A DNA stretch of 64,000 nt from Gammaproteobacteria bacterium (lineage in GTDB: Bacteria; Pseudomonadota; Gammaproteobacteria; Eutrophobiales; Eutrophobiaceae), in contig CBDBDW010000002.1 of the NCBI GenBank assembly GCA_965204045.1, positions 3,139,730 to 3,203,729 of the forward strand. The letters run 5' to 3'. Numbering within the stretch: position 1 is the stretch's first letter; each line of letters starts with the position of its first letter. This document shows, piece by piece, positions 1 through 64,000 of the stretch. The notes under the pieces are model-generated. The model had not been told where the DNA came from and searched no databases. It saw nothing but the letters and a program-made list of their open reading frames with translations. The position numbers and the translations under genes are program-made.

Positions 1-1151
1 CGTACTTCAAAGCTGCCGTTGCCCAGCGAAATAACTACCCGCGTCATGTCGGCGCCGTGTATCAACGCCTCGTTAGGGATGGTCAAAATCTCTCTGGCCG
101 GCTCACCGTGTATTTCCACGTGGGCATACATATTCGGCATCAGGAGGCGTTCCGTATTATCAAACCGCAGCCGCGCGCGCAGAGTTCTCGTCACAGGGTC
201 CAGGTCAGGATAAATATATTCGACTTCTCCCGACCAGGTGCGCTCCGGTAACGCCGGCAGACGCGCTTCTGCCGCCTGCCCTTTTTTTACCCAGCCTGCC
301 TGTCTTTCAAATACCTCGGCCAGGAGCCATACCTGGTCCAGGTTGGCCAGGCTCATCACCTCCGTATCCGGTTTCACGTACATCCCTTCCCTTACGTTCA
401 ATCGGGACAAAATACCGCTCTGAGGCGCGTGAAACCTGACGTATTGCGCCACCTTGCGGTTTTGTTCCAGTTGCTTCACCTGTGCAGGCGATACCCCGAG
501 CGCGAGCAGGCGCTCACCGGATGCCTGGGACAGCAACCTGTTGCCGCTTGCCAGCGCCTGCAACGCCGACGGCGTGGCCCGCGCCCTGGGATTTGTCTGG
601 GACAGTAACCTGTTGCCGCTTGCCAGCGCCTGCAGGTATTCTTCCTGCGCATTGACCAGGATCGGCGAATATAACTCAAACAGGAGTTGTCCCTCACCCA
701 CCTGTTCGCCTTCTGCGCGCACTGCCAGGCGCTCTATCCAGCCTTCGGTTCGGGTGTGAATATGGCTGATGCGGGTCTCGTCATAATCGAGGTATCCGAC
801 GGTGCTGATTTTCCGGAACAGAGTCTCGCGCCTCACCGGTGCGGTTCGCACACCCAGGTTGTTTACGACTTCCGGCAGAATTTTTACCAGGGAACCGGTA
901 GCGCTCCCGTTATCGGCATAGACCGGAATCAAATCCATCCCCATGGGAGATTTGCCCGGTTTGTCGCGTCGATAACCCGGGTCCATAGGCGCTACCCAGT
1001 ACAAGGGTTCGTCCGCGACTGCCGCTGGACTGCTGCGGGTGGCAGGGGTTTCGCTATCGGGAAGGAGCGGGCCGTCAATTACCCGGTCTATGGTTATTCC
1101 GACACCCGTTCCGATCAACAGTGCGCAGGCAAGCAGCAAACCCTGTTTCAT
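1..1151 (-). CDS. cusB: Cu(I)/Ag(I)-type efflux RND periplasmic adaptor (membrane fusion protein, CusB-like); 3' end runs off the window; start ATG at 1151 overlaps upstream gene stop (ATGA)
   Basis: Own minus-strand translation from 1151: MKQGLLLACALLIG signal, LYWVAPMDPGYRRDKPGKSPMGMDLIPV (CusB/SilB N-terminal metal-binding motif), DYDETRISHIHTRTEGWIERL adaptor motif; absent from ORF track because edge-truncated. Confidence 0.7.
   Translation of the reverse strand, partial: MKQGLLLACALLIGTGVGITIDRVIDGPLLPDSETPATRSSPAAVADEPLYWVAPMDPGYRRDKPGKSPMGMDLIPVYADNGSATGSLVKILPEVVNNLGVRTAPVRRETLFRKISTVGYLDYDETRISHIHTRTEGWIERLAVRAEGEQVGEGQLLFELYSPILVNAQEEYLQALASGNRLLSQTNPRARATPSALQALASGNRLLSQASGERLLALGVSPAQVKQLEQNRKVAQYVRFHAPQSGILSRLNVREGMYVKPDTEVMSLANLDQVWLLAEVFERQAGWVKKGQAAEARLPALPERTWSGEVEYIYPDLDPVTRTLRARLRFDNTERLLMPNMYAHVEIHGEPAREILTIPNEALIHGADMTRVVISLGNGSFEV
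524..631. repeat. In-frame tandem duplication inside the cusB-like gene: 36-bp unit repeated with 72-bp period (35/36 identity), encoding ALQALASGNRLLSQ twice 24 aa apart
   Basis: gggacagcaacctgttgccgcttgccagcgcctgca (524-559) vs gggacagtaacctgttgccgcttgccagcgcctgca (596-631). Confidence 0.6.
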
Positions 1152-2443
1152 TGCTCATCTCCGACAAAATATAATAAATCCGACTGCACTTTAGCCCGTT
1201 CTACGGACAGCCGGATCATCGCAAGGCGTGTATCCAACTCGAGCAACCGGGCCCGCATCAAGGTGGTGAAGTCCGCCACGTCATTCCGGTAGGCCTTCAG
1301 GGTCGTGTCCGCATTTTGTTGCGCTTCGATAATCGTATGAGATTCATAGAGTTCATAACGCTCTCCCAGTTGCCTCCACGAGGCATGGATATGTCCTGCC
1401 TGGCGGGCAAGTTCCCGCAGTTGATCGGTGCGCGCGAATTTAGCAGCCAGGTGCCGTTGGCGGCCGGCCAGGACACGTTTGTCCTGGCGTTGGCCGGTAA
1501 ACAACGGGATATCCATGAGCACCATGGCGGAGAGAAAATCCTCCCGACCGCCTCCCTGCAAATCACTACCTGTCCGTTCCGAGTAAGTAACATCGATGGA
1601 CCAGCCCGGCTTGTACTGTTCTTCCGCGATGGATACCTGGTAGCGGCTGGCGTCAATCCTATGGTCATGGGCAAGGATCAGCGGATGCCGGGACAGGTCC
1701 GTGATGATCCCGCCGAGTGGGGGAATAGCAGGCAGTACAGGTTGCTCATCGGGCAGCGGCAGGACCGCGTACTGCGCGCCGATCCATTTCGACAGTTGCG
1801 CAACAGCCGCTTCCTTTAACCCGGCAATTTCAGCGCGCCTGTCCTGTAATAACGATAACTCCAGTTGCGCAAGAAGTACGTCGTGCTGATTATCACGGCC
1901 TACCGCGTATTGACGTTGCGTAACATCAAACAAGCGTGAAAACAAACGCTCGTGTTCAGCGAGTATCTTCTCGTTTTGCAGTTGAAAATAAAGCTCCAGG
2001 TAGGCTTTTCGTACTGAGCGTAACACACTGAGTCTGCGCTCGGCAGCAAGCGCGGTTTCAACTCCTGCCATGGCAGATGTCCTGCTCCTGCTGTAACGCA
2101 GGGTGTGGCCGCGCGGGAAGGTCTGCTGCACGCCGAACTGGAGTTGAGTCATGGGTTCCTGGCCGCGCGCGAACGAATCGACCGGAAAGTTGACGGCCCC
2201 CAGTTTGAACCTGGGGTCGGATAACTGCCCGTCTGCTACGGACTGGTGGCGCAGGGCCTGTGCCCTTGCACTGATACTTTGTCCCAGGGCATCCCTGTCC
2301 CCGGCAAGCCGCTCAGCCTGCGCAAGGGCAAGTACGGCTTCGTCTGCATTGGCCCGGGTTAAGCCGGCGCCGTTCAGGACGACCCATGTCGTGATACAAC
2401 ATAATAGTGTTTTGAGGCGCGTCGGCCGAATAAAATAAAGCAT
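1148..2443 (-). CDS. TolC-family outer membrane efflux protein (CusC/CzcC-like), with signal peptide
   Basis: 431-aa ORF with hydrophobic N-terminus, coiled Ala/Leu/Gln/Arg-rich helices and beta segments typical of OMF family; 4-bp overlap with downstream adaptor gene. Confidence 0.8.
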   Translation of the reverse strand: MLYFIRPTRLKTLLCCITTWVVLNGAGLTRANADEAVLALAQAERLAGDRDALGQSISARAQALRHQSVADGQLSDPRFKLGAVNFPVDSFARGQEPMTQLQFGVQQTFPRGHTLRYSRSRTSAMAGVETALAAERRLSVLRSVRKAYLELYFQLQNEKILAEHERLFSRLFDVTQRQYAVGRDNQHDVLLAQLELSLLQDRRAEIAGLKEAAVAQLSKWIGAQYAVLPLPDEQPVLPAIPPLGGIITDLSRHPLILAHDHRIDASRYQVSIAEEQYKPGWSIDVTYSERTGSDLQGGGREDFLSAMVLMDIPLFTGQRQDKRVLAGRQRHLAAKFARTDQLRELARQAGHIHASWRQLGERYELYESHTIIEAQQNADTTLKAYRNDVADFTTLMRARLLELDTRLAMIRLSVERAKVQSDLLYFVGDEQ

Positions 2444-2499
2444 GGTTGTCTCCCGTAATGAAGTCCACGAATAAAAATCGAGAGTTCAATACGGGCGGA

Positions 2500-2907
2500 C
2501 TACTTTATCTGTACTCGGTAACTGCCGATGGGAGATAATCCCGGATAACCGGGAGAGAGTGCTTTAACCGGATATGGATCCGGCTCCTCTGCCCTGCGCG
2601 TCCAGCCAAAGCCATGGACCAGCGCCACAGGGTTGAAATTGAACACTTCCTTATGCGCGCCGGGCTTGATGCCGGCAGCAACGCCATCGCATTCACAGGC
2701 GTCGCCGTAGGATTGCAGGGCGCCGCCGGTACTGTAGCCGGCAGGTTCATGCTCAGTCTTATCGCTGCAGTGACCGCTTTCTGACGTCTGCGCAGGCTGG
2801 TGATTAAGGCCGGGGTGCGCCAGGCAGGCCTGGCATACCACACTCAACCAGCCTCCCAACAGGAGCACGACTACTGCGAGACTTATCTGGCGTCGATGAA
2901 AAGCCAT
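2500..2907 (-). CDS. Small exported Cys/His-rich hypothetical protein immediately upstream of the efflux operon (candidate periplasmic metal-binding protein)
   Basis: 135-aa ORF, N-terminal signal-like LAVVVLLLGGWLSVV, motifs CQAC, HC, CECD, several His. Confidence 0.45.
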   Translation of the reverse strand: MAFHRRQISLAVVVLLLGGWLSVVCQACLAHPGLNHQPAQTSESGHCSDKTEHEPAGYSTGGALQSYGDACECDGVAAGIKPGAHKEVFNFNPVALVHGFGWTRRAEEPDPYPVKALSPGYPGLSPIGSYRVQIK

Positions 2908-2972
2908 AATGGAGAAGTATTGTGCATAAACGTGAATTTGTCAAAACCCCATCAGGTGATGCTATCGATTTC

Positions 2973-4238
2973 TCAGTCTGTCGCTCTCTGGAAGACGACC
3001 CTGCCGTTCTGTATCACCAGCCACGGTTTTACCATCGCTTCAAGGCTCTCCAACGGGTCTGAATCAAGCAATATCACGTCTCCCCATTTACCGGCTTCGA
3101 TACTCCCGGCATCAGCCTCCAGTCCCATCGTCTCTGCGCCTATCAAGGTGGCCCCCTGTATGATTTCCATGTGCGTCAGACCTCCCAGCGTGAACCCCTC
3201 CAGCTCCTGGAGATACACCTTGTCTATGGTCGGCAAATCCTTTGCGTTGGAATCCGTGCCGATCGCAAATTTTACCCCAAGCTCATGCATTCTCCTGAAC
3301 CGTTCGACCATGCCTTCATAGGTATGGCCCAGGTACTTCTCCAGGTAGGCAGCATCATACGTGTACTGACCCGCCAGTTCACGCAGGTGATAGCCGATGG
3401 TCGGGACCAGGTTGATATTATTTTTCACCATGTCCCGGTACACGTCATCATCACCGAACGGATAAAGGTGCTCCATACTGTCGACACCGGCGTCAACGGC
3501 TATCCGGCCTGAGGTATGATACGGGTCCTGGGCGCCGCCCAGGTGCGCGGTAAGGCGCAGCTTCCATAAATGTGCTTCCTCAACCGCGGCGCTGAGTTCC
3601 TCCAGTGTATACGGGGTCGTCGTCTTGATCAGGTCTGCTCCCAGTTTCGCCGCCTCGCGCACCCGTTTGCGGAATTCCCACGGCCCGTCGGCTTCCACAG
3701 CCCATATCGGCGGTATCAGCGGTTGAAATTCCGTAGCATGTCCGCCGGTTGTGGTAATCAAGGGTCCGGACACATATATCCTGGCGCCACCGATTAGCCC
3801 GTCCCGCTGCGCCCGCTTTAGCGAGTAACCGACATGGTAGCGGGACGCCACGTCCCGTATCACCGTTACACCTATTTCCTGGTAGCGTTCCAGGAAACGT
3901 TCGGAACGGAAGGCATTGATCACGTCGTCTTCCAGGTCCCGGGCGCCCGCCAGTTTGAAGGTAATGTGCGCATGCAGGTCGAACAGGCCCGGCAGCACCC
4001 ATTTTCCCTCGGCATTGATTTCCCGTGCATCCTGCGGCAGCGAGTCAGGTTTGCCCAGGGAGACTATGCTGCCTTCATTGATGAAAATGCCGGGGTTGGG
4101 TCTCGGTTCGGCCCCGGTGCCGTCAATCAAGGTACCTCCGGTTATCCAATAAGGTGCTGCAACCGCGTTACAACAAAACAGCAGTAATGCCGTAATTCCG
4201 GGCGTCCAGTGCAATTTTTGGAAAAATCGTAATGTCAT
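2973..4238 (-). CDS. Metal-dependent amidohydrolase family protein (secreted); start chosen at internal Met MTLRFF to avoid overlap with upstream gene
   Basis: PGLFDLHAHITF motif, signal peptide ALLLFCCNAVAAP; amidohydrolase fold. Confidence 0.8.
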   Translation of the reverse strand: MTLRFFQKLHWTPGITALLLFCCNAVAAPYWITGGTLIDGTGAEPRPNPGIFINEGSIVSLGKPDSLPQDAREINAEGKWVLPGLFDLHAHITFKLAGARDLEDDVINAFRSERFLERYQEIGVTVIRDVASRYHVGYSLKRAQRDGLIGGARIYVSGPLITTTGGHATEFQPLIPPIWAVEADGPWEFRKRVREAAKLGADLIKTTTPYTLEELSAAVEEAHLWKLRLTAHLGGAQDPYHTSGRIAVDAGVDSMEHLYPFGDDDVYRDMVKNNINLVPTIGYHLRELAGQYTYDAAYLEKYLGHTYEGMVERFRRMHELGVKFAIGTDSNAKDLPTIDKVYLQELEGFTLGGLTHMEIIQGATLIGAETMGLEADAGSIEAGKWGDVILLDSDPLESLEAMVKPWLVIQNGRVVFQRATD

Positions 4239-4269
4239 AATCTGAACTTCCTCTCTTCTAAAAAACCAA

Positions 4270-5952
4270 TCAGAATGAGCCGTACACCACTTTGCCCGCC
4301 AGCACCGTTGCCTCAACTTCTATATCCTTGATGGTTTCAGCCGGCACGGTGAGGATATCGTCCGACAGCACCACAAAGTCCGCATACTTGCCTGGCTCGA
4401 CAGAGCCTTTTACGTCTTCCTCAAAACTGACGTAGGCCGAATCGAGGGTGATGCCGCGGATAGCCTCTTCCCGGGTCAGTCCCTGGTCCGGGCCGAGCTT
4501 GCCGCCCCACCCTGTTCCCCTGGTGACGGCAACGTATATCTGCATTATGGGTTTTGAACGGGAGGACACCGGCTTGTCCGCGCCAAGTGACAGTTTTATG
4601 CCGTTGTCCAGCCAGTCCCTGAGCCGGTAGGACTTGTGGGCCAGTTCCTCACCCCAGTGCTCTATGAACTTGTCGCCGATAATATAGAGATGCCTGGGTT
4701 GGGGGAGCACGAGCAGGCCAAGCTTTTTTACCCGATCGTAATGGTCAGGTTGCAACAGGATGCCATGGTCCACAATCCAGCGCTTGTCGGTAATATCGAT
4801 CCGGCTGTTCACATACTCATAGGCATCCAGCAGCTGGTCTATGGAGGCGCCGCCGACGGCATGGGGGCCAGGGCGCCAGCCGTGCCGCGCGGCTGCCAGT
4901 ACAAACCGGTTCAGTTGGTCCTGTTCAATAAGCCGCAGTCCGTAGTAACCGGGCCGGCCCTGGTATTCCGTGCGAAGCTGGGCTGATTCTTCGGCGCCGT
5001 CCAGCATCATTTCCGCCAGGCCGTCAGTCCTGAACATGCCGTCCCCCCATTTTTCTTCCGGGTCGCCCAGGGATTCGAACAAGGCATCCATCTCAGCCTC
5101 CGGGGTATTGGGGTCGACGTCATAGCACCAGTCGATCCTGATGGTCAGATCGCCGTCTTCATACAGTTCGCGCAGCATTTCGACAAGCTCCTTGCTGCCG
5201 CCGGGTTCCCTCAGGCTCGTCATCCCCCAACTGTTTACCCGCCTGATCGCCTGCCGGATGCCGTCCTTCTGCACTTCTCTGCTCGGCGTCTCGAAATGAG
5301 CCAGAAACGGGTACATGGCATTGCGTACAAGAAAGCCGGTCGGTTCTCCCTCGTCATCCTTCCATATCTCCCCACCAGGCGGATTTTCGCTGTCCCTGTC
5401 GTAGCCTACCCGTTCCAGAGCCATACTGTTGGCAATAACGTAATGGCCGCCTTTCAAGGTCACCGGGTTGTCGGGTGAGACCTCGTCGAGATCATGCCGG
5501 TTCGGCAGGCGCCCATCCTCCAGCATGAACTGCCACCAGCCGCCTTCGCTGAAAATCCATTCACCTTTTTCCGTGACCGCGACGCGTTCTGCGACCGCCT
5601 GTTTGATGTCGTCGATCGAAGTTACTTCGGTCAGGTCTATCATCGTCGGCAGGTTGATCCCCATGGTGGTCATATGGCTGTGGGTATCGTTGAACCCGGG
5701 AAGGACCGTCCTGCCGCCGAGGTCCACGATTGCCGTGTCCGGACCGGCACTCTCAAGGACCGAGCTTTCAGTCCCTACCAGCAGGAACTTCCCGTCCTTG
5801 ATTGCAGCGGCTTTAACGATGGAGAAGTCCCCGTCAACGGTAACGATCTTCGCGTTGTGGATAACCAGGTCTGCATCCTGTTGGGCACATCCGCTACAGA
5901 TAAAGGCGAAGAGGACTAAAACCAGTAGAGGAATCTTGTAAATATGTTTCAT
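4270..5952 (-). CDS. Amidohydrolase-3 family lipoprotein
   Basis: 560 aa; lipobox LFAFICSGC; LPGFNDTHSHM metal-binding motif. Confidence 0.8.
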   Translation of the reverse strand: MKHIYKIPLLVLVLFAFICSGCAQQDADLVIHNAKIVTVDGDFSIVKAAAIKDGKFLLVGTESSVLESAGPDTAIVDLGGRTVLPGFNDTHSHMTTMGINLPTMIDLTEVTSIDDIKQAVAERVAVTEKGEWIFSEGGWWQFMLEDGRLPNRHDLDEVSPDNPVTLKGGHYVIANSMALERVGYDRDSENPPGGEIWKDDEGEPTGFLVRNAMYPFLAHFETPSREVQKDGIRQAIRRVNSWGMTSLREPGGSKELVEMLRELYEDGDLTIRIDWCYDVDPNTPEAEMDALFESLGDPEEKWGDGMFRTDGLAEMMLDGAEESAQLRTEYQGRPGYYGLRLIEQDQLNRFVLAAARHGWRPGPHAVGGASIDQLLDAYEYVNSRIDITDKRWIVDHGILLQPDHYDRVKKLGLLVLPQPRHLYIIGDKFIEHWGEELAHKSYRLRDWLDNGIKLSLGADKPVSSRSKPIMQIYVAVTRGTGWGGKLGPDQGLTREEAIRGITLDSAYVSFEEDVKGSVEPGKYADFVVLSDDILTVPAETIKDIEVEATVLAGKVVYGSF

Positions 5953-6017
5953 AATGTTCTCCTGACGATAAGTTACGTCTGAAAATCGTTCCTTCTGTAA
6001 CCGTAAGACCGTATCTG

Positions 6018-7334
6018 TTATGTGTACCGGTGATGACCGGTAAATTTATGCATCAGCCGGGCTCTAAGCCTGGCGCTATTGATAAGTATAGCGGGTAAGT
6101 AAGACATCAAATCGTGATAACGAACAGGATCCGGCTTTTCAACCGATAAATTCAGGTTTTCAGTGTGTCCCTGTTTGATAAAACCTGCAACTTCACGCCC
6201 AAGTATCGTGTTTACCGCCAGGCCCCTGCCGTTACAGGCCTGAATTGCAAACAGTCCATCAGAGAGCTTAACGAACCTGGGCAGGACGGAACGGCCTATC
6301 CATGGCGTGCCCTGCCACAGATAGCGGATGCGGGCCGGACCAAGCAGGGGGGAAAAATACCTCAGCCGCTGTTCGACGTAACGGATGATGCGATCCCTGG
6401 CGTTATTGAAAATGAATGCCGGGCAGGCGGTAATCAACCGACCATCCCGGTCATAACGCATCGAGTAGATATTCGGGTTGACATCGGTCATCGCATGGTT
6501 TTCAGGCAAAATGACTTCCCTTGTTTCAGCGTCCAGCGGGTCGGTTGCCACCTGGAACACCTTGAAAGGCATGACTGTTCGGGCGAGGCCGCGGTTCAGG
6601 CTGCGGTTGCCGCCACCCGCACACATCACAACTTTTTTTGCATTAATGCGGAAGGTATCCGATTCAAGACACCACCCGCCACCCTCTTCATGCATCCTGA
6701 CTACCGGGCTGTCAATAAAAATCCGGGCGCCCTGCCCCGCCGCGGCGCGTGCCAGTTCCCGTACAAAGGCAAGTGGGTTGATTGCGCCACCTGACGGATC
6801 CAGCAACGCCCCCTGGTAGGCGTCCAGTCCGGTGAGACGGCAGATTGTATCCTTGTCGACGGTTTGAATGCCGTAGCCTAACGAACGCCATTCCGCAGCC
6901 GTCTTTTCGACCCGTTCGACCTCCTGTGCGGTCCTTGCAGGAGCCAGGAAGCCCGTTTGTTGAGGCGCACAATCAAGACCCAGCTTTTGCACCAGGGAGA
7001 ATACATATTTCCCGGACTCGCCAATCAGGTTCACAAGCCGTCTGCCTTTGTTGTCGCCGTATCTTTCCAGGAGCTGATATGGGCTGTGGCGTACGGGCAG
7101 GGATGCTATGATGCCGGCACTTTTACCCGCGGCATCGCTGCCCGGTGTTACCGCTTCAAGCACAACCGGGGCCTCTCCTGCTTCAGTCAAATGGTAGGCC
7201 AGCGAAACTCCGGCGACACCACCGCCTACGATCGCGATTTCCGCATCGTGAATTCCCGTTAATTTTGCAAGGCCTGCCGCAGCCGGTGTGACGCTGCTCC
7301 AGAGCGTATTCTCTTCGACCTCAACCGCGCACAT
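6018..7334 (-). CDS. FAD-dependent oxidoreductase (DAO/glycine-oxidase-like)
   Basis: N-terminal dinucleotide-binding motif IAIVGGGVAGVSLAYHL. Confidence 0.75.
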   Translation of the reverse strand: MCAVEVEENTLWSSVTPAAAGLAKLTGIHDAEIAIVGGGVAGVSLAYHLTEAGEAPVVLEAVTPGSDAAGKSAGIIASLPVRHSPYQLLERYGDNKGRRLVNLIGESGKYVFSLVQKLGLDCAPQQTGFLAPARTAQEVERVEKTAAEWRSLGYGIQTVDKDTICRLTGLDAYQGALLDPSGGAINPLAFVRELARAAAGQGARIFIDSPVVRMHEEGGGWCLESDTFRINAKKVVMCAGGGNRSLNRGLARTVMPFKVFQVATDPLDAETREVILPENHAMTDVNPNIYSMRYDRDGRLITACPAFIFNNARDRIIRYVEQRLRYFSPLLGPARIRYLWQGTPWIGRSVLPRFVKLSDGLFAIQACNGRGLAVNTILGREVAGFIKQGHTENLNLSVEKPDPVRYHDLMSYLPAILINSARLRARLMHKFTGHHRYT

Positions 7335-7346
7335 GACTGGTTATGC

Positions 7347-7874
7347 TCAATCTACGGGCTCTATGGACAACCTGCATGCTCCGTTTTTACGGATTGCTCC
7401 GATACAGGATTGCGCGTGGGCAAGGTCCTCCGGAATAATCTCGGCACAGATATTGGCCATCAACCAGCCGAAAGGAAAGAACAGGCGCCCGCCATCGCCG
7501 TAGAAAATTCCCACGTCAAAAAACGGGCCTGGCGGCAGTCCTTTTATGCTCCCCGATTTGACATAAGCCAGGGCAATTTCCCCAGCCTGGGGGTAGGAAC
7601 TGGCATTTTCCAATGGCATGTCTGTCTGCGCCAGTTCCCCAGGCAATACCGAAGCGGGCAATGGACAGGAAAGTTCCGGGCCTGTCCACATGGCGTGGAT
7701 AGCATCGTATGAGGGCCGGGCCTGTGCCAGTTGCCATAAAAACTCGGCTGATTGCGGCGCCTTGTCATCGAGGAGAACACACCTGGCCGACAGCCCGGAG
7801 CGCGGTTCGGTAAACCTGACGTACCGGTTCACAAAATCAATGGGATCAGACTCGATTGATTTTGCTGCGGTCAT
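7347..7874 (-). CDS. Hypothetical protein (175 aa), function unknown
   Basis: ORF in operon context between oxidoreductase and amidohydrolase genes; no motif recognised. Confidence 0.5.
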   Translation of the reverse strand: MTAAKSIESDPIDFVNRYVRFTEPRSGLSARCVLLDDKAPQSAEFLWQLAQARPSYDAIHAMWTGPELSCPLPASVLPGELAQTDMPLENASSYPQAGEIALAYVKSGSIKGLPPGPFFDVGIFYGDGGRLFFPFGWLMANICAEIIPEDLAHAQSCIGAIRKNGACRLSIEPVD

Positions 7875-7923
7875 GAAAAAATTAATGAGGCACGAAAATC
7901 AATCGAGTCTGACCCCATTGATT

Positions 7924-9291
7924 TTACTTGGTGAAATCGCGTATCACCCTGCCGTCAGCAACGACCAGTTTTACGTCCTGAAGGTTCTGTATGTCCTCCA
8001 GGGGGTTGCTGCCGACTACCAGTATGTCCGCCAGCTTGCCCGGCTCCAGGGTGCCCAGTTTGTCCTCCATTCTCAATATCTCTGCGCCGACCCGGGTCGC
8101 TGAGGCAAAAACGTCCGCATCCGTAAGGCCTGCGTCTTTCAACAGGCCCAGCTCTACATAATAATCCCGGGGATAGCGTACGTCGTTTTCAAACGGGATA
8201 TCCGAACCGACGCCGATACGGATTCCAGCCTCGTGGGCGAGTCTGACCATCTCAAGATGTTGTGCATGAACGACGGGATAACGGCGAGCGAAAGTGAAGA
8301 AAAAACCACCGGAGGGTATTCCCGCCGAGGGATAGCCCGTTTTCTCCACATTGTAGAAAGCAGTCAGAGTCGGGACAAGGTCCGTCCCGTTACGCGCCAT
8401 AGTTGCTATTATCTGTTCGTTCAAATTCAAAGGATGCTCGATAGAATCGACACCTGCTTCGGACGCCCACTCGGTATATTTACCGAATGAGTCAACAGTA
8501 ACAGGGATACCCTGCATGTGGGCTTCGTCCACTGCGGCATCGACCTCCTCCCGGGTATAGGGCGAGGTCAGCTTGATCCAGTCCGCTTGTTTGCGGATCT
8601 GTTCCCGTACCGCCAGTCTCCAGTCCCAGGGCCCGGTCGCGACACGCACCCGGCTGCCAGTCGCCGTGCTTTTCGGCTTGCCCGTAGCGGTTGACGTAAT
8701 CTCATCCGCATGCCCGCCTCTTGCAGCAATCATATTACCGCTCCATAACACGCGCGGCCCATCGACCATGCGCCGTTCAACGGCCTCCTTGATCCGTAAT
8801 GCGACGTCATTGGACGTACCCACGTCCCGGACCGTGGTAACTCCGGCGTCAGCCAATTGACCCAGCAACAAGACCCCGCGAATGGCCGAGGCCGCATCCG
8901 AGGTGCGGTAGCGGGTAAAATCCATACCGCGTTGCTGGGTGAAGTGAACATGCAGGTCAATCAATCCCGGCACGATATATAAGCCTGACGTGTCGATAAC
9001 CTGCCCCTCTTCCGTCGAAACCTCGGCCCCGGCCGCACTGCCGGCATAAAATATCCGGTCACCGCGCAGCGTCACCAATGCGTCGGTTATGGGGGCAGCA
9101 CCGGTACCGTTAAGCAAGGTCCCCCCCTGTAATACGAGCAACGGATCTGCGGAGTAATCATGGGGTGGGACAGGCACCCGCCTGGTGTCGTCCGTGGTAG
9201 TGAAAGTGGTGGTTTCTGCCGCACTGATACCTGGTGCGCTGAATAACAGAAAGCAAGTGATGACTGAAAAAATATTTCTCATGTTGACCAT
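7924..9291 (-). CDS. Secreted amidohydrolase family protein; start placed at MVNMRNIFSV signal peptide
   Basis: PGLIDLHVHF motif, signal peptide FLLFSAPGISAAE. Confidence 0.8.
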   Translation of the reverse strand: MVNMRNIFSVITCFLLFSAPGISAAETTTFTTTDDTRRVPVPPHDYSADPLLVLQGGTLLNGTGAAPITDALVTLRGDRIFYAGSAAGAEVSTEEGQVIDTSGLYIVPGLIDLHVHFTQQRGMDFTRYRTSDAASAIRGVLLLGQLADAGVTTVRDVGTSNDVALRIKEAVERRMVDGPRVLWSGNMIAARGGHADEITSTATGKPKSTATGSRVRVATGPWDWRLAVREQIRKQADWIKLTSPYTREEVDAAVDEAHMQGIPVTVDSFGKYTEWASEAGVDSIEHPLNLNEQIIATMARNGTDLVPTLTAFYNVEKTGYPSAGIPSGGFFFTFARRYPVVHAQHLEMVRLAHEAGIRIGVGSDIPFENDVRYPRDYYVELGLLKDAGLTDADVFASATRVGAEILRMEDKLGTLEPGKLADILVVGSNPLEDIQNLQDVKLVVADGRVIRDFTK

Positions 9292-9381
9292 TTGATTGTG
9301 TCTCCTCGTCGTGCCTGCGCAAGCAGGAATGGAGCAGGAGCCGCGCACCCTGCCTGAACAGGATGCGCGACTCTGAGTTGC

Positions 9382-11724
9382 TTAATGACTGTAGCTGAGA
9401 CTTACCCCGAATATCCTCGGTGGGCCGTAGTGAATACGAGCGGGCAGAAAGCTTGAACCAGGTCCGAATATTTCACTGGAGTAAGTCTTGTCTGACAAAT
9501 TGCGCCCCCAGCCCGCCAGTTCCCAACGCCCGTCATCAGACCTGATGCCAATCCTGGCATTCAGGAGTGTATAGGAATTTTGCACCGCAGCAGGTTGGTT
9601 TGGTAGGATAAACTGGCTTTCATCCGTATAACTGTATCCGAACTGGGCAAAAGGCCTGAAACCGCCTATTCCCTGTGACGCCGTGTAGCTGACCAGGCCG
9701 TTTATCGTGAAGTCAGGAGCATGAGCAGGTGTATAACCTTTCAGATAACCTTCTTTGAGTTCCGCTTCCATCGCGTTAACACCGGTGTAGACTAGCAATT
9801 CGGGGGTAAGCTGCCAGGTAAGTTCCGCTTCGACTCCGTAGATCTCCGTCTTACCGGCATTGGACAACAAAATTACCCTGACCTCCTCCATTGTTACGGG
9901 GTTAACTACATCGGCTGAAGTTGTCGCCTGCATGTCGTCCCAATCATAATAATAACCCGATACATTAAACCTCACGTTTCCATTGAGCAGAGTGGACTTG
10001 AATCCTGTCTCATACGCCAGCAATTCCTCAGATTCAAACGGCAAAAGAGCGGTTACAGCGAAAGCAATCGACGCCGGATATCCACCGCTTTTAAACCCGC
10101 GGTTGAAGCTGGCATAGAACAACAAGTTGTCAGCAGGCGTGAATTCCAGAGTTGCTCTCACGCCGACCTCTTCGATATTCAGCTTTTCCGGCCTGTAATC
10201 AACAACGGGTGGCGGCCCTCCGAAACCAGATACCTGTCCACCGAAAGTAAACTCGCGATCCTCATCGGTATATCGCGCGCCCAGAGTCAGTTTCCATTGT
10301 TCATGAAGACGCCAGTCCACCTGTGCAAACGCAGAAATACCTTCTGTCTCCTGTGTGGAACCGCTTTCAAAAAAAGCGGAAAATCCGGCATGATCGCGAA
10401 AGTCGGTGTCGGAGAAGAAATCATTGTCGTCATTACTGTAGAACCCGCCAACAATCCATTCCACCGGCCCCCAACTGTCATCGGAGGCAAAACGTATTTC
10501 CTGGGTAAAACTGGTGATATCCTCCCAGTTTCTGATTTCATGGATACGCGCAGGCGAAGCGCCTTGGTCTAGGGGCTGGTACCGGTCAAATTCCCGGTAA
10601 CCGGTGATGGAGGTGGCGGTAAACCGGCCAAAATCCCAGTTGACCGTGGCAGAAATCCCCCAGGACTCCGCGTCAACCTGGTTGCCGGTGGAGAATTCGG
10701 CCAGTATCGTGCGTTCATCCGGGTTGCGATCCTGGATTACCTCTATTTCAGGTGTCAAAGGCTCTCCACCAATTCGATCGCGTATCTGGGCAAATGAGGC
10801 GCATTCAGTGTCATTGCGCACGCCATCAGTTACAAAGGAACACCGGCCTGGTGAACCGTCTGCAAATAAATTACCCGCATGCTTGAATCCAAGCACTTCA
10901 GATTTATCCCTTGAATAGTCGCCGCTGATAAAGATGTCAAATTGCTCAGTTGGTTCCCATAACAATGATCCGCGATAGGCCTTCCTGTCTATTTCCCCGT
11001 TATCGGCATCCACCCCGGGTCCGAACGGAACTTCCGGTATAGTCTCCAAAGTCTGCCAACCGTCCTGCGATACGTTTATATTTGTGGCAACCCGTGCCGA
11101 CAAGGTGTCGCTCAGAGGACCGCCGACACCCATTTCAAACTCGGTGCGGTCATACTCGGCATAATCGAAGCGGGCCTGCAGTTCGAATTCATCGGTGGGT
11201 TTGCGCGGTACGACTTTTATCGCGCCGCCGGTAGTATTACGGCCATACAGGGTGCCTTGCGGACCTTTCAACACCTCTATCCGGTCCACGTCGAATACCT
11301 GGAAGCCCAGCATGACGTGTGACGGCAAGGCTATTTCATCCAGGTAGATCATGACGGCAGGGTTCTGCTTGCTGGTTACGCTGTTCATCCCTACCCCGCG
11401 GATGGTAAACACTGAGTCTCCCTCGTAGGAGGAACTGGCGTTAACCGTTAACCCGGGCGTGAATTGCGCCAGGTCCCGTGGCTGCGCAACACCGAGGTCG
11501 CGCAACATATCACCTGTGAATGCGGTGATCGATATGGAGACATCCTGAACGTTTTGCTCGCGTTTCTGCGCCGTGACGATGATTTCCTCAATCTGGGCGG
11601 ATACAGGTAAAGAAAATAAGGAAAAGCATGAAATAAGAATTATAAGTTTTTGATTTACTGAATTTTTATCAAGACATGACAGAACTGGCACCAAAGACCG
11701 GTTCATTAAGCGAGTAATCATCAT
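9382..11724 (-). CDS. TonB-dependent outer membrane receptor
   Basis: N-terminal plug region EEIIVTAQKREQNVQDVSISITAF, VEVLKGPQGTLYGRNTTGGAI TonB-box/plug motifs, long beta-barrel; start approximated at MMITRLMNRSL. Confidence 0.85.
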   Translation of the reverse strand: MMITRLMNRSLVPVLSCLDKNSVNQKLIILISCFSLFSLPVSAQIEEIIVTAQKREQNVQDVSISITAFTGDMLRDLGVAQPRDLAQFTPGLTVNASSSYEGDSVFTIRGVGMNSVTSKQNPAVMIYLDEIALPSHVMLGFQVFDVDRIEVLKGPQGTLYGRNTTGGAIKVVPRKPTDEFELQARFDYAEYDRTEFEMGVGGPLSDTLSARVATNINVSQDGWQTLETIPEVPFGPGVDADNGEIDRKAYRGSLLWEPTEQFDIFISGDYSRDKSEVLGFKHAGNLFADGSPGRCSFVTDGVRNDTECASFAQIRDRIGGEPLTPEIEVIQDRNPDERTILAEFSTGNQVDAESWGISATVNWDFGRFTATSITGYREFDRYQPLDQGASPARIHEIRNWEDITSFTQEIRFASDDSWGPVEWIVGGFYSNDDNDFFSDTDFRDHAGFSAFFESGSTQETEGISAFAQVDWRLHEQWKLTLGARYTDEDREFTFGGQVSGFGGPPPVVDYRPEKLNIEEVGVRATLEFTPADNLLFYASFNRGFKSGGYPASIAFAVTALLPFESEELLAYETGFKSTLLNGNVRFNVSGYYYDWDDMQATTSADVVNPVTMEEVRVILLSNAGKTEIYGVEAELTWQLTPELLVYTGVNAMEAELKEGYLKGYTPAHAPDFTINGLVSYTASQGIGGFRPFAQFGYSYTDESQFILPNQPAAVQNSYTLLNARIGIRSDDGRWELAGWGRNLSDKTYSSEIFGPGSSFLPARIHYGPPRIFGVSLSYSH

Positions 11725-11794
11725 CCTTCCCCCCTGGTAAGTGACACAACTCCGACATAGGATAGTTATTAAAAATAAAACTGTCAATAATTAG

Positions 11795-13186
11795 TGTTTT
11801 CCAATATGAAATGAGCCTGAAGGGCGGACGTGATTCCAACATGAAATGAGCCTGAAATAATCGGTCTTTCTGTTCATGATACGAGGATGAAAACGATCAT
11901 GAACGCAAACGAGTTAACGAGTATCGACCAGGTACGCGCCTTTCTGGCGGGCACACAACAGGTGGCCTTTGAGGTGGCCGGTGACAAGCGGAGCCGGTAT
12001 GACTGGCTACGGCGCACCTTGGTGAAGTTTGATTATCCGGGCTGTAACAAGACGGACAAAGGGACACTGATGCGTTACCTGATGAAGGTGAGCGGCTATT
12101 CCCTGGCCCAGGTGAAGCGGTTGATTAAACAGTACCGGGAGACCGGCAAGTTGACGCCGCGCCAGTGCACGGCACGCGGCTTTGCCCGGCGCTACACGAA
12201 GGCGGATATCCGCCTGCTGGCGGCCATGGACGAGCGCCATAACACGCCCAACGGGCTGGCCCTGAAGAAGCTCTGTGAGCGGGCTTATTCAGTCTTCGGT
12301 CAGCGTGAGTACGAACGCCTGGCCAGCATCTCGGTCTCGCACCTGTACAACCTGCGCCAGTCGCAGACCTACCGGCGCCAGCGCCACACGGTGGACAAGA
12401 CCCGGCCGGTGACCCTGCCCATCGGTGAGCGGCGCAAACCGCAGCCGGACGGTCAGCCGGGCTATATCCGCATCGATACCGTGCACCAGGGCGATTTAGA
12501 CGGGGAAAAAGGGGTGTATCACATCAATGCGGTGGATGAGGTAACCCAGTTCGAGGTGGTGGTCAGTGTCGAGCGTATCAGTGAGGTCTACCTTATTCCG
12601 GCCCTGGAACACCTGCTGGAGGCCTTCCCCTTCGTTATCCTGGGCTTCCACGCCGACAACGGCTCGGAGTACATCAACAAACAGGTTGCCCGGCTGCTGG
12701 AGAAGCTGCGCATCGAGCTGACCAAGTCCCGCGCCCGGCACAGCAACGACAACGCCCTGGTGGAATGCAAAAACGGCCACGTGGTGCGCAAGCTGCTGGG
12801 CCACGCCCACATCCCGCGCCGCTGGGCCGGCCCGTTGAACGAGTTCCACCGCCGGCACCTCAACCCCTACGTCAATTATCACCGGCCCTGCCTGTTCCCG
12901 GAGACCGTCACCGACAAGAAGGGGAAACAACGCAAGCGCTACCCGTATGAGTCCCTCATGACCCCCTATGAGAAACTCAAATCCCTGGACGATGCACAGA
13001 CGTATTTGAAACCGGGGGTCAGCTTTGACATACTGGACAAGGTCGCTTACCGGATCAGCGACAACGCGGCCGCGGACGCGCTGCAACAGGCGCGCCGGGA
13101 CCTCTTCCATGAACAGGAATACAAACGGGCTTGAGATCGGGGCAGAATCTCTCTCTCTACAGGCTCATTCCAGTATTGGAAAATAC
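11795..13186 (+). mobile_element. Complete insertion sequence (about 1.39 kb) with about 25-bp imperfect terminal inverted repeats, single DDE/rve transposase; family uncertain (ISNCY/IS1202-like or IS481-like)
   Basis: IRL gtgttttccaatatgaaatgagcctgaag (11795-11822) vs reverse complement of 13158-13186 gtattttccaatactggaatgagcctgta; internal second copy of the IRL core at 11832-11857. Confidence 0.7.
11887..13134 (+). CDS. DDE transposase with integrase-core (rve) domain
   Basis: 415 aa; catalytic core region HADNGSEYINKQ ... HSNDNALVECKNG typical of rve DDE fold. Confidence 0.85.
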   Translation: MKTIMNANELTSIDQVRAFLAGTQQVAFEVAGDKRSRYDWLRRTLVKFDYPGCNKTDKGTLMRYLMKVSGYSLAQVKRLIKQYRETGKLTPRQCTARGFARRYTKADIRLLAAMDERHNTPNGLALKKLCERAYSVFGQREYERLASISVSHLYNLRQSQTYRRQRHTVDKTRPVTLPIGERRKPQPDGQPGYIRIDTVHQGDLDGEKGVYHINAVDEVTQFEVVVSVERISEVYLIPALEHLLEAFPFVILGFHADNGSEYINKQVARLLEKLRIELTKSRARHSNDNALVECKNGHVVRKLLGHAHIPRRWAGPLNEFHRRHLNPYVNYHRPCLFPETVTDKKGKQRKRYPYESLMTPYEKLKSLDDAQTYLKPGVSFDILDKVAYRISDNAAADALQQARRDLFHEQEYKRA

Positions 13187-13210
13187 TTAATTATCCACAG
13201 CGTGGTTATT

Positions 13211-14573
13211 TTACGACTTCTGCCAGCCCTCCTCTGCTTCCAGCAGACTCTGCCGGTAATATTTCAGTCCCGTATAGAGTATGAGCGCCGATAACGGCGC
13301 GGCGGTGGCCGCCACTGTCGCCAGTGAATAACCTACCAGGGCCGGGTCTCCATATAGATAGTCGGTCATCAGGGCGACAAAGGTCGGACCTATCCCCATG
13401 CCTACCAGGTTGACGCTCAACAGGTACAGTGCAGAGACCTGGGCGCGCATCTGGTTCGGCGTGATTGGCTGTAACGCAGCAGGCGCGATGCCGTGCGGCA
13501 GGCTCCACAGAAAAGTGAACGGCGCCATGAGCGCCAGCGCCAGCCACACATTGTCGACCAGCGGCACAGCAATGCCGAACGGGGCGGCGCAAAGCGCCCC
13601 GATCATAATGACTCTCAGGTTGGCATCCGTATGGCCGCGCCGGCGCAATGCATCTGCTATCCATCCTGCGCCGACTACACCGGAAGTCCCGAATATCAAC
13701 AGCATGAACCCATAAACGAGGCCCACCTCGCCCGGCGTCCAGCCATACTTGCGTATAAAAAATGCGGGCGTCCAGGCTAAAATCGCATAGGCAAGCATCA
13801 CGAACATGGAAACCCCGATCAGGTGGTGTCCGTAAGTGCGCCAGTTTTTACGCAAAAATCTCAATATGTCTTTAATCGGAATGCTTTTCGGGACAGCGCC
13901 CGGCTCATCCCCAAGCAGGCCCCTGCGGGCCGGTTCACGCAGGGTCATTACCAGGAGCGCCAATAAAACCCCGGGCAATCCTACAACTATGAATGCCAGT
14001 TGCCATGCCCTCAACTGCCCGATAAAAGGTATATCGACTGTATCAAGGCTCGCCACATAATCGACGACGAGGCCGCCGATAATATATGCAAGGCCCGCGC
14101 CGAGAAAGCTGCCTCCGGTATACACCGCGATAGCCCGTGTGACTTTACCGGGCGGAAAATAATCGCTGAACAACGAATAGGCCGGAGGAGATAATGCAGC
14201 CTCTCCGACTCCCACCCCTATGCGCGCGGCAAACAACTGCCAGAAGGTTTTCGTCAATCCACACAGGGCAGTCATCAGGCTCCAGAGAAACACGCCGGCG
14301 GCAATAATTGAACGGCGATTGGAGACGTCTGCAAGACGGGCAATCGGAATGCCCATCAGTGTATAGAACAGCGCAAAGGCAATCCCCTGCAGGAGGGATA
14401 TCTGGGTATCCGAGAGATTCAGGTCATGGCGGATTGGTTCGACCAGCAGGTTCAGGATCTGCCGGTCAATGAACGAGAAGATATAGGCGAGCGTCAGAAC
14501 GCCTACGACATACCAGGCATAGACCTGGTTGGGATAGTCTGCAGTTCCGGCAGTCGGCGTATGGGAGTTCTTC
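13211..14573 (-). CDS. MFS transporter; start moved to internal MKNSHTPTAG to remove overlap with upstream gene
   Basis: 12-TM-like hydrophobic profile, MFS motif region GIPIARLADVSNRR. Confidence 0.8.
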
Positions 14574-14594
14574 ATTTCGTTGGGAGCCCCGGGT

Positions 14595-15971
14595 TCAGTC
14601 AGAGGGCCCTCGGGATGAATCGTCCAGTTCCGCTGCCAGCCAGGTAACCACTGCCCACGCGGCAACGTTCTGTTTCAGTTGATCGGGGTCGATCTTGTCC
14701 AGGGTGTCGTCGGCCGTGTGATGGTAATCAAAATAGTCGGTGCCATCCTGCCGCAGTCGGAATATGCGCACGCCCCTTTCATGCAGCGGTACTATATCCG
14801 GTCCGCCGGACTGGGCAGCCTCCCCTTTTTCAATACCCAGGACTTCAAGCACGGGCATGGCCGTTTCCATCAACACAGGATTATCGGTATCGAAACGCCA
14901 GACCGGTCCGGCGCCGAAATCGGATTCGGAGGCATAGATATGATTTTCCAGGTTTTCGGCATGGGTATCTACATACTGTTTTGCGCCCCACAGGCCGGCT
15001 TCTTCATTCCCGAACAGGACCAGGCGGATACTGCTTCGAGGTCTTTGGGGCAATTCGCCTATCAGGTGTGCCGCGGCAGCGGTGATGGCGACGCCGGCGC
15101 CGTCATCCACTGCGCCGGTTCCCAGGTCCCAGGAATCCAGGTGAGCGCCGATCAGCACGAGTTTTTCCGGGGTTTCACGGCCGTTGAGTTGGGCTATTAC
15201 GTTCCAGGAATGTCCTGCTTCCCTTAAATCCACCTGGATATCCAGGGATATCCTGATACTGTCGCCCCGGCTCATGATGCGCGCCAGTTGATCCGCATCC
15301 GGCGCGGACAAGGCCACGGCCGGCAAGGGGTCACTAGCCATGGTGGACACTCCCGTGTGGGGGAAGCGATGGCTGTCCGTGCCGATGGAACGGATCAGGA
15401 CGCCGAGCGCTCCTTTTTCCTTGGCAAGCAATCCCGAATCGTAGCGTACCTTGACGGAATCCCCATACCCTGATCCGGTCCGTGTCCGCTCGGTGTACTG
15501 ATTGATAAAAACGAACCTGCCCTCGACCTGTTCGAGAGGGGCATTTCGAAAGGCGTCCAGATCGGCGAAGCCGATGACTTCCGCGGTGATCTCACCGTGG
15601 GTAGACCCGCTGTAACCCAGCGCCGTGACATGCAGTTCCTGCGGGTATGGCGCTTCGATTCTCGCGGACTCATGCCGGCGCGTCCACACGGGAAACTCGA
15701 TACGCTCCAGCCATACCCTGTCGAAAGATAGCGTTTCCAGCTTGCGTTTCGCCCATTCGACTGCGCGATGGTCCGCCTCCGTGCCGGCCAGACGCGGGCC
15801 TACTTCCGTCGTCAGTCCCTCCACGATCTCCCAGGCCAGACCTGAGCTCATCCCCGCTTCCCGCAACTGCGCCGCAGTATCCCATGTATTTTCTGTATCT
15901 GCCTGAACCAGCACAGGCAACAAGCACAACAGCAGGAGTGACAGCAAGCGGTTTTTTGATATTAGTGACAT
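14595..15971 (-). CDS. Secreted M28-family metallopeptidase (aminopeptidase-like)
   Basis: Signal peptide LLLCLLPVLVQA; GAHLDSWDLGTGAVDDGAG and NEEAGLWGA zinc-ligand motifs of M28. Confidence 0.8.
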   Translation of the reverse strand: MSLISKNRLLSLLLLCLLPVLVQADTENTWDTAAQLREAGMSSGLAWEIVEGLTTEVGPRLAGTEADHRAVEWAKRKLETLSFDRVWLERIEFPVWTRRHESARIEAPYPQELHVTALGYSGSTHGEITAEVIGFADLDAFRNAPLEQVEGRFVFINQYTERTRTGSGYGDSVKVRYDSGLLAKEKGALGVLIRSIGTDSHRFPHTGVSTMASDPLPAVALSAPDADQLARIMSRGDSIRISLDIQVDLREAGHSWNVIAQLNGRETPEKLVLIGAHLDSWDLGTGAVDDGAGVAITAAAAHLIGELPQRPRSSIRLVLFGNEEAGLWGAKQYVDTHAENLENHIYASESDFGAGPVWRFDTDNPVLMETAMPVLEVLGIEKGEAAQSGGPDIVPLHERGVRIFRLRQDGTDYFDYHHTADDTLDKIDPDQLKQNVAAWAVVTWLAAELDDSSRGPSD

Positions 15972-15983
15972 GGCTGCGCCGCG

Positions 15984-17153
15984 TTAGAGGTGTTTTTTCT
16001 GTGCCAGCAGTCCCGGGACCAGGACCAGTGCGCTGGCGAGAAACAGGAATGTCGCCACGATATAGACATGGTCATAACTGCTCCTGCCGAGGATGGTCGC
16101 AGCGATGAAAGGGCCGATGGCATAACCCAGCGTCTGCATGCAGATACCGTAGATCACCACCTTGCCCCGGCGGTCGAACGAGGCCATGGTCGCCAGCAGG
16201 TAGGGCATGCTCACGTTCCACAGGAAATTGAACAGGCACACACCCAGGGCAAACTGGAACAGGGCGATCTCGCCCACCAGGATGTAGATGCCGATGGCAG
16301 TGCCGATAATACTCACCTGCAAGGGAATGATACGGCCGATGCGCAACTGCAGCACCACGGCAACAAAGGCCCCGGCAATACCCAGGAACTGGGACACGGT
16401 CAGGACGTTGGCCACGGTCTGCTCGGCAATGCCGGCTTCCAGTCCGAGCAGGAACAGGTAGGCCCAGACGATGCCGATGGACGTGTTGTAGACCAGGAGG
16501 GCAAACAGTGAAACCCCTTTTAACCGCCATGAATAGCTGACTTTTTCAGGGACGGACAGGTCCAGGTGGTGCACGCCGGAGCGCGGCAGGTAGCGGGTGA
16601 AAAACAGGCCCGAAACATTGAACAGCGCAAAGAACAGCAGGACGCCGTCCATGCCGATGCTCGCAAAGGCGGTGGGCATGACCAGTATGCCCAGGGCGCC
16701 GTAAATCAGCACCCAGGTGATGATGTAACCGAAATTCCGGTCGGACTTGCCGGTCAGCCCCATCATCGCGAAGGTCAGCGACATCAGTCCGCCGGAACCC
16801 ATGCCGGTGAGGAAGCGCACCGCGGCCAGCGACTCGAAATCCGCCAGGGACAGGGACAGCAGGTTGCCCGCGGCGGCAATGATAAGACACAGCACCGTCA
16901 GCTTGCGCCAGTCGAAGCGCGCCTCCATAAAGATGAGCAGGAGGGTCGTGAAGGCGATACCGAACATCTCCGCCGAGGCGATGTAGCCCGCCTGCTCTTC
17001 ACTGAGCGCCAGGTATTCAACCAGGCCCTGCACATAACCCGGCTGCAGTATGAAGACGCAGGGCGCAATCACCGCGATATAGACAATCGCGATGATGGAA
17101 CTGCGCGCATTCACGTCAACGGGGTGGGTATCATTCCCCAATAGCCATTGCAT
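15984..17153 (-). CDS. MFS transporter; start at internal MQWLLGND preceded by GGAGG RBS
   Basis: Hydrophobic multi-TM ORF; upstream part of the long ORF overlaps a palindromic repeat element and is unlikely coding. Confidence 0.75.
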   Translation of the reverse strand: MQWLLGNDTHPVDVNARSSIIAIVYIAVIAPCVFILQPGYVQGLVEYLALSEEQAGYIASAEMFGIAFTTLLLIFMEARFDWRKLTVLCLIIAAAGNLLSLSLADFESLAAVRFLTGMGSGGLMSLTFAMMGLTGKSDRNFGYIITWVLIYGALGILVMPTAFASIGMDGVLLFFALFNVSGLFFTRYLPRSGVHHLDLSVPEKVSYSWRLKGVSLFALLVYNTSIGIVWAYLFLLGLEAGIAEQTVANVLTVSQFLGIAGAFVAVVLQLRIGRIIPLQVSIIGTAIGIYILVGEIALFQFALGVCLFNFLWNVSMPYLLATMASFDRRGKVVIYGICMQTLGYAIGPFIAATILGRSSYDHVYIVATFLFLASALVLVPGLLAQKKHL

Positions 17154-17167
17154 GTGACAACCTCCTT

Positions 17168-17362
17168 CTATACATAACGACACAAATAGCGCCGCATTAT
17201 GTTGTTTCCAGCTTATAACATGACGGGCAAACATCGCCTCCTGTTCGTCATTCCGGGCCTGACCCGGAATCCAGTCAAAACAAACATTCCTTATAAGGAG
17301 TCTTGTCATCTACTGGATTCCGGGTCAGGCCCGGAATGACGACATAAACAGTGCGGCGTTAT
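17168..17362. repeat. Palindromic REP/BIME-like intergenic element, copy A (two inverted cattccgggcctgacccggaatcc hairpins around a 40-bp spacer, flanked by acgacaNaaaNagNgcggcRttat repeats)
   Basis: Shares ctatacRtaacgacacaaatMgcgcc ... gttcgtcattcc[GC-rich 10-11 nt]ggaatccagt ... actggattcc[..]ggaatgac architecture with copy B at 20059-20170. Confidence 0.6.
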
Positions 17363-18748
17363 TTATGTCGTCAGTACATCGAGCAATATGTCCACGGCCT
17401 TGTTCATATAGTCCCGGGTGATGGTCAACGAGGGCATCAGCCTCAGCACGTTGCCGTTCCGGCCGCAGGGCACCATGATAATCCCGTTCGACAACAGGCC
17501 CATGACCACCTTCATCATCGTGTCCCCGTCCGCAGGTTCCCGGGTTTCCCTGTCATTCACCAGTTCGATGCCGATCATCAGTCCCCTGCCACGCACCTCA
17601 CCGATAATGGGCAGGTTCCCACTTTCAGCCTGCAGCCGGTCCAGGACTTCCTTGCCCAACTGCGCCGCCCTTTCCACCAGGCCGCCTTCCTGGATGATGT
17701 CGATATTGGTCATGGTGACCGCAGACGAGACCGCATTGGCGGCAAAGGTCTGGGGTTGTGACATATCGTCCAGTTGTTGCGCCAGGTCCTTGCGCATGAT
17801 CACGCCGGCCATGGGCAGGTCCCCGCCCATGCCCTTGCCGAAGGTGATCATGTCCGGCTCCACCCCGGCGTGTTCGATGGACCACATTTTGCCGGTGCGG
17901 CCGGCGCCCGCCTGCACCTCGTCCGCGACAAACAGGGCGCCGTGTTGTTCACAGGCGGCCTTTACCTTCAGGAAGAATTCGGGCGCCGGCGGCACGTACC
18001 CCCCCTCTCCCTGCACCGGCTCAACGATCACGGCCGCCACGTCGTCCGCCGCCGTGTAAGGCGTATTCAACAGGTAGTCCACGTAATCGCCGCAGACCTC
18101 TTCGCAGGACTTGTCCCCGAGCGGCAGGGGAAAACGGTAGGCGTAGGGGTAAGGCGCATGGATGACACCGCCCATGAAGGGGCCATAACCCGAGCGATAC
18201 TGTTGGCCGGTGGTAAGGGCGTTGGAAGCCGCCCAGACACCGTGGTAGGCGCCGTGGAAGGCCAGGATCTGGTTGCGCCCGGTCACCCGGCGGGCAAACT
18301 TGATGGCGCATTCCAGCGCGCCGCTGCCGCTCTGGGTGAAATAGCTGATACAGTTGTTCCTGAGACCCGGCGGGGCGATGGAGGCAATCTTCTTTGCCAG
18401 TTCGCCGCGCTTGGTATTACTGATGTCTGAGGCATGCATGAGGATTTTCGACTGGCGTTCCATGATCTCGACCACCCTGGGGTGGGAACGTCCGACGCTG
18501 CTGACCCCGACACCGGCGGAGACATCGATATAGAGGTTGCCGTCCGGGTCCTTCACCGTTACCCCCTTGCCCTCATCAAACACCAGCGGAAAACCGCCGC
18601 CGCCCCGGGTCATCGATTCATATTCCGGCGCTTCAGCCAGCAACTCGCCGGCCTTCGGGCCGGGAACGCCGCCGGTAATTATATTCGGCGCACCGGCGAA
18701 GGAAAGTTCTGCCAGTTCCTGTTCTGAGATCATGTCAGTCTCCCGCAT
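17363..18748 (-). CDS. Class-III (omega) aminotransferase, PLP-dependent
   Basis: 461 aa; characteristic AT-III regions FHGAYHG, DEVQAGAGRTGKMWS, TFGKG. Confidence 0.85.
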   Translation of the reverse strand: MRETDMISEQELAELSFAGAPNIITGGVPGPKAGELLAEAPEYESMTRGGGGFPLVFDEGKGVTVKDPDGNLYIDVSAGVGVSSVGRSHPRVVEIMERQSKILMHASDISNTKRGELAKKIASIAPPGLRNNCISYFTQSGSGALECAIKFARRVTGRNQILAFHGAYHGVWAASNALTTGQQYRSGYGPFMGGVIHAPYPYAYRFPLPLGDKSCEEVCGDYVDYLLNTPYTAADDVAAVIVEPVQGEGGYVPPAPEFFLKVKAACEQHGALFVADEVQAGAGRTGKMWSIEHAGVEPDMITFGKGMGGDLPMAGVIMRKDLAQQLDDMSQPQTFAANAVSSAVTMTNIDIIQEGGLVERAAQLGKEVLDRLQAESGNLPIIGEVRGRGLMIGIELVNDRETREPADGDTMMKVVMGLLSNGIIMVPCGRNGNVLRLMPSLTITRDYMNKAVDILLDVLTT

Positions 18749-18763
18749 GGTTAAAGATGGTTA

Positions 18764-20058
18764 TTCTATAAGGAACCTCTATTAATTCAGTGTAATGATA
18801 TAATACGGAGTACTGATTTCAACCCATACTGTCCTGTTTGAGGGTGCTGCCATGAAGAAGACTCAAGACCTGTTCGGTTCCTTTTTTGACTTGCAGGACG
18901 CCCGTTTGACGAAGCTGAAAGACCCGCTGGTGCAGTTGGAGGAGGTGGTGGACTGGGCGGCATTCCGTCCGTTGCTGTCCCGTCTCCGGCCCACGGAGCG
19001 CAAGAGCAATGCGGGCGCCCCGCGCCGGGACGAGGTACTGATGTTCAAGGGGTTGGTGATACAGCACTTGTACGGCTTGAGTGATGAGCAGTTGGAGTAC
19101 CAGGTAGAGGACCGGCGCAGTTTCCAGCGGTTCCTGGGGTTGGACAATGTCCATCGGGCGCCGGATGCGAAGACGTTCCGGGCGTTTCGGGAGCAGTTGG
19201 TGCGGTTGGGCCTGATGGAGGCGTTGTTCGAGCAGTTTGCCGGGCAGTTGGAAGCGTTGGGGTACCGGGCGCGCAAGGGGCAGTTGGTGGATGCGTCCCT
19301 GGTGCCGGCGCCGGTGCAGCGCAACACGCGCGAAGAGAATGCCAAGGTCAAGGCCGGGGAAGTGCCTGCGGACTGGGAGCAGGCGGACGCCAAGCCGAAG
19401 CGGCGTCAGAAGGACGTGGAGGCGCGTTGGACGAAGAAACGCGGCACGAGTCATTACGGGTACAAGAACCACGTGAACGTGGACAATGCGCACAAGCTGG
19501 TACGCAAGTATGATGTCACCGCGGCCAACGTGCATGATTCGCAGTTATTGGATGACCTGCTTGATGAGGACAACAGCAGCAAGGCCCTCTGGGCGGACAG
19601 CGCCTACCGGTCTGAAGAGCAGGAGCAGCGTTTGCGGGAGAAGCACTACCGCAGTCACATTCAGCGCAAGGGCAGCCGCAACCGGCCGTTGACGGCGCGG
19701 GAGCAGCAGGGCAACCGCACGCGGGCAAAAATACGGGTGCGGGTGGAGCACGTGTTCGGGGCGCAGTGTGCGACCCGTGCCAAGCTGGTCCGGTGTATCG
19801 GGCTCAAGCGCAGTGCGTTGGCCATCGGGATGATGAACCTGGTGTACAACATGCGCAGACTGTGTTACCTGCAAGGGGTCGGTGCGCCTGCTTGACGGGA
19901 AACAGGGATAAAACGGTGTCAAAACGACACCTGAGGGCGATAAAACGGCCCGATGACGGGCGTATTGAGGTGATGCGGGTCTCTGCGCACCTTACTATAG
20001 ACAAATATATGAAAAAGGAACCTGCTCAGACCTGAAATTATCAATTAATAGAGGTTCC
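18764..20058 (+). mobile_element. IS5-family insertion sequence (about 1.29 kb) with 17-bp terminal IRs and probable 4-bp TATA target duplication; inserted 16 bp upstream of the aminotransferase start codon
   Basis: IRL aggaacctctattaatt (18764-18780) vs reverse complement of 20042-20058 gggaacctctattaatt; flanking tata at 18760-18763 and 20059-20062. Confidence 0.75.
18852..19895 (+). CDS. IS5-family DDE transposase
   Basis: 347 aa; HVNVDNAHKLVRKYDVTAANVHDS and LWADSAYRSEEQ motifs typical of IS5-family Tnp. Confidence 0.85.
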   Translation: MKKTQDLFGSFFDLQDARLTKLKDPLVQLEEVVDWAAFRPLLSRLRPTERKSNAGAPRRDEVLMFKGLVIQHLYGLSDEQLEYQVEDRRSFQRFLGLDNVHRAPDAKTFRAFREQLVRLGLMEALFEQFAGQLEALGYRARKGQLVDASLVPAPVQRNTREENAKVKAGEVPADWEQADAKPKRRQKDVEARWTKKRGTSHYGYKNHVNVDNAHKLVRKYDVTAANVHDSQLLDDLLDEDNSSKALWADSAYRSEEQEQRLREKHYRSHIQRKGSRNRPLTAREQQGNRTRAKIRVRVEHVFGAQCATRAKLVRCIGLKRSALAIGMMNLVYNMRRLCYLQGVGAPA

Positions 20059-20170
20059 CTATACGTAACGACACAAATCGCGCCACGTTCGTCATTCCCG
20101 CGCAGGCGGGAATCCAGTAAGCAAACATTCATTATAAGGAGTTTTGTTGTCCACTGGATTCCCGCCTGCG
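20059..20170. repeat. Palindromic REP/BIME-like element copy B (left part); its right arm is split by the IS110-type element and resumes at 21582
   Basis: ctatacgtaacgacacaaatcgcgcc ... gttcgtcattcccgcgcaggcgggaatccagt ... actggattcccgcctgcgc | IS | gggaatgacgaac. Confidence 0.6.
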
Positions 20171-20253
20171 CCGATGTGTGGACTCCTCCCCCCTTATCAT
20201 GGTAGTTAAGGGGGGAGAAGCAATTTTGTTTAACCAACAACGAGGAGTCCACG

Positions 20254-21327
20254 ATGAGAGATACTAACACAATCGGCATAGATTTAGCGAAGCACACGTT
20301 TCAGGTGTGCGTGGTCGACAAGCAGGACCGGATGGTGAGCAACCAGGCGATGGGCCGGACGGCGTTGTCGGCGTATTTAGTGCGTCAGGCGCCGGCCTTG
20401 GTGGTACTGGAGGCGTGCGGGGGTGCGCACTATTGGGGTCGCTTAGCGGAGTCGTTCGGTCATCAGGTGAAGATTCTCTCGCCGCGTTGGGTGTTGCCGT
20501 ACCGTCAGGGCCACAAGACGGATGCGCGGGATGCGTTAGCGGTGGCCCGTGCGGGGCAGCGGGAGGAATTGCCGGGGGTGGGGTTGATGGGGGTGGAGCA
20601 ACAGAGTCTGCAGTGTCAGAAACGCGTGGCGGAGCATCTGACGGACCAATTGACGGCGACGGGGAACATGCTGCGTGGGCTGCTGGCGGAGTTTGGGGAA
20701 GTGGTGCCGAAGGGGGAGGCGGCGTTACGGCGTGAGTTGCCGCGCGTGCTGGAGGAGGCGGAGAACGGGTTGCCGTTGTCGCTACGCCCGCTCTTGGCGC
20801 TGGCCTGGCAGTTATGGCAGGCGCAGTCGGCGGCGTTGCAGGAGGCGGAGCGGCAGTTGGCAGAGCAAGTGCGCGTGACGCCGGCGTGTCGGTCGCTGCT
20901 GACACTGGCCGGGGTGGGGCCCAAGAATGCGTTGGGGTTGTATATTGCCCTGGGGGACGGGCAGGCGTACCGGCATGGTCGGGCCGCGGCGGCCTGTATT
21001 GGCTTGACCCCCAAGCAGCACAGCAGTGGGGGCAAGGTGCGCCTGGGGTCGATTGGCAAGCGCAGCGGGGACAAACGCTTACGTGCCTCGCTCATTACCG
21101 GCGCCCATGCGGTACTCCAGGCGCTGGCGCGGCGGGAACCCCGTAATGACGTTGAGGTGTGGCTCAAAGACCTGGCGGCCCGGCGTGGCGCCGGGCGGGC
21201 GGCGGTGGCCCTGGCAAACAAAACCGTGCGTACCGCCTGGGCTATGCTGCGTTACCGGACGGAGTACGATCCGGGCCATGCCAACCAGCTGTCGGGCAAC
21301 CCGCCGGCGGCAGTGGCCGCCGCCTGA
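20254..21327 (+). CDS. IS110-family DEDD transposase/recombinase
   Basis: 357 aa; N-terminal IGIDLAKHTFQVCVV (DEDD RuvC-like) and C-terminal LLTLAGVGPKNALGLYIALGDG ... GLTPKQHSSGGKVRLGSIGKRSGDKRLR (Transposase_20). Confidence 0.9.
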   Translation: MRDTNTIGIDLAKHTFQVCVVDKQDRMVSNQAMGRTALSAYLVRQAPALVVLEACGGAHYWGRLAESFGHQVKILSPRWVLPYRQGHKTDARDALAVARAGQREELPGVGLMGVEQQSLQCQKRVAEHLTDQLTATGNMLRGLLAEFGEVVPKGEAALRRELPRVLEEAENGLPLSLRPLLALAWQLWQAQSAALQEAERQLAEQVRVTPACRSLLTLAGVGPKNALGLYIALGDGQAYRHGRAAAACIGLTPKQHSSGGKVRLGSIGKRSGDKRLRASLITGAHAVLQALARREPRNDVEVWLKDLAARRGAGRAAVALANKTVRTAWAMLRYRTEYDPGHANQLSGNPPAAVAAA

Positions 21328-21581
21328 ACGGCCAGCCGGGAGAGAGGCGTCAGCGTTTATGTTATTTCCTTGCAAGACGGCACAACGTGATAGTGGTCAG
21401 ACCCACCTTCAGGGACCCTGCTCATTCCCGCGGCGTGAGAACGCCGTTGCGCCGAAGAGGGCTGAAGGGGCGAACACATCTTGGGCCAGGGGTCGCACCC
21501 CAATCAGAGTCCGTATATACGACCGCAGTCTGCCTTCACTATCGATTCGTGCCTACTTGCAAAACGGGAGGAGTCCATATA
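21328..21581 (+). ncRNA. Candidate guide (seekRNA/bridge-RNA-like) non-coding region in the IS110/IS1111-type right end
   Basis: About 250 bp non-coding between recombinase stop and element end, with GGCGTgagaACGCC hairpin and a tcattcccgcggcg stretch resembling the target flank gtcattccc|ggcgcagg; inference only. Confidence 0.35.
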
Positions 21582-23016
21582 GGGAATGACGAACGGGGGC
21601 GGGAATGACGAACCATACGGGACACAGCCTTTTCAGAACCTGAACGTATGACCCAGCCTGACCGTGACCTGCGTCTGGTCCGCATCGAAGTGGCCGGGGA
21701 AATTGTTGCTTTTCATATCTGCAGTCTGGCCTACCGCGATAAAGACTTCTGTTTCCGGCCGGGGAAACCAGCGATACCTGGCCGAAAATGAAAACCGCTC
21801 CGAAATATTGTCGTACTGCATCTGGGTATCAATCTGCATGTCGGGCGTGAAATTGATGCTGCTGTCCAGTGAGCCGATGTGAACCGTCAGCTTCCCCGAC
21901 GGCATTTCAAATTTTTCCATATTGTGCTTGGCCGTCAAGCGGAAGTATTTGGACAGCCTGAACTCCAGGATAGTATTCAGACCCAGGTAGTCTCCATCGT
22001 ATATACGGCAACAGGTAACTTCGACATCTGCAATCAGCTTTCTTGAGTTGGAAGAATTCAGCAGAACGTAAAACTGGTTGAAATGGTAATCCCCCAGAGG
22101 TACGGGAAGCTCTCCGGCTATCAGGAAGGGTTGATTGATAACCTCCCGTAAATTGCTGGCTTGAACCTTGATTTCATCTCCGATTCGATTCCGGCCCCCG
22201 GTTAACAGGGATAATTTATGGGTCTCTATGTTATTATCCAGGTCGGTAACAACATTGCCTATCACGCCTCCTTCCAACCATTGAATCCAGCCGTCCCCAA
22301 ACCGCTTTCTCCTGACATAGTCCCCGTTGTAATCCCGGATGTTACGGCGGTTGACAAATCCCAGGGCAGGATCAAACCGTTTTCCTATCTCCTTGCCGCT
22401 GATATACCAGCGCAGAAAATCGTGCGGGTATCCCAGAAAAAACCCGAACATGTCATCGTCCTTTCCCGCAGCCGGCCCATGCACGTCGTTTGAAAAACTG
22501 CGCTGGTAAAAAAAATCAGCGAGAAACCGGCCCCGGTTGAATAAATCGGAGTTCCGGTATTTGAAGTCGACGCCTGCCAGCGTATTCCTGCCCGTGCCGT
22601 CCGGGTCGCCATGCGTCAAAATCGTGCCGATGCGCGATTCTTCAAGCACTTCTGCAGACAACCGGGCGACGCTGAGGGTCTCTGCATTGATATTTTCCGA
22701 ATTATCCATTCTTACACTCAGCGCGCCCACGTTGAGGTTTCCAATGCGCCCGGATAATTTCCCGCCTGCGATGAGATCCACGATCTCATCATCCACGATG
22801 CCGATCTTGCGGGTAAAGAACGGCAATCCGTTGATGGCCGTGAGCGGCGGAGTCATCGCCCTGCCCCCGAACTCGAAGATTGTCCTGTCCTGGAGAAAGA
22901 AGTCCCTGGTCTCCGGAAAAAACAGTGAGAACCGGCCCGTGTTAACCTGCCGTTCGTCGAGTGGAGAATCCGAAAAATCCGTATTAAGGACTCTGATCGA
23001 TATTAAATTTCCAACT

Positions 23017-24243
23017 TCATCGTGGACGTAATTCGTAGTTCCAATCCCCGTGGAACTCGTTACGATGGAGCGACAGGGTGTCCATCTCCGCCTGCGTTAC
23101 GGCCTCGCCGGTCGGGTACTTTCTTTCATCAAGTTTGGCTTTGACGCGCAGGCCGGCGGCGGTGCGCGTATTGCCTATCAGGTCGACAATGGTCTCAAAG
23201 GTCCGCAACGGCTTGCCGCGCCAATTCTGCGTGATGTGACAGAACAGGCGGTGCTCAATCTTGTTCCACTTGCTGGTGCCCGGCGGGAAATGGCTGACGT
23301 GGATACGCAGTCCCGTCTCATCGGCAAACTGCTGCAAGCGGCGCTTCCAGACCCGCGAGCGATAGCCGTTGCTGCCGCCCGCATCGGCCGTGATGAACAA
23401 GTCCTGCGCCTCGGGGTAGCGGCGCCGGCCCATCTCCTCCCACCAGCGTCGCAGCGAGGCCACCGCAAAGGCGGGCGTGTCGTGGTCCTGCCCCACGTTC
23501 ACCCACGCCTCGTTATGCCCCATATCATAGATACCGTAGGGAATCGCCTTGCCGAGGGAGTCCTGGGGAAAATCATGCACCAGTGATTGCTCGGGCCGGC
23601 CCTGCGGCTGCCATTCCCGGCCGCCGTTCCTGAACTCCCCCACCAGTTCCTTCTTCCTGGTATCCACCGACACCACCGGCTGACGCCGTTGCAGGAACGC
23701 ATCCGCCTGCGCATTGATGTGTTCGAACTGCGCGTTGCGGTCCGGGTGCGAGGCCACTTCCCGACTCTTGCGCACCGCTTGCAGGCTGTAGCCCAACTCG
23801 TGCAGCAAGCGACCCACCGTCGTCGAACTCACCTGCCAGCCCGCCCTCGACAACGCTGCGGCCAGCTTTGCCCGACTCTTGCACGTCCACCGCAACGGCG
23901 AGTCCGGGTCGCCCCGCGTGACCGGGTCCACCAACTGCTCCAACGCCTGTTTGATGCCCGGCTGCGACTGCTCAATGCCCGGCCGGCCGGCGCCCGGCCG
24001 GCGAATGCGACCGGCTTCGGCGCCGCCCGCCGCCAACTCCCGGCGCCCCTTGCGCACCGTCGGGCGCGACAACCCCGTCGCATCCGACACCAGCGCATCG
24101 CCCCCATACCCGATGGCACGTGATTCCGTGGCCGCCCAGATACGACGCCCGCGCTCATCGAGATGCGCCTGCACCGCCGCGTACTTCTCAACAATCGTCG
24201 CTTCAAGTTCAAGATTGCGTCGCATCGGGGAAGTAAAACACAA
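23017..24243 (-). CDS. ISAzo13-family (Rhodopirellula-type DDE) transposase; probable true start at MRRNLELEAT (24225)
   Basis: 408 aa; ...FPPGTSKWNKIEHRLF... motif characteristic of this transposase family. Confidence 0.8.
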   Translation of the reverse strand: MCFTSPMRRNLELEATIVEKYAAVQAHLDERGRRIWAATESRAIGYGGDALVSDATGLSRPTVRKGRRELAAGGAEAGRIRRPGAGRPGIEQSQPGIKQALEQLVDPVTRGDPDSPLRWTCKSRAKLAAALSRAGWQVSSTTVGRLLHELGYSLQAVRKSREVASHPDRNAQFEHINAQADAFLQRRQPVVSVDTRKKELVGEFRNGGREWQPQGRPEQSLVHDFPQDSLGKAIPYGIYDMGHNEAWVNVGQDHDTPAFAVASLRRWWEEMGRRRYPEAQDLFITADAGGSNGYRSRVWKRRLQQFADETGLRIHVSHFPPGTSKWNKIEHRLFCHITQNWRGKPLRTFETIVDLIGNTRTAAGLRVKAKLDERKYPTGEAVTQAEMDTLSLHRNEFHGDWNYELRPR

Positions 24244-24274
24244 AAACCGAAAGATGGCAACTTAATTTACGTCA
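23023..24274 (-). mobile_element. ISAzo13-family insertion sequence (about 1.25 kb) with about 18-bp imperfect terminal IRs
   Basis: ggacgtaattcgtagttcc (23024-23042) vs reverse complement of 24255-24273 tgacgtaaattaagttgcc; boundaries approximate. Confidence 0.6.
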
Positions 24275-25176
24275 GGGCCCTAAGCGTCAGGGTTCCGGTC
24301 AGGGAGGGCGTAATCCTGTAGAATATGTTCCCGCTCGCCTCCGGGGTGAAGCTGTCATCACGCGGCCGCTGCATCCAGTCCCTTTCATAATTGAACTTGC
24401 CGAATGCCTGTACGTCCAGGCCCAGGCCCTGGCTGATATCCCGCAGCCCGGTAATTGAACCTATTTCCGAAACGTTCCAGGGAGGAAGGAACTGGTCAAT
24501 CTGGGACCATCTCACGGTTTCATTCTTGTGGCGGATTTGCCGCATGATCTCGAAACCCCACTTATCGACACCGGGGTCATAAGAGATACTCCGAAACGGG
24601 ATTGCCATCTCCGCCGTCCAGCCATTATCCGTACGTCTGGCATCAACGTCCCAGATCGTGTCCCACTCCGGGTAAAAGTTGCTGTTATTTTCTATCAACA
24701 TGTCCATCTGCGTACCCAGGGAATTGACCAGGAAAGCCATCGCATCCCTGGAACTGTCATACGGATCCAGGTATACCCGAATATTATCGTCCTGCCATAA
24801 TTCGCGGTCCCGTTGCATAACAGTAGCCAGAATCTTGTCAGGCTGGGAATCCCCGCAGAAAAACGCGAAATACAGGTTGTTTTCATCGTATGCAATGTAG
24901 ACGACCGTGGTTTCGGAAGGCTCTGCGCCCCGGACTGGTTCCGTCTGGTAAAACCTGTCTATCCTGGTCGCCTTCGACCAGACAGGGTCGGAGATATCAC
25001 CGTCGATTTTCGGCGCTTCGTCAGATGCTATTCTTGCTATTTCGGCTTCAGGCTCATAGTGCTGAAAATCAATCGATACGTCCTCCGCGCTTAATGGCAG
25101 ATTTATGACAACCGCAAGAATTACAAAGCTGCCGATGAAAAGAGATTTTAAGGTCATAATCTCTTATGCTGTACGG

Positions 25177-26427
25177 TCAGGGGAAAATTCCTTTCTGGAT
25201 GATGCCATGCACGCCCCAGTTGCCATCAACCACCTGGGTGACGCCAAAGTCGGCTGCCACCGACATCAGGGTAATTGCTTCGTCTTCGCTCAGGCCTTTT
25301 GCATCCATCAGGAATTTACGCATCTTGCGAAACGCGTCGCGCATGGCGTTGTCAACTGAGGACTTTTCAAATATCTCGCCCTGCGCCGCATCGCCAAGCT
25401 CGGCCAGGTAGTTGGCGTAACTGAAGCCATGGACGACGTACTCGGCGCCTGTCTCCAGCAGGGGGTAGTCCAATCCCTGCAACAGGGTGCCGGTGAGACG
25501 ATTTTTCTTGTGCAGGACGACCTGGAAATCGCCGGTCAGCGAGGTTTCGATTGCCGTGCCCGCCAGTTCCGAGTCTCCCTGCGCGGCGTGCGGGTCGCCA
25601 ACGCTGAAAAGGCCGCCCGGCACCGCTACCGGGTAATACATGCTGCTGCCCTTGCCGATACGCCAGTTGTCGATGTTGCCGCCGAAATAGCTTGGCGGGA
25701 TGGAGTTGACGACATCAGCTTCTGCCGGCGCCAATCCGATGGCGCCGAAGTGCAGGCGGATAGGCACCCGCACACCGGATAAAACCGAGCTGTTTTTTTT
25801 GATCGTATCGTGGTTTACCGGCACACCCGGGTAATCGATAGTGGCATGCTCGACGCCGAACGGGTCGGTCTGCGGCGTCCAGCGGAAGTTATATAATGCC
25901 CTGGCCCAGGTACGTTGTCCGGATGCGTCGATCTCATAGATCGTGATTACTTCGCGTGGTCTGGGTTCGGTGATCAAATCGTTGTACTGGTAACCCCACC
26001 AGGCCGCGGCATTGCTGCCGAAGGTTTTGCCCGGATGATTGGGATTGGCGCTGGGACGGGGCCTGACGTCAAGAATGCGAACCTCCAGGATGTCGCCCGG
26101 TTCGGCCCCCTCAACATAAACCGGACCGGTCAGCAGGTGTACCCCGAGTCCTTCACCCGCGCCACGGCCAAACAGCGATGCGTCCACAGGCCCCGCGCCG
26201 CGCCGATCGACGTTTTTATGGGCCCGGGTCCAGCGAAAGACGCTCTCCGCGCCCGCATCGCCATCAACCATCAATGAAGCATCGTCGTTGGCGTGGTGGG
26301 TCAGTGTTTCGATGGTGATGAAATCACCCGACTCGACGGTCAGCCTCGGTTCGATATCCTTGCTGAAATAACCCCAATGCACAGTCTCGCTGTTTACGGG
26401 CAATGTATGATGACGCTTCAGGTTCAT
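25177..26427 (-). CDS. Acetamidase/formamidase family protein (FmdA/AmdA-like); start MNLKRHH with GAGGAAAG RBS
   Basis: About 416 aa with typical formamidase-family length and composition. Confidence 0.75.
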   Translation of the reverse strand: MNLKRHHTLPVNSETVHWGYFSKDIEPRLTVESGDFITIETLTHHANDDASLMVDGDAGAESVFRWTRAHKNVDRRGAGPVDASLFGRGAGEGLGVHLLTGPVYVEGAEPGDILEVRILDVRPRPSANPNHPGKTFGSNAAAWWGYQYNDLITEPRPREVITIYEIDASGQRTWARALYNFRWTPQTDPFGVEHATIDYPGVPVNHDTIKKNSSVLSGVRVPIRLHFGAIGLAPAEADVVNSIPPSYFGGNIDNWRIGKGSSMYYPVAVPGGLFSVGDPHAAQGDSELAGTAIETSLTGDFQVVLHKKNRLTGTLLQGLDYPLLETGAEYVVHGFSYANYLAELGDAAQGEIFEKSSVDNAMRDAFRKMRKFLMDAKGLSEDEAITLMSVAADFGVTQVVDGNWGVHGIIQKGIFP

Positions 26428-26605
26428 AAGTGCTTTCCTCGCCGTTCTCTGCAAACTGCTGGTTGATAATCATGGACAATGGCACCGTCTTCTGTGCAGT
26501 TTGTCAAGTTTTGCAGCCCCGAACATGCACTGGTCTGGTGTCAGCCCGGTAGCCTTCCATTCAACATAATGATATGGTTGATCATACGAATATCAGGATG
26601 GCGAG

Positions 26606-28138
26606 ATGACTGAATTAACGCCTGTTTTGGAATTAATAAAAGCGGCAAACAGTGAAACCGCCGCAATAAACGCACCCGGACAAAAGACCCTCAGTTACGG
26701 CGATTTACTGCAACTGGTTGAAAACACGGTATTGATACTGAACCGTAACGGCATTCGCAGAAATGACAGGGTAGCGATCGTATTGCCTAACGGCGCTGAG
26801 ATGGCGGCAGCTTTTATTGCAGTCTCATGCGCCGCAACTGCCGCGCCGCTTAATCCTGCGTACCAAAAGGCTGAATTTGACTTTTACCTGTCAGATCTCA
26901 ACGCCGGCGTGCTGATAGTGGAAGAGAATAGCAATTCTCCATCACTTGAATCTGCGCGGGAACTGTCCATTCCCGTAATGACGCTGAAAAAGGGGGGGAC
27001 ATCAAGGGCAGGTGAATTTAAACTGGAGCCTGCCGATAATTCCCGGCATGATAAGCCTGTCATCGCTCCTGATTTTATCGGTGGAGACGATACCGCCCTT
27101 GTTCTACACACTTCAGGCACCACGTCGCGCCCCAAGATTGTGCCGTTAACACAGCGGAATATTTGTGTCAGCGCGGGTAATATTCGTACCACCCTGAACC
27201 TCACACCAGGGGATCGTTGTCTGAACGTGATGCCCCTGTTCCATATCCACGGCCTGATCGCGACAGTGCTTGCGAGTATCAGCGCCGGCGCGAGTATCTT
27301 TTGCGCGCCCGGGTTCAATGCACTGAAATTCTTTGCCTGGCTGGAGGAAGCACAACCAAGCTGGTATAGCGCGGTTCCGACCATGCACCAGGCCATCCTG
27401 GCCAGGGCCGGTAAGAATAAAGAGACAATCAGGAAGTCCGCCTTGCGGTTTATCCGATCCTCATCCGCGTCGTTGCCCCCCCAGGTTTTGAATGATCTGG
27501 AGCAGACTTTTAAAACACCTGTCATCGAAGCTTATGCCATGACGGAAGCCTCCCACCAGATGACGAGCAATCCGTTACCCCCCGGGACCAGAAAACCGGG
27601 CACCGTCGGCATCGCCGCCGGTCCAAAGGTGGCGATCATGGACGGGAGCGGAAACCTGCTGGAGCAAGGTTCTGTCGGCGAGGTGGTGATCCAGGGGGAA
27701 AACGTGACGGCGGGATACGACAATAATCCGGCGGCAAACCGGGAAAACTTTGTCAACGGCTGGTTCCGCACCGGCGATCAGGGCATCATGGACCAAGACG
27801 GATACCTGACAATCACCGGCCGTTTGAAGGAAATCATAAACAGGGGGGGAGAAAAGATTTCACCCAGGGAAGTGGACGAAATCCTGCTGGACCATCCTGC
27901 GGTGAGCCAGGCTGTCACATTTGCCGTACCACACGATAAACTGGGCGAAGACGTGGCGGCGGCTGTCGTATTGAACGATGGGCGGACGGCGAGCGAAAGT
28001 GATATCCGTGCTTATGCCGCCGGTTACCTGGCCGGCTTCAAAGTGCCGAAGAAAATTGTGATCCTTGACGATATCCCCAAAGGCCCCACCGGAAAAATAC
28101 AGCGCATCGGCCTGGCCGGGAAACTGGGTCTCGTTTGA
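26606..28138 (+). CDS. AMP-dependent acyl-CoA synthetase/ligase (AAE3/oxalate-CoA-ligase-like)
   Basis: LHTSGTTSRPKIVPLTQRN AMP-binding motif, TGDQG..., PKGPTGKIQR C-terminal motif. Confidence 0.85.
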   Translation: MTELTPVLELIKAANSETAAINAPGQKTLSYGDLLQLVENTVLILNRNGIRRNDRVAIVLPNGAEMAAAFIAVSCAATAAPLNPAYQKAEFDFYLSDLNAGVLIVEENSNSPSLESARELSIPVMTLKKGGTSRAGEFKLEPADNSRHDKPVIAPDFIGGDDTALVLHTSGTTSRPKIVPLTQRNICVSAGNIRTTLNLTPGDRCLNVMPLFHIHGLIATVLASISAGASIFCAPGFNALKFFAWLEEAQPSWYSAVPTMHQAILARAGKNKETIRKSALRFIRSSSASLPPQVLNDLEQTFKTPVIEAYAMTEASHQMTSNPLPPGTRKPGTVGIAAGPKVAIMDGSGNLLEQGSVGEVVIQGENVTAGYDNNPAANRENFVNGWFRTGDQGIMDQDGYLTITGRLKEIINRGGEKISPREVDEILLDHPAVSQAVTFAVPHDKLGEDVAAAVVLNDGRTASESDIRAYAAGYLAGFKVPKKIVILDDIPKGPTGKIQRIGLAGKLGLV

Positions 28139-29112
28139 TGAAAATATGTATCTATGGCGCCGGCGCTATCGGGGGGTATTTGGGCGCCCTGCTCTCCCTG
28201 TCAGGGGTTGACGTTACCCTGGTTGCGCGCGGACCGCACCTGCAGGCAATGCGGAAAAACGGTCTGAAAATCATTGCCGGCGGAGAGGCAAAAACGGCAT
28301 ATCCGAAATGCACCGATAATCCTGTTGAAGCGGGTCGCCAGGACTATGTAATTATTACCCTGAAAGCCCCATCGGTGCCGAAAGTCCTGGATGCGATGCA
28401 GCCGTTGCTGGGAGAGCGAACCAGTGTAGTTACTACCGCCAATGGCATCCCCTGGTGGTATTTTTACGGTCTCAAGGGGCACTGGGAGAACCATCGGCTG
28501 AAAAGTGTTGACCCGGATAACCGTCAATGGGAAGAGATAGGCCCGGAACGCGTCATCGGTTGCGTTGTTTACCCTGCCTGTGAAATCAGTGAACCGGGCG
28601 TAATCAGGCACATAGAGGGAAACAGGTTTACCCTCGGCGAACCCGGCGGTGAAAAATCGGAACGCTGCATGCAGTTGAGCAAAGCGCTTATCAGCGCCGG
28701 TTTCAAATCACCGGTAAGATCGGAAATCCGCAATGAAATCTGGGTGAAGTTATGGGGCAATCTCTGCTTTAATCCCCTCAGCGCCCTGACACACGCCACC
28801 CTGGATGTGATCGCGACAGAACCGGGCACACGCGCCATGGCAAAATCCATGATGCTGGAAGCGCAGGCTATCGGGGAAAAGCTGGGGGTGCGGTTCGGGG
28901 TTGACGTGGAAAGGCGGATCGACGGCGCCGCGGCCGTGGGAGCACACAAAACATCCATGCTCCAGGACCTGGAAGCCGGCAGGACCATGGAAATCGATGC
29001 AATGCTGGGTGCGGTAAAGGAACTGGGAGAACTGGTCGGCGTGGCAACGCCGATAATCGACCTGGTACTGGCGCTGGTACGGCAACGGGCGCGTGTTGCG
29101 GGTTGTTATTAG
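28135..29112 (+). CDS. 2-dehydropantoate 2-reductase family (ApbA/PanE-type ketopantoate reductase-like)
   Basis: MMKICIYGAGAIGGYLGALL Rossmann motif; 4-bp overlap with upstream ligase. Confidence 0.8.
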   Translation: MMKICIYGAGAIGGYLGALLSLSGVDVTLVARGPHLQAMRKNGLKIIAGGEAKTAYPKCTDNPVEAGRQDYVIITLKAPSVPKVLDAMQPLLGERTSVVTTANGIPWWYFYGLKGHWENHRLKSVDPDNRQWEEIGPERVIGCVVYPACEISEPGVIRHIEGNRFTLGEPGGEKSERCMQLSKALISAGFKSPVRSEIRNEIWVKLWGNLCFNPLSALTHATLDVIATEPGTRAMAKSMMLEAQAIGEKLGVRFGVDVERRIDGAAAVGAHKTSMLQDLEAGRTMEIDAMLGAVKELGELVGVATPIIDLVLALVRQRARVAGCY

Positions 29113-29113
29113 C

Positions 29114-30505
29114 ATGCACACATCCATCATTCAATCACTACGGAACAACATTCGCGGCCCGGTGTTATGTCCGGGTGATGCCGATTACGACAAAACACGG
29201 GCCCTGCACAATGGCATGATCGACAAGCGTCCGGCAGCTATCGCACGCTGCACGGGTGTAGCCGATGTGCGTTATTGCGTTAATGCGGCGCGTGAAAACG
29301 ACCTGTTGGTGGCCGTTCGCGGCGGCGGCCATGGGGTGGCAGGGAATGCCAGTTGTGATGAGGGTCTGATGATCGACCTGTCGTTGATGCGCGGCGTCCG
29401 CGTCGATGCCGGGCAACGGATTGCCTGGGTCAGCGGTGGCGCCACGCTGGGCGATATCGACCATGAAACCCAGCCGTTCGGCCTGGTGGCGCCGGCCGGT
29501 GTGGTATCGGAAACGGGGATTGCCGGTCTCGCACTCGGCGGTGGGTTTGGCTGGGTGCGCGGCAAGTACGGAATGACTGTCGATAACATTCTCGGCGTCG
29601 ATATCGTCACTGCCGACGGCGAGTTGCGCCATGCAAGCGCATCGGAGAATCCGGATCTTTTCTGGGCGATACGCGGCGGCGGCGGTAATTTCGGTATAGT
29701 CACGACCTTCGAATTCCGCCTGCACCCGTTAGGACCCCTCGTCATGCATTGTGCGCCGGTATACGCTGGAAACCAGGCGCGTGACATCCTGCAAGGTTGG
29801 CAGGAATTCATGCAGACGGCGCCCGATGAGTTCACGACCGAATTCTTTTTCTGGACGATTCCAGACCACGACACCTTCCCGCCGGACCTGCGCGGCGCGG
29901 ATGTCGTCATCCCGGCCGGCGTCTACGCCGGCCCGGCCGATGAAGGTGAGCGTTACGTACAACCATTGCGGGAACTCGCGACGCCGCTTATCGATCTCAG
30001 CGCCCCACGGCCGTTTACGGTCGTGCAGCAAATGTTCGACATGTACCTGCCGAAAGGTGAGCTGCTGAATTACTGGAAATCGCTATACCTTGATCGTATG
30101 ACGGACGAAGTGTTCGACGCATTGATCACGGTCTTCAATGAACGCCCGGCCAAACGCACACCGTTCGTACTGCATGACTTGCGCGGCGCCAGTTCCCGGG
30201 TCGACGCCGACGCCACCGCGTTCGGCAGCCGCGCCATGCCGTATCTCATGGAGTTCAACTCATCGTGGACAGAGCCCGGGGACACGGATGCCAACATCGC
30301 CTGGACCCGCAAGGTGTGGAATGATATGGCTACGCGTTTCTCCTCCGGTCATGGCGGCTACCTCAACATGACCTCCTACAACGAACACGGCGAAGGCCTG
30401 GTCAAGGAAACCTACGGTGTAAATTACCGGCGCCTGCGCCAGGTCAAACGGCAATACGACCCCGATAACCTGTTCCGCTTGAACGCCAATATCCTGCCGG
30501 CTTAG
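29114..30505 (+). CDS. FAD-linked oxidase (FAD_binding_4 plus BBE-like C-terminus); start at MHTSIIQ
   Basis: VAVRGGGHGVAGN FAD-binding motif; C-terminal ...NLFRLNANI. Confidence 0.8.
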   Translation: MHTSIIQSLRNNIRGPVLCPGDADYDKTRALHNGMIDKRPAAIARCTGVADVRYCVNAARENDLLVAVRGGGHGVAGNASCDEGLMIDLSLMRGVRVDAGQRIAWVSGGATLGDIDHETQPFGLVAPAGVVSETGIAGLALGGGFGWVRGKYGMTVDNILGVDIVTADGELRHASASENPDLFWAIRGGGGNFGIVTTFEFRLHPLGPLVMHCAPVYAGNQARDILQGWQEFMQTAPDEFTTEFFFWTIPDHDTFPPDLRGADVVIPAGVYAGPADEGERYVQPLRELATPLIDLSAPRPFTVVQQMFDMYLPKGELLNYWKSLYLDRMTDEVFDALITVFNERPAKRTPFVLHDLRGASSRVDADATAFGSRAMPYLMEFNSSWTEPGDTDANIAWTRKVWNDMATRFSSGHGGYLNMTSYNEHGEGLVKETYGVNYRRLRQVKRQYDPDNLFRLNANILPA

Positions 30506-30589
30506 CGTTTGAGTACTGGGGCTGGCGGGGTACAAAATTGGAGTATCATAGGTGCAATATGAAAGTATAACTTGCAATTTACTCCTCGT

Positions 30590-30852
30590 GTCCTGACGGG
30601 GCAATCCTGGACGAAATACAGCGGACACCTGAACTTCCGTCGTACCTGCAACCTGTCATTGATGACAGTGGCGCGCCCGGACAACTTATCCTGACCGGGA
30701 GTCAACAATTTGAGGTGATGACCAACATAGGTCAATCTCTACAATATTGCCAAACGACAAATCAAATCCCCGAAACTCTACTTCTATGATGTGGGTCTGG
30801 CGAGTTGGCTGCTTGGCGCCGAAGACGAGCGAGTCGAATTAGCAATATAACT
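30590..30852 (+). pseudogene. Remnant of a COG1373/DUF4143 AAA+ ATPase gene (two out-of-frame fragments, internal deletion)
   Basis: Own translation: ILDEIQRTPELPSYLQPVIDDSGAPGQLILTGSQQFE ... and PKLYFYDVGLASWLLG in another frame; no intact ORF. Confidence 0.5.
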
Positions 30853-30970
30853 TGTTGTTTTATTAAGGATAAATGTTGTGCGTGGTGTCTATTGCAACAT
30901 TTTTCCTAACATTATTTTGGGGCTGGATTCATGATGATTTTGTGTTTCTTTCATCTTCCAATTACATGGC
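30827..30970. repeat. Copy R1 of a about 125-145-bp conserved repeat family (about 95% identical to R2 over about 100 bp; tRNA-like 5' part degenerate)
   Basis: aatataacttgttgttttatt..aatgttgtgcgtggtgtctattgcaacatttttcctaacattattttggggctggattcatga shared with 44176-44300, 46165-46285, 47226-47372. Confidence 0.7.
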
Positions 30971-30998
30971 AATAACTTCCCACAGGTTTTAGTCCAGT

Positions 30999-31724
30999 TC
31001 ATCCAGGGGGTTCCTTGAGAGTGGGTGCCTGTAAAACCGGATCAAGCAGCGGGGACAATCCATGAACCAGTTCACGCTCAGTGGGCAACCCGTCAAAGAC
31101 CAGGTCGAAAAATGATTCATCACTGAAAATCAGGCTGGTCGACGCGCACTCCAGTTCATCAATGCGAAAACGCCACAGCTTGTTGAACTTTGCTTTTCCG
31201 TAAATCAAGACCTTCCCGTTCTTATACATGAGAGCGATATTGGACGTGCCGCCCAGTGTATCAAGCGTGATATCCAGCGCTTCCGAGAGTTCGCGGCCGT
31301 CGGCAATGAGTTTCTCCGTCATGCGAAAACCAACTTCCGAATCGACCCTGCCGGCGAGCTGGCCGTCGAATTGATCCCTGAAATCATCCGCCTTTTCAAA
31401 GTCGCCGTTATGGGCATAAGCAAAACCGAATTTGTCTGAATAAAACGGCTGCATGTCCTCGACGATGTTCGGCAGTCTTAACGGGCGACGCAGGTGGAAC
31501 ACCCACCGGCGTGATTCCAGTTCCCGAAGTGAGTCCAGGCCGTCGGGATCCTCAGCCAGCTTACCGACATGGCGCCGGACATCCAGGCGGCCGTCGTCAG
31601 TCAACCGTGCAACTCCCCAGCCCCACCCGGCAATCCCGTACTTCTCCTGGGTAAGCACCCATTGCTCCAGCCGTGTAAATGGAACCGGCTTTTCAGCGCC
31701 TGCAACCAGAATCTCGCACATATC
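30999..31724 (-). CDS. Class-II (Ntn) glutamine amidotransferase-like protein; start MCEILVAG with Cys2 nucleophile
   Basis: MCEILV N-terminus typical of class-II GATase/YafJ family. Confidence 0.7.
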   Translation of the reverse strand, partial: DMCEILVAGAEKPVPFTRLEQWVLTQEKYGIAGWGWGVARLTDDGRLDVRRHVGKLAEDPDGLDSLRELESRRWVFHLRRPLRLPNIVEDMQPFYSDKFGFAYAHNGDFEKADDFRDQFDGQLAGRVDSEVGFRMTEKLIADGRELSEALDITLDTLGGTSNIALMYKNGKVLIYGKAKFNKLWRFRIDELECASTSLIFSDESFFDLVFDGLPTERELVHGLSPLLDPVLQAPTLKEPPG

Positions 31725-31920
31725 AGTCTTCTTCGATAACAGTGATCGCCCTCTCCGGGCAGGACAGCGCCGCACGGCGCGCCGGATTTTCCTGCCCGGG
31801 AACTATCGGGTCCTGTTTCAGGAGCGCTAATCCCTCATCATCCGGCTCAAAGATTTCAGGCGCAACAGCAACACAACGGTTATGCCCCTGGCAACGATTT
31901 CCATCAATTTTTACGCGCAT
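31723..31920 (-). CDS. Small [3Fe-4S]/[4Fe-4S] ferredoxin (P450 redox partner type)
   Basis: 65 aa, IDGNRCQGHNRCVAVAP ... ALSCPERAI cysteine pattern; adjacent to P450. Confidence 0.75.
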   Translation of the reverse strand: MRVKIDGNRCQGHNRCVAVAPEIFEPDDEGLALLKQDPIVPGQENPARRAALSCPERAITVIEED

Positions 31921-31932
31921 ATCTGTCCTCTT

Positions 31933-33093
31933 CTATCCCGCGGAGGATATGACTTTCAGCGGCCCGATATCATCCCAACGGGTTTCCACCTCTTCAGCCA
32001 GAGTAAATCCTGGCAACATGTTCAGCACTTCATCGATAGCGATGCCGATCTCCGCACGCGCCAGGTTGGAACCCAGGCAACGATGGGGCCCGACACCGAA
32101 TGCGACATGACGGTTGGGGAAACGGTCGATATCAAACTTGTCCGGTTCATCGAACTCCTGCGGGTCCCGGTTGGCGCAGCCGAACAACATCACAGCAGGT
32201 TCACCCTTATGTACGGGACAGCCCTGGAATTCGATATCGTTCACCGCATGGCGGCCAAGCGCAATGACGGGGGAGAAGTAACGCAGCGCTTCCTCTACGG
32301 CCGGGTCGATTAAGGAACGATCTTCAATCAGGCGTTTTTGCAGGTTTTGATCGAGAGCCAGTTGCAGCAGTAATGCCCTGATGGTGAAGTTGGTATTGTC
32401 CAGACCGGCCACCAGCAGGAAGAAACAGAAATTGACTACGACTTCATCATCCAGGTGTTTTCCGTCGATCCTGGCATTCAGAACCAGGGAGACCAGGTCA
32501 TCGCCCGGGTGAGCCCGCCGTTCCGGCAATAACTCCGTAAACATCCGGTAAATATTTTCAGTGGCCTCATTGGCGGCCTGCGGGTCTGAAATCCGGCGGT
32601 AAACGGAATCTTCCACCCACTGCTGGAACTCGGCTTTGAATTCCAGACCAAGCATTCTGCAGATAACCACCGTAGGCAATAACTTGGCATAGCCGTAACT
32701 GAGGTCGTAGGGTTCACCGGAACTCATCAGGTCCTTCAGCAAATCACGGGAAGATTGGCGAATCGCCGGAAACCACTCCCTGATTGCTCTCGGAGAAAAT
32801 CGTCCGACCAGGATTTTTCGGTACTCGGTATGTAACGGGGGATCGGACTCCATCGGCAACATGGGCCGGTCGGTCATCGGAGGAAACATCGTACCCCGGG
32901 CCGGACTGAAATTCGCGGTATCGTGCGCCATGGCCTGCACCGCCTCATAGGTAGGCACCAGCCATAAACCGCCGTAGCGGGACGTCTTGCCTACCCCCTC
33001 CTCCCTCAGGTGTTTATAGTAAGCAACGGGATCGGCGCGAAATTCCGGTGAATTGTGATCAAAATCCGCATGAACTTTAGTCATCTTTCCCAC
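31933..33093 (-). CDS. Cytochrome P450
   Basis: Heme-binding loop FGVGPHRCLGSNLARAE; 386 aa. Confidence 0.9.
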   Translation of the reverse strand: MGKMTKVHADFDHNSPEFRADPVAYYKHLREEGVGKTSRYGGLWLVPTYEAVQAMAHDTANFSPARGTMFPPMTDRPMLPMESDPPLHTEYRKILVGRFSPRAIREWFPAIRQSSRDLLKDLMSSGEPYDLSYGYAKLLPTVVICRMLGLEFKAEFQQWVEDSVYRRISDPQAANEATENIYRMFTELLPERRAHPGDDLVSLVLNARIDGKHLDDEVVVNFCFFLLVAGLDNTNFTIRALLLQLALDQNLQKRLIEDRSLIDPAVEEALRYFSPVIALGRHAVNDIEFQGCPVHKGEPAVMLFGCANRDPQEFDEPDKFDIDRFPNRHVAFGVGPHRCLGSNLARAEIGIAIDEVLNMLPGFTLAEEVETRWDDIGPLKVISSAG

Positions 33094-33103
33094 CCCCTTC
33101 TAA

Positions 33104-34204
33104 TCACCAAAGCACGTAATCGCCGTCTCTCAGGACAGGGAGCCGGTCGCCGCCGGTTTTCACCAGGTCAACCGAGACGGTTACCGGGCATTCCTTTGCA
33201 TAGGGCAGGTCCCTGTGCAGGACCGTGTCCGGTGTTTTGAATGCCTCAGGTCCCACGGTGCCGCCAAGAAATTCGCTGCGCCCATAGCCCCAGTGAAAGC
33301 CGGCCTTTTCATCTTCGATAAACAGGCCTGTGACGCGGGCCGCGTAGTTGTACCCAAAGGCGATTTCGCCCACGTTACGGCGCGCGGGGTCCAAGTCGAG
33401 TTCCTCCCGTAGCGCATCCGCATGAGCGCCGTCGCCCAGCACGTCCGTAATCCGGTTTTCCTCAACGACAAAGCGCGCAATGTCATCATTACCACCAGCA
33501 ACGGGAATGATCCCCCGGGTGCGGGACTTCTCTCCCGGCCGTTCTCCCTCGTAGGGGACAATCCATACTTCACCGGATGGCAGGTTGATGAATGCGTCGC
33601 CTTCCTTGTCAGGATGGAGGTAACCGTTGTCCACATATGCCTGCCGGAAACGCAGGTCGAACAGGCAGGTATCACCCGTGGTGAACCTGACCTCCGCCGC
33701 CCGGGTGTCTTTCATTGCGTCCAGGATGACATTGCCGCGTTCTACCAGGTAACGGGTATCAGCCATCAGACAGGTGTCCTCCATGCTGCGGTTGGCCAGC
33801 GGCATGGACGCTACCCGGAATTGTTCTGCAGAGCCTTTATTTTGGCCGAACGCCATCAACGGACCTGTAATCGAGACTTCCGTCATGGAGATGACCACCG
33901 TAGCCTGATCGAGCACTTCGGTGAAGGGTTTTTTCTCCCCCGCAACCGAGGCATACGCCGGAAACTCGGCGTTCGCGTCCGCCACTGCCGGAAAGGAAAC
34001 AAGCGGCAACGCCTTGAAACCGTGTCTTTCACCCATTGCCGCGATTTGATCGCGCCAGTCGGCAGCCATTTCACGCCGTTCCTGCCAGGCCGGATTATCT
34101 TCGGACGCAGATGCGGGCAGATCTGCCAGGATCGCAAACACGTCACCAGGCCGCGGGCCGAACACTTCGGCCACCAGGCTCTCGAGGTTGAATTTCTTCG
34201 TCAT
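33104..34204 (-). CDS. Hypothetical protein (about 366 aa from MTKKFNLESL), possibly a metallopeptidase-like hydrolase
   Basis: Long ORF in operon; N-terminal 68 codons of the track ORF overlap the P450 terminator region and are unlikely coding. Confidence 0.55.
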   Translation of the reverse strand: MTKKFNLESLVAEVFGPRPGDVFAILADLPASASEDNPAWQERREMAADWRDQIAAMGERHGFKALPLVSFPAVADANAEFPAYASVAGEKKPFTEVLDQATVVISMTEVSITGPLMAFGQNKGSAEQFRVASMPLANRSMEDTCLMADTRYLVERGNVILDAMKDTRAAEVRFTTGDTCLFDLRFRQAYVDNGYLHPDKEGDAFINLPSGEVWIVPYEGERPGEKSRTRGIIPVAGGNDDIARFVVEENRITDVLGDGAHADALREELDLDPARRNVGEIAFGYNYAARVTGLFIEDEKAGFHWGYGRSEFLGGTVGPEAFKTPDTVLHRDLPYAKECPVTVSVDLVKTGGDRLPVLRDGDYVLW

Positions 34205-34968
34205 AACTTCCACACTTCCATGCAACGGTTTATCATCGCAACTACCTGGTCTGCGGCTTCGAGATGGACATAATGACCCGATGCAATGACCTGTCCGATG
34301 AGGGCCCCAGGTTGATGTGCAAGCAATACTTCGGGTTCGCTGTTGCGGCCTGCCCAGAAACCGGCTACCGGAACAGTGATGCGTGATAAGGCGTTCCCGC
34401 CATCCCACGCCAGCATGCCGGCGAAGGATTGCATCAAGGTATCCGGATCAATTTTTTCCATTATTTCGGCGCGCCCTGCAACGGCTGTTTTATCGTCATA
34501 CGGTCCCGACTGGGCGTCTATCAAAATATTCCTCGCTTCTTCATAGCCGTCTCCCCGCAGCATTTCCAGCAAGCCTTCCCAACCGCTGCGGGTATCCGGA
34601 TCGAGAACCACGGGCGCAGGATCCAGCAACATGACGGCCGCAACCTCGTCAGAATGCCGGGCGGCCATCTCCAACGCGACAAGGGCACCCATGCTGTGCC
34701 CGATCAATACGGGTTTTTCCAGGCCTGCAGCCTGGACAACCCTGCGAATTTCCCCGGCGCTGTTCCCGATGCTGATGGGCGATGCCGGCGCCGGGTTCTC
34801 TCCATGACCCGGCAGGTCGATGAGAAGCGTAGAACCGTTACTGATACGCCACCACTCAGCCAGGCCGGCCATGAATTGCCTGTGACCCAGTAATGCATGG
34901 AGGAACACCGCAGGCCGTCCCCCTGCCTCGATCAAGTCATGGGCCAGTAACTCAGACCGTGTCGGCAT
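34201..34968 (-). CDS. Alpha/beta-hydrolase fold protein
   Basis: GHSMG nucleophile elbow, HG oxyanion region. Confidence 0.75.
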   Translation of the reverse strand: MPTRSELLAHDLIEAGGRPAVFLHALLGHRQFMAGLAEWWRISNGSTLLIDLPGHGENPAPASPISIGNSAGEIRRVVQAAGLEKPVLIGHSMGALVALEMAARHSDEVAAVMLLDPAPVVLDPDTRSGWEGLLEMLRGDGYEEARNILIDAQSGPYDDKTAVAGRAEIMEKIDPDTLMQSFAGMLAWDGGNALSRITVPVAGFWAGRNSEPEVLLAHQPGALIGQVIASGHYVHLEAADQVVAMINRCMEVWKL

Positions 34969-36355
34969 ACCGCATCAACTCCCAGTCTGACACATCGTCC
35001 TCGGATGAATCCCCGACAGCTTCATTGTAGGCGTCCAGTTCCACGCGCCGGTTGTGGGCATAGAAGCGCACAAAATCCTCCCCCAGGTACGCGTTGGCAA
35101 TTTCACTCTGTTCAAAGACGTCAAGCGCTTCGGCCATGGTAGTCGGTACGCTTTGCAGGGACTCGTTCATATACCCGTCACCCACCACGGGAGCAGGCGG
35201 TTCGAGTTCGTTTTCTATCCCATAGGCCATACCCGCCAGGCACATGGCGATGGACAGGTAGGGATTTGCATCTGCGCCCCCGGTCCTCTGCTCAATCCGG
35301 CACGTGGATGGCGAGTCGACTACAGTACGCAGGGCAATCGACTTGTTGTCATGACCCCATCCTACCAGGTGCCCCGTGGAATAATGCGCAGCGAAGCGGC
35401 GGTATGAATTACGGGTCGGACAGCACATCAGGGTGAAATCCCGCAACGTGGCCAGTTCTCCGGCAACGGCCTGCTTGATGATCCTCGAGCGTTTGTCCGC
35501 CTTGGTTTCATCGTAAAATACGGGCCTGTCGTCCTGCCACAGGGAGTGGTTGATGTGGATGCCATTCCCGAAACCCTGCATGGTCGGTTTCGCCATGAAA
35601 TTGGGGAACAAATCCTGTTGTGACGCAATTTCCCGGATCGCGTGTTTGAACAGGAATGCCGTATCGGCTGCCGTTGTTGCGGGTTCCGGCGTCAGGTTGA
35701 ATTCCTGCATGCCGGGCCCGAATTCCGCCGACCAGACTTCAATGGGCATACCGAACTCCTGCAGGGCTTTGCGCACCGGCTGTACCAGCGGCGCATCACG
35801 GCCGCTGCGGGTTAGGCTGTAACACTGGGCGGTCGGCGACAAGGGCGTCATGTTGCGATAGCCTTTCCGGTATGCCGATTCCTCCGTCTCGCGAAACAAC
35901 AACCATTCCAGTTCCATCGAAAACATCGCCCTGAAGCCCAGTCCCACCAGGCGCTCTTCGAGTCGCCTGACCAGGGCGCGCGGCATGAACTCCAGGGGCC
36001 ATTTGTTTTCCGCGTGCTCATAATCACAGATAACCAGGGCGTTGGCATCCTGCCAGGGAACCAGGCGCACCGTTGCCGGATCCGGGACCAGGCGCAAATC
36101 GGTAAACCCTTCATCCCATGAAGGCCACCAGCCGCTGCCTCCCTCCGGTGGTGGAGAGGGCACGCCTGCGCAATCCATCATTATCATGAAACTGGAAATA
36201 TTTACCGTGGTCGCCGGGTCGGCAAGAAATCGCTTTGCAGGGATATGTTTGCCGCGCGCAATACCGTGGAGATCCGCTGCAACAAACGAGACTGAATCGA
36301 GTTCATGTCGTTCGATGAGATCCAGTATGGGCATGTAATTATTTGTCGAGTTCAC
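34952..36355 (-). CDS. Glutamine synthetase family protein (gamma-glutamyl-polyamine synthetase, PuuA-like)
   Basis: 467 aa GS catalytic-domain architecture. Confidence 0.8.
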   Translation of the reverse strand: MNSTNNYMPILDLIERHELDSVSFVAADLHGIARGKHIPAKRFLADPATTVNISSFMIMMDCAGVPSPPPEGGSGWWPSWDEGFTDLRLVPDPATVRLVPWQDANALVICDYEHAENKWPLEFMPRALVRRLEERLVGLGFRAMFSMELEWLLFRETEESAYRKGYRNMTPLSPTAQCYSLTRSGRDAPLVQPVRKALQEFGMPIEVWSAEFGPGMQEFNLTPEPATTAADTAFLFKHAIREIASQQDLFPNFMAKPTMQGFGNGIHINHSLWQDDRPVFYDETKADKRSRIIKQAVAGELATLRDFTLMCCPTRNSYRRFAAHYSTGHLVGWGHDNKSIALRTVVDSPSTCRIEQRTGGADANPYLSIAMCLAGMAYGIENELEPPAPVVGDGYMNESLQSVPTTMAEALDVFEQSEIANAYLGEDFVRFYAHNRRVELDAYNEAVGDSSEDDVSDWELMRYADTV

Positions 36356-36619
36356 AGTAATTACCCTTCAGCAGTTTTTCGTGAGGGATAAATACCGATA
36401 CCCGTCGGTATATTCCCCCGAGCAGCGAATACATATCATAGGATTAACATGACTGATTTGAAGTGTCCTAATAATACAATTTTTATAACAATTTAAAAAA
36501 ACGCCCATATAGAACCCTGCGGCAAATCAGGTTTACTGCGGTGACCGGCGCGGCGACTGGTTGAGTGGTAAACCACCCGGTGCTATGATTCATGTCCCTG
36601 TCAAGTTCCGTGAACAGCA

Positions 36620-38470
36620 GTGATAAATATCACCGGCAACAACGTTTATAAGTTCCCTCCGTTCCGGCTCAACCTGGCTGAAGCAACGCTGCACAGGGAC
36701 GCGGTTGAACTGCAGGTGCGGCCAAAAACTTTCTCGGTACTCTCAGTACTGGTTCAAAATCATAATAAACTGGTGACAAAAGACAACCTCATGCTGACCG
36801 TCTGGCCCGATGTCATCGTTGAAGATCAGGCATTGAAAAACTGCATAAGGGAACTGCGGCAAATTCTTGGAGACAACCCGCGCTCAGCCGAGTTTATCCA
36901 GACCGTGCACGGCCGGGGTTACAGGTTTATTGCACCCGTGTCCGGCGTCGACCTTGACCCTGCGGATAATTTGCAGAATGACGAGCCTGAACGGCAACAT
37001 ATACTTGTCGATCGGGATGAACCGCTGGCGCAGCTCAATGAATACCTGTCCCGGGCGCTGGCGGGAGAACGGCAATTGGTATTCATAAATGGTGAAGCCG
37101 GGATTGGGAAAAGTGCGCTTGCCGATACGTTCTTCAAACAGGTATTGCCCGATCGAGTGATGTTATCAGGCCAGGGGCAGTGCATAGAGCGACGCGGCAC
37201 GGTAGACGCCTTCATGCCTTTCATAGATGCGCTTGTCGATGCCTGTAAAACAGCCGGATTCGATGCTTTTTCACTCATTGAGCAGCATGCGCCTAACTGG
37301 TACCGGCGGTTGCCCGGCCAAAAAACACGAACCCGTTCAGGTATGACGGGTTCAGGGCTTGCATACAATGATAATGACGGGATGCTCCTGGAAATGGCGG
37401 AAGCACTGGAAACCATAACCAGGAATTATCCCGTCTTGATTTTGCTCGAAGATGTGCAATGGTGTGACAATGCGACCCTGGAATTACTGGCTTTTTTAGC
37501 CCGACGCCGCAACGCCGCCAAGTTCCTGGTGATTGCGACGTATCGAATAGAAGACGTGGTCGGCACGGAGCATCCACTGCCTGCGGTCAAGCAGGAGTTG
37601 CTGGTACACAAACGCTGCGCGGCGATTAATTTACCTCCCCTGACAATCAATGGAATTCACAGGTTTCTCCTCCGGCGCTTCACCCCGGTAGACTCCGCTT
37701 CACTCGATTTGCGCCGTCTGGCAGTAAAAATTCATGGTCGGACAGACGGTAATCCACTGTTCATGACGGAATTCCTCCAGCATTTGATTAACAAGAATTA
37801 TCTTGTCATGGAACAAGAAAACTGGCGCTTGAAATATGATCTGGATGTTGCGGTGAATGAAATTCCTGCAGACCTGAAATTGTTTATCGACGTGCTCGTA
37901 AACAGGCTGGATCCCCTGCCGCGTCACATCCTGGAGATCGCCAGCCTGGCCGGCCCGAAGTTTTCTGCGCGTTTGATTACCGGACTGGTCAATTCAGGCA
38001 TCTTTGAGATTGAGGAGATCTGCTCACAACTGGCAGAGCGTGAATTTATGCTGGCATTCGACAATGAGAAAATTCTGGAGGACGGCAGTTCGGTACAGCG
38101 CTTCCGCTTTATTCATAGCGTGCACCAGGAGACGCTCGCAAATAGAATGCCGGCGGCGCACCGGATTCGTACCTTGAGGGCCATAGCAGAACGCATAGAA
38201 AACCTGTATGCCAGTGACACATCGGAAGTCAATGCTGAGCTTGCGAGCCTCTTTGAACGGGGAAAGATGTATGACAAGGCCATACAATATTTTTTCATGA
38301 ATGCCTGCCAACTCAGCGACAGAGGGGCGGAGCGAGAAGCCCGGTCTCAATTTGCCAGGGGCAGTGAATTACTTAACCTGGTACGGGAGTTGAATGTTCA
38401 GCGGGGGTTGGTCGAAAGGCTTCGAACAACCCGGGAAAAATTGTATGGAAACAAGTCTGCTTTGGCTTGA
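36620..38470 (+). CDS. Transcriptional regulator: N-terminal OmpR/CadC-type winged helix plus AAA/NB-ARC-like ATPase domain; GTG start
   Basis: wHTH ...WPDVIVEDQALKNCIRELRQILGD...HGRGYRF; Walker A LVFINGEAGIGKSAL. Confidence 0.8.
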   Translation: MINITGNNVYKFPPFRLNLAEATLHRDAVELQVRPKTFSVLSVLVQNHNKLVTKDNLMLTVWPDVIVEDQALKNCIRELRQILGDNPRSAEFIQTVHGRGYRFIAPVSGVDLDPADNLQNDEPERQHILVDRDEPLAQLNEYLSRALAGERQLVFINGEAGIGKSALADTFFKQVLPDRVMLSGQGQCIERRGTVDAFMPFIDALVDACKTAGFDAFSLIEQHAPNWYRRLPGQKTRTRSGMTGSGLAYNDNDGMLLEMAEALETITRNYPVLILLEDVQWCDNATLELLAFLARRRNAAKFLVIATYRIEDVVGTEHPLPAVKQELLVHKRCAAINLPPLTINGIHRFLLRRFTPVDSASLDLRRLAVKIHGRTDGNPLFMTEFLQHLINKNYLVMEQENWRLKYDLDVAVNEIPADLKLFIDVLVNRLDPLPRHILEIASLAGPKFSARLITGLVNSGIFEIEEICSQLAEREFMLAFDNEKILEDGSSVQRFRFIHSVHQETLANRMPAAHRIRTLRAIAERIENLYASDTSEVNAELASLFERGKMYDKAIQYFFMNACQLSDRGAEREARSQFARGSELLNLVRELNVQRGLVERLRTTREKLYGNKSALA

Positions 38471-38500
38471 TAAAAACCTTTACGGTACGGCCACCGCGGT

Positions 38501-39256
38501 TTAAGCTGTATTGCAACATTTTGCGGCACTGGCCAGATCATCAAATAATTCTTGGTTGTCCATTGCCGGTAATTTTTCCGGGTGCCATTGCACTCCGATG
38601 ATATATTTTCCCGGGTCTTCAGCCTCTATCGCCTCAACAGTGCCGTCGGGCGCACGAGCGACCACTTTGAAACCTTGCGCAAGCCGGGCAAGGCCCTGGT
38701 GGTGCGTGGTGTTCACCCGCCGGGTTCCACAGCCCAAAATTGATGCCAGTCGCGATCCCGGTACGATTTCAACCGGGTGGCGCAGCGCCAGGATATCATC
38801 AAGCAGCGTCGGCCGGGGACCGTGGTCGGCCCTTCCTTCCTGCGTGATTTTCTGATTGAGCGTGCCACCGAATGCAACGTTTATCAGTTGCATGCCCCGG
38901 CAGGTGCCCAATACCGGGATTCCACGTTCAACTGCGGCATTTAACAGCGCTATTTCCCTGCGGTCTGCGTCAGGGTCAACATTCCGGCAAGTGCCTTTAT
39001 CACTGTCTCCATAGCAGGCAGGATCTATATCATCGCCCCCGGTGAGCAATAACGCATCGATTCTGGAAACCACATTTCCCTCTGTGCCCGGCCTGACGTG
39101 CGGCAGCATCATCGGAATGGCTTCGGCTGCATGGATTCGATCTACATAAGCCTCATCGATCTGAAATATATTCATACGACTGCCCCACACCTCAACATCC
39201 TGGCGCCAGGCTGCGATGCCGATTACCGGCAGGGTTGACTTCGATCGCGAATTCAT
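38501..39256 (-). CDS. Class-I glutamine amidotransferase-like peptidase C26 (gamma-glutamyl-GABA hydrolase, PuuD-like); start at MNSRSKSTLPVIGI
   Basis: GTCRGMQLINVAFGG Cys nucleophile, HHQG..., GVQWHPE. Confidence 0.8.
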   Translation of the reverse strand: MNSRSKSTLPVIGIAAWRQDVEVWGSRMNIFQIDEAYVDRIHAAEAIPMMLPHVRPGTEGNVVSRIDALLLTGGDDIDPACYGDSDKGTCRNVDPDADRREIALLNAAVERGIPVLGTCRGMQLINVAFGGTLNQKITQEGRADHGPRPTLLDDILALRHPVEIVPGSRLASILGCGTRRVNTTHHQGLARLAQGFKVVARAPDGTVEAIEAEDPGKYIIGVQWHPEKLPAMDNQELFDDLASAAKCCNTA

Positions 39257-39311
39257 TACTCCGAAAACAATGCAGCTTATACCAATACTGTTATTCCGGA
39301 GGAGCCAGCTT

Positions 39312-41318
39312 TCACAGCAAGCCGATTGCCTGTCGCGCAGCGCGCTGCCCCTCCGCCATTCCTCCCACGAAGGCTTGCAGGCCGCGCAGTTCGGCATGCG
39401 CGAAAAAGATCCGCCCATAACCCTCGCGCAACGTATCAGTTGCCGAACGGCTGTTATCCGCCGGATAGAAAAAACCGGGTTTTGGAACTGAATAGGCATG
39501 ACCCCATCGGTTAACGGTGATGGCCGCTATGTCGCGTTGTGGTTCGAATCCTCCTTTATCAAATAACACATGCATCTGTTTGATAACACGGTGCTCAATA
39601 TCCATATATGGCGTTGCCAGCAATTGTTGTCGCAATTCAAGGCCCTGTTGCCTGGCCGGCAAGGAACTGTCGATCAATGGCGCGTAAAATGTCAGGACTA
39701 TGGGTTTATCCGGGTGAAAGGGCGCCTTGTAGTCACCTACAACAAGCGGTTGCCGGATATTACAATAAAAACCGAATTTTCCGCCAAAGTACAGAACTGA
39801 CGTCAAGCCCATACGCTCCATAAAACGCCAGTTGGTTAACGCTACATTCACTACGACTACCGGTGAATGATCGAATTTATCCAATGCCGTTGCCACTGCG
39901 GGCGGCGCGTCGCCCAGAATATGCCTGCTGACCCAGGCGCCGGCGCAAACTATAGCCGTTTTCGAAATGACCTGGTGTAATTCGCCGTTTTTCTCATACA
40001 CGATCCGCACCCTGCTGCCGTTACTGCCCTTCAGGTGCCGCACGTCTATTACAGTGGCCGCCAGGTGCATACGCATATTGTTGTCTCGATTTTCCAATTC
40101 ATCAAAACGTATTTTGCCTCCCATCATGGAAGCAGGCTTGTTCTCGCCTTCAAACAGGCCAGGCCAGACATAATTCATCAGGTACCTGTATACATAGGTG
40201 TTCCCGCCGGGGAAACAACCCACATTGAAATCACGCATGAACGTGGTCAGGTGTTTGGCAGATACCGACGCCTTGTATTCACCCGACTCCGGGGTCTCGG
40301 CCGCCCCTGGCATCATCAGCAATTTCGTCGCCACATAGGCCGAACAGGTGGCAGACCCAAAACCGAGAGCGCTGGCGAGCAGAGGATCGCAAAAACGGGC
40401 AACGGCAGGTGACAGCCCATGGACATCCACCAGCAATTCTTCGTAAGACATCCGGTCCAGCCACCGATCCATGTCTTCCCTGTCATGGTTAAAGGAAAGA
40501 CTCCAGTTATAACGGAGAAAATCGTTCCGGGTTTTTTTATCATAGCCGAGCCCCTGCATCCCGTTCATAAAAGGGTTTCTGACAGGCTCGGGTTGGGGAT
40601 TATCATCCGTCGGGGCCGGGAAATAACCGATACTGTCAGAAACGGTCGCCCACAACGTAAATGCGTAATTCGTAACATCGAACTCCAGCGGTTTATCGGT
40701 CCCTTCCAGTTCAACCCAATCATAGGAAAGCGGCATTCCGATATCGTTAAACTCATCGAACATGAGGTCGTCACCGATTGCCGTCTGCCCCGAATAACGG
40801 GGCAGGATGACCAGATTTGAACCCTGTGGTCCGAAAACCCGGCGCCCATTTACGTTAAATTCGTTGTGTTTTGCCTCGCCGCCGAAAATCCTGTGATTCT
40901 CAAGGATCAGCATCCTTGTTTCTGGTGCGTCTTTCTTTATGCGATATGCCGCCCCCATGCTGGTCGCGCCGCCACCAATAATGACGACGTCATAATCATC
41001 ATCGGATGTATGGGCGTTATTGAACGCAGATTCGTCAAACTGGTTTTCCGCAATTGCGTGGGCACGGGCTACAACATCCCAGGTGTTACCATTTTTTCCC
41101 TGATAATCGCCGATACCACTGGGGCCGTCATAGGTTAAATTCACCGGAGCGGCGGCAGAATATTGAGCTGCCCTGGCCTGTAATAATTGTACCGGCGTTA
41201 ACCCACCCAGTAACGCTGTTCCGGCGCCAAGCAGACTCCCTCCAAGAAAATCACGACGCGTAATCTGCATACAAGGCAGATGGTTCTGTTGAATTACTGA
41301 TTGTCGTTTTCTGTTCAC
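39312..41318 (-). CDS. TAT-secreted FAD-dependent amine oxidoreductase (spermidine-dehydrogenase SpdH-like)
   Basis: Twin-arginine signal MQITRRDFLGGSLLGAGTALL; DVVIIGGGATSMGAAYR FAD motif. Confidence 0.75.
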   Translation of the reverse strand: MNRKRQSVIQQNHLPCMQITRRDFLGGSLLGAGTALLGGLTPVQLLQARAAQYSAAAPVNLTYDGPSGIGDYQGKNGNTWDVVARAHAIAENQFDESAFNNAHTSDDDYDVVIIGGGATSMGAAYRIKKDAPETRMLILENHRIFGGEAKHNEFNVNGRRVFGPQGSNLVILPRYSGQTAIGDDLMFDEFNDIGMPLSYDWVELEGTDKPLEFDVTNYAFTLWATVSDSIGYFPAPTDDNPQPEPVRNPFMNGMQGLGYDKKTRNDFLRYNWSLSFNHDREDMDRWLDRMSYEELLVDVHGLSPAVARFCDPLLASALGFGSATCSAYVATKLLMMPGAAETPESGEYKASVSAKHLTTFMRDFNVGCFPGGNTYVYRYLMNYVWPGLFEGENKPASMMGGKIRFDELENRDNNMRMHLAATVIDVRHLKGSNGSRVRIVYEKNGELHQVISKTAIVCAGAWVSRHILGDAPPAVATALDKFDHSPVVVVNVALTNWRFMERMGLTSVLYFGGKFGFYCNIRQPLVVGDYKAPFHPDKPIVLTFYAPLIDSSLPARQQGLELRQQLLATPYMDIEHRVIKQMHVLFDKGGFEPQRDIAAITVNRWGHAYSVPKPGFFYPADNSRSATDTLREGYGRIFFAHAELRGLQAFVGGMAEGQRAARQAIGLL

Positions 41319-41628
41319 GGTGTTCTCTTCAACGGGCGAATACTACTTATCATCATTAAAATATCACTGTCAGAAAATACAAAATTCATACAATTTGCCG
41401 AGTCGCAACAGGCATGAAACCAGCGCAAGGACATCGCGGATTTCGTTACCCGGAAGAGTTGGCAGTATCTGCTGGGAATGACATGGAAAATATTTTGTAC
41501 CATTTTTGTACTTTTCGGATTCTTCAGGTGATTTATTTTTTTATATCGTAAAGCAGTAACAATCCCAGGGGCAGACAAGGTGTGATTATTTGTACTGCAC
41601 ACTGGAATTTCCATACGGGGATGGTGAT

Positions 41629-44103
41629 ATGAAGAACTTAACCTTGACCAGGCAACTAGGTGTATTGATCTCTGTTTTCAGCATTTCTGCTGTGCCTGTG
41701 AATGCTCAAATACTTGAAGAAATTGTTGTAACCGCTGAAAAACGGGAAGAAAAACTATCTGACGTCAGTATTTCTGTTACCGCGTTTACAGGAGAGCAGT
41801 TAAAACGGCTTGGTTACAAAACTACGCGGGAGCTGAACGGGCAGATTCCAAACCTGACAATTACCGATTTCGGAGGCGTACCCCAGACTGTGCTGGTAAC
41901 CATCCGCGGATTGACACAGGACGATTTTCTCAACCACCAGGAGTCGCCGAATTCAGTCTTTTACGATAACGCCTATAACAGTTTTCTCGGCGGTATCGGA
42001 AACCAGTTATTTGATATTGACCGCGTAGAAGTTTTACGCGGACCGCAAGGGACCCTGTTCGGAAGAAATGCAACGGGGGGACTCATCCACATTCTCACCG
42101 CAAAGCCTACGGATGAGTTCGAAGGTTATGGTGAAATAACCGCAGGTTCATATGAGATGGTCCGGTTTGAAGGAGCAATCAGCGGGCCGCTATCCGACGA
42201 ACTTTCCGGGCGGCTTTCAATTGCAACGGAGCATAACGGCGGATTTGTAGAAAACCGGGCCGACACATTGAGTGACGGTACAGTGGCCAGCGATGGCAAG
42301 GATGGCGGTAATATGGAGAACTACAGCCTGCGGTCCAGACTCTTATGGTCTCCCGGAGACGACACCGAGGTATTGATAACAGGAAGGTACTCCAGGGACG
42401 ATGACGTCAGGGCTGCAGTATATGACATTGATGCCGCCCTCAATCTTGGCGCATTCGATCCATCCATTGGCGGACCTAATGTAAATCTTCCGAATGTCGG
42501 TTCATATCCACTCAGCCAATCCGATTTCAATTCATACTGTTTAAATGTCTTCGCTGTTTCCGCTGCCGACAGTGAGGATAATTGTACCGGCAATGATGAT
42601 GACGATGATTTTGCCGGTTCTTTCAGTGACAGTTTTTTCAATCGGGAGAGTTACGGAATTACACTTGATATCAATCACTCAACGGGGGATATACAGATAA
42701 CATCCATTACTGATTTCAAGACTATTGAGCAGGATTACCGGGAGGACAGTGATGGGGTCTCCCGTACCGGGCCGGCGCTGGAAGCTGCCAGGCAGGCCTC
42801 GATTGACGGCACTCTCTTCGGTGTTCCAACCCTGCCCCCGGGGGCACCGATAGAAACTGTCATAGTGGCGGATTTTATCGGATCTGCAGATACGGATCAG
42901 TTCTCACAGGAGTTGCGTATTTCAGGTGAAAACGCTTCCCTGCAATGGCAAACAGGCGCTTATTTGCTGTACATCGATGGTGACTACACAAGCGGCTACG
43001 CTTCATTGGAAACATTCGGCGCAGCGAACGAAAATTTCTATAGTCTCGAAACGCTGAGTTATGCATTTTTTGTCGAAGCACAGTATTTTCTGACGCAGGA
43101 GGTAACTTTTATCGGAGGTGTTCGCTGGACCAGGGACGAAAAGGAATTCTCATTTATCGGTACGTGCACGAATAATACGACCGGCACTTACACATTTGAT
43201 TTTTTTGGATTGGCAGACCCCTGCGTGGATTTCGGTTTTGTCGTACCTGGAGCAGGTTTCATTCAGGACATCGGTTTCACAAAGGAAACCGCAGGTGATC
43301 TGACTGAATTGAATGACGATGCATTTTCATTTAAAGCGCAAATTGAATGGCAGCCGAATGATGACTTGTTGTTTTATGGGGGTGTGACCCGCGCAAATAA
43401 AGCTGGAAATTTCAACGCGGGTATCGCAAACAATATCGTTCCGGCCGTAGTCCCGTTTCAGCAGGAGATTCTTACTTCCTATGAGGCCGGTGTTAAAACG
43501 ACCTTGCTGAACGGAACCGTCAGGTTAAGTGCTGCAGGATTTTACTACGATTATGAAGATTACCAGGCAGCAACCTTCACGCCCGATTTTGTAAACCTGA
43601 TTTCGAATGTTGAGGCGGATGTAGTCGGTGGGGAGGTGGAAATATACGCCCAACCATTTGAAAACACGACTTTTGTGTTCGGCGCCTCATACCTCGATGC
43701 AGAAGCGGACGGTGTGCCAATTCCATTCGGTTCGGGTGAACTGGTTCCTCTCAAACAGGATATGCCGCAAGCGCCGAAATGGTCCGCAAACGGCCTGCTA
43801 CGTCAGGATTGGCCGACGACCTTCGGCAACCTGTTCACACAGATAGACTTCAACTACATAGACGAAAGGGCTACAAGTACTGCAAATTCGCCAATTGCAA
43901 CCCTTGAAAGTTATGTGTTAGCCAATCTTCGCGTAGGTATGAGCACAGCTGATGATAAATGGACTGCTACATTTTTTATTAACAACCTGACTGATACCAC
44001 CGCGATACAGAAGGCGTTTGATCTTTCATTATTTGGAGGATATCGACAACTGGTTAATGGTACGCCTCGTTGGTATGGAGGCACAATCAGGTATCAATTC
44101 TGA
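41629..44103 (+). CDS. TonB-dependent outer membrane receptor; start MKNLTL
   Basis: Plug motifs EEIVVTAEKREEKLSDVSISVTAF, VEVLRGPQGTLFGRNATGGLI; C-terminal ...RYQF. Confidence 0.85.
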   Translation: MKNLTLTRQLGVLISVFSISAVPVNAQILEEIVVTAEKREEKLSDVSISVTAFTGEQLKRLGYKTTRELNGQIPNLTITDFGGVPQTVLVTIRGLTQDDFLNHQESPNSVFYDNAYNSFLGGIGNQLFDIDRVEVLRGPQGTLFGRNATGGLIHILTAKPTDEFEGYGEITAGSYEMVRFEGAISGPLSDELSGRLSIATEHNGGFVENRADTLSDGTVASDGKDGGNMENYSLRSRLLWSPGDDTEVLITGRYSRDDDVRAAVYDIDAALNLGAFDPSIGGPNVNLPNVGSYPLSQSDFNSYCLNVFAVSAADSEDNCTGNDDDDDFAGSFSDSFFNRESYGITLDINHSTGDIQITSITDFKTIEQDYREDSDGVSRTGPALEAARQASIDGTLFGVPTLPPGAPIETVIVADFIGSADTDQFSQELRISGENASLQWQTGAYLLYIDGDYTSGYASLETFGAANENFYSLETLSYAFFVEAQYFLTQEVTFIGGVRWTRDEKEFSFIGTCTNNTTGTYTFDFFGLADPCVDFGFVVPGAGFIQDIGFTKETAGDLTELNDDAFSFKAQIEWQPNDDLLFYGGVTRANKAGNFNAGIANNIVPAVVPFQQEILTSYEAGVKTTLLNGTVRLSAAGFYYDYEDYQAATFTPDFVNLISNVEADVVGGEVEIYAQPFENTTFVFGASYLDAEADGVPIPFGSGELVPLKQDMPQAPKWSANGLLRQDWPTTFGNLFTQIDFNYIDERATSTANSPIATLESYVLANLRVGMSTADDKWTATFFINNLTDTTAIQKAFDLSLFGGYRQLVNGTPRWYGGTIRYQF

Positions 44104-44175
44104 CAATAGCATTCTGGTCAGGCAATAAAAGTAACGTAACGATTGACCTCCGTCACTACGTTACGAACAGCGCTG

Positions 44176-44300
44176 GAAAGAATGCCGATGGCCGGATTCG
44201 AAAGAATAATATAACTTGTTGTTTTTATTGTATAATAATGTTGTGCGTGGTGTCTATTGCAACATTTTTCCTAACATTATTTTGGGGCTGTATTCATGAC
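44176..44300. repeat. Repeat copy R2; carries tRNA-Leu 3'-end-like segment (minus-strand reading TTCGAATCCGGCCATCGGCATTC)
   Basis: gaatgccgatggccggattcgaa + conserved aatataacttgttg...ttttggggctgtattcatga. Confidence 0.7.
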
Positions 44301-44320
44301 GGTCCCTGTTGGCGTTGGTT

Positions 44321-44893
44321 TCAGGTGTCGTCCGGGAGTGTCTGCGTCCAACTGTTGCGTACAGTATCAATGCTGATGAACATTCTTAATGGGCGCGTCG
44401 GCAGCGACTGAAACCCCATGGCAAGATAAAATGCCCGGCGTTTTTCTGTAATATCGGGACCACCGTCCTCAATCACGTCGAGCACCACGGCCTTCAGTCC
44501 GATTTGATCGGCAGCGCCCACCGCGCGCTTTAATGCGTTTCCGAGCAGGATACTTCCTATGCCTTGCCCCTGGTGGCGACGGTCTACGGCGATCATTGAG
44601 AGGTAGGCTGTCGGGATACTTCCGGACCGGGGAGCGTGTTTCGTCAGGCTGGGCGGGAGACCCTCTCCTTCCAGCGAGTGCGCGTTCAGCGCGTAATAAC
44701 CCAGAATTTCATCTCGCCCGCCCTCAGTAGCAACCCAGACCCGTGTAAAGTCCCCCGACTGCTGTTTCCTGGCGCTACGTTTGAGAAAGTTGTCGAGCCG
44801 GACGGTCCCGCATGAGAAAGACGCCCTGTCGTGTTTCTCCGGGTCAAGCGGTGTGATGGATATCCGCCGTGGGTTCAACCCGGCTTCAGTCAC
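44321..44893 (-). CDS. GNAT-family acetyltransferase toxin (TacT-like); probable GTG start overlapping antitoxin stop
   Basis: ...ITPLDPEKHDRASFSCGTVRLDNFLKRSA..., acetyl-CoA motif RRHQGQGIGSILL. Confidence 0.7.
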   Translation of the reverse strand: MTEAGLNPRRISITPLDPEKHDRASFSCGTVRLDNFLKRSARKQQSGDFTRVWVATEGGRDEILGYYALNAHSLEGEGLPPSLTKHAPRSGSIPTAYLSMIAVDRRHQGQGIGSILLGNALKRAVGAADQIGLKAVVLDVIEDGGPDITEKRRAFYLAMGFQSLPTRPLRMFISIDTVRNSWTQTLPDDT

Positions 44894-45197
44894 CCTGCGC
44901 CACTCGGGCGTCGTGCATAGCCATAACTTTCCGCAGTGCGTCGGTCGGCGGCGCCGGCGTTTCCAGGGCAGCCAGAACCACCTCACGGTCTGCGGCAGAC
45001 AGGATCGTACGTTCATGGTCTGCAATCGTTGCCTGTGCCCGCTCAAGCGCCACGCTTGTCACGAAAGTTGTCTCATCGATACCGAGCAGGGCCGCCGCTC
45101 GCTGTATCTGCGCCTTGACGTGCGGTTTGGTTCGTTGTTCCATCCGCGCCGTTTTCGGTTCATCAATAGCGGCCGCATAATCGTCGAAATTCAGCAT
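44886..45197 (-). CDS. DUF1778-family (TacA-like, RHH) antitoxin
   Basis: 103 aa; ...KAQIQRAAALLGIDETTFVTSVALERA... Confidence 0.75.
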   Translation of the reverse strand: MLNFDDYAAAIDEPKTARMEQRTKPHVKAQIQRAAALLGIDETTFVTSVALERAQATIADHERTILSAADREVVLAALETPAPPTDALRKVMAMHDARVAQGD

Positions 45198-45301
45198 GGT
45201 CGTATCTCCATTATTTTTTGTTATTGTACGGTAATTTGCCGGACAATCAACTAATTCCTAAACGGCTAGTGGTTCAGGTTACGGGGAGAGGGTCAAGGGG
45301 G

Positions 45302-45805
45302 TCAACGTGCCTGAAGAAGTGTTTCGATACGTTGAACGGGAAGCATCAGGGTCATAGGGTCAATATGCGACACCCGGAACCCGTATCTCAGGTAAAAACG
45401 CCTGGCATCTTCTGAAATGGCGTGTACCAGCACCGCCCGGACGCCTGCATTCCGTGCAACAGCCAGTGTGCGTAACAAGGCATCTTTCAGCAGGGCAGCG
45501 CCCAGGCCTTGACCCTGCGTTGCACGTTCAACGGCCAAACGACCCAATACCATGACGGGAACGGCTTCCGGCATATTGCGGGCTATCGCCGCAGGAGCGC
45601 TGATTCGCTCGACACTCCCGCTGGCAAGAGCATAGAACCCGACTACCCGCTTACCCTCGCTGATAACAAAAGTTCTGCTGGCGCCACTGTCCTGATTTTT
45701 CAGCGCATGCTTTTTAAGCCACTCATTGAGCGCTTCATTACCACAGTCAAACTCCACCAGCAGATGACTGTCAGTCAGAGGCTCCGGGGCTTTGGCTACT
45801 CCCAT
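45302..45805 (-). CDS. GNAT-family acetyltransferase toxin (TacT-like), second paralog
   Basis: LLVEFDCGNEALNEWLKKHA N-terminus, QGQGLGAALL acetyl-CoA motif. Confidence 0.8.
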   Translation of the reverse strand: MGVAKAPEPLTDSHLLVEFDCGNEALNEWLKKHALKNQDSGASRTFVISEGKRVVGFYALASGSVERISAPAAIARNMPEAVPVMVLGRLAVERATQGQGLGAALLKDALLRTLAVARNAGVRAVLVHAISEDARRFYLRYGFRVSHIDPMTLMLPVQRIETLLQAR

Positions 45806-46059
45806 GGAGAAGGAGAAGTCAACAGGGATTTCAGCTTCTCGTTAGCAGGCGCCGGCGCTTCCAGGGCTGCGGTAAAGGCAGCAAAAGTATCATCGTCAAG
45901 TTGAAAAAGACGTTGATTGAGCAACACGTGTTCCGCTTCCCGACAGGCAACGTCCAGGATAAAAGCGCTTCTGTCCTTGTTAAGCATCGCAGCAGCTTTG
46001 GTCAACAGCGCACGCTGACCAGGTTCAACGCGCATGTTAATAGGGGCAGTTTTGGACAT
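45796..46059 (-). CDS. DUF1778-family antitoxin, second paralog; start at MSKTAPINMRVEPG
   Basis: INMRVEPGQRALLTKAAAMLNKDRSAFILDVA. Confidence 0.75.
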   Translation of the reverse strand: MSKTAPINMRVEPGQRALLTKAAAMLNKDRSAFILDVACREAEHVLLNQRLFQLDDDTFAAFTAALEAPAPANEKLKSLLTSPSPWE

Positions 46060-46164
46060 AATGATAAATCTCTTTGAATATCTTGATGCGATACATTCTA
46101 GTATAGCTATCAGATACACGCAAATGTTCCGCTCTCAGCAGAGAAATTGGAACTGCAAAAACGG

Positions 46165-46285
46165 ATAAATGGTGCCGATGGCCGGAATAGAAACTGTAAT
46201 GTAACTCGTTGTTTTTATTAAAATATAATGTAGGGCATGTTGTCTATTCCAACATTTTTTCCAACATTATTTTGTGTCCCCAAAA
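46165..46285. repeat. Repeat copy R3 (minus-strand reading ...TTCCGGCCATCGGCACCA; distal end partly inverted relative to other copies)
   Basis: ggtgccgatggccggaataga + taactcgttgtttttatt..atgttgtctattccaacattttttccaacattattttgtgtcccc. Confidence 0.65.
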
Positions 46286-46311
46286 CTATGCAATTACAGG
46301 GCCGCGGGTCA

Positions 46312-47137
46312 CTATGAAATACTTAAGTCGAAGCCGGCTGAGATTGTGTACCATGTACCTTTCCCTTTCCCGTGTTTCGTTAAATGACCATTTTTTACTA
46401 AAGAAGCAATGTGCTCTTTAATCGTCCCCCGGGCGGCACTGGTTGACTTTATGATGTCATCCATTTTGATTTGACCCCGCTCACGTGCAAGTTCCACATA
46501 ATCTACCGTTACCATCCTGAAACGGGTGGATTTGTAACAAGACAACGATAAATACCGCAATAATCAACAGGGGATGAAAAGACCGTTCTTGTAGCGCTTT
46601 ATTCGTCCACTCCTCCAACTCAGTCATCAAACGTGGTGTATCAAAAGGTGATGCCGTAGCAAAAACAACCCCGAGGCTTTTCCCGCTTTCATCAAAAGCC
46701 TCAACATGATTATCAATTTTTTTGTAGTGTCCACGATGTCTTTCGTCTTTTCCTGAATATTGAAGTAAATCACGATGCAGTTGTTTGATGTGATTTTCTG
46801 TCAGTGTGATTGCCGACCACGATGAGAAAATTGTCTCCATGACTTCTGCGTAGCCTGCCACTTCTTCTTCATCGCGTGATTGGAAGGACTTGTTCGGTAG
46901 TTCAATTAACAAGGCTTGAACCTGATTATCCGATAATTGACTTCCTTCTATCCTGGTTGAGGAACCAATGCTTTCGATTGTTGCCACACGACGTAAGGCG
47001 GATAGCCGCTCGGGGGTAAGGGTTGCCAACGCATGCCACGCCCCTTTGAACTCATCCAGTTCTGCAATAATATCGAGTATTTCCGGGGTGATATGAAGGG
47101 TATGTGTTTTAATTGTTTCAGCCATAAATCCAACCAT
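46312..47137 (-). pseudogene. fic: Decayed fic (Fido-domain) gene: Fic domain ORF ends 5 codons after the HPFQDGNGR motif and the C-terminal wHTH continues in another frame
   Basis: HPFQDGNGRLCGTCT* in one frame; overlapping ORF MRYLSLSCYK...LARERGQIKMDDIIKSTSAARGTIKEHIASLVKNGHL (wHTH); about 80 aa missing between motif and wHTH. Confidence 0.65.
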
Positions 47138-47225
47138 ATCCGGCCATAAATATCAAACAAATAATCATAAACGGTTTTCGGCCATAAATCCAGCCAAATT
47201 CAGCCATAAAAAACCGTTAAAGCCA

Positions 47226-47372
47226 GGAAATGGTGCCGATGGCCGGATTCGAATAAGTAATATAACTTGTTATTTTATCCGGGGAAAATGTTGTGAGTGG
47301 TGTCCATTACAACACTTTTCCTAACATTGTTTTGGGGCTGGTTTCATGATGATTTTGTTGTTTTTTCATCTT
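47226..47372. repeat. Repeat copy R4 (minus-strand reading ...TTCGAATCCGGCCATCGGCACCA)
   Basis: ggtgccgatggccggattcgaataagtaatataacttgtt...ttttggggctggtttcatgatgattttgttg. Confidence 0.7.
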
Positions 47373-47579
47373 TCAGCAACAGGGCAATGACGTCCTGCAG
47401 TTTTTTATCCTGGTCCTTCAGGGTTTTTTCAGAAAAAAAGAACCCTTAAAACCTGGCAAGTACCTGTTCACCTACATACAACAGGGGATTGAAACGGATA
47501 CAACCCGGGGAGACTTCCCATAATCGGTCGTCATGTTATAATCAACATTTAGAATTTAATTTCGTATATAAGAAATATT

Positions 47580-48320
47580 ATGGCTTCAGTTCGAACCGCG
47601 GACAGGACGCTGAGATTGTTCGAAGCGTTTAAGGTTGAAGGTCAGCCTTTGAGCCTGTCGGAACTGGCGGGGTTCATGAACGTGCCGATGTCCAGTTGTC
47701 ATGGCCTGGTGAATACACTAATCGAGCGTGGCTATCTTTACCACATTTCAAGAAGAAAGCTTTTATATCCGACAGGAAAAATACTGGAAGTTGCCGAAAC
47801 AATAGTAAGTAAAGATCCTCTGTTAGACAGGATCAGGCTGCCGTTATCAGCCCTTCGGGACAAATTAAAAGAGACGATCATTATCGGAATAAGAGAACAG
47901 GAGCGGGTGATGTATATTGACGTAATAGAAGGAACACATACCGTACGATACACGGCCTATCCAGGTGAATTCAAACCCTTGCATTCAAGTGCCGTTGGTA
48001 AGGCAATCCTTGCGAGCATGACGGAAAATGAGCTTGAAAAACTACTTCGCAGATTACCCCTGGAAAAAATTACGCCGATGTCAATCACTGATAAGAAACA
48101 ATTACTACAAGACTTAGATCAAGGCCGAAAGCGGGGCTATTACGAAACCCATGGGGAAAATGTGGTGGACGTGGATGCAGTGGCTGTTCCTGTGGTATCG
48201 AACAAAGACATTATCGGCATATCAGTCGCTGCTCCAAGCCACAGGATGGAAGAAGGCAGGATAGATATTGCACAGGAACTGCTCAAAACCAGGCAAACGA
48301 TTTTAGAAGAATTGAGATGA
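47580..48320 (+). CDS. IclR-family transcriptional regulator
   Basis: N-terminal HTH SLSELAGFMNVPMSSCHGLVNTL, C-terminal effector domain. Confidence 0.85.
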   Translation: MASVRTADRTLRLFEAFKVEGQPLSLSELAGFMNVPMSSCHGLVNTLIERGYLYHISRRKLLYPTGKILEVAETIVSKDPLLDRIRLPLSALRDKLKETIIIGIREQERVMYIDVIEGTHTVRYTAYPGEFKPLHSSAVGKAILASMTENELEKLLRRLPLEKITPMSITDKKQLLQDLDQGRKRGYYETHGENVVDVDAVAVPVVSNKDIIGISVAAPSHRMEEGRIDIAQELLKTRQTILEELR

Positions 48321-49090
48321 GTTCTACCGGCAGTGACCTCTCTGTTGATATCAGGGAAAAAGTTTTGCATGTAAAGATTAATCGCCCCGAAAAGCGTAAT
48401 GCACTGAGCCGCACAACCCTGAAAGAAATCGGTAATGTTTTCAATCATCACAAGTCAGACGATTCCATACTGGTTGCGGTACTGACGGGAGCAGGTGACA
48501 GGAGCTTTGCTGCAGGCGGTGATCTGAAAGACCTGGACTCCGTCCGCACGCGGGAGCTTACTGTTGACATGGTAAATACAGGTAAAACAGCACTGGATGC
48601 AATCCGTAATTTCTGTGTGCCTGTTGTCGCGGCAATAAATGGTACGGCCTTGGGTGGCGGCGCCGAGCTGGCCATGGCCTGTGATTACCGGGTTGCGGAC
48701 GAGACTGCAAAAATAGGCTTCGTGCAGGGAAAACTCAATATCACCACGGCCTGGGGAGGAGGCGCCGATTTAATGGAGCGCATCGGGTCCGCTCCGGCAA
48801 TGAAACTGCTTGCTGGTTGCAGAATTCTCGACGCAAAGGCTGCGCTGGAACTAGGTGTAATCGACGCCTGTTGTTACAGCAACCAATCTCTTGATGATTG
48901 CGTGAAAGATTTTGTCTCACCTTTTCTGGAGCGCAGCACAACTGTCATGCGCGGGTTTAAATCGCTGAGAAATCATGCGCGCAATTACTTTGTACAGTCA
49001 TTAAATGAACTTGAAACAAACAACTTCATTGAAAGCTGGTTACATGATGAGCACTGGCAGGTAGCAGGCAATATATTGAAAAAAAGTTGA
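48317..49090 (+). CDS. Enoyl-CoA hydratase/isomerase (crotonase) family protein
   Basis: INRPEKRNAL, AAINGTALGGGAELAMACD oxyanion-hole motifs. Confidence 0.85.
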   Translation: MSSTGSDLSVDIREKVLHVKINRPEKRNALSRTTLKEIGNVFNHHKSDDSILVAVLTGAGDRSFAAGGDLKDLDSVRTRELTVDMVNTGKTALDAIRNFCVPVVAAINGTALGGGAELAMACDYRVADETAKIGFVQGKLNITTAWGGGADLMERIGSAPAMKLLAGCRILDAKAALELGVIDACCYSNQSLDDCVKDFVSPFLERSTTVMRGFKSLRNHARNYFVQSLNELETNNFIESWLHDEHWQVAGNILKKS

Positions 49091-49113
49091 TGTAAATCAG
49101 CATACGAGTCGAG

Positions 49114-50727
49114 ATGAACAGTTCAAAAATATTATCACCCGATCCGGAGCAAAACCTGAATACCATAACGGGAGAAGAAACGCCGGTTCTGGTGACGGAT
49201 GACATGATAGACAGCAGGAAAATAGGGACGCCAGGCGAATATCCCTATACAAGAGGTATTTTTAACAATGGCTACCGCGGGCGTTTATGGACATTCCGGC
49301 AATATTCCGGATTCGGCACCGCGGAAGAAACCAATGAACGATACAGATTTTTACTGGACAGAGGTTCGACCGGCCTCTCAGTGGCGCTGGATTTGCCGAC
49401 ACAATGCGGTTATGACCCGGATGATGTCATGGCCACCGGTGAAATAGGAAAAGTCGGGGTCTCACTGTCCAATCTGGCTGAAGCGGAACTATTATTCGAC
49501 GGCATCGATCTGAGTAAGATATCCACATCTTTTACCATAAACGGTACAGCAGCTATCATCTATGCCATGTATCTCGCGGTCGCTGATAAGAACAACACGC
49601 CGCGCAGTGTCCTGACCGGGACCATACAGAATGACATACTGAAAGAATATGCCGCGCGCGGCACATGGATCTTTCCGGTGCGGCCTTCCATGCGTCTCAT
49701 CGCTGATTCGATACTGTATTCAAATGAACAAACACCCAGGTTCAACCCCATAAGTATCGCAGGCGCTCATGTACGGGATGCAGGCGTGAATGAAGTCGAA
49801 GAGTTGGGATATACGCTGGCTAACGGCCTGACTTATGTTGATGAACTGGTCAAGCGCGGCGCCGATCCGAACAAATTTGCCAGAAGGTTGAGTTTCTTCT
49901 TTTATGTGCATATGGGGTTTTTTGAGGAGATTGCCAAGTTTCGTGCAGGAAGAAGGTTATGGGCGAGATTGCTCAGGGAGCGTTACGGCATCACGGACCC
50001 GAAGGCGCTGATGTTCCGGTTCGGCGTTGTCTGTGGCGGGTCCTCCCTCACCGCATCACAGCCTTATAACAATATCGCCCGGGTTGCTCTTGAAAATATG
50101 GCTGCCGTCCTGGGAGGCGTGCAATCGGTGTTTACCTGCGCCTATGACGAAGCCTTTCAGATTCCGACGGAATTCAGCGCCGAAACAGCTTTGAGAACTC
50201 AGCAGATAGTTGCGTATGAAACCGGAGTCACCAAATCGGTTGATCCTCTCGGCGGCAGTTATTACGTGGAGTGGCTGACAGACCGCATGGAAGAGCAGGC
50301 GGGAAACATCATCAGGGAACTGGAGGAGTATGGCGGTGTGGAGAAAGCAATCGAAGATGGATTCATTCAATCCAGAATTGCTGAGAGCGCGCGCAACCGC
50401 AAGATCCGGAAAGACAGTGGAGAAGACGTGGTCGTAGGCGAGAATTATTACCGCAACGAAAATGAAGTAAATGATTTCGGTGAAATTTTTCAACTGGATA
50501 GCCAGGCTACCGAAAAAATCATGACCAGGCTGGATTCCGTAAGAGACCAACGTGACAATAACGAAGTGCGCAGGACATTACGGAAACTCGAAGGTTGCGC
50601 GGCAACTGAAGGAAAAAACCTGATGCCGTATATCGTTGATTGCTGTCATGCATATGCCACAGTCGGAGAAATAGTATCGAGCCTCAAGAAGCAATGGGGT
50701 GAATTCAGGGAGCCCATACGGCTTTAA
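49114..50727 (+). CDS. Acyl-CoA mutase large (substrate-binding) subunit, methylmalonyl-CoA-mutase family, without fused B12 domain
   Basis: YPYTRGIFNNGYRGRLWTFRQYSGFGTAEETNERYRFLLDRGSTGLSVALDLPT. Confidence 0.85.
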   Translation: MNSSKILSPDPEQNLNTITGEETPVLVTDDMIDSRKIGTPGEYPYTRGIFNNGYRGRLWTFRQYSGFGTAEETNERYRFLLDRGSTGLSVALDLPTQCGYDPDDVMATGEIGKVGVSLSNLAEAELLFDGIDLSKISTSFTINGTAAIIYAMYLAVADKNNTPRSVLTGTIQNDILKEYAARGTWIFPVRPSMRLIADSILYSNEQTPRFNPISIAGAHVRDAGVNEVEELGYTLANGLTYVDELVKRGADPNKFARRLSFFFYVHMGFFEEIAKFRAGRRLWARLLRERYGITDPKALMFRFGVVCGGSSLTASQPYNNIARVALENMAAVLGGVQSVFTCAYDEAFQIPTEFSAETALRTQQIVAYETGVTKSVDPLGGSYYVEWLTDRMEEQAGNIIRELEEYGGVEKAIEDGFIQSRIAESARNRKIRKDSGEDVVVGENYYRNENEVNDFGEIFQLDSQATEKIMTRLDSVRDQRDNNEVRRTLRKLEGCAATEGKNLMPYIVDCCHAYATVGEIVSSLKKQWGEFREPIRL

Positions 50728-50751
50728 TTCAGCGGATATTCGGGAGAGATA

Positions 50752-51148
50752 TATGTCGATCAGGGGAAAAAGAATACTGGTGGGTAAACCCGGGTTGGAT
50801 GGCCATGATGTCGGCGCAAAGGTGATTGCGCTGACATTACGCGATGCAGGGGCCGATGTCATCTATACAGGTCTGCGAAAAACACCGGAATACATTGCCA
50901 GAGCGGCCGTAGATGAAGATGTGGACGTGGTAGGGTTGAGTATTTTAAGCGGCAGCCACAAGGAACTCGTAAAGGCAATAAGGGCAAATCTCGACGAATT
51001 AAGCGCCGCGGATATTCCGATTTTTGTCGGCGGAACCATTCCTGCTCATGATTACGACGAACTGAAAGAATACGGGGTGGTCGCTATTTTTACTGCGGAA
51101 ATGCCCCTCGATGAAATCGTTGCAAAAATCGATACGTTATTGGCATGA
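50752..51148 (+). CDS. Cobalamin-binding small subunit of the split acyl-CoA mutase
   Basis: KRILVGKPGLDGHDVGAKV (DxHxxG B12-binding motif); GGGAGAG RBS. Confidence 0.85.
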
Positions 51149-52278
51149 AAGATTCAACAAGCGGAACAGGACCTCTTGCAGGGTTACGAATTATTGAGAT
51201 TGGTCATATGTTGGCGGGCCCCTATTGCGGGTTGTTATTAGCTGATTTAGGCGCGGAAATAATTAAAGTAGAAACGAATAAAGGTGATATATCCCGAGCG
51301 ATAGGCCCAAATTACATTGGTGAACACAATATTTATTTTGCCAGTCTGAACCGTAATAAAAAAAGCGTGGAACTGGATATTGCAACAGACGATGGAAGAC
51401 ATAAATTCAATCATCTGGTAAGCACGGCAAACGCATTAATCTGTAATCTCCGGCCCGGAGCGATCAGGAAACTGGGCCTGACGTATAATGCATTAAAGGC
51501 AATCAATCCGAAGCTGACGTGTGTTGCCTTGACCGGATTCGGGCTCGAGGGACCTTATAGTGACATGCCCGCCTACGATTATGTTATCCAGGCATTATCC
51601 GGCATTACCATGTTGACCGGAAACCCGGGGAATCCGCCCACGCGTGTCGGCTATTCTGTTGTGGATAACACCGCAGGCATGATGGGTGCAATCGGTGTCT
51701 TGGCAAAACTGGTAGAAGGCAAGGGAGGCCAGGTGGATATAGCGTTATACGACACCCTCATCTCACAGTTTAATTACATTGCCAGCGCCTGGTTGAATGC
51801 AGGAGAAAAACCCAGACGGCAAGTTGACGGCGGACATGCTTATATTGTACCGGCCCAGTTTTTCGAAACGTCAGATGGCCATGTCGCATTGTTTATAACT
51901 CATGACAGGTTTTGGCGCGATTTTTCACAGGAGGTTGGTATGCCGGAATGGATTGAAGATCCGGACTTTGCCACGATGGAAACCCGATCAAAAAATCGTA
52001 ATATTGTCGTGAACTCTGTAAAAAAGATTATGATGACTGATACAACCTCGAACTGGCTCAATCGGTTGCAGCCTCTAGGCATAGTTATAGCGGGTGTGCG
52101 CGGCATGGAAGAGGCGCTCGTCGATAAGCATGTTTCACACAGGGACATGGTAATTCAAATTCCAACTCCCGATGGTTACATTAATCTAGTTGGCAATCCG
52201 GTAAAAATATCCGGATTTCAAACACAATACCACGCGCCTCCCGGATTAGGTGAACACAACAGCATCATATTAAGTTGA
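51145..52278 (+). CDS. Family-III CoA-transferase (CaiB/BaiF type)
   Basis: GPLAGLRIIEIGHMLAGPYCGLLLADLGAEIIKVE N-terminus. Confidence 0.85.
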   Translation: MKDSTSGTGPLAGLRIIEIGHMLAGPYCGLLLADLGAEIIKVETNKGDISRAIGPNYIGEHNIYFASLNRNKKSVELDIATDDGRHKFNHLVSTANALICNLRPGAIRKLGLTYNALKAINPKLTCVALTGFGLEGPYSDMPAYDYVIQALSGITMLTGNPGNPPTRVGYSVVDNTAGMMGAIGVLAKLVEGKGGQVDIALYDTLISQFNYIASAWLNAGEKPRRQVDGGHAYIVPAQFFETSDGHVALFITHDRFWRDFSQEVGMPEWIEDPDFATMETRSKNRNIVVNSVKKIMMTDTTSNWLNRLQPLGIVIAGVRGMEEALVDKHVSHRDMVIQIPTPDGYINLVGNPVKISGFQTQYHAPPGLGEHNSIILS

Positions 52279-52284
52279 TATCCG

Positions 52285-53184
52285 ATGGCGCCACCTGATA
52301 AATCATATAAAAACCGGCTTGAACTGGCGCGTACCCTCAGTAAGATTGCCAACGCTGGTATCCATGACATTCTGGATAAGCCCCAGAAATCTACGCTGCT
52401 CGGGCGTTCCCAGAGGATAGGCATTACCGGCCCACCTGGTACCGGTAAAAGCACACTAATTGCCGGTTGGGCTGAATTCCGGCTGAAAATGGGTAAGACC
52501 ATTGGAGTGCTTGCGATTGATCCTAGCAGCCCAGCAACGCAGGGGGCGATTCTCGGAGATCGTATTCGAATGGAAAGCGTTATCGATAATGAGCGCTTCT
52601 ACCTTCGATCCATTCCAGACACGTTAAACGGCAATGGATTATGTCACAATATTGTTAATCTTCTTGACGTATTCGAGCAGTACAATTTTGACGACGTTGT
52701 GCTGGAAACGGTAGGGATAGGCCAGTCCGAACATCATATCCGTTGCTTGGTAGATACGGTGGTATTGGTATTAAATCCGCAATCAGGCGATATAATCCAG
52801 ACAATGAAGGCAGGCATAATGGAAATAGCCGATGTTTTCGTTATCAACAAGACAGATTTGGGAGGAAGCGAATTACTGGAGCGGGATATAAGTGGCGTTC
52901 TGGACTTTACGATACACGAAAATTCCTGGCGCCCGAGGATTATTAAAATATCCTGCAAAGATGACACAGGAATTCAGGAACTGAATAAATCTATTGATGA
53001 TCACTATGAGTGGGTGAAGGAAAATGTAGCTCTGGATGAAATATATAACCAGCGCCAGGACTTCCAGTTAGCACAGTTGATTTCCGGCCAGGTATGTCAC
53101 TATTTAACTCAAAATGCCGAAGTATCCAAGAATTTACGGGAAAAATACGACAATGTTACCAGGTGGATTGTTGGGTTGAAATAA
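52285..53184 (+). CDS. meaB: MeaB/ArgK-family G-protein chaperone for B12-dependent mutases
   Basis: P-loop GITGPPGTGKST; about 300 aa; adjacent to mutase subunits. Confidence 0.8.
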   Translation: MAPPDKSYKNRLELARTLSKIANAGIHDILDKPQKSTLLGRSQRIGITGPPGTGKSTLIAGWAEFRLKMGKTIGVLAIDPSSPATQGAILGDRIRMESVIDNERFYLRSIPDTLNGNGLCHNIVNLLDVFEQYNFDDVVLETVGIGQSEHHIRCLVDTVVLVLNPQSGDIIQTMKAGIMEIADVFVINKTDLGGSELLERDISGVLDFTIHENSWRPRIIKISCKDDTGIQELNKSIDDHYEWVKENVALDEIYNQRQDFQLAQLISGQVCHYLTQNAEVSKNLREKYDNVTRWIVGLK

Positions 53185-53238
53185 TCAGAAGTTCCTGAAA
53201 ATACAATTATCAATGTCCTTGGCACCAGGAGAGTTACT

Positions 53239-53691
53239 ATGAAAAAAATACATTTTGTCCTTATGACGGCAATAGCTCTGAATTTAATCATAACCCCGGT
53301 AGTCAGTTCTCCTGTACCCGAATTATTAGGGGTATGGGAAGGTACGGCAAAAAGTATTTATACAGCCGCCGGACGAAATGTCAAAAATGTCGCAGATGAA
53401 GGTGTTGTGGTAGAGCAACTGACACTTTCAATGGAAATTGATTATCAGGACGGCGCTGTATTCAGAGGCATCATGTCTTCAAGGCTGGGGGAGCATCTGC
53501 TGATTGGCTCGATTCGAAGTGATGGTAAAACAGGATATGTCACTGTTGCGGGTGGTGAAAGCGGCAGTATTGATATTCGTGCTACTCTTAGCGTCTTGAC
53601 AGAGAACGAACTGGAAGTATGTTATACCCAGGGTGAGGAAAACAATGTCATGGCAGTTGCATGTTCAATACTCACCCGGGTGTCGGAGTAG
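53239..53691 (+). CDS. Small secreted hypothetical protein
   Basis: Signal peptide MKKIHFVLMTAIALNLIITPVVSS; no motif recognised. Confidence 0.55.
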   Translation: MKKIHFVLMTAIALNLIITPVVSSPVPELLGVWEGTAKSIYTAAGRNVKNVADEGVVVEQLTLSMEIDYQDGAVFRGIMSSRLGEHLLIGSIRSDGKTGYVTVAGGESGSIDIRATLSVLTENELEVCYTQGEENNVMAVACSILTRVSE

Positions 53692-53729
53692 TTCAGTTTG
53701 CGGAATTCTTGAATTAGATGTAAAAGACC

Positions 53730-54431
53730 TTATGATTTCGTAGGTCCATCATTTTGAAGCAGGTAGTGACACCCCAGATAGGCATCGATCACCTCCTTGG
53801 GTGGCATGTCGAAGTCTCCATATTCGACGTAGGCTAGATATAAGTAGCTGCGTGCAGCCATCATCGTATAGGCCGCGACTTCGAGCTCAGTGTCCGTATA
53901 ATCCTTCAGCGTGCCATCCCGTATACTCCGCTTCATCGAAGCTACGTAGCGAGCGATGAGATCCTGAAAGTGTTTTCGATGTCCGGCGGGTGCTGCGAAT
54001 TGGGCTTCATTCAGAACGCGATGATAGCCCGGATTGTCACGCATATACTCAAAAAAGGCGATGACGGCACGCTCCTCCACCTCGCGGAAGCTCTTCGCCC
54101 CCCGGAGCGCTCCTCCGATATACTTCATGGCTTTCTGCCCGGCATATGGCAGCAATTCGTCGAGCAGATGTTGTCGCGTCTCAAAATAAAGATAGATGGT
54201 TCCCTGAGCAACATCAGCTTCGATGGCAATCCGGCCAACCGAAGCGTTCTGGTAACCACGTTCGCGGACAATCTTTTCGGCAGCATTCAGAATGCGCTCG
54301 CGCACCTGGTTCGCGCGTTCAGCACGGGTTGGCTTCCTGCGCTTTTCCGCTCGAGGCGTTGCCGCCGCCTTTTTCTTGCCAGGTGCAATCGCCTTTGGGG
54401 TTTCAAGAGCTACTTTGTTTGCTGTGCTCAT
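53730..54431 (-). CDS. TetR/AcrR-family transcriptional regulator with Lys/Ala-rich N-terminal tail
   Basis: HTH region ILNAAEKIVRERGYQNASVGRIAIEADVAQGTIYLYF. Confidence 0.8.
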   Translation of the reverse strand: MSTANKVALETPKAIAPGKKKAAATPRAEKRRKPTRAERANQVRERILNAAEKIVRERGYQNASVGRIAIEADVAQGTIYLYFETRQHLLDELLPYAGQKAMKYIGGALRGAKSFREVEERAVIAFFEYMRDNPGYHRVLNEAQFAAPAGHRKHFQDLIARYVASMKRSIRDGTLKDYTDTELEVAAYTMMAARSYLYLAYVEYGDFDMPPKEVIDAYLGCHYLLQNDGPTKS

Positions 54432-54556
54432 CGGAGCAAATTATTTGAATAGTTGATTGGAGCAAGGTGAATTATCGTTCATTTTAAAGTGATTATCCAT
54501 GAGAGCGTCTCTAAAAATTAGAGTCGCCCCTGCAGCATAGGGATGTACTGTCCTAT

Positions 54557-55364
54557 TCAGGAAACCCCAAACCAGTGTCCGTCTTTGTCAAGTGGTTCGT
54601 AATTGGGTTCGCGTTTTTCGCTGAACGCCGCGAGGGCTTCTTTTGAGTCGGGATGACCGCTCATGCGAACGGTGCCACCTTGTTCGAATTCATAGCCCGT
54701 CTTCAAATCCATCCACTCAATACGATCAAGAATGCGTTTGCTCACACGAACCGCTGTCGGGCTGTACCTGGCAATACGGGAAGCCAGTTTTTCAGCCTGT
54801 TGCATGAGTTCATCAGGTTGGCAGACAGTCACGGCCGCGCCAGCTGCTTTGAAATCCTCCGCTGTCATGGGATCTCCGGTGAAATACATGCGTCGAACAA
54901 GGGGTTGCGGCGCAATTCTCGCCAGGTGCCTTGCGCCGCCCATAACGCCGACGGTAAGCTCAGGCAAACCAAACCTGGCGTCCCTCGCCGCGACGATGAA
55001 ATCACATGACCCCGCGATGGCAAGTCCGGTCCCTAACGCGACGCCATGGACGGCGCCGATGACGGGAACAGCGCAATCCGAAATCGAGAAAAACGCTTCG
55101 CGAACTCGCCACATACGTTCAACGCCGTTCTCCGGCGTCATCGTGGTAAATTCTTCCAGGTCATTGCCGGCGCAAAAGTGCTTTCCCTCAGCGCTTAATA
55201 TGATCACGCGGACAATATCACTCAACTGGTCGACATTACTGAACAGCTCCTTGATTTCAATATACATGCCGCGATCAACAGCATTCGCTGGAGGCCGGTT
55301 AAGGCGCACATTAACGATACCATCACCCTTGTCATCAACAAGCAAATACTTGAATTCTGTCATT
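54557..55364 (-). CDS. Enoyl-CoA hydratase/isomerase family protein; start MTEFKYLLV with AGGAG RBS
   Basis: Crotonase-fold motifs NRPPANA, ...GAVHGVALGTGLAIAGSCD. Confidence 0.8.
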
Positions 55365-55403
55365 ACCCGCTCCTGTTTTAAAGTCGAAGCGCGGGGGACG
55401 CTC

Positions 55404-56579
55404 TCAGGTCGATAGCGGCCCACCTCTTCGTTTCATCGATTTATAAATATTGTTCTTTTGAATTGCAGTGGACCCGCCGAAAATAGGCAGCACCAAGGCA
55501 TCACGGACATAACGTTCCGTATCAACCTCTTTAACGTAACCATAAGCGCCAAATATAGTCTGACATTCCAGCGCCACAGATTTCGCCACTTCAGCCGCAT
55601 ACATCTTAGTCATGGAGGTTTCCAGGTCGCATGGGCGCTCCTCATTCGCCATCCAGGCGGCGTGGTAGAGCATCAAACGCGCTGAATGTACTTGCGTCGC
55701 CATGTCAGCAAGTTTGTGCTGAATCGATTGATAAGAGGCAATCGTTTTGCCAAATTGCTTACGCTCTTTGGCATACTCCCAGGCATCATACAGGGCCGCC
55801 TGCGCAACCCCAAGAGAGATTGCTGCCACTTCCAGTTTTTCCACATCCAGACCCGATCCGGTGAGCATTGACCAGCCCTGGTTCCAACCAGCTTCGCCAC
55901 CCATCAGATTTGACGCCGGGACGACAACATTATCGAAATGCACGTCAGTCGTAGCCGGGCCTTTGAAACCCATGGCATCGATCCGGGTAATCGTAACCCC
56001 GGGTGTTGAGGGTGGAACCATGACAAAAGACAAGTTTTTGTATCGATCTTCTTTTTCGCCCGACCGGCCCAGGACATATATGTATTCCACAAATTCCGCA
56101 CTGGAGCAGAAACGTTTTTCGCCATTAACGACAAGATTATCGCCAGCGCGGTGAATGGTGGTTTTCACGCCTGCCAGGTCGGCGCCGATGTCCGGTTCCG
56201 TCCATCCATAAGCGAACTGCAGTGAACCTTCAACCACCTTGGGAAGAAGCTCTTTCTTTTGTTTTTCACTCCCGCATTCAACCAAATTCATCCCCGCATA
56301 ACAGGCCGCGTTCAGATACGGAATTGAAACCGCCATGCTACGTTTCGACAATTCTTCGATGACAACCATGGTGGCGACAATGTCCCGGCCAAACCCTCCG
56401 TATTCTTCGGGGATTGTCAGGCCCATAACACCTAACTCAGCCAGCTTGTCAAAGACGTCTCGCGGAAAGTGATTCTCTTTATCCCATTCCTGTGCCGCTG
56501 AGCGCGGCATTTCATTCTCAACAAACCGTCGCAGAGTATCGCGCAACTGCCTGATATGATCGGGTTCTTCAAAGTTCAT
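55404..56579 (-). CDS. Acyl-CoA dehydrogenase
   Basis: 391 aa; conserved ACAD motifs incl. C-terminal ...QIFGGYGY..-like QTIFGAYGYVKE. Confidence 0.85.
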   Translation of the reverse strand: MNFEEPDHIRQLRDTLRRFVENEMPRSAAQEWDKENHFPRDVFDKLAELGVMGLTIPEEYGGFGRDIVATMVVIEELSKRSMAVSIPYLNAACYAGMNLVECGSEKQKKELLPKVVEGSLQFAYGWTEPDIGADLAGVKTTIHRAGDNLVVNGEKRFCSSAEFVEYIYVLGRSGEKEDRYKNLSFVMVPPSTPGVTITRIDAMGFKGPATTDVHFDNVVVPASNLMGGEAGWNQGWSMLTGSGLDVEKLEVAAISLGVAQAALYDAWEYAKERKQFGKTIASYQSIQHKLADMATQVHSARLMLYHAAWMANEERPCDLETSMTKMYAAEVAKSVALECQTIFGAYGYVKEVDTERYVRDALVLPIFGGSTAIQKNNIYKSMKRRGGPLST

Positions 56580-56649
56580 GTATCTACCTTGCCTTGCGCC
56601 AAAGGGCGCCTGAGAAATTATTGTGTTTCAGCCGATGCCGTCCAGGCGA

Positions 56650-57879
56650 TTACTGCTCCCAAAGCTCCGTCGATCGCGCAAGTTCCAGTCTTGAAATCGT
56701 ATGCAAATGCACCTCGTCGGGCCCATCAAAAATCCGCATACCGCGCGCCATCGCATAAAAGTGAGCCAGACCGAAGTCCTGACTGACGCCGGCGCCGCCA
56801 TGTACCTGTATCGCACGGTCAATGACTTTTTGCGCCATGTTCGGCCCCAATACCTTGATCATGGCAATTTCTGACTTCGCGACCTTATTACCAACGGTGT
56901 CCATCATGTAGGCCGCCTTGAGGCAAAGCAGACGCGCTTGTTCAATATCGATTCTGGAATGAGCTATCCCCTCCCGCAGCGAACCCTGCTCCGCCAGTGG
57001 CTTGCCGAATGCGATACGCGCTTTGGCACGCGCTATCAGGGAATCCAATGCGCGTTCGGCCTGGCCGATGACACGCATACAATGATGGATGCGGCCAGGG
57101 CCAAGGCGACCCTGGGCTATCTCAAATCCACGCCCCTCGCCCAGCAGTATGTTCTCTTTGGGCACACGCACATTTTTAAAATCAACCTCCCAGTGGCCGA
57201 AGGGCGCATGATCATAACCAAATACCGTTAACGGCCTGAGTATCTCAACCCCTTTGGTCCCGACCGGCACCAGGATCTGCGACTGCTGTTGGTGTTTGGC
57301 CGCCGAGGGGTCGGTTTTCCCCATTACAATGAGAACTTTGCAGCGCTTGTCGCCTGCGCTGGACGACCACCACTTGCGTCCATTGATGACATAATCATCA
57401 CCATCACGCTTTATCTCTGTTTCGATATTCGTCGCATCGGATGAGGCCACAGCAGGTTCAGTCATGCAGAAGGAAGAACGAATTTCACCAGCCAGCAGCG
57501 GCTTCAGCCACTGCTCTTGCTGGGCAGCGGTGCCATACCGCTCGAGCACTTCCATATTGCCGGTGTCCGGGGCCGAACAGTTGAAAGTCTCCGGACCAAT
57601 CCAGCTTCGCCCCATGAGCTCGCAGAGCGGCGCATATTCGACATTGGTGAGGCCAGCGCCCAGGTCACTCTCAGGCAAAAACAGATTCCACAATCCCTGT
57701 GCCCTCGCCTTTTGTTTCAACTCTTCCAGGACAGGCGGGATGTCCCAACGGTCAGCCTGAGCTGCATGTTGTTCCTCGTAAACGCGCTCGGCTGGATATA
57801 CATGCTCATCCATGAACGCCGAAACCCGCTCTATGAGCTTTTTGGTCTTTTCTGAATGTTCGAAATACATGGCTGGCAC
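56650..57879 (-). CDS. Acyl-CoA dehydrogenase (ACAD10/11 C-terminal type)
   Basis: 409 aa; ...[23 protein letters not shown]. Confidence 0.85.
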
Positions 57880-57900
57880 GCCCTCTACTCTCTTACGTAA

Positions 57901-58953
57901 TCAATATTCTTCGATTAGACGCCACGCCGTCTCTGCGAGCGGCCATGCGACCTTGCCGACTGCAAGCGCGTCCGCCGCGCTCGCGATCCCCTGCAAGGCA
58001 CGCGCATAGACCCCTTGAAGAATCGACACTGAACGGAACATGGCAAATGACCGATAGAACCGCCAATCAGCGATACCCGCGCGCCCGATGCGTGCGCAAT
58101 ATGCATCCAGATAGTCCTGCTCATCGGGGATATTGAGCGCCGCAAGGTCAAGATCGCACATGCCGTTGATACCCGGAGTTCCATGCGGCAGGTGATAGAC
58201 CATGCAGTTAAATGCCAGGTCCGACAATGGGTGCCCCAAGGTTGCCAGCTCCCAGTCCAGTAGCGCCAGCACCCTGGGTTCGGTCGGATGAAAAATCAGG
58301 TTTTCGAGACGGAAATCGCCATGGGCAATGGTCGTGACATCATCGTCGGGAATATTTTCCGGCAGCCACTCGATGAGCTTCTCCATCGCCGGGTTAGGAT
58401 CTGTTTCCGCCGCACGAAACTGCTTTGTCCACAAACGAATCTGTCGCTCGACATAGGCGGAGTGTTTGCCGAAATCAGCCAGTCCGGCAGCCTGCCAGTC
58501 GATGGAATGAAGCTCTGCGAGTGTCTCGCCCATCGCATCATAGATTTTTCCGCGCTCTGTTGCCTCCACTCCCGGTAAGGAGGGGTCCTGGAATACGCGG
58601 CCGTCGATATACTCCATAACGTAGAACGGGGTGCCCACAACAGCGTCATCTTCGCAGAGCAGATACACCTTGGGGACAGGAACATCGCTCCCCTGTAAAG
58701 CCGCAAAAACACGGTATTCACGCTCAATCATATGCGCCCCTCGCAATAACTCGCCTGGTGGCTTTTTACGCAAGACGTATTTCTTTTTGGGAGTTTCAAT
58801 CAAAAACGTGGGGTTGGATTGGCCACCGGAGAACTGCCGTACGGTTGCCGGCGCTTGATAGCCTTGTATATTATCCTGCAAATACGTGGACAAACGTGCT
58901 TCATCGAACGAGTGCCCCGTTCTAACGTCGGTAGTTTCAGGGAGTGCTGACAT
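57901..58953 (-). CDS. Phosphotransferase-family kinase (APH-like; ACAD10/11 N-terminal type)
   Basis: HGDFRLENLIFHP catalytic motif, DWELATLGHPLSD. Confidence 0.8.
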   Translation of the reverse strand: MSALPETTDVRTGHSFDEARLSTYLQDNIQGYQAPATVRQFSGGQSNPTFLIETPKKKYVLRKKPPGELLRGAHMIEREYRVFAALQGSDVPVPKVYLLCEDDAVVGTPFYVMEYIDGRVFQDPSLPGVEATERGKIYDAMGETLAELHSIDWQAAGLADFGKHSAYVERQIRLWTKQFRAAETDPNPAMEKLIEWLPENIPDDDVTTIAHGDFRLENLIFHPTEPRVLALLDWELATLGHPLSDLAFNCMVYHLPHGTPGINGMCDLDLAALNIPDEQDYLDAYCARIGRAGIADWRFYRSFAMFRSVSILQGVYARALQGIASAADALAVGKVAWPLAETAWRLIEEY

Positions 58954-58964
58954 CGCCGCCTTCC

Positions 58965-59378
58965 CTACTCCGCAGGCTTGAATTTAGGCAATTTGAATTC
59001 ATCGCCGGCCTGCTCAAAGGTCACTTCGACGCGCATATCCCCGGCGATTTTTTCGTGCTCGCATTCAATGATGTTGGATACCATGCGAACGCCTTCGTCG
59101 AGTTCGATCAGCCCCACTGCGTAGGGAACGTCGTCGCCCCATATATTGGCTGGAACGGGATGGTTGACAATAATCCAGCTGAACACTTTGCCTTTGCCGG
59201 AGGCTTCAACCCAATCGTAGGAACCCGATCGGCAATTTGCGCAATAATGCATCGCCGGAAATCGGTGCGTTCCACATACATTACACTTTTGAATGACCAG
59301 ACGCTCTTCTTTGCAAGCAGACCAGAAAGGCTCGCTTTGAATGTCAACAACCGGAAGCGGTTTCACGTAGTTGGACAT
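58965..59378 (-). CDS. Zn-ribbon/OB-fold protein (DUF35), thiolase-associated
   Basis: CNVCGTHRFPAMHYCANC zinc ribbon followed by OB-fold; precedes thiolase. Confidence 0.8.
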   Translation of the reverse strand: MSNYVKPLPVVDIQSEPFWSACKEERLVIQKCNVCGTHRFPAMHYCANCRSGSYDWVEASGKGKVFSWIIVNHPVPANIWGDDVPYAVGLIELDEGVRMVSNIIECEHEKIAGDMRVEVTFEQAGDEFKLPKFKPAE

Positions 59379-59382
59379 AGCG

Positions 59383-60549
59383 CTAATTCCGCAGGATAAG
59401 TGCGCTGGCGCATGTCATTGCGCCCGCCGTTGTGAGGCCGACATTGGCGTTTTTGAGTTGTCTTTCGCCCGCTTCGCCGCGCAATTGCTGAACGGCTTCA
59501 ATGACATGGTTCAGCCCGTGAATATAACCTTCCGACAACAGGCCACCGGCTGTATTGAGCGGCAATGATGCGTCAACGCGAATATTACCATCCTGGACAA
59601 AGGGGCCGCCCTCCCCTTCAGCACAAAACCCCAGACCTTCGAGCGCCATCAGAACGCTATAGGTAAAGCAATCATAGATCTGCGCGAAATCGATATCGTC
59701 TTTTGTAAGACCCGCGCCCTCCCACAAACCTTTTTGTATATAGGGATAAGCATTATGAGAATGATCCGGCCAGCGCAGGAGGTCTTCTCCATTCTGGCCC
59801 TGGCTGGGACCCCCCCCGTAGGCCGCCGACGTGATATAGACGGGCTTCTTCCTGAAATCTTTTGCCCGTTCTGCCGATGTCACCAGCACCGCGCAGGCGC
59901 CATCCGTTTCGAGACAAAGGTCATACATGCGAAACGGATCGACAATCATACGCGCATCCATATATTCATCCATGGAGAGCGGCTTACGCATCATAGCCCG
60001 CGGGTTAAGCATGGCGTTTCCCCTGAACGTCGTCGCAATCGTGCCAAGCTGCTCGCTGGTGGTGCCGTATCTAATCATGTGACGGCGACACCACATCGCC
60101 ATCGCCTGGCCGTAGGTCATAAGCCCGAATGGCGCGCTGTATTGCGTAACGCCTGCGGCCTGTGCTGCGTTACCGCCACCACCAAAACGAAAGCCGGAGC
60201 GTCCGTTCATGGCGCGAAAACACAGGACATTATTCGCCATACCGGCCTCGATTGCCGACGCCGCGTTGGAAATAACCAAATTCGCTGCATTGCCGCCTGC
60301 ATAATAGTCCATGGCATACTGCACATCCGGTATGCCCAGCTCTGTCGCGATGGCAACACCCATAACAGAGTCGTTCATACTGTAACTGACGAGCCCGTCG
60401 ATTTCGTTGATATCAACACCGGCGTCTTCCACTGCCTTCAGGCATGCTTCGGACGCCAGGCGCTGAACGGTTTTCCCGGAGTTTTTTGAAAACTCCGTAT
60501 AACCGATGCCGGAAATCGCATATTTATCTTTTAGTGACCAGGTAGCCAT
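59383..60549 (-). CDS. Thiolase-superfamily protein (SCP2/lipid-transfer-type thiolase)
   Basis: 388 aa; N-terminal ISGIGYTEF..., thiolase fold. Confidence 0.8.
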   Translation of the reverse strand: MATWSLKDKYAISGIGYTEFSKNSGKTVQRLASEACLKAVEDAGVDINEIDGLVSYSMNDSVMGVAIATELGIPDVQYAMDYYAGGNAANLVISNAASAIEAGMANNVLCFRAMNGRSGFRFGGGGNAAQAAGVTQYSAPFGLMTYGQAMAMWCRRHMIRYGTTSEQLGTIATTFRGNAMLNPRAMMRKPLSMDEYMDARMIVDPFRMYDLCLETDGACAVLVTSAERAKDFRKKPVYITSAAYGGGPSQGQNGEDLLRWPDHSHNAYPYIQKGLWEGAGLTKDDIDFAQIYDCFTYSVLMALEGLGFCAEGEGGPFVQDGNIRVDASLPLNTAGGLLSEGYIHGLNHVIEAVQQLRGEAGERQLKNANVGLTTAGAMTCASALILRN

Positions 60550-60563
60550 TGGGACTCTCTTGA

Positions 60564-61376
60564 TTATGGTTTGGGACGTTTCTTCTTGCCGAATGTGGGT
60601 TTGCGTTTGTCGCGGAAGGCAAGCAAGCCCTCCATGGGATCCGCTTCCGTGGTCGCGTAACGGTGCACATACCTCATCTCTGTACGCAAGCCCTGCTCAA
60701 GGCCCTCGTATACGGCTCGGTTCATCAGGTGTTTTACGCCCTTGACGCTGACTGGGCTCTTGCGGTGAATCTTTTCTTCCATTCTCTTGATCGCCGCTTC
60801 AAAGTCCGCATCCGGAGCAATCTCCTGCACCAGCCCCAGTTCATACGCCCTGCGAGCCGGTAGAAGATCACCCGTGAATATCAGGTGCTTGGCGTTGTGG
60901 GTACCAATGGCACGCCATGCCCGGATGGAGCTGCCGGCGCCTGGCAGTTGACCGAAGTTAAGATGCCCATCACCAATCCGTGCGCTTTCCTTCGCGATAA
61001 CCACATCGCAGGCAAGCAGTACCTCAAGACCGCCGGCCACACACACACCATTGATCGCCGCAATGTAGACAGCATGGGACTCCTCAACTGCACAAAATAG
61101 CCGGTAAAACTCTTCCATGAAGCCGCTGAAATCATCCGGGTTCTCAAACAGCTCAAGATATTTCTCAAGATCACCGCCGGCTGAAAAACTATCCCCCGAA
61201 CCGATGATAACGACCGTCATCACTTCTTCGTGGTTTTTTTTAATCTGCTCGGCGGCAATGCGTAGCTCGCGAACCGTCTCCCAATTCAGGGGGTTCTTTT
61301 TTTCCGGCCGGTTCAGCGTGAAACGCGCTCGCTTGCCCGAAACCTCAACTGAAATATTATTGAAATCGTGGTCCAT
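60564..61376 (-). CDS. Enoyl-CoA hydratase/isomerase family protein; start MDHDFNN with AGGGAG RBS
   Basis: LNRPEKKNPLN, AINGVCVAGGLEVLLACD. Confidence 0.8.
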   Translation of the reverse strand: MDHDFNNISVEVSGKRARFTLNRPEKKNPLNWETVRELRIAAEQIKKNHEEVMTVVIIGSGDSFSAGGDLEKYLELFENPDDFSGFMEEFYRLFCAVEESHAVYIAAINGVCVAGGLEVLLACDVVIAKESARIGDGHLNFGQLPGAGSSIRAWRAIGTHNAKHLIFTGDLLPARRAYELGLVQEIAPDADFEAAIKRMEEKIHRKSPVSVKGVKHLMNRAVYEGLEQGLRTEMRYVHRYATTEADPMEGLLAFRDKRKPTFGKKKRPKP

Positions 61377-61392
61377 GTGAACTCCCTGTAAA

Positions 61393-62175
61393 TTAAACCG
61401 CGGAAACACCGCCATCGACGCCAAGCGCCTGACCCGTAACATGGCGCGACGCTTCAGACGCAAAAAATGCGATTACGCCTTTCAGGTCATCGCTTCCGCC
61501 GATCCGTTGCAACGGCGCCAGCTTCATGATTTCCGGACCCAGGGCGTTCAAATATCCTTCCGCCATCCTGGTTTCAAAAAAACCCGGGCAAACCGCGTTT
61601 ACATTGATGTTGTGCTTGCCCCATTCGCTCGCCAACTGCTTCGTCAGGCTGACAACGGCGCCCTTACTGGCACAATAACCGGACGTGTATGCATTGTAGG
61701 CAGGTGGGTTGCCAAACATGCCGCCGATGGAGGCAATATTGATTATTTTACCTCGCTTGCGCGGGATCATGGAGCGGCGCGCGACCTCCTGCGTAAGGAA
61801 AAATAAACCGTCGACATTCAACGCCATTACCTTGCGCCATCCCTCGACGGAATGCTCTTCAGCAGGCTCCGCCCAGCTTGTGCCGGCATTGTTTACGAGA
61901 ATGTCGATATCGCCGAACTTTTCCATCACAGTATCGATCAACCCGGCAATCGCCCCAAGCGACGAAACATCGCCCTGAATCGAACACACATTACTGCTGA
62001 TTTTTTCAAGGTCCTTTTCGGCGCTCTTGAGTTCCTCTTTTTTTCGCGCGGTAATGACAACTTTTGCATTCATTTCCAGCAAGCCTGCCGCAATATCGCG
62101 TCCCAGACCACGGCTGCCGCCGGTAACCAAAGCAACCTGATCCGTTAAATCAAACATCTCCGCAAGATTTGCCAT
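61393..62175 (-). CDS. Short-chain dehydrogenase/reductase (SDR)
   Basis: VALVTGGSRGLG Rossmann motif; YCASKGA catalytic motif. Confidence 0.85.
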   Translation of the reverse strand: MANLAEMFDLTDQVALVTGGSRGLGRDIAAGLLEMNAKVVITARKKEELKSAEKDLEKISSNVCSIQGDVSSLGAIAGLIDTVMEKFGDIDILVNNAGTSWAEPAEEHSVEGWRKVMALNVDGLFFLTQEVARRSMIPRKRGKIINIASIGGMFGNPPAYNAYTSGYCASKGAVVSLTKQLASEWGKHNINVNAVCPGFFETRMAEGYLNALGPEIMKLAPLQRIGGSDDLKGVIAFFASEASRHVTGQALGVDGGVSAV

Positions 62176-62180
62176 CGTAT

Positions 62181-63611
62181 CTACGAATCTTCAAATCGCC
62201 TGTCAGCAAGACGTTTCGCTTTACCTTCCTTGCCGATATTTGCAACGTCTGTCAGCGAGCCCTCGTCAACAAGCTCAACGATGACGCCAATACCGAGATC
62301 GCTTTTCAGTTTCTCAGAAAGTATCGCCTCCAGCCCATCAACAGCGCTGGCGCTCTTTGATACCTCAACCTGAACGGTTAAATCATCTCGGATAACGCCG
62401 TCTTTCTGGCTTCTGGTGGCAATGCAGAACCACTCGCCCGTGGTGCGCGGATCACTTTTGACCGCGTTTAGGCAAGCCATGGGATAAACATTGGCGCCGC
62501 GAATTTTCACCATGTCGTCGCTACGGCCGAGAAAGTGGTCGATTCGCTGGAACGAACTGCCCAGCGCGCTTTCGCCGCGCGACACGACGCGACTGAGATC
62601 GCGCAAATTCAAGCGAATGACGGGCGGTATTCGCCGCGACAGGCAGGTCGCGACAAGATTACCGGTTTCACCGGGTGCAACCGGCTCGCCCGTCTCCGTG
62701 TCGAGTACCTCAAGATAAACAAGATCTTCCATAATGTAGAGTCCGTCCTTATCAGGTCCCTCAAAAGCGGCAATGGAAATCTCATTGGTACCATAGTTGT
62801 CGTAAACATCACAGTCGTAAAGATCTTCCAACTCCTTGCGCAGGGCACCCTTCGTATCCGGCCCCAGAAAAGTTGGAATGAATTTCACGCGCAAATCTTT
62901 AACATCACGCCCTAATTCATTGCGCGCCGTTTTTGCAAGGCTCGTCAAGTATTCCGGGAAGCACGGAAGAATATTCGTCCCGTAATCAAAAGCGATTTCG
63001 AGCTGTTTCCTGCTTGGGGTGACAACGCCGCTACCCGTCGTGATCGGCAAAATGCCGAGATAGTCATGAGCGGCTTTATAAAAAACCCAGGCAAATTGCG
63101 ACAAAGAGTTTGTTGCCGGAATTTGCATCACGTCACCGGGACGTGCGCCTTGAATATAAAGCGAACGCGCGGTTTGAAGCCCGATCAGCTCCCACTCAAG
63201 AACGCCGAGAAGCGATGGGCGCGGCTTGCCTGTAGTGCCGCTGCTCGTTTGAACCTTTAAAGGATTTGTATTCAGTTCGGTACGCACGTCAACGCCATTG
63301 ATAAAACCGTATGGCGGATTTTCAGCCTGATCGTCTTTTACATCCTCAGTCGTGTAGGTCGGCAATTTAACGATATCATCAAGTGACCGAACATCGCCTT
63401 CCTCCACTCCGGCTGCGGTCCAGCGCTTGCAATAAAATTCATTGGTCCACGCGTATTTGATAATTTGCTGAAACCGTTGCTCCTGCAACGCCCGGATTTC
63501 ATCCCTGGACGCTTTAAAAGTTGTTTCCGCAAAAATGTCCGGCGGCGCAAATTCGTTGTCAAATGCGTCGAAATCAATAGCGCGCCGGTAAAGGGGAAGG
63601 TTAGAATACAT
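62181..63611 (-). CDS. Phenylacetate-CoA-ligase-like (PaaK/F390-synthetase family) adenylate-forming enzyme; start tentatively at MYSNLP
   Basis: TSSGTTGKP AMP-binding P-loop; family length about 470 aa. Confidence 0.75.
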   Translation of the reverse strand: MYSNLPLYRRAIDFDAFDNEFAPPDIFAETTFKASRDEIRALQEQRFQQIIKYAWTNEFYCKRWTAAGVEEGDVRSLDDIVKLPTYTTEDVKDDQAENPPYGFINGVDVRTELNTNPLKVQTSSGTTGKPRPSLLGVLEWELIGLQTARSLYIQGARPGDVMQIPATNSLSQFAWVFYKAAHDYLGILPITTGSGVVTPSRKQLEIAFDYGTNILPCFPEYLTSLAKTARNELGRDVKDLRVKFIPTFLGPDTKGALRKELEDLYDCDVYDNYGTNEISIAAFEGPDKDGLYIMEDLVYLEVLDTETGEPVAPGETGNLVATCLSRRIPPVIRLNLRDLSRVVSRGESALGSSFQRIDHFLGRSDDMVKIRGANVYPMACLNAVKSDPRTTGEWFCIATRSQKDGVIRDDLTVQVEVSKSASAVDGLEAILSEKLKSDLGIGVIVELVDEGSLTDVANIGKEGKAKRLADRRFEDS

Positions 63612-63926
63612 TTGATATTTCCAGGTTTTTTTCTCGCACGGGGGCAAACCGAAGTTCTGAATGGTCCACGCGGTAAACCCCGCCGGTTAATTGGTGTTTC
63701 CATATAATTTACCCTTATGAAGCACTGAAATCAATAAAATAATGATCTCTGACCCATAATTCATTTTTTGTTGACCGGAATTAAAAATATGACTAAACTC
63801 GGGCTTCAATCTCTCTGGCGACGGTAGATTTCGAGACGAAAGTATGGCTGGCGATGATGGCTATGAATGCAACGCGGGAATTACTGGAAAAAACTATATC
63901 GATGGGGCTGGCATGAGGACTTATAC

Positions 63927-64000
63927 ATGCTGGAAGTGAGCGTAAAAAGAAAAATACCGGTAGGTGAAAAGGAAGTCTGGACTTTGCTGGAAGATTTCGG
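63927..64000 (+). CDS. 5' end of an ORF running off the window (MLEVSVKRKIPVGEKEVWTLLEDF...), unknown
   Basis: ATG at 63927 open to window end; too short to classify. Confidence 0.3.
   Translation, partial: MLEVSVKRKIPVGEKEVWTLLEDF

Follow-up and report, generated by a model that had tools for sequence, protein, structure and literature searches.

A probable accretion of integrase-less toxin–antitoxin and Fic cassettes at tRNA-Leu-derived attachment sites in Gammaproteobacteria

The window—the 64-kb stretch of gammaproteobacterial DNA analysed here—carries a row of small, co-oriented toxin–antitoxin and fic modules bounded by direct repeats that end in the 3′ end of a tRNA-Leu gene. We consider it probable that these modules are CIME-like cassettes without an integrase, built up at a tRNA-Leu(GAG) attachment (att) site by P4-type integration that was followed by loss of the integrase. 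The initial annotation of this DNA had proposed serial capture at a tRNA-derived att core, involving either accreted integrase-less cis-mobilizable elements or an uncharacterised cassette platform; our results support serial capture and the first option fits best.

Anatomy and tRNA-Leu origin of the repeats

A profile built from 26 distinct copies of the repeat recovered three full copies in the window (R2, R3 and R4) and a fourth, truncated copy, which is presumably the R1 of the initial annotation (Table 1). A repeat search of the window grouped the three full copies into one direct-repeat family (44183–44284, 46173–46274 and 47233–47334). A 25-mer from the conserved arm matched the window four times (0.00 expected by chance) and the terminal 23-mer three times with up to three mismatches (0.00 in 100 shuffles). 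All four window copies share one orientation, as do the copies within any one array. Repeat search, profile and shuffles therefore bear out the three same-orientation direct repeats of about 125 bp first reported.

Each repeat consists of a conserved arm of ~95 nt, bearing ATGTTG-type motifs (two direct and one inverted), followed by the 20-bp block TTCGAATCCGGCCATCGGCA, which is identical to the tRNA from T-loop through discriminator; the element-side flank that follows begins CCATTT. The 12-bp core is CCGGCCATCGGC. Averaged over the 26 distinct copies, the frequency of the commonest base was 0.99 in the core, 0.95 in the arm motif block, 0.80 in the rest of the arm and 0.71 after the core, and several copies have mutated heptamers (TTCTATT, TTCTACT or TTCGACT). 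The claim that every repeat ends in the same 23-mer held in part: R4 carries it exactly (TTCGAATCCGGCCATCGGCACCA), whereas R3 (TTCTATTCCGGCCATCGGCACCA) has two mismatches and R2 (TTCGAATCCGGCCATCGGCATTC) lacks the CCA. In R2, the arm is followed by TTCGAAT, the core (plus-strand positions 44184–44195) and ATTCTTTCCAGC, a B′-like variant without CCA; in R3, the T-loop-like heptamer is mutated to TTCTATT and followed by ACCA. The repeat contains neither the T-stem 5′ half nor the acceptor 5′ strand and, as first noted, the window holds no complete tRNA: ARAGORN called none, and Rfam gave no match at gathering score over the whole window and none at E up to 5 in 44000–47600.

The 20-mer gave 100 matches in JGI metagenomes, 79 of them inside ARAGORN-called tRNA genes, and all 79 of these genes were tRNA-Leu (anticodon GAG with encoded CCA in 28, CAA with CCA in two, UAA in 46 and CAG in three). 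The 23-mer is identical to E. coli leuX at 21 of 23 positions. In OZ244846.1, the closest complete relative (96–99.6% identical to the window), a tRNA-Leu(GAG) gene after tpiA-secG ends in the exact 23-mer, with a 53-nt piece of the fic leader directly 3′ of it and then a vapB cassette. The expected match to a tRNA of this lineage was found in OZ244846.1; the window’s own tRNA gene lies outside the window. The tRNA proved to be of type GAG, not UAA as first suggested.

Junctions at this tRNA show a clear polarity. The unoccupied tRNA site in L138 (related loci are labelled L) reads GGCA/TTCATTTCCGGGTTGTTTGTGGCG, the slash marking the junction, whereas occupied tRNAs read GGCA/CCATTT. The GGCA/TTCATTTCC junction of this unoccupied relative is of the type seen at distal array ends, which follows classical attL/attR logic. 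The native flank of L138 (GGCA/TTCATTTCCGGGTTGTTTG) recurs after the distal att core in L014 and in L013, where the distal att comprises arm, core and 52 of 57 nt of native tRNA flank. Window copy R2 is of the same ATTC-TTTCC type for ~12 nt, its ATTC type being that of the native flank in L138, and its right-hand junction is exactly retained in the empty-site allele of L002 and L011. An intact tRNA at the proximal array end was absent from the 64-kb window and from L011–L019; relatives have one, but at their separate tRNA-Leu locus alone (L133, L134, L137 and L139–L141). Within the species, the DNA adjoining the tRNA is variously the TA2 leader, a MoaF-like gene, or the fic leader with vapB; ~73 nt of the TA2 leader lie directly 3′ of tRNA-Leu(GAG) in L134 and L139. 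As evidence for the fic-leader piece beside the tRNA, positions 11279–11354 of L133 are 90.8% identical over 76 nt to window positions 47253–47178.

Cassette content and variation between strains

Table 1. Features of the window array and of the second array locus (window coordinates).
Feature	Position	Strand	Evidence
DUF4143 AAA+ ATPase pseudogene fragments	30560..30835	+	Intact cassette gene (393 aa) in L013, L017; PF13635 in L028/L030
att copy R1, second array locus	30814..30937	-	Profile, E 3e-28
att copy R2, distal (attR-type) array end	44165..44302	-	Profile, E 3e-38
TA1: GNAT toxin (44321–44866) and TacA/DUF1778 antitoxin (44886–45197)	44321..45197	-	Pfam Acetyltransf_7, 5e-10; TacA1, 9e-18
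TA1 leader	45198..45301	-	No att site within
TA2: GNAT toxin (45302–45805) and TacA antitoxin (45796–46059)	45302..46059	-	Pfam
TA2 leader, element-side (P′-type) flank ACCATTTATCCGTTTTTGCAGTTCC...	46060..46173	-	Sequence comparison with relatives
att copy R3, belonging to fic cassette; core 46174–46185	46151..46290	-	Profile, E 1e-38
fic pseudogene: Fic/DOC domain and C-terminal winged-helix piece	46312..47137	-	Pfam Fic, 7e-17
fic leader, P′-type flank ACCATTTCCTGGCTTTAACGG..., with four GCCATAAAT-type motifs	47138..47234	-	Repeat search (motif family D2)
att copy R4, first array site in gene direction; core 47235–47246	47212..47352	-	Profile, E 2e-38
HicB/UPF0150-like antitoxin gene, decayed 3′ end	47345..47440	-	Alignment with intact genes in L012, L017, L018, L019

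The window array runs HicB remnant, fic, TA2-TA1; every cassette is flanked by an att copy on either side and codes for nothing but toxin–antitoxin or Fic genes. Pfam matches confirmed the two GNAT/TacA (DUF1778) pairs and the fic gene, and comparison with intact alleles of 360–364 aa in relatives (L001, L016/L021) traced the decay of fic to a 268-bp internal deletion at 46498. No repeat lies between the two pairs, so TA2-TA1 is a single fused two-pair cassette. The initial annotation’s description of the modules as more AT-rich than the flanks holds for fic (43.8% GC) and for leaders and repeats (33–40%) but fails for TA1 (58.7%) and TA2 (54.4%), whose GC lies above that of the flanking TonB-receptor (47.9%) and IclR (45.6%) genes. 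The HicB-like piece (Pfam UPF0150, 2.4e-5, below the family cut-off) is what remains of the cassette to which R4 belongs, and even ‘empty’ alleles retain it. At the second locus, R1 keeps arm and heptamer while its core is replaced by DUF4143 gene sequence, the junction falling exactly at the heptamer/core boundary, and another HicB-like remnant follows at ~30938–31010.

Parts of the array recur in other company. In relatives, a vapB (FitA-like) cassette is preceded by ~50 nt that also occur in the TA1 leader (45244–45295; L133 and L026 match over 52 nt at 92% identity), the exact TacA2 protein occurs on 21 contigs in varied cassette contexts, and an R3-type arm follows fic in four different contexts.

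Comparison between strains confirmed that modules come and go, with breaks at the repeats. The window locus exists empty (L002, L003, L011), with fic only (L001) and with fic plus TA2-TA1 (the window, L022, L026); the second locus carries VapBC-fic-TA2, VapBC-TA1′-fic-TA2 or VapBC-TA1′-TA2-TA1-DUF4143; and L021–L030 show other orders and other loci. The same cassettes recur in changed order at the second locus and at the tRNA. In this comparative evidence, cassettes differ between strains at att boundaries: one cassette occurs behind different arms and one arm before different cassettes, joined at the core. Exchange points fall mainly at this invariant 12-bp sequence. The arms are also mosaic: one variant of the arm’s 3′ part stays with fic whichever of three upstream genes precedes it, which shows a second exchange zone within the arm and points to homologous recombination or gene conversion. 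L131, a more distant relative, has deleted its att sites and its array is fixed. Three checks proposed with the initial annotation, on the spread of the repeat as a MITE, on modularity between strains and on the tRNA match, were all run and all came out in its favour.

In these metagenome-assembled genomes (MAGs), strain-level variation and rearrangement are concentrated at the repeats. Short-read assemblies break at the repeats, many contigs ending in an att site or at the tRNA.

Recombinase search and competing explanations

As first stated, the window holds no integrase: its 52 open reading frames of at least 120 aa include no tyrosine or serine recombinase, and only IS transposases were found. 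Neither the window nor the flanks of related arrays gave a Phage_integrase-family match, and no intact integrase was found within 10 kb of ~35 related loci. In L137, a 35-aa fragment, PMSDMTLGKALHATGYGQRATEHGFRSSFRDWAG, lies 25 nt after the tRNA and is followed downstream by a toxin–antitoxin pair and a full att site (E 2e-30). It has an HGFRSSFRDWA-type catalytic region and matches, in tblastn alone (E 6e-5; no match in Pfam, NCBIfam or a word index), phage genes annotated as integrase or integrase arm-type DNA-binding domain protein. Judged on these sequence matches, the fragment is probably a decayed P4-type integrase beside the tRNA.

Under our preferred explanation, the repeats would be attP-like sites used by small integrative elements for insertion at the tRNA-Leu(GAG) 3′ end. 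A P4-type tyrosine integrase would have integrated these elements serially into the tRNA gene and into existing att sites, building tandem arrays by accretion, and the integrase and most other genes would later have been lost, leaving cassettes of 1–2 kb, each with a self-stabilising toxin–antitoxin or Fic gene and one att site. The window array, between IclR and TonB-receptor genes, occupies a secondary, non-tRNA locus. Near-identical strains would still lose, gain, reorder and move cassettes among at least three loci, most probably through exchange at the 12-bp core by an integrase whose gene lies elsewhere, with homologous recombination between repeats as an added contributor. The att anatomy, the tRNA match, the attL/attR polarity, the polymorphism between strains and the lack of a linked integrase are observed; we infer the family of this recombinase, its action in trans and its present-day activity. 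Several observations count against this explanation: no intact integrase in the window or within 10 kb of the related loci, the mosaic arms, the fixed array without att sites in L131, and an integrase fragment recognised by tblastn alone. Neither of the window’s two arrays adjoins a tRNA, and, if crossover takes place in the T-loop, copies with a mutated heptamer should be crippled.

Alternatively, the att copies could be dead relics of ancient integrations, with all present gain, loss, reordering and relocation due to RecA-dependent recombination and gene conversion between the ~125-bp repeats and to allelic replacement via homology in the flanks. The mosaic arms, whose second zone of exchange is the conserved ATGTTG block, agree with this, as do the failure to find an integrase near any array examined, the frequency of fused or eroded sites (no att in TA2-TA1, R1 without core, L131 without att) and the identical tracts of 20–31 nt at both exchange zones. 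Arrays also lie at larger rearrangement breakpoints: the upstream flank is new in L022 and L026, and in L131 the IclR array is joined to the tRNA-side ADH flank. Efficient RecA recombination, however, has a usual minimum length of identity, and tracts of 20–31 nt are at or below it. Most junctions, moreover, fall at the 12-bp core, the extreme edge of homology, and not inside the ~100-nt arm, while copies without any tRNA function to maintain have a near-invariant core (0.99). Dead relics would also leave unexplained why unrelated genes each carry the same arm and tRNA end, and why attL/attR polarity at the tRNA is clean. We regard this alternative as unlikely, if still deserving of some weight.

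A bolder reading, which we hold only tentatively and think unlikely, is a working cassette exchange in which one unlinked P4-type integrase would shuttle cassettes with their own promoters (toxin–antitoxin, Fic and defence genes) between the tRNA-Leu(GAG) site and two or more platforms without a tRNA; such a system would be a functional counterpart of the integron, with an independent origin in tRNA-island att sites and double-stranded recombination.

Still less probable, and in our judgement quite doubtful, is an integron-like platform, functionally analogous to an integron, in which the arrays are dedicated capture sites and cassettes with their own promoters are inserted and excised by one unlinked recombinase acting on a double-stranded tRNA-type att. 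Cassette-sized, co-oriented units (0.9–2 kb) with one att at the gene’s 3′ side, content dominated by toxin–antitoxin genes as in chromosomal integrons, and the same cassettes in different orders at three loci would all suit it. A unit of HicB remnant plus att does head arrays in several genomes, but it is a decayed gene, not a conserved platform; decay is widespread, no array has a linked recombinase, the att folds unlike attC, and ordinary island integration fully explains the polarity at the tRNA.

Two further candidates are effectively refuted. Integron attC sites without an integrase (CALIN) would account for co-oriented toxin–antitoxin cassettes between ~125-bp repeats with no integrase nearby, but the repeats lack R″/L″-L′/R′ symmetry and a GTTRRRY/RYYYAAC pair at their ends, the exchange point is the tRNA-derived core in place of a GTTRRRY box, each cassette has its own leader, and six strands folded as DNA formed only a short local stem (minimum free energy -8.7 to -16 kcal/mol, z -0.55 to -2.97 against shuffles). 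A repeat of MITE type, or another non-autonomous transposable element, inserted between the genes of a toxin–antitoxin island would be short, AT-rich, non-coding and present in several copies, as here, with IS elements in the window, but this repeat has no terminal inverted repeats, target duplications or inverted-repeat partner for its ends, one of which is the exact host tRNA 3′ end, and its copies, uniform in orientation, are few: four in the window and, in a scan of 185,579 species genomes, nine loci in seven related gammaproteobacterial MAGs (one to three exact matches per genome), always at cassette boundaries, as the initial annotation’s distinction from a widespread MITE implied. Searches of 72,556 plasmids and 50,697 phages did not find the repeat.

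These arrays suggest that islands at tRNA genes can shrink to a minimal unit of one addiction or Fic gene with one attachment site, and that such units are still shuffled between strains, even among chromosomal places without a tRNA. If a recombinase encoded elsewhere does still drive the exchange, this would amount to integron-like behaviour of independent origin, and to a route of spread for toxin–antitoxin and defence genes in uncultivated, probably sponge- or coral-associated, Gammaproteobacteria.

Comparison with known systems

P4-family integrase islands at tRNA-Leu genes such as E. coli leuX target the tRNA-Leu 3′ end, share with it an identity block from T-loop to 3′ end and restore the tRNA end from the element. 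They are large, with an intact integrase beside the tRNA, and are not known to form arrays of minimal cassettes or to occur at non-tRNA loci. The arrays described here resemble them in the tRNA-Leu 3′ target, in the T-loop-to-3′-end block, in the tRNA end supplied anew by the element and in the HGFRSSFRDWA-type region of the L137 fragment.

In cis-mobilizable elements (CIMEs) and the tandem accretion of ICE/IME-type islands (ICESt1/ICESt3 of Streptococcus thermophilus), integrase and transfer genes are lost while att sites are kept, and direct repeats of the target gene’s 3′ end mark the boundaries (PMC5704250). Our cassettes likewise lack integration and transfer genes, retain att and are bounded by direct repeats of the target 3′ end. 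Unlike CIMEs, they are far smaller (1–2 kb, with one toxin–antitoxin or Fic gene) and all retain an attP-like site of ~125 bp, and arrays occur also at two loci without the target gene; no functional partner element was seen here, and mobilisation in cis is putative.

The ssrA islands of Dehalococcoides form long tandem series on the downstream side of a single small-RNA gene; a ~20-bp repeat of its 3′ end, with extra conserved bases beside it, delimits each island, and insertion is at the T-loop. Roughly half have no integration module and have been proposed to be CIMEs, and the islands are a major source of strain differences (PMC3146451). They use a serine recombinase (DsiB), measure at least ~10 kb and are confined to the 100 kb downstream of ssrA, in contrast to the tyrosine-integrase trace, cassette-sized units and arrays away from the tRNA found here. 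Tycheposon islands of Prochlorococcus combine successive tRNA-adjacent integrations, split by partial tRNA copies, with degenerated elements and scattered partial tRNAs, and subpopulations with and without an element coexist (bioRxiv 10.1101/2020.12.28.424599). Tycheposons carry their own integrase, replication genes and nutrient-acquisition cargo, whereas the present arrays have no linked integrase, toxin–antitoxin or Fic cargo and a long conserved arm.

With integron arrays and CALINs, our arrays share small co-oriented cassettes, one recombination site on the 3′ side of each, many toxin–antitoxin genes and reshuffling between strains (for context, see PMC11551772). They differ in that IntI and attI were not found, the site is not a folded single-stranded attC, the core is tRNA-derived and cassettes have their own upstream regions. 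The cassette row is best read as a miniature, integrase-less counterpart of the way genomic islands are known to accumulate at tRNA genes.

Anatomy and distribution of the att-like repeats

The region contains a single family of direct repeats, and a profile built from 26 distinct att copies established that these repeats are real, recovering three full sites, R2, R3 and R4 (each E ~1e-38), and a truncated fourth copy, R1, at a second locus, with no further copy in the 64 kb (see table). On the minus strand, which is the gene strand, each att site runs from a conserved arm of ~95 nt through a T-loop-like heptamer to the 12-mer CCGGCCATCGGC (the core) and a short flank. Across the 26 distinct copies, the mean frequency of the commonest base was 0.99 in the 12-bp core, 0.95 in the arm motif block, 0.93 in the AAGTTATATTA block, 0.80 in the rest of the arm and 0.71 in the post-core flank.

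The initial annotation held that each repeat ends in the same 23-mer, TTCGAATCCGGCCATCGGCACCA. This is exact only in R4: R3 has the heptamer TTCTATT and R2 terminates in GGCATTC, not GGCACCA. Zero matches were expected for the 23-mer and for an arm 25-mer in shuffled controls. As previously noted, the window contains no complete tRNA, none being called by ARAGORN.

The repeat is not widespread. When one genome per species was searched (185,579 species), a degenerate arm 25-mer identified nine loci in seven MAGs, with one to three exact matches per genome, each adjoining the core. All seven are labelled Gammaproteobacteria bacterium, and isolate names such as Plut, RHO3_bin and APA_bin suggest coral and sponge sources.

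Features of the window (positions in window coordinates)
Feature	Position	Strand	Basis
IS cluster	11887-21324		
IS481-like rve transposase	11887-13131		
IS5-like DDE_Tnp_1	18852-19892		
IS110-family element	20254-21324		
ISAzo13-family element	22989-24280		
ISAzo13 transposase ORF	23020-24243		
Parts of split CBM9-domain gene	24270-25157 and 21636-22856		
R1, truncated att copy	30814-30937		26-copy profile
R2, direct repeat	44183-44284		Repeat search
R2, full att site	44165-44302		26-copy profile
TA1, GNAT/TacA pair	44321-45197	-	Pfam
TA2, second GNAT/TacA pair	45302-46059	-	Pfam
R3, direct repeat	46173-46274		Repeat search
R3, full att site	46151-46290		26-copy profile
Fic gene, 268 bp shorter than intact alleles	46312-47137	-	Pfam
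fic leader with repeated motifs	47116-47210		
R4, direct repeat	47233-47334		Repeat search
R4, full att site	47212-47352		26-copy profile

Several other identities for the repeat were rejected. An Xer/dif-like site was considered, the arm being only weakly like dif arms when judged by eye. An attC-type hairpin was set aside on weak single-strand folding, and an IS110/IS200-type mechanism on cassettes that encode no such enzyme and ends without paired hairpins. Consensus scans for promoters or terminators yielded no more matches than shuffled sequence, none of them conserved among the copies, and Rfam returned no match to a structured RNA at gathering score or at E up to 5. Phage or plasmid origin was likewise rejected: the arm motif and the core plus CCATTT are absent from IMG/VR, and blastn of the repeat against plasmids and phages gave no match. 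A 20-mer from the tRNA-Leu 3′ end, TTCGAATCCGGCCATCGGCA, matched only a phage tRNA-like gene in IMG/VR. The jumbo-phage-like IMG/VR contig L020 (172.5 kb, 21 tRNA genes) carries at 9352-9500 a tRNA-like sequence, uncalled by ARAGORN, whose acceptor is GCCGATG...CATCGGCACCA and whose interior is interrupted by a long insertion.

Cassettes and their exchange among strains

The repeats do bound two toxin-antitoxin pairs and a decayed fic gene, as first described, but no repeat separates the two pairs (each a GNAT toxin with a TacA/DUF1778 antitoxin). The modules had also been called AT-rich relative to their flanks, which holds for fic, the leaders (DNA between core and gene) and the repeats, but not for the toxin-antitoxin pairs (58.7% and 54.4% GC vs 46-48% in flanking genes). 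Over a larger scale, GC is 0.42-0.51 per kb across the 13 kb from 41000 to 54000, vs 0.57 in the leftmost 30 kb; this 13-kb stretch takes in conserved metabolic genes (among them TonB receptor, IclR and methylmalonyl-CoA mutase), and within it the two pairs, at 44-46 kb, stand at 0.54. R1 and R4 are each followed on the right, over ~85 nt, by the degraded 3′ terminus of a HicB/UPF0150-like gene, of which other genomes keep intact copies.

In the fic leader, four GCCATAAAT-type motifs (two 35-nt direct repeats spaced by 60 nt) lie between the att core and the start of fic and may be an operator for the DNA-binding domain of the Fic protein; this region is partly retained beside the tRNA in OZ244846.1, the closest complete relative. 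A different leader of ~50 nt, GACCCTCTCCCCGTAACCTGAACCACTAGCCGTTTAGGAATTAGTTGATTG, is common to the TacA1 gene and an unrelated FitA-like vapB (window 45244-45295; L026 7667-7720; L133 11376-11427). Beside a HicB cassette in L018 (1156-6275) lie an N6_N4 DNA methylase fragment, a weak PD-(D/E)XK match, a 238-aa protein of unknown family and a 674-aa AAA_23/SMC-like ATPase, a four-gene block that looks like a defence system.

Strains differ at the repeats by presence and absence of whole modules, as the modular reading predicted, with empty, fic-only and fic-plus-toxin-antitoxin alleles as well as other orders. The exact IclR protein was present on 20 metagenome contigs. In three related loci (L002, L003, L011), only the HicB remnant and one att site lie between the TonB-receptor and IclR genes, and this single site combines the left junction of R2 with the right side of R4. 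Another (L001) has an intact fic cassette alone between two sites, the left of which is the arm of R3 joined at the core to chromosomal flank. The complete 4.35-Mb chromosome OZ244846.1, 96-99.6% identical to the window, is empty at the main locus (L011); its copies of the fic and TA2 cassettes (97-99% identical) lie at the R1 locus instead, with a VapBC cassette after them (L016/L021).

The exact TacA2 protein was compared in ten contexts, which yielded the orders VapBC-fic-TA2, VapBC-TA1'-fic-TA2, VapBC-TA1'-TA2-TA1-DUF4143, fic-TA2-TA1 with differing upstream flanks, and fic-TA2 at both loci on one contig. After the core, ACCATTTCCTGGCT leads into fic, ACCATTTATCCGTT into TA2 and ACCATCTCTGATCA into the DUF4143 gene. 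Each cassette keeps its own start flank and its own end arm while its partners vary, and the core is therefore the main exchange point. The arms, however, are themselves mosaics: a single variant of the 3′ part of the arm is found with fic downstream of three different genes. This places a second exchange zone in the conserved ATGTTG block, for which homologous recombination or gene conversion is the best explanation.

Decay and rearrangement have left their own traces. R1 has lost its core, with the break exactly at the heptamer/core boundary (window 30828-30840), abutting a DUF4143 pseudogene whose joined sequence, CGCTCGTCTTCGGCGCC, loosely resembles the core plus CCA; the break may represent recombination with a pseudo-site. 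A core-like string similar to this junction also follows the tRNA in L137, from another species. A weak arm remnant, detected with the 26-copy profile, marks a VapBC-TA1' fusion. In L131, whose IclR is 88% identical, no att survives and the HicB remnant is joined straight to the fic leader, and the far side of the array (7700-10000) runs into a gene block with a dehydrogenase that flanks the tRNA-Leu locus in other strains. The upstream neighbours of the L022 and L026 arrays are Peptidase_M20 and MFS genes rather than IclR. Arrays such as these three sit at rearrangement breakpoints. Short-read contigs often stop inside an att repeat or at tRNA-Leu (starts of L003-L010; ends of L135, L136, L142 and L143), so att repeats evidently break assemblies and hide cassette variation in MAGs.

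The tRNA-Leu target and a possible trace of an integrase

The 20-mer had 100 matches in JGI metagenomes, 79 of them within ARAGORN-called tRNA genes, every one a tRNA-Leu: GAG with encoded CCA (28), CAA with CCA (2), UAA without CCA (46) and CAG (3). About half of the matches outside tRNA calls are partial tRNA-Leu(UAA) 3′ pieces, as integrated elements leave, and one (L064) belongs to the present cassette family. The 23-mer is identical to E. coli leuX at 21 of 23 positions. L088, a contig from the same metagenome as L064, has the gene order tpiA-secG-tRNA-Leu(GAG), with the exact 23-mer closing the tRNA, and its TpiA was used to reach a homologue on OZ244846.1. There, too, the 23-mer forms the end of the tRNA-Leu gene (L133, 11216-11301), upholding its assignment to a tRNA-Leu 3′ end, but the anticodon is GAG, not the UAA first proposed.

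Directly after this tRNA come 53 nt of fic leader (90.8% identity over 76 nt to window 47253-47178), a vapB cassette (92% to L025) and an alcohol dehydrogenase gene. Conspecific strains vary at this point, with 73 nt of TA2 leader (L134, L139), a MoaF-like gene (L140, L141) or fic leader plus vapB (L133). A cassette-free relative (L138, 90% TpiA identity) has a tRNA gene ending GGCA|TTCATTTCCGGGTTGTTTGTGGCG, without encoded CCA, and its native flank reappears just past the core in the distal att of L013 (52/57 nt) and in L014; therefore, CCATTT... is element-derived and TTC... is displaced native tRNA flank. R2 has the same ATTC-TTTCC flank type. The block common to element and target is T-loop to discriminator. 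Such a shared block is the classical pattern of islands integrating at the T-loop sublocation of tRNA genes. The pattern has also been described for ssrA islands (PMC3146451).

The window encodes no tyrosine or serine recombinase (Pfam and NCBIfam, 52 ORFs of at least 120 aa), in line with the initial annotation; its only transposases are IS481-like, IS5-like, IS110 and ISAzo13, all at 11.9-24.2 kb. The first three show no link to the att repeats. The ISAzo13-family element splits a CBM9-domain gene, is missing in relatives (L015), and L021 and L023 encode that protein undivided (715-742 aa). Around the arrays and tRNA loci examined, no intact integrase was seen out to 10 kb, and none turned up in the tRNA-Leu regions of five additional relatives. 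On the 3.8-Mb chromosome of L137, an open fragment, PMSDMTLGKALHATGYGQRATEHGFRSSFRDWAG, lies 25 nt after the tRNA and gives tblastn matches to phage genes whose annotation reads site-specific integrase or integrase arm-type DNA-binding domain protein (best E 6e-5); this short fragment was recognised by tblastn alone and not by Pfam, NCBIfam or word-indexed protein search. It is followed by a DUF433/DUF5615 pair, a full att (family arm, ATTC-type flank, E 2e-30), more PIN-type pairs and a fic remnant.

A model for the arrays and comparison with known systems

The simplest account of the arrays is serial integration at tRNA-Leu(GAG) followed by integrase loss. Small elements would have integrated one after another through a P4-type tyrosine integrase; with the integrase then lost, self-stabilising toxin-antitoxin or Fic genes would survive, each with one attP-like site, leaving cassettes like cis-mobilizable elements (CIMEs) in accreted arrays at the tRNA and at two secondary loci, the TonB receptor-IclR locus and the R1 locus. 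The secondary loci could have been reached either by integration into pseudo-sites or by rearrangement between arrays. Cassette shuffling today most probably combines core-specific recombination, catalysed by an enzyme encoded elsewhere, with homologous recombination between repeats.

The literature searched offered analogues and no description of this cassette family. The closest are streptococcal ICEs, with their accretion of CIMEs (PMC5704250), Dehalococcoides, where half of the tandem ssrA islands are without an integration module (PMC3146451), and tycheposon-built islands with partial tRNAs (bioRxiv 10.1101/2020.12.28.424599). Integron arrays are similar in behaviour only, because the attC folding test fails. 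What is unusual here is that no recombinase is linked to the arrays examined, that cassettes occupy non-tRNA loci, and that they are miniaturised to single-gene units, each keeping a long conserved arm.

Follow-up and report, generated by a model that had tools for sequence, protein, structure and literature searches.

To our knowledge, only a few acyl-CoA mutase specificities have been described, namely those for methylmalonyl- (MCM), ethylmalonyl- (ECM), isobutyryl- (ICM), 2-hydroxyisobutyryl- (HCM), and pivalyl-CoA, with phenylsuccinyl- and hexylmalonyl-CoA proposed in addition. Each new specificity has revealed a pathway and provided a tool for carbon-skeleton engineering. The mutase considered here is encoded in a stretch of 64,000 nucleotides (the window); mutase residues outside the window protein are numbered as in P. 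shermanii MCM, by alignment.

The nearest relatives of the window large subunit by sequence are the split MCM/ICM enzymes (47-54% identity), which likewise consist of a large subunit of ~530-560 aa and a B12-binding subunit of ~130-140 aa and are often accompanied by MeaB. Their MCM-type members share Tyr89 and Arg207 with the window enzyme, but none of those examined has an adjoining crotonase, family-III CoA-transferase, or IclR gene. The best match among solved structures is HcmAB (PDB 4R3U; 480 bits, 45% identity), which also has split subunits and a MeaB-like chaperone. HCM, however, carries Ile90, Asp117, and Gln208 for its uncharged hydroxy substrate, where the window enzyme has Tyr, Ala, and Arg, and keeps Tyr243, His328, Gln330, His364, and Asn366, all five of which are replaced in the window enzyme. 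ECM, which serves the anabolic ethylmalonyl-CoA pathway and acts on a malonyl-CoA with one extra carbon (an additional methyl), resembles the window enzyme in keeping Tyr89 and Arg207, in His328Gly, and in further changes on the 328-334 and 360-366 strands. Unlike the window enzyme, it is a fused single chain of 672-688 aa, retains Tyr243 and Gln330, and has a signature of its own (Cys241, Val331, Asn332, Leu334, Gln364, Pro366, and a KRAR insertion).

In gene content, the scpA-argK-scpB-scpC (Sbm) operon of Escherichia coli is similar, combining a B12 mutase, a G-protein chaperone, a crotonase-fold enzyme, and a CoA-transferase. In contrast to the window enzyme, ScpA is an MCM of the canonical fused type. 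ScpB is a crotonase-fold decarboxylase used with the CoA-transferase, and its catalytic residues, His66 and Tyr140, differ from those of the window crotonase; ScpC belongs, we assume, to another CoA-transferase family than the window family-III enzyme (PF02515). Split mutases acting on bulky substituted succinyl- or malonyl-CoA include the proposed hexylmalonyl-CoA mutases and IaaGH, a phenylsuccinyl-/benzylmalonyl-CoA mutase of anaerobic indoleacetate degradation that is paired with IaaL, a family-III phenylsuccinyl-CoA transferase using succinyl-CoA (PMC8360864, PMC5719088, PMC12130866). These systems are likened to the window operon by their published description. In the Iaa pathway the carboxyl group is removed by the acyl-CoA dehydrogenase IaaF and not by a crotonase, and the hexylmalonyl mutases MatBQ, ActD, and LydIN are encoded in clusters for biosynthesis that also contain a carboxylase-reductase and an epimerase, both absent from the window operon.

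A six-gene operon around a split mutase

The operon occupies positions 47580-53184 of the window on the + strand, and its gene ends overlap or almost abut. The genes for an IclR regulator, a crotonase, the mutase large subunit, the B12-binding small subunit, a family-III CoA-transferase, and MeaB follow one another in this order, located as the initial annotation had placed them. E-values for the family assignments are far beyond chance, and the same operon was found again in dozens of unrelated contigs. The first gene (47580-48320) encodes an IclR-family transcriptional regulator of 246 aa with the HTH_IclR and IclR_C domains (PF09339 and PF01614) that scores under the cutoff of every NCBIfam equivalog. 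Its stop codon is overlapped by the ATG of the gene for a non-canonical crotonase-fold protein (48317-49090; 257 aa; PF00378, E 4e-41). The substrate-binding TIM-barrel large subunit of the acyl-CoA mutase follows (49114-50727; 537 aa; PF01642, E 1e-191). For the B12-binding small subunit (50753-51148; 131 aa; PF02310 and TIGR00640), the list of open reading frames gives a GTG start at 50699, whereas gene callers place the start at ATG 50753 in identical contigs; numbered from this ATG, the sequence DGHDVG, corresponding to DxHxxG, lies at residues 16-21. The gene for the family-III CoA-transferase (51145-52278; 377 aa; PF02515, E 2e-109) overlaps that of the small subunit by 4 bp and is followed by that of the MeaB-type G-protein chaperone (52285-53184; 299 aa; PF03308, E 7e-65), which has the P-loop GPPGTGKST. 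With its PF01642 TIM-barrel domain, a PF02310 B12-binding domain containing DxHxxG, and an adjoining MeaB/ArgK chaperone, the enzyme belongs to the B12-dependent acyl-CoA mutase superfamily.

A co-directional gene 54 bp past meaB (53239-53691) encodes a protein of 150 aa whose N-terminus is hydrophobic and which matches no family; its membership in the operon is doubtful because it was found solely in near-identical contigs. Upstream of the operon, a promoter-like site of TTCCCA and TATAAT with a 16-bp spacer and a TG (47515-47542) precedes the palindrome ATTTCGTATATAAGAAAT (47559-47576), which lies just 5' of the IclR start. Positions 47515-47576 are a weak candidate for the operator/promoter of the operon, as the promoter consensus scan overall performed no better than on shuffled sequence.

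Active site and phylogeny of the mutase

The sequence FRQYSGFG occupies residues 61-68 of the large subunit (49294-49317). Alignment with P. shermanii MCM equates Tyr64 with Tyr89, Arg182 with Arg207, His219 with His244, and Gln172 with Gln197, and Glu370 is also kept; the Tyr-type pocket described in the initial annotation was thereby borne out. That annotation had regarded the combination of such a pocket with split subunits and a stand-alone MeaB as anomalous. The combination proved to be common, since Tyr89 and Arg207 are present in 29 of 68 split relatives, many of which have an adjoining small subunit and MeaB. Judging from the alignment, the true oddity, which had been missed, is a rebuilt pocket at Tyr243, His328, Gln330, His364, and Asn366.

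Nine residues are replaced in the window enzyme: Phe117Leu, Ser241Ala, Tyr243Ala, Glu247Asp, His328Gly, Gln330Val, Thr331Cys, His364Phe, and Asn366Cys. In window numbering, the remodeled positions include Ala216 and Ala218 (49759-49767), Gly304, Val306, and Cys307 (50023-50034), and Phe340 and Cys342 (50131-50139), and the changed residues fall on barrel strands 210-216, 302-307, and 338-341 in the AlphaFold model (pTM 0.84). The large subunit falls within a proteobacterial clade that is monophyletic and comprises 132 sequences at least 67% identical. Throughout the clade, Tyr89, Arg207, His244, Gln197, and Glu370 are invariant (132/132), positions 241, 243, and 330 are substituted without exception, and positions 117, 247, 328, 364, and 366 are substituted in at least 96% of the sequences. 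By contrast, all 68 split MCM/ICM relatives have the canonical residue at positions 117, 241, 243, 247, 328, 330, 331, and 364, and 65 have Asn366, the other three having Asp. The canonical residues at the replaced positions are also found in P. shermanii, human, and E. coli MCM and in HcmA.

In a neighbor-joining (NJ) tree, the clade sits on a long branch outside the fused MCMs, the split MCM/ICM enzymes, and HcmA, and an actinobacterial sister clade has the same residue signature together with an orthologous CoA-transferase. Because of this position, and because no propionate-pathway context was seen in the 36 clade loci searched for it, the initial proposal that the enzyme is not a canonical MCM stands, as does the view that its substrate is not evident. 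Assignment to canonical MCM fails at Tyr243, His328, Gln330, His364, Asn366, and Phe117, and the score against the MCM equivalog NF006944, a model built on the fused enzyme, is 550 bits versus a cutoff of 876. The initial grouping with ECM did not hold either, as genuine MeaA is fused, is only 38-39% identical, and shares just Gly328 of its signature residues with the split window enzyme. For ICM or HCM, Phe or Ile at position 89 and Gln207 would be expected, with Asp117 in HCM, but the window enzyme has Tyr, Arg, and Ala116. These results indicate that the mutase is an uncharacterized subfamily of split adenosylcobalamin-dependent acyl-CoA mutases and forms a widespread branch.

The replacements Tyr243Ala, Ser241Ala, His328Gly, Gln330Val, Thr331Cys, Asn366Cys, and His364Phe are predicted to make one wall of the barrel smaller and hydrophobic while the carboxylate clamp is retained. 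With the Tyr/Arg clamp and His244 kept and this wall rebuilt, the substrate is probably a succinyl- or malonyl-CoA bearing an additional substituent that is hydrophobic and exceeds in size the methyl group handled by ECM. The changes that ECM shows on the same strands suggest that these positions may set the room for the substituent. The remodeling could instead reflect cofactor handling, with no link to substrate size, since several of the replaced residues (Gln330, Asn366, Phe117, and Leu374) contact the deoxyadenosyl group, rather than the substrate, in MCM structures.

The partner enzymes and their conservation

The crotonase retains the oxyanion-hole motifs and Glu117 (48665-48667), has Gln137 (48725-48727) at the position of the second catalytic Glu, and has a conserved C-terminal motif, W241/H246/W247. 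Among 30 orthologues, Glu117 is present in all, and the equivalent of Glu132 is Gln in 27, His in 3, and Glu in none. A canonical enoyl-CoA hydratase has both Glu112 and Glu132 (Nmar_1308 numbering), and the label "hydratase" given in the initial annotation is thus not appropriate. Nor is the protein a methylmalonyl-CoA decarboxylase of the ScpB/YgfG type, as it shares only 22% identity with E. coli ScpB and has Gly and Thr at the positions aligned with His66 and Tyr140. A role as a decarboxylase would therefore depend on other residues, and the argument for it is one of pathway logic and not of homology.

In NCBIfam, the CoA-transferase comes closest to the models for oxalate, glutarate, and mesaconate CoA-transferases but stays below the cutoff of each; the best equivalog scores are 250 bits (cutoff 522), 241 bits (cutoff 750), and 232 bits (cutoff 700). 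Although the protein is a member of PF02515, every equivalog cutoff for a family-III enzyme of defined specificity (oxalate, glutarate, mesaconate, and formyl-CoA) was missed. It is nearest to dicarboxylate-specific members and is 48% identical to the CoA-transferase adjoining the actinobacterial sister mutase.

The gene context was specific to the clade. A crotonase gene lies immediately 5' of the mutase gene in 29 of 32 clade loci versus 0 of 113 other loci, a CoA-transferase gene is present in 15 of 23 versus 0 of 90, and an IclR gene occurs within 3.5 kb in 13 of 24 versus 0 of 98. The small-subunit gene is 3' of the mutase gene in 23/23 clade loci, and MeaB adjoins in 20/23. No substrate-diagnostic gene was found to be conserved in the clade loci beyond the six core genes, and an acyl-CoA dehydrogenase is not part of the conserved module. 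Two acyl-CoA dehydrogenases are encoded in a neighboring divergent cluster of the window. Certain genomes have crotonase, mutase, and MeaB alone, and a plasmid copy in Marinobacter lies between IS elements and has an extra adenosyltransferase. TRAP transporter genes lie inside or next to the operon in some relatives, and MFS transporters are likewise found there in some. Near the operon of L001, the closest relative (90%), lie genes for an acyl-CoA ligase and a GlcDEF-like oxidase as well as a racemase-like gene, and actinobacterial relatives have a luciferase-like monooxygenase; as the neighboring genes of the closest relatives vary, the physiological substrate may differ within the group. 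Relatives are annotated in their sources as "methylmalonyl-CoA mutase family protein". Cultured carriers include Paraburkholderia caribensis MBA4, P. largidicola, Marinobacter sp. M3C, Billgrantia spp., Sulfitobacter dubius, and Diaphorobacter.

Proposed pathway and competing explanations

We lean, by a narrow measure, towards the reading that the region is a self-contained, IclR-controlled operon for dicarboxylate catabolism built around a mutase of new specificity. A dicarboxylic acid would be taken up, in some relatives by the TRAP or MFS transporters, and converted by the family-III CoA-transferase into its CoA thioester. The mutase, its large and small subunits loaded and protected by MeaB, would then shift the thioester carbon between adjacent positions (a 1,2-shift), relating a substituted succinyl-CoA to the isomeric substituted malonyl-CoA. 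The crotonase-fold partner, with its oxyanion hole and single Glu, would handle the malonyl-type isomer, most likely by decarboxylating it, which would pass a monocarboxylic acyl-CoA to beta-oxidation, and less likely by epimerization. We infer that flux runs in this direction.

An ordinary MCM, with an operon that is a non-orthologous counterpart of the E. coli "sleeping beauty" operon, appears unlikely. In that case the CoA-transferase would activate succinate, the mutase would form methylmalonyl-CoA, and the crotonase would decarboxylate this to propionyl-CoA, or methylmalonate would be salvaged in reverse; the pocket would have changed neutrally or for reasons to do with the cofactor. The intact catalytic core of Tyr89, Arg207, His244, and Gln197, the same four functional roles in scpA-argK-scpB-scpC, and the naming of relatives by their sources fit this explanation. 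However, nine invariant or nearly invariant positions are replaced, are at least 96% fixed in the 132 clade sequences, and recur in the actinobacterial sister, which argues for purifying selection for a different pocket and not for drift. Moreover, Tyr243Ala reportedly damages MCM in published mutagenesis, the score is far under the MCM equivalog cutoff, and the crotonase is not an orthologue of ScpB. We give a similarly low likelihood to a catabolic analogue of ECM, in which methylsuccinate or ethylmalonate would be converted to its CoA ester by the CoA-transferase and isomerized, and the crotonase would decarboxylate ethylmalonyl-CoA to butyryl-CoA. His328Gly and changes on the same strands are common to true ECM, the CoA-transferase resembles transferases for C5 dicarboxylates (mesaconate and glutarate), and mammalian ECHDC1 is a crotonase-fold decarboxylase for ethylmalonyl-CoA. 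On the other hand, the low identity to MeaA, the split architecture, and the lack of Cys241, Val331, Asn332, Gln364, Pro366, and the KRAR insertion speak against an ECM, and the loss of Tyr243 and Gln330, both kept in ECM, suggests more room than one methyl group requires.

Least probable, and quite improbable in our judgment, is that the crotonase acts ahead of the mutase as a hydratase of an unsaturated dicarboxyl-CoA, for example, of itaconyl-CoA to give 2-hydroxymethylsuccinyl-CoA, and that the mutase rearranges the resulting hydroxy-dicarboxyl-CoA to, e.g., 2-hydroxyglutaryl-CoA; the CoA-transferase would recycle the CoA, and a 2-hydroxyacid oxidase would yield 2-oxoglutarate. Such a cycle would be closed by exactly the three conserved enzymes, and genes for an acyl-CoA ligase and a 2-hydroxyacid oxidase of the GlcD/E/F type directly precede the operon of L001. 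Nevertheless, a 522-bp gap separates these GlcDEF genes from the operon, and GlcDEF was not found near other clade loci. In addition, C2 is protonated during hydration by a Glu that is missing from the crotonase, and the new pocket residues are hydrophobic, in contrast to the hydrogen-bonding Asp117 with which HCM binds the substrate hydroxyl.

We see about an even chance that the proteobacterial clade and its actinobacterial sister carry out a new mutase reaction. Its substrate would be a carboxylated CoA ester whose substituent is bulky and hydrophobic, for instance an alkyl- or aryl-succinyl-CoA, or a malonyl-CoA that is 2,2-disubstituted at a quaternary carbon; the mutase would work together with a decarboxylase or epimerase of the crotonase fold, likewise new, and with a CoA-transferase dedicated to dicarboxylates. 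The clade alters residues kept by every characterized member, including Tyr243, Gln330, and Asn366, and the alterations are conserved in two phyla. Since these otherwise "invariant" residues are altered under strong conservation and the partner enzymes recur, the clade is a testable candidate for a new B12-dependent rearrangement, and it can be approached experimentally in the cultured carriers. The clade further offers a natural test of which "invariant" active-site residues radical catalysis truly needs. If the proposed reaction is correct, it would belong to an aerobic route for branched dicarboxylic acids that is widespread yet has so far been overlooked.

Organization of the operon and its surroundings

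Six co-directional genes, whose ends overlap or almost touch, were located at window positions 47580-53184 (+). They encode an IclR regulator (47580-48320, +), a crotonase-fold protein (48317-49090, +) whose ATG overlaps the IclR stop codon, the 537-aa large subunit of an acyl-CoA mutase (49114-50727, +), a B12-binding small subunit (50753-51148, +), a family-III CoA-transferase (51145-52278, +), and MeaB with an intact P-loop (52285-53184, +). All six family assignments were backed by very strong Pfam and NCBIfam scores, and together with the coordinates these confirmed the six-gene operon with a split mutase described in the initial annotation. Mechanical calling places the start of the small-subunit open reading frame (ORF) at GTG 50699, which gives a 29-bp overlap with the large-subunit gene. 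The ATG at 50753, used by gene callers on identical DNA/contigs, is most likely the start, as the resulting 131-aa protein better matches the family length. DGHDVG in this protein represents the DxHxxG motif. The IclR protein matched no characterized equivalog in NCBIfam, and a weak candidate promoter-like site and an 18-bp palindrome lie upstream of its gene. No B12 riboswitch or other RNA was found in window 44000-55000.

A 150-aa protein with a hydrophobic, signal-like N-terminal segment is encoded at 53239-53691, 54 bp 3′ of MeaB; it had no Pfam or NCBIfam match and was seen in near-identical contigs only. The region is closed by a convergent TetR gene. The adjoining, divergently regulated cluster (53730-62200, -) encodes TetR, a crotonase, two acyl-CoA dehydrogenases (ACADs), an APH-family phosphotransferase, a DUF35/ChsH2-type OB-fold protein, an SCP-x-type thiolase, and a second crotonase. 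Its kinase and ACAD pair recalls 4-hydroxyacyl-CoA catabolism (LvaA/ACAD10-11), and its thiolase and DUF35 protein recall Bbs/steroid side-chain beta-oxidation. In the locus of a 90%-identical relative (L001), the operon likewise adjoins a gene for a related ACAD, and in another locus (L087) it adjoins thiolase and DUF35 genes. The window matched contigs from an uncultured gammaproteobacterium. The stretch separating the TonB-dependent receptor and IclR genes (44100-47234, especially 46147-47137), which holds one Fic and two GNAT genes, was strain-variable: it was missing from contigs L082 and L084, which are otherwise 99.4% identical. The Fic gene carries a 268-bp deletion relative to contig L083, leaving an ORF of 218 aa versus 360 aa.

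A remodelled active site in the mutase large subunit

The large subunit was aligned with P. shermanii methylmalonyl-CoA mutase (MCM; PDB 1REQ, chain index + 1 giving the literature numbering). Tyr64, Gln172, Arg182, His219, and Glu346 of the window protein corresponded to Tyr89, Gln197, Arg207, His244, and Glu370, respectively, and the Tyr-type signature FRQYSGFG (residues 61-68) was genuine. The isobutyryl-/2-hydroxyisobutyryl-CoA mutase (ICM/HCM) reading was ruled out on the Phe/Ile-Gln signature of those enzymes, in place of which the window enzyme has Tyr/Arg. Tyr89/Arg207 occurred in 29 and Phe89/Gln207 in 39 of 68 split relatives (47-54% identity), whose sources include archaea, Firmicutes, and Chloroflexi. 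Split mutases of the Tyr type accompanied by MeaB are thus common, and the initial annotation's presentation of this arrangement, with a stand-alone MeaB, as an anomaly does not hold.

Together with at least 132 sequences that are 67-95% identical to it, the window large subunit forms a clade spanning Gamma-, Beta-, and Alphaproteobacteria (Marinobacter, Billgrantia/Halomonas, Paraburkholderia, Diaphorobacter, Ramlibacter, Sulfitobacter, Hyphomicrobiaceae, and many MAGs). A scan for positions fixed in this clade yet fixed differently across the 68 split relatives returned few sites, clustered in the active-site barrel: Phe117Leu, Ser241Ala, Tyr243Ala, Glu247Asp, His328Gly, Gln330Val, Thr331Cys, His364Phe, Asn366Cys, and Leu374Ile (P. 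shermanii numbering). The MCMs of P. shermanii, human, and E. coli have the canonical residues at all ten positions, as does the HCM large subunit HcmA except at Leu374 (Ile, as in the clade). In an AlphaFold model of the large subunit (mean pLDDT 77.9, pTM 0.84), the changed residues fell at alternating positions on barrel strands 210-216, 302-307, and 338-341, and from MCM structures we take their side chains to point into the acyl/deoxyadenosyl cavity. Tyr243 lies near both substrate and corrin in MCM structures. In a neighbor-joining tree, the clade was monophyletic on a long stem, outside the split MCM and ICM group, HcmA, and the fused MCMs. Pocket residues, tree, and gene context together led to rejection of a canonical MCM or propionate-pathway role. 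The interpretation in the initial annotation was partly supported: its conclusion stands, although its premise regarding the split architecture fell away and the remodelled pocket had been overlooked.

Ethylmalonyl-CoA mutase (ECM) was compared using a genuine MeaA recovered from a Methylobacterium aquaticum replicon. This protein and its relatives, including Methylorubrum extorquens MeaA (85% identical), are named "protein meaA / (2R)-ethylmalonyl-CoA mutase" at source. MeaA is fused (672 aa), whereas the window enzyme is split, and the two are 38-39% identical. Tyr243 and Gln330 were kept in all 120 ECM sequences but are both replaced in the window clade. The ECM signature in these sequences consisted of Cys241, Gly328, Val331, Asn332, Leu334, Gln364, Pro366, and a short insertion. 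The different signature and architecture ruled out assignment of the window enzyme as an ECM. His328Gly is nevertheless common to both, and the ECM changes hit the same two strands. With the one extra methyl of the ECM substrate, this overlap provides the best indirect evidence that the altered strand positions create space for a substituent. The loss of bulk and polarity is greater in the window clade than in ECM.

Two other divergent split mutases (35-36% identity to the window enzyme), each with a non-canonical pocket of its own, were found on plasmids of Sphingobium sp. TomMM7A (L092, 6803-8524) and Pseudosulfitobacter pseudonitzschiae (pSMR1-4; L091, 6932-8623). The former has the pocket Val89/Val207/Ala243/Met328/Ser330/Pro366 and neighbors encoding a P450, APH and ACAD proteins, and a 7-alpha-hydroxysteroid dehydrogenase; the latter has Leu89/Asn207/Gln243 and neighbors encoding biotin carboxylase/carboxyltransferase, a CoA ester lyase, and a PrpD-like protein. 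Both look like further uncharacterized specificities. A Streptomyces canus plasmid mutase, considered as a possible hexylmalonyl-type reference, was uninformative because of its canonical signature, and the mutase of the Novosphingobium estrogen paper was an ordinary MCM.

Conservation of the gene context

Gene context was compared between 36 clade loci and 129 other split-mutase loci, counting only those with enough flank. A crotonase gene lay directly upstream on the same strand in 29/32 clade loci versus 0/113 others. Likewise, the family-III CoA-transferase (15/23 versus 0/90) and IclR (13/24 versus 0/98) genes were confined to the clade loci, whereas the small subunit (23/23 versus 56/90) and MeaB (20/23 versus 32/90) occurred in both sets. 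Crotonase, mutase, and MeaB genes alone were present in one 84%-identical relative. TRAP transporter genes were found in or beside the operon in Paraburkholderia largidicola and a metagenomic alphaproteobacterial-type locus, and an MFS transporter gene adjoins it in Billgrantia pellis. L001 contains a racemase-like gene within the operon and genes for an acyl-CoA ligase and a GlcDEF-type oxidase upstream. At the edge of this locus (1-382, -), ~8 kb before the operon on its upstream side, lies another gene for a B12-binding small subunit, a hint that a further split mutase is encoded close by. Clustering of the ORFs of 37 clade loci, in which some apparent families were antisense-ORF artefacts from high-GC loci, revealed no conserved substrate-naming neighbor beyond the six core genes. 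The G+C content of the operon was 0.473, ~8 percentage points below that of the remaining window (0.551), and the plasmid copy of Marinobacter sp. M3C, which has an extra adenosyltransferase gene, is flanked by IS5, IS630, and IS21 elements. These results suggest that the module is horizontally mobile.

An actinobacterial sister group of the clade comprised a Streptomyces sp. N50 homologue (L174; 55% by tblastn) and 120 relatives (P0241-P0360) from Streptomyces, Actinomadura, Nocardia, Rhodococcus, Mycobacterium, and Frankia, unusually conserved at 84-98% identity to the N50 query. Its signature is essentially that of the window clade: Leu117, Ala241, Ala243 (116/120; Ser in 4/120), Asp247, Gly328, Val330, Ala/Ser/Cys331, Phe364, and Ala366. 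In Mycobacterium celatum (L175/L176), the mutase large and small subunit genes are followed by those for a luciferase-like monooxygenase and a family-III CoA-transferase 48% identical to that of the window; a crotonase encoded 5 kb away likewise lacks the second Glu. The sister clade is also linked to SDRs and acyl-CoA ligases. Given the shared signature and the orthologous CoA-transferase in Actinobacteria, the remodelled pocket and its CoA-transferase partnership are ancient and conserved across phyla.

Partner enzymes and the proposed pathway

The closest solved relative of the window crotonase was Nitrosopumilus crotonyl-CoA hydratase Nmar_1308, whose catalytic residues are Gly109, Glu112, and Glu132, the last protonating C2 (PMC8613188). 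The window protein kept the oxyanion-hole motifs and Glu117 (equivalent to Glu112) and had Gln137 at the Glu132 position, which in 30 operon-linked orthologues was Gln (27) or His (3) and never Glu. Arg212, Glu233, Trp241, His246, and Trp247 were also conserved. An orthologue of the E. coli methylmalonyl-CoA decarboxylase ScpB was ruled out by 22% identity and different residues at the aligned His66/Tyr140 positions. Judged from its sequence, the protein is neither a standard hydratase, as its earlier label implied, nor a ScpB orthologue. No ECHDC1-like decarboxylase structure was among the top matches of the PDB search. ECHDC1 is a precedent for a crotonase-fold enzyme acting on a malonyl-type thioester. 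Because such chemistry would need just the oxyanion hole and one acid/base, because its gene is so closely linked to that of the mutase, and because ScpB and ECHDC1 provide precedents, the enzyme may decarboxylate or epimerize a malonyl-type thioester. The best NCBIfam/PDB matches of the CoA-transferase (YfdE oxalate, succinate-glutarate, succinyl-CoA:mesaconate, and SUGCT) were all dicarboxylate enzymes, with NCBIfam scores far under the equivalog cutoffs.

The most economical reading is that the operon forms a dicarboxylate catabolic module. A dicarboxylic acid would be imported and activated by the CoA-transferase, the mutase would convert the succinyl-type ester to a malonyl-type ester, and the crotonase-fold enzyme would remove or reposition the carboxyl-bearing center to yield an acyl-CoA for beta-oxidation. 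An acidic substrate is indicated by the carboxylate clamp, and an extra non-polar substituent by the hydrophobic, enlarged wall. In its roles the module would match the E. coli Sbm operon (scpA-argK-scpB-scpC) one for one, with non-orthologous parts. It would also mirror the steps catalyzed by IaaL and IaaGH when indoleacetate is degraded anaerobically, a phenylsuccinyl-CoA system (PMC8360864), as well as the hexylmalonyl-CoA mutases proposed for the biosynthesis of actinonin, matlystatin, and lydiamycin (PMC5719088, PMC12130866).

The shared roles would also suit a plain MCM in an Sbm-like pathway; the pocket is remodelled, the crotonase is not a ScpB orthologue, and we regard this explanation as unlikely. 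A catabolic analogue of ECM, favored by the shared His328Gly and strands and opposed by the loss of Tyr243 and Gln330, seems similarly improbable. A hydratase-first route to 2-hydroxyglutarate would agree with the acyl-CoA ligase and GlcDEF-type oxidase genes of L001, but Gln137 at the Glu132 position makes it very unlikely. With the dicarboxylate module preferred, the chances that its mutase catalyzes a truly new reaction are about even, and the operon belongs to an uncharacterized, widespread subfamily.
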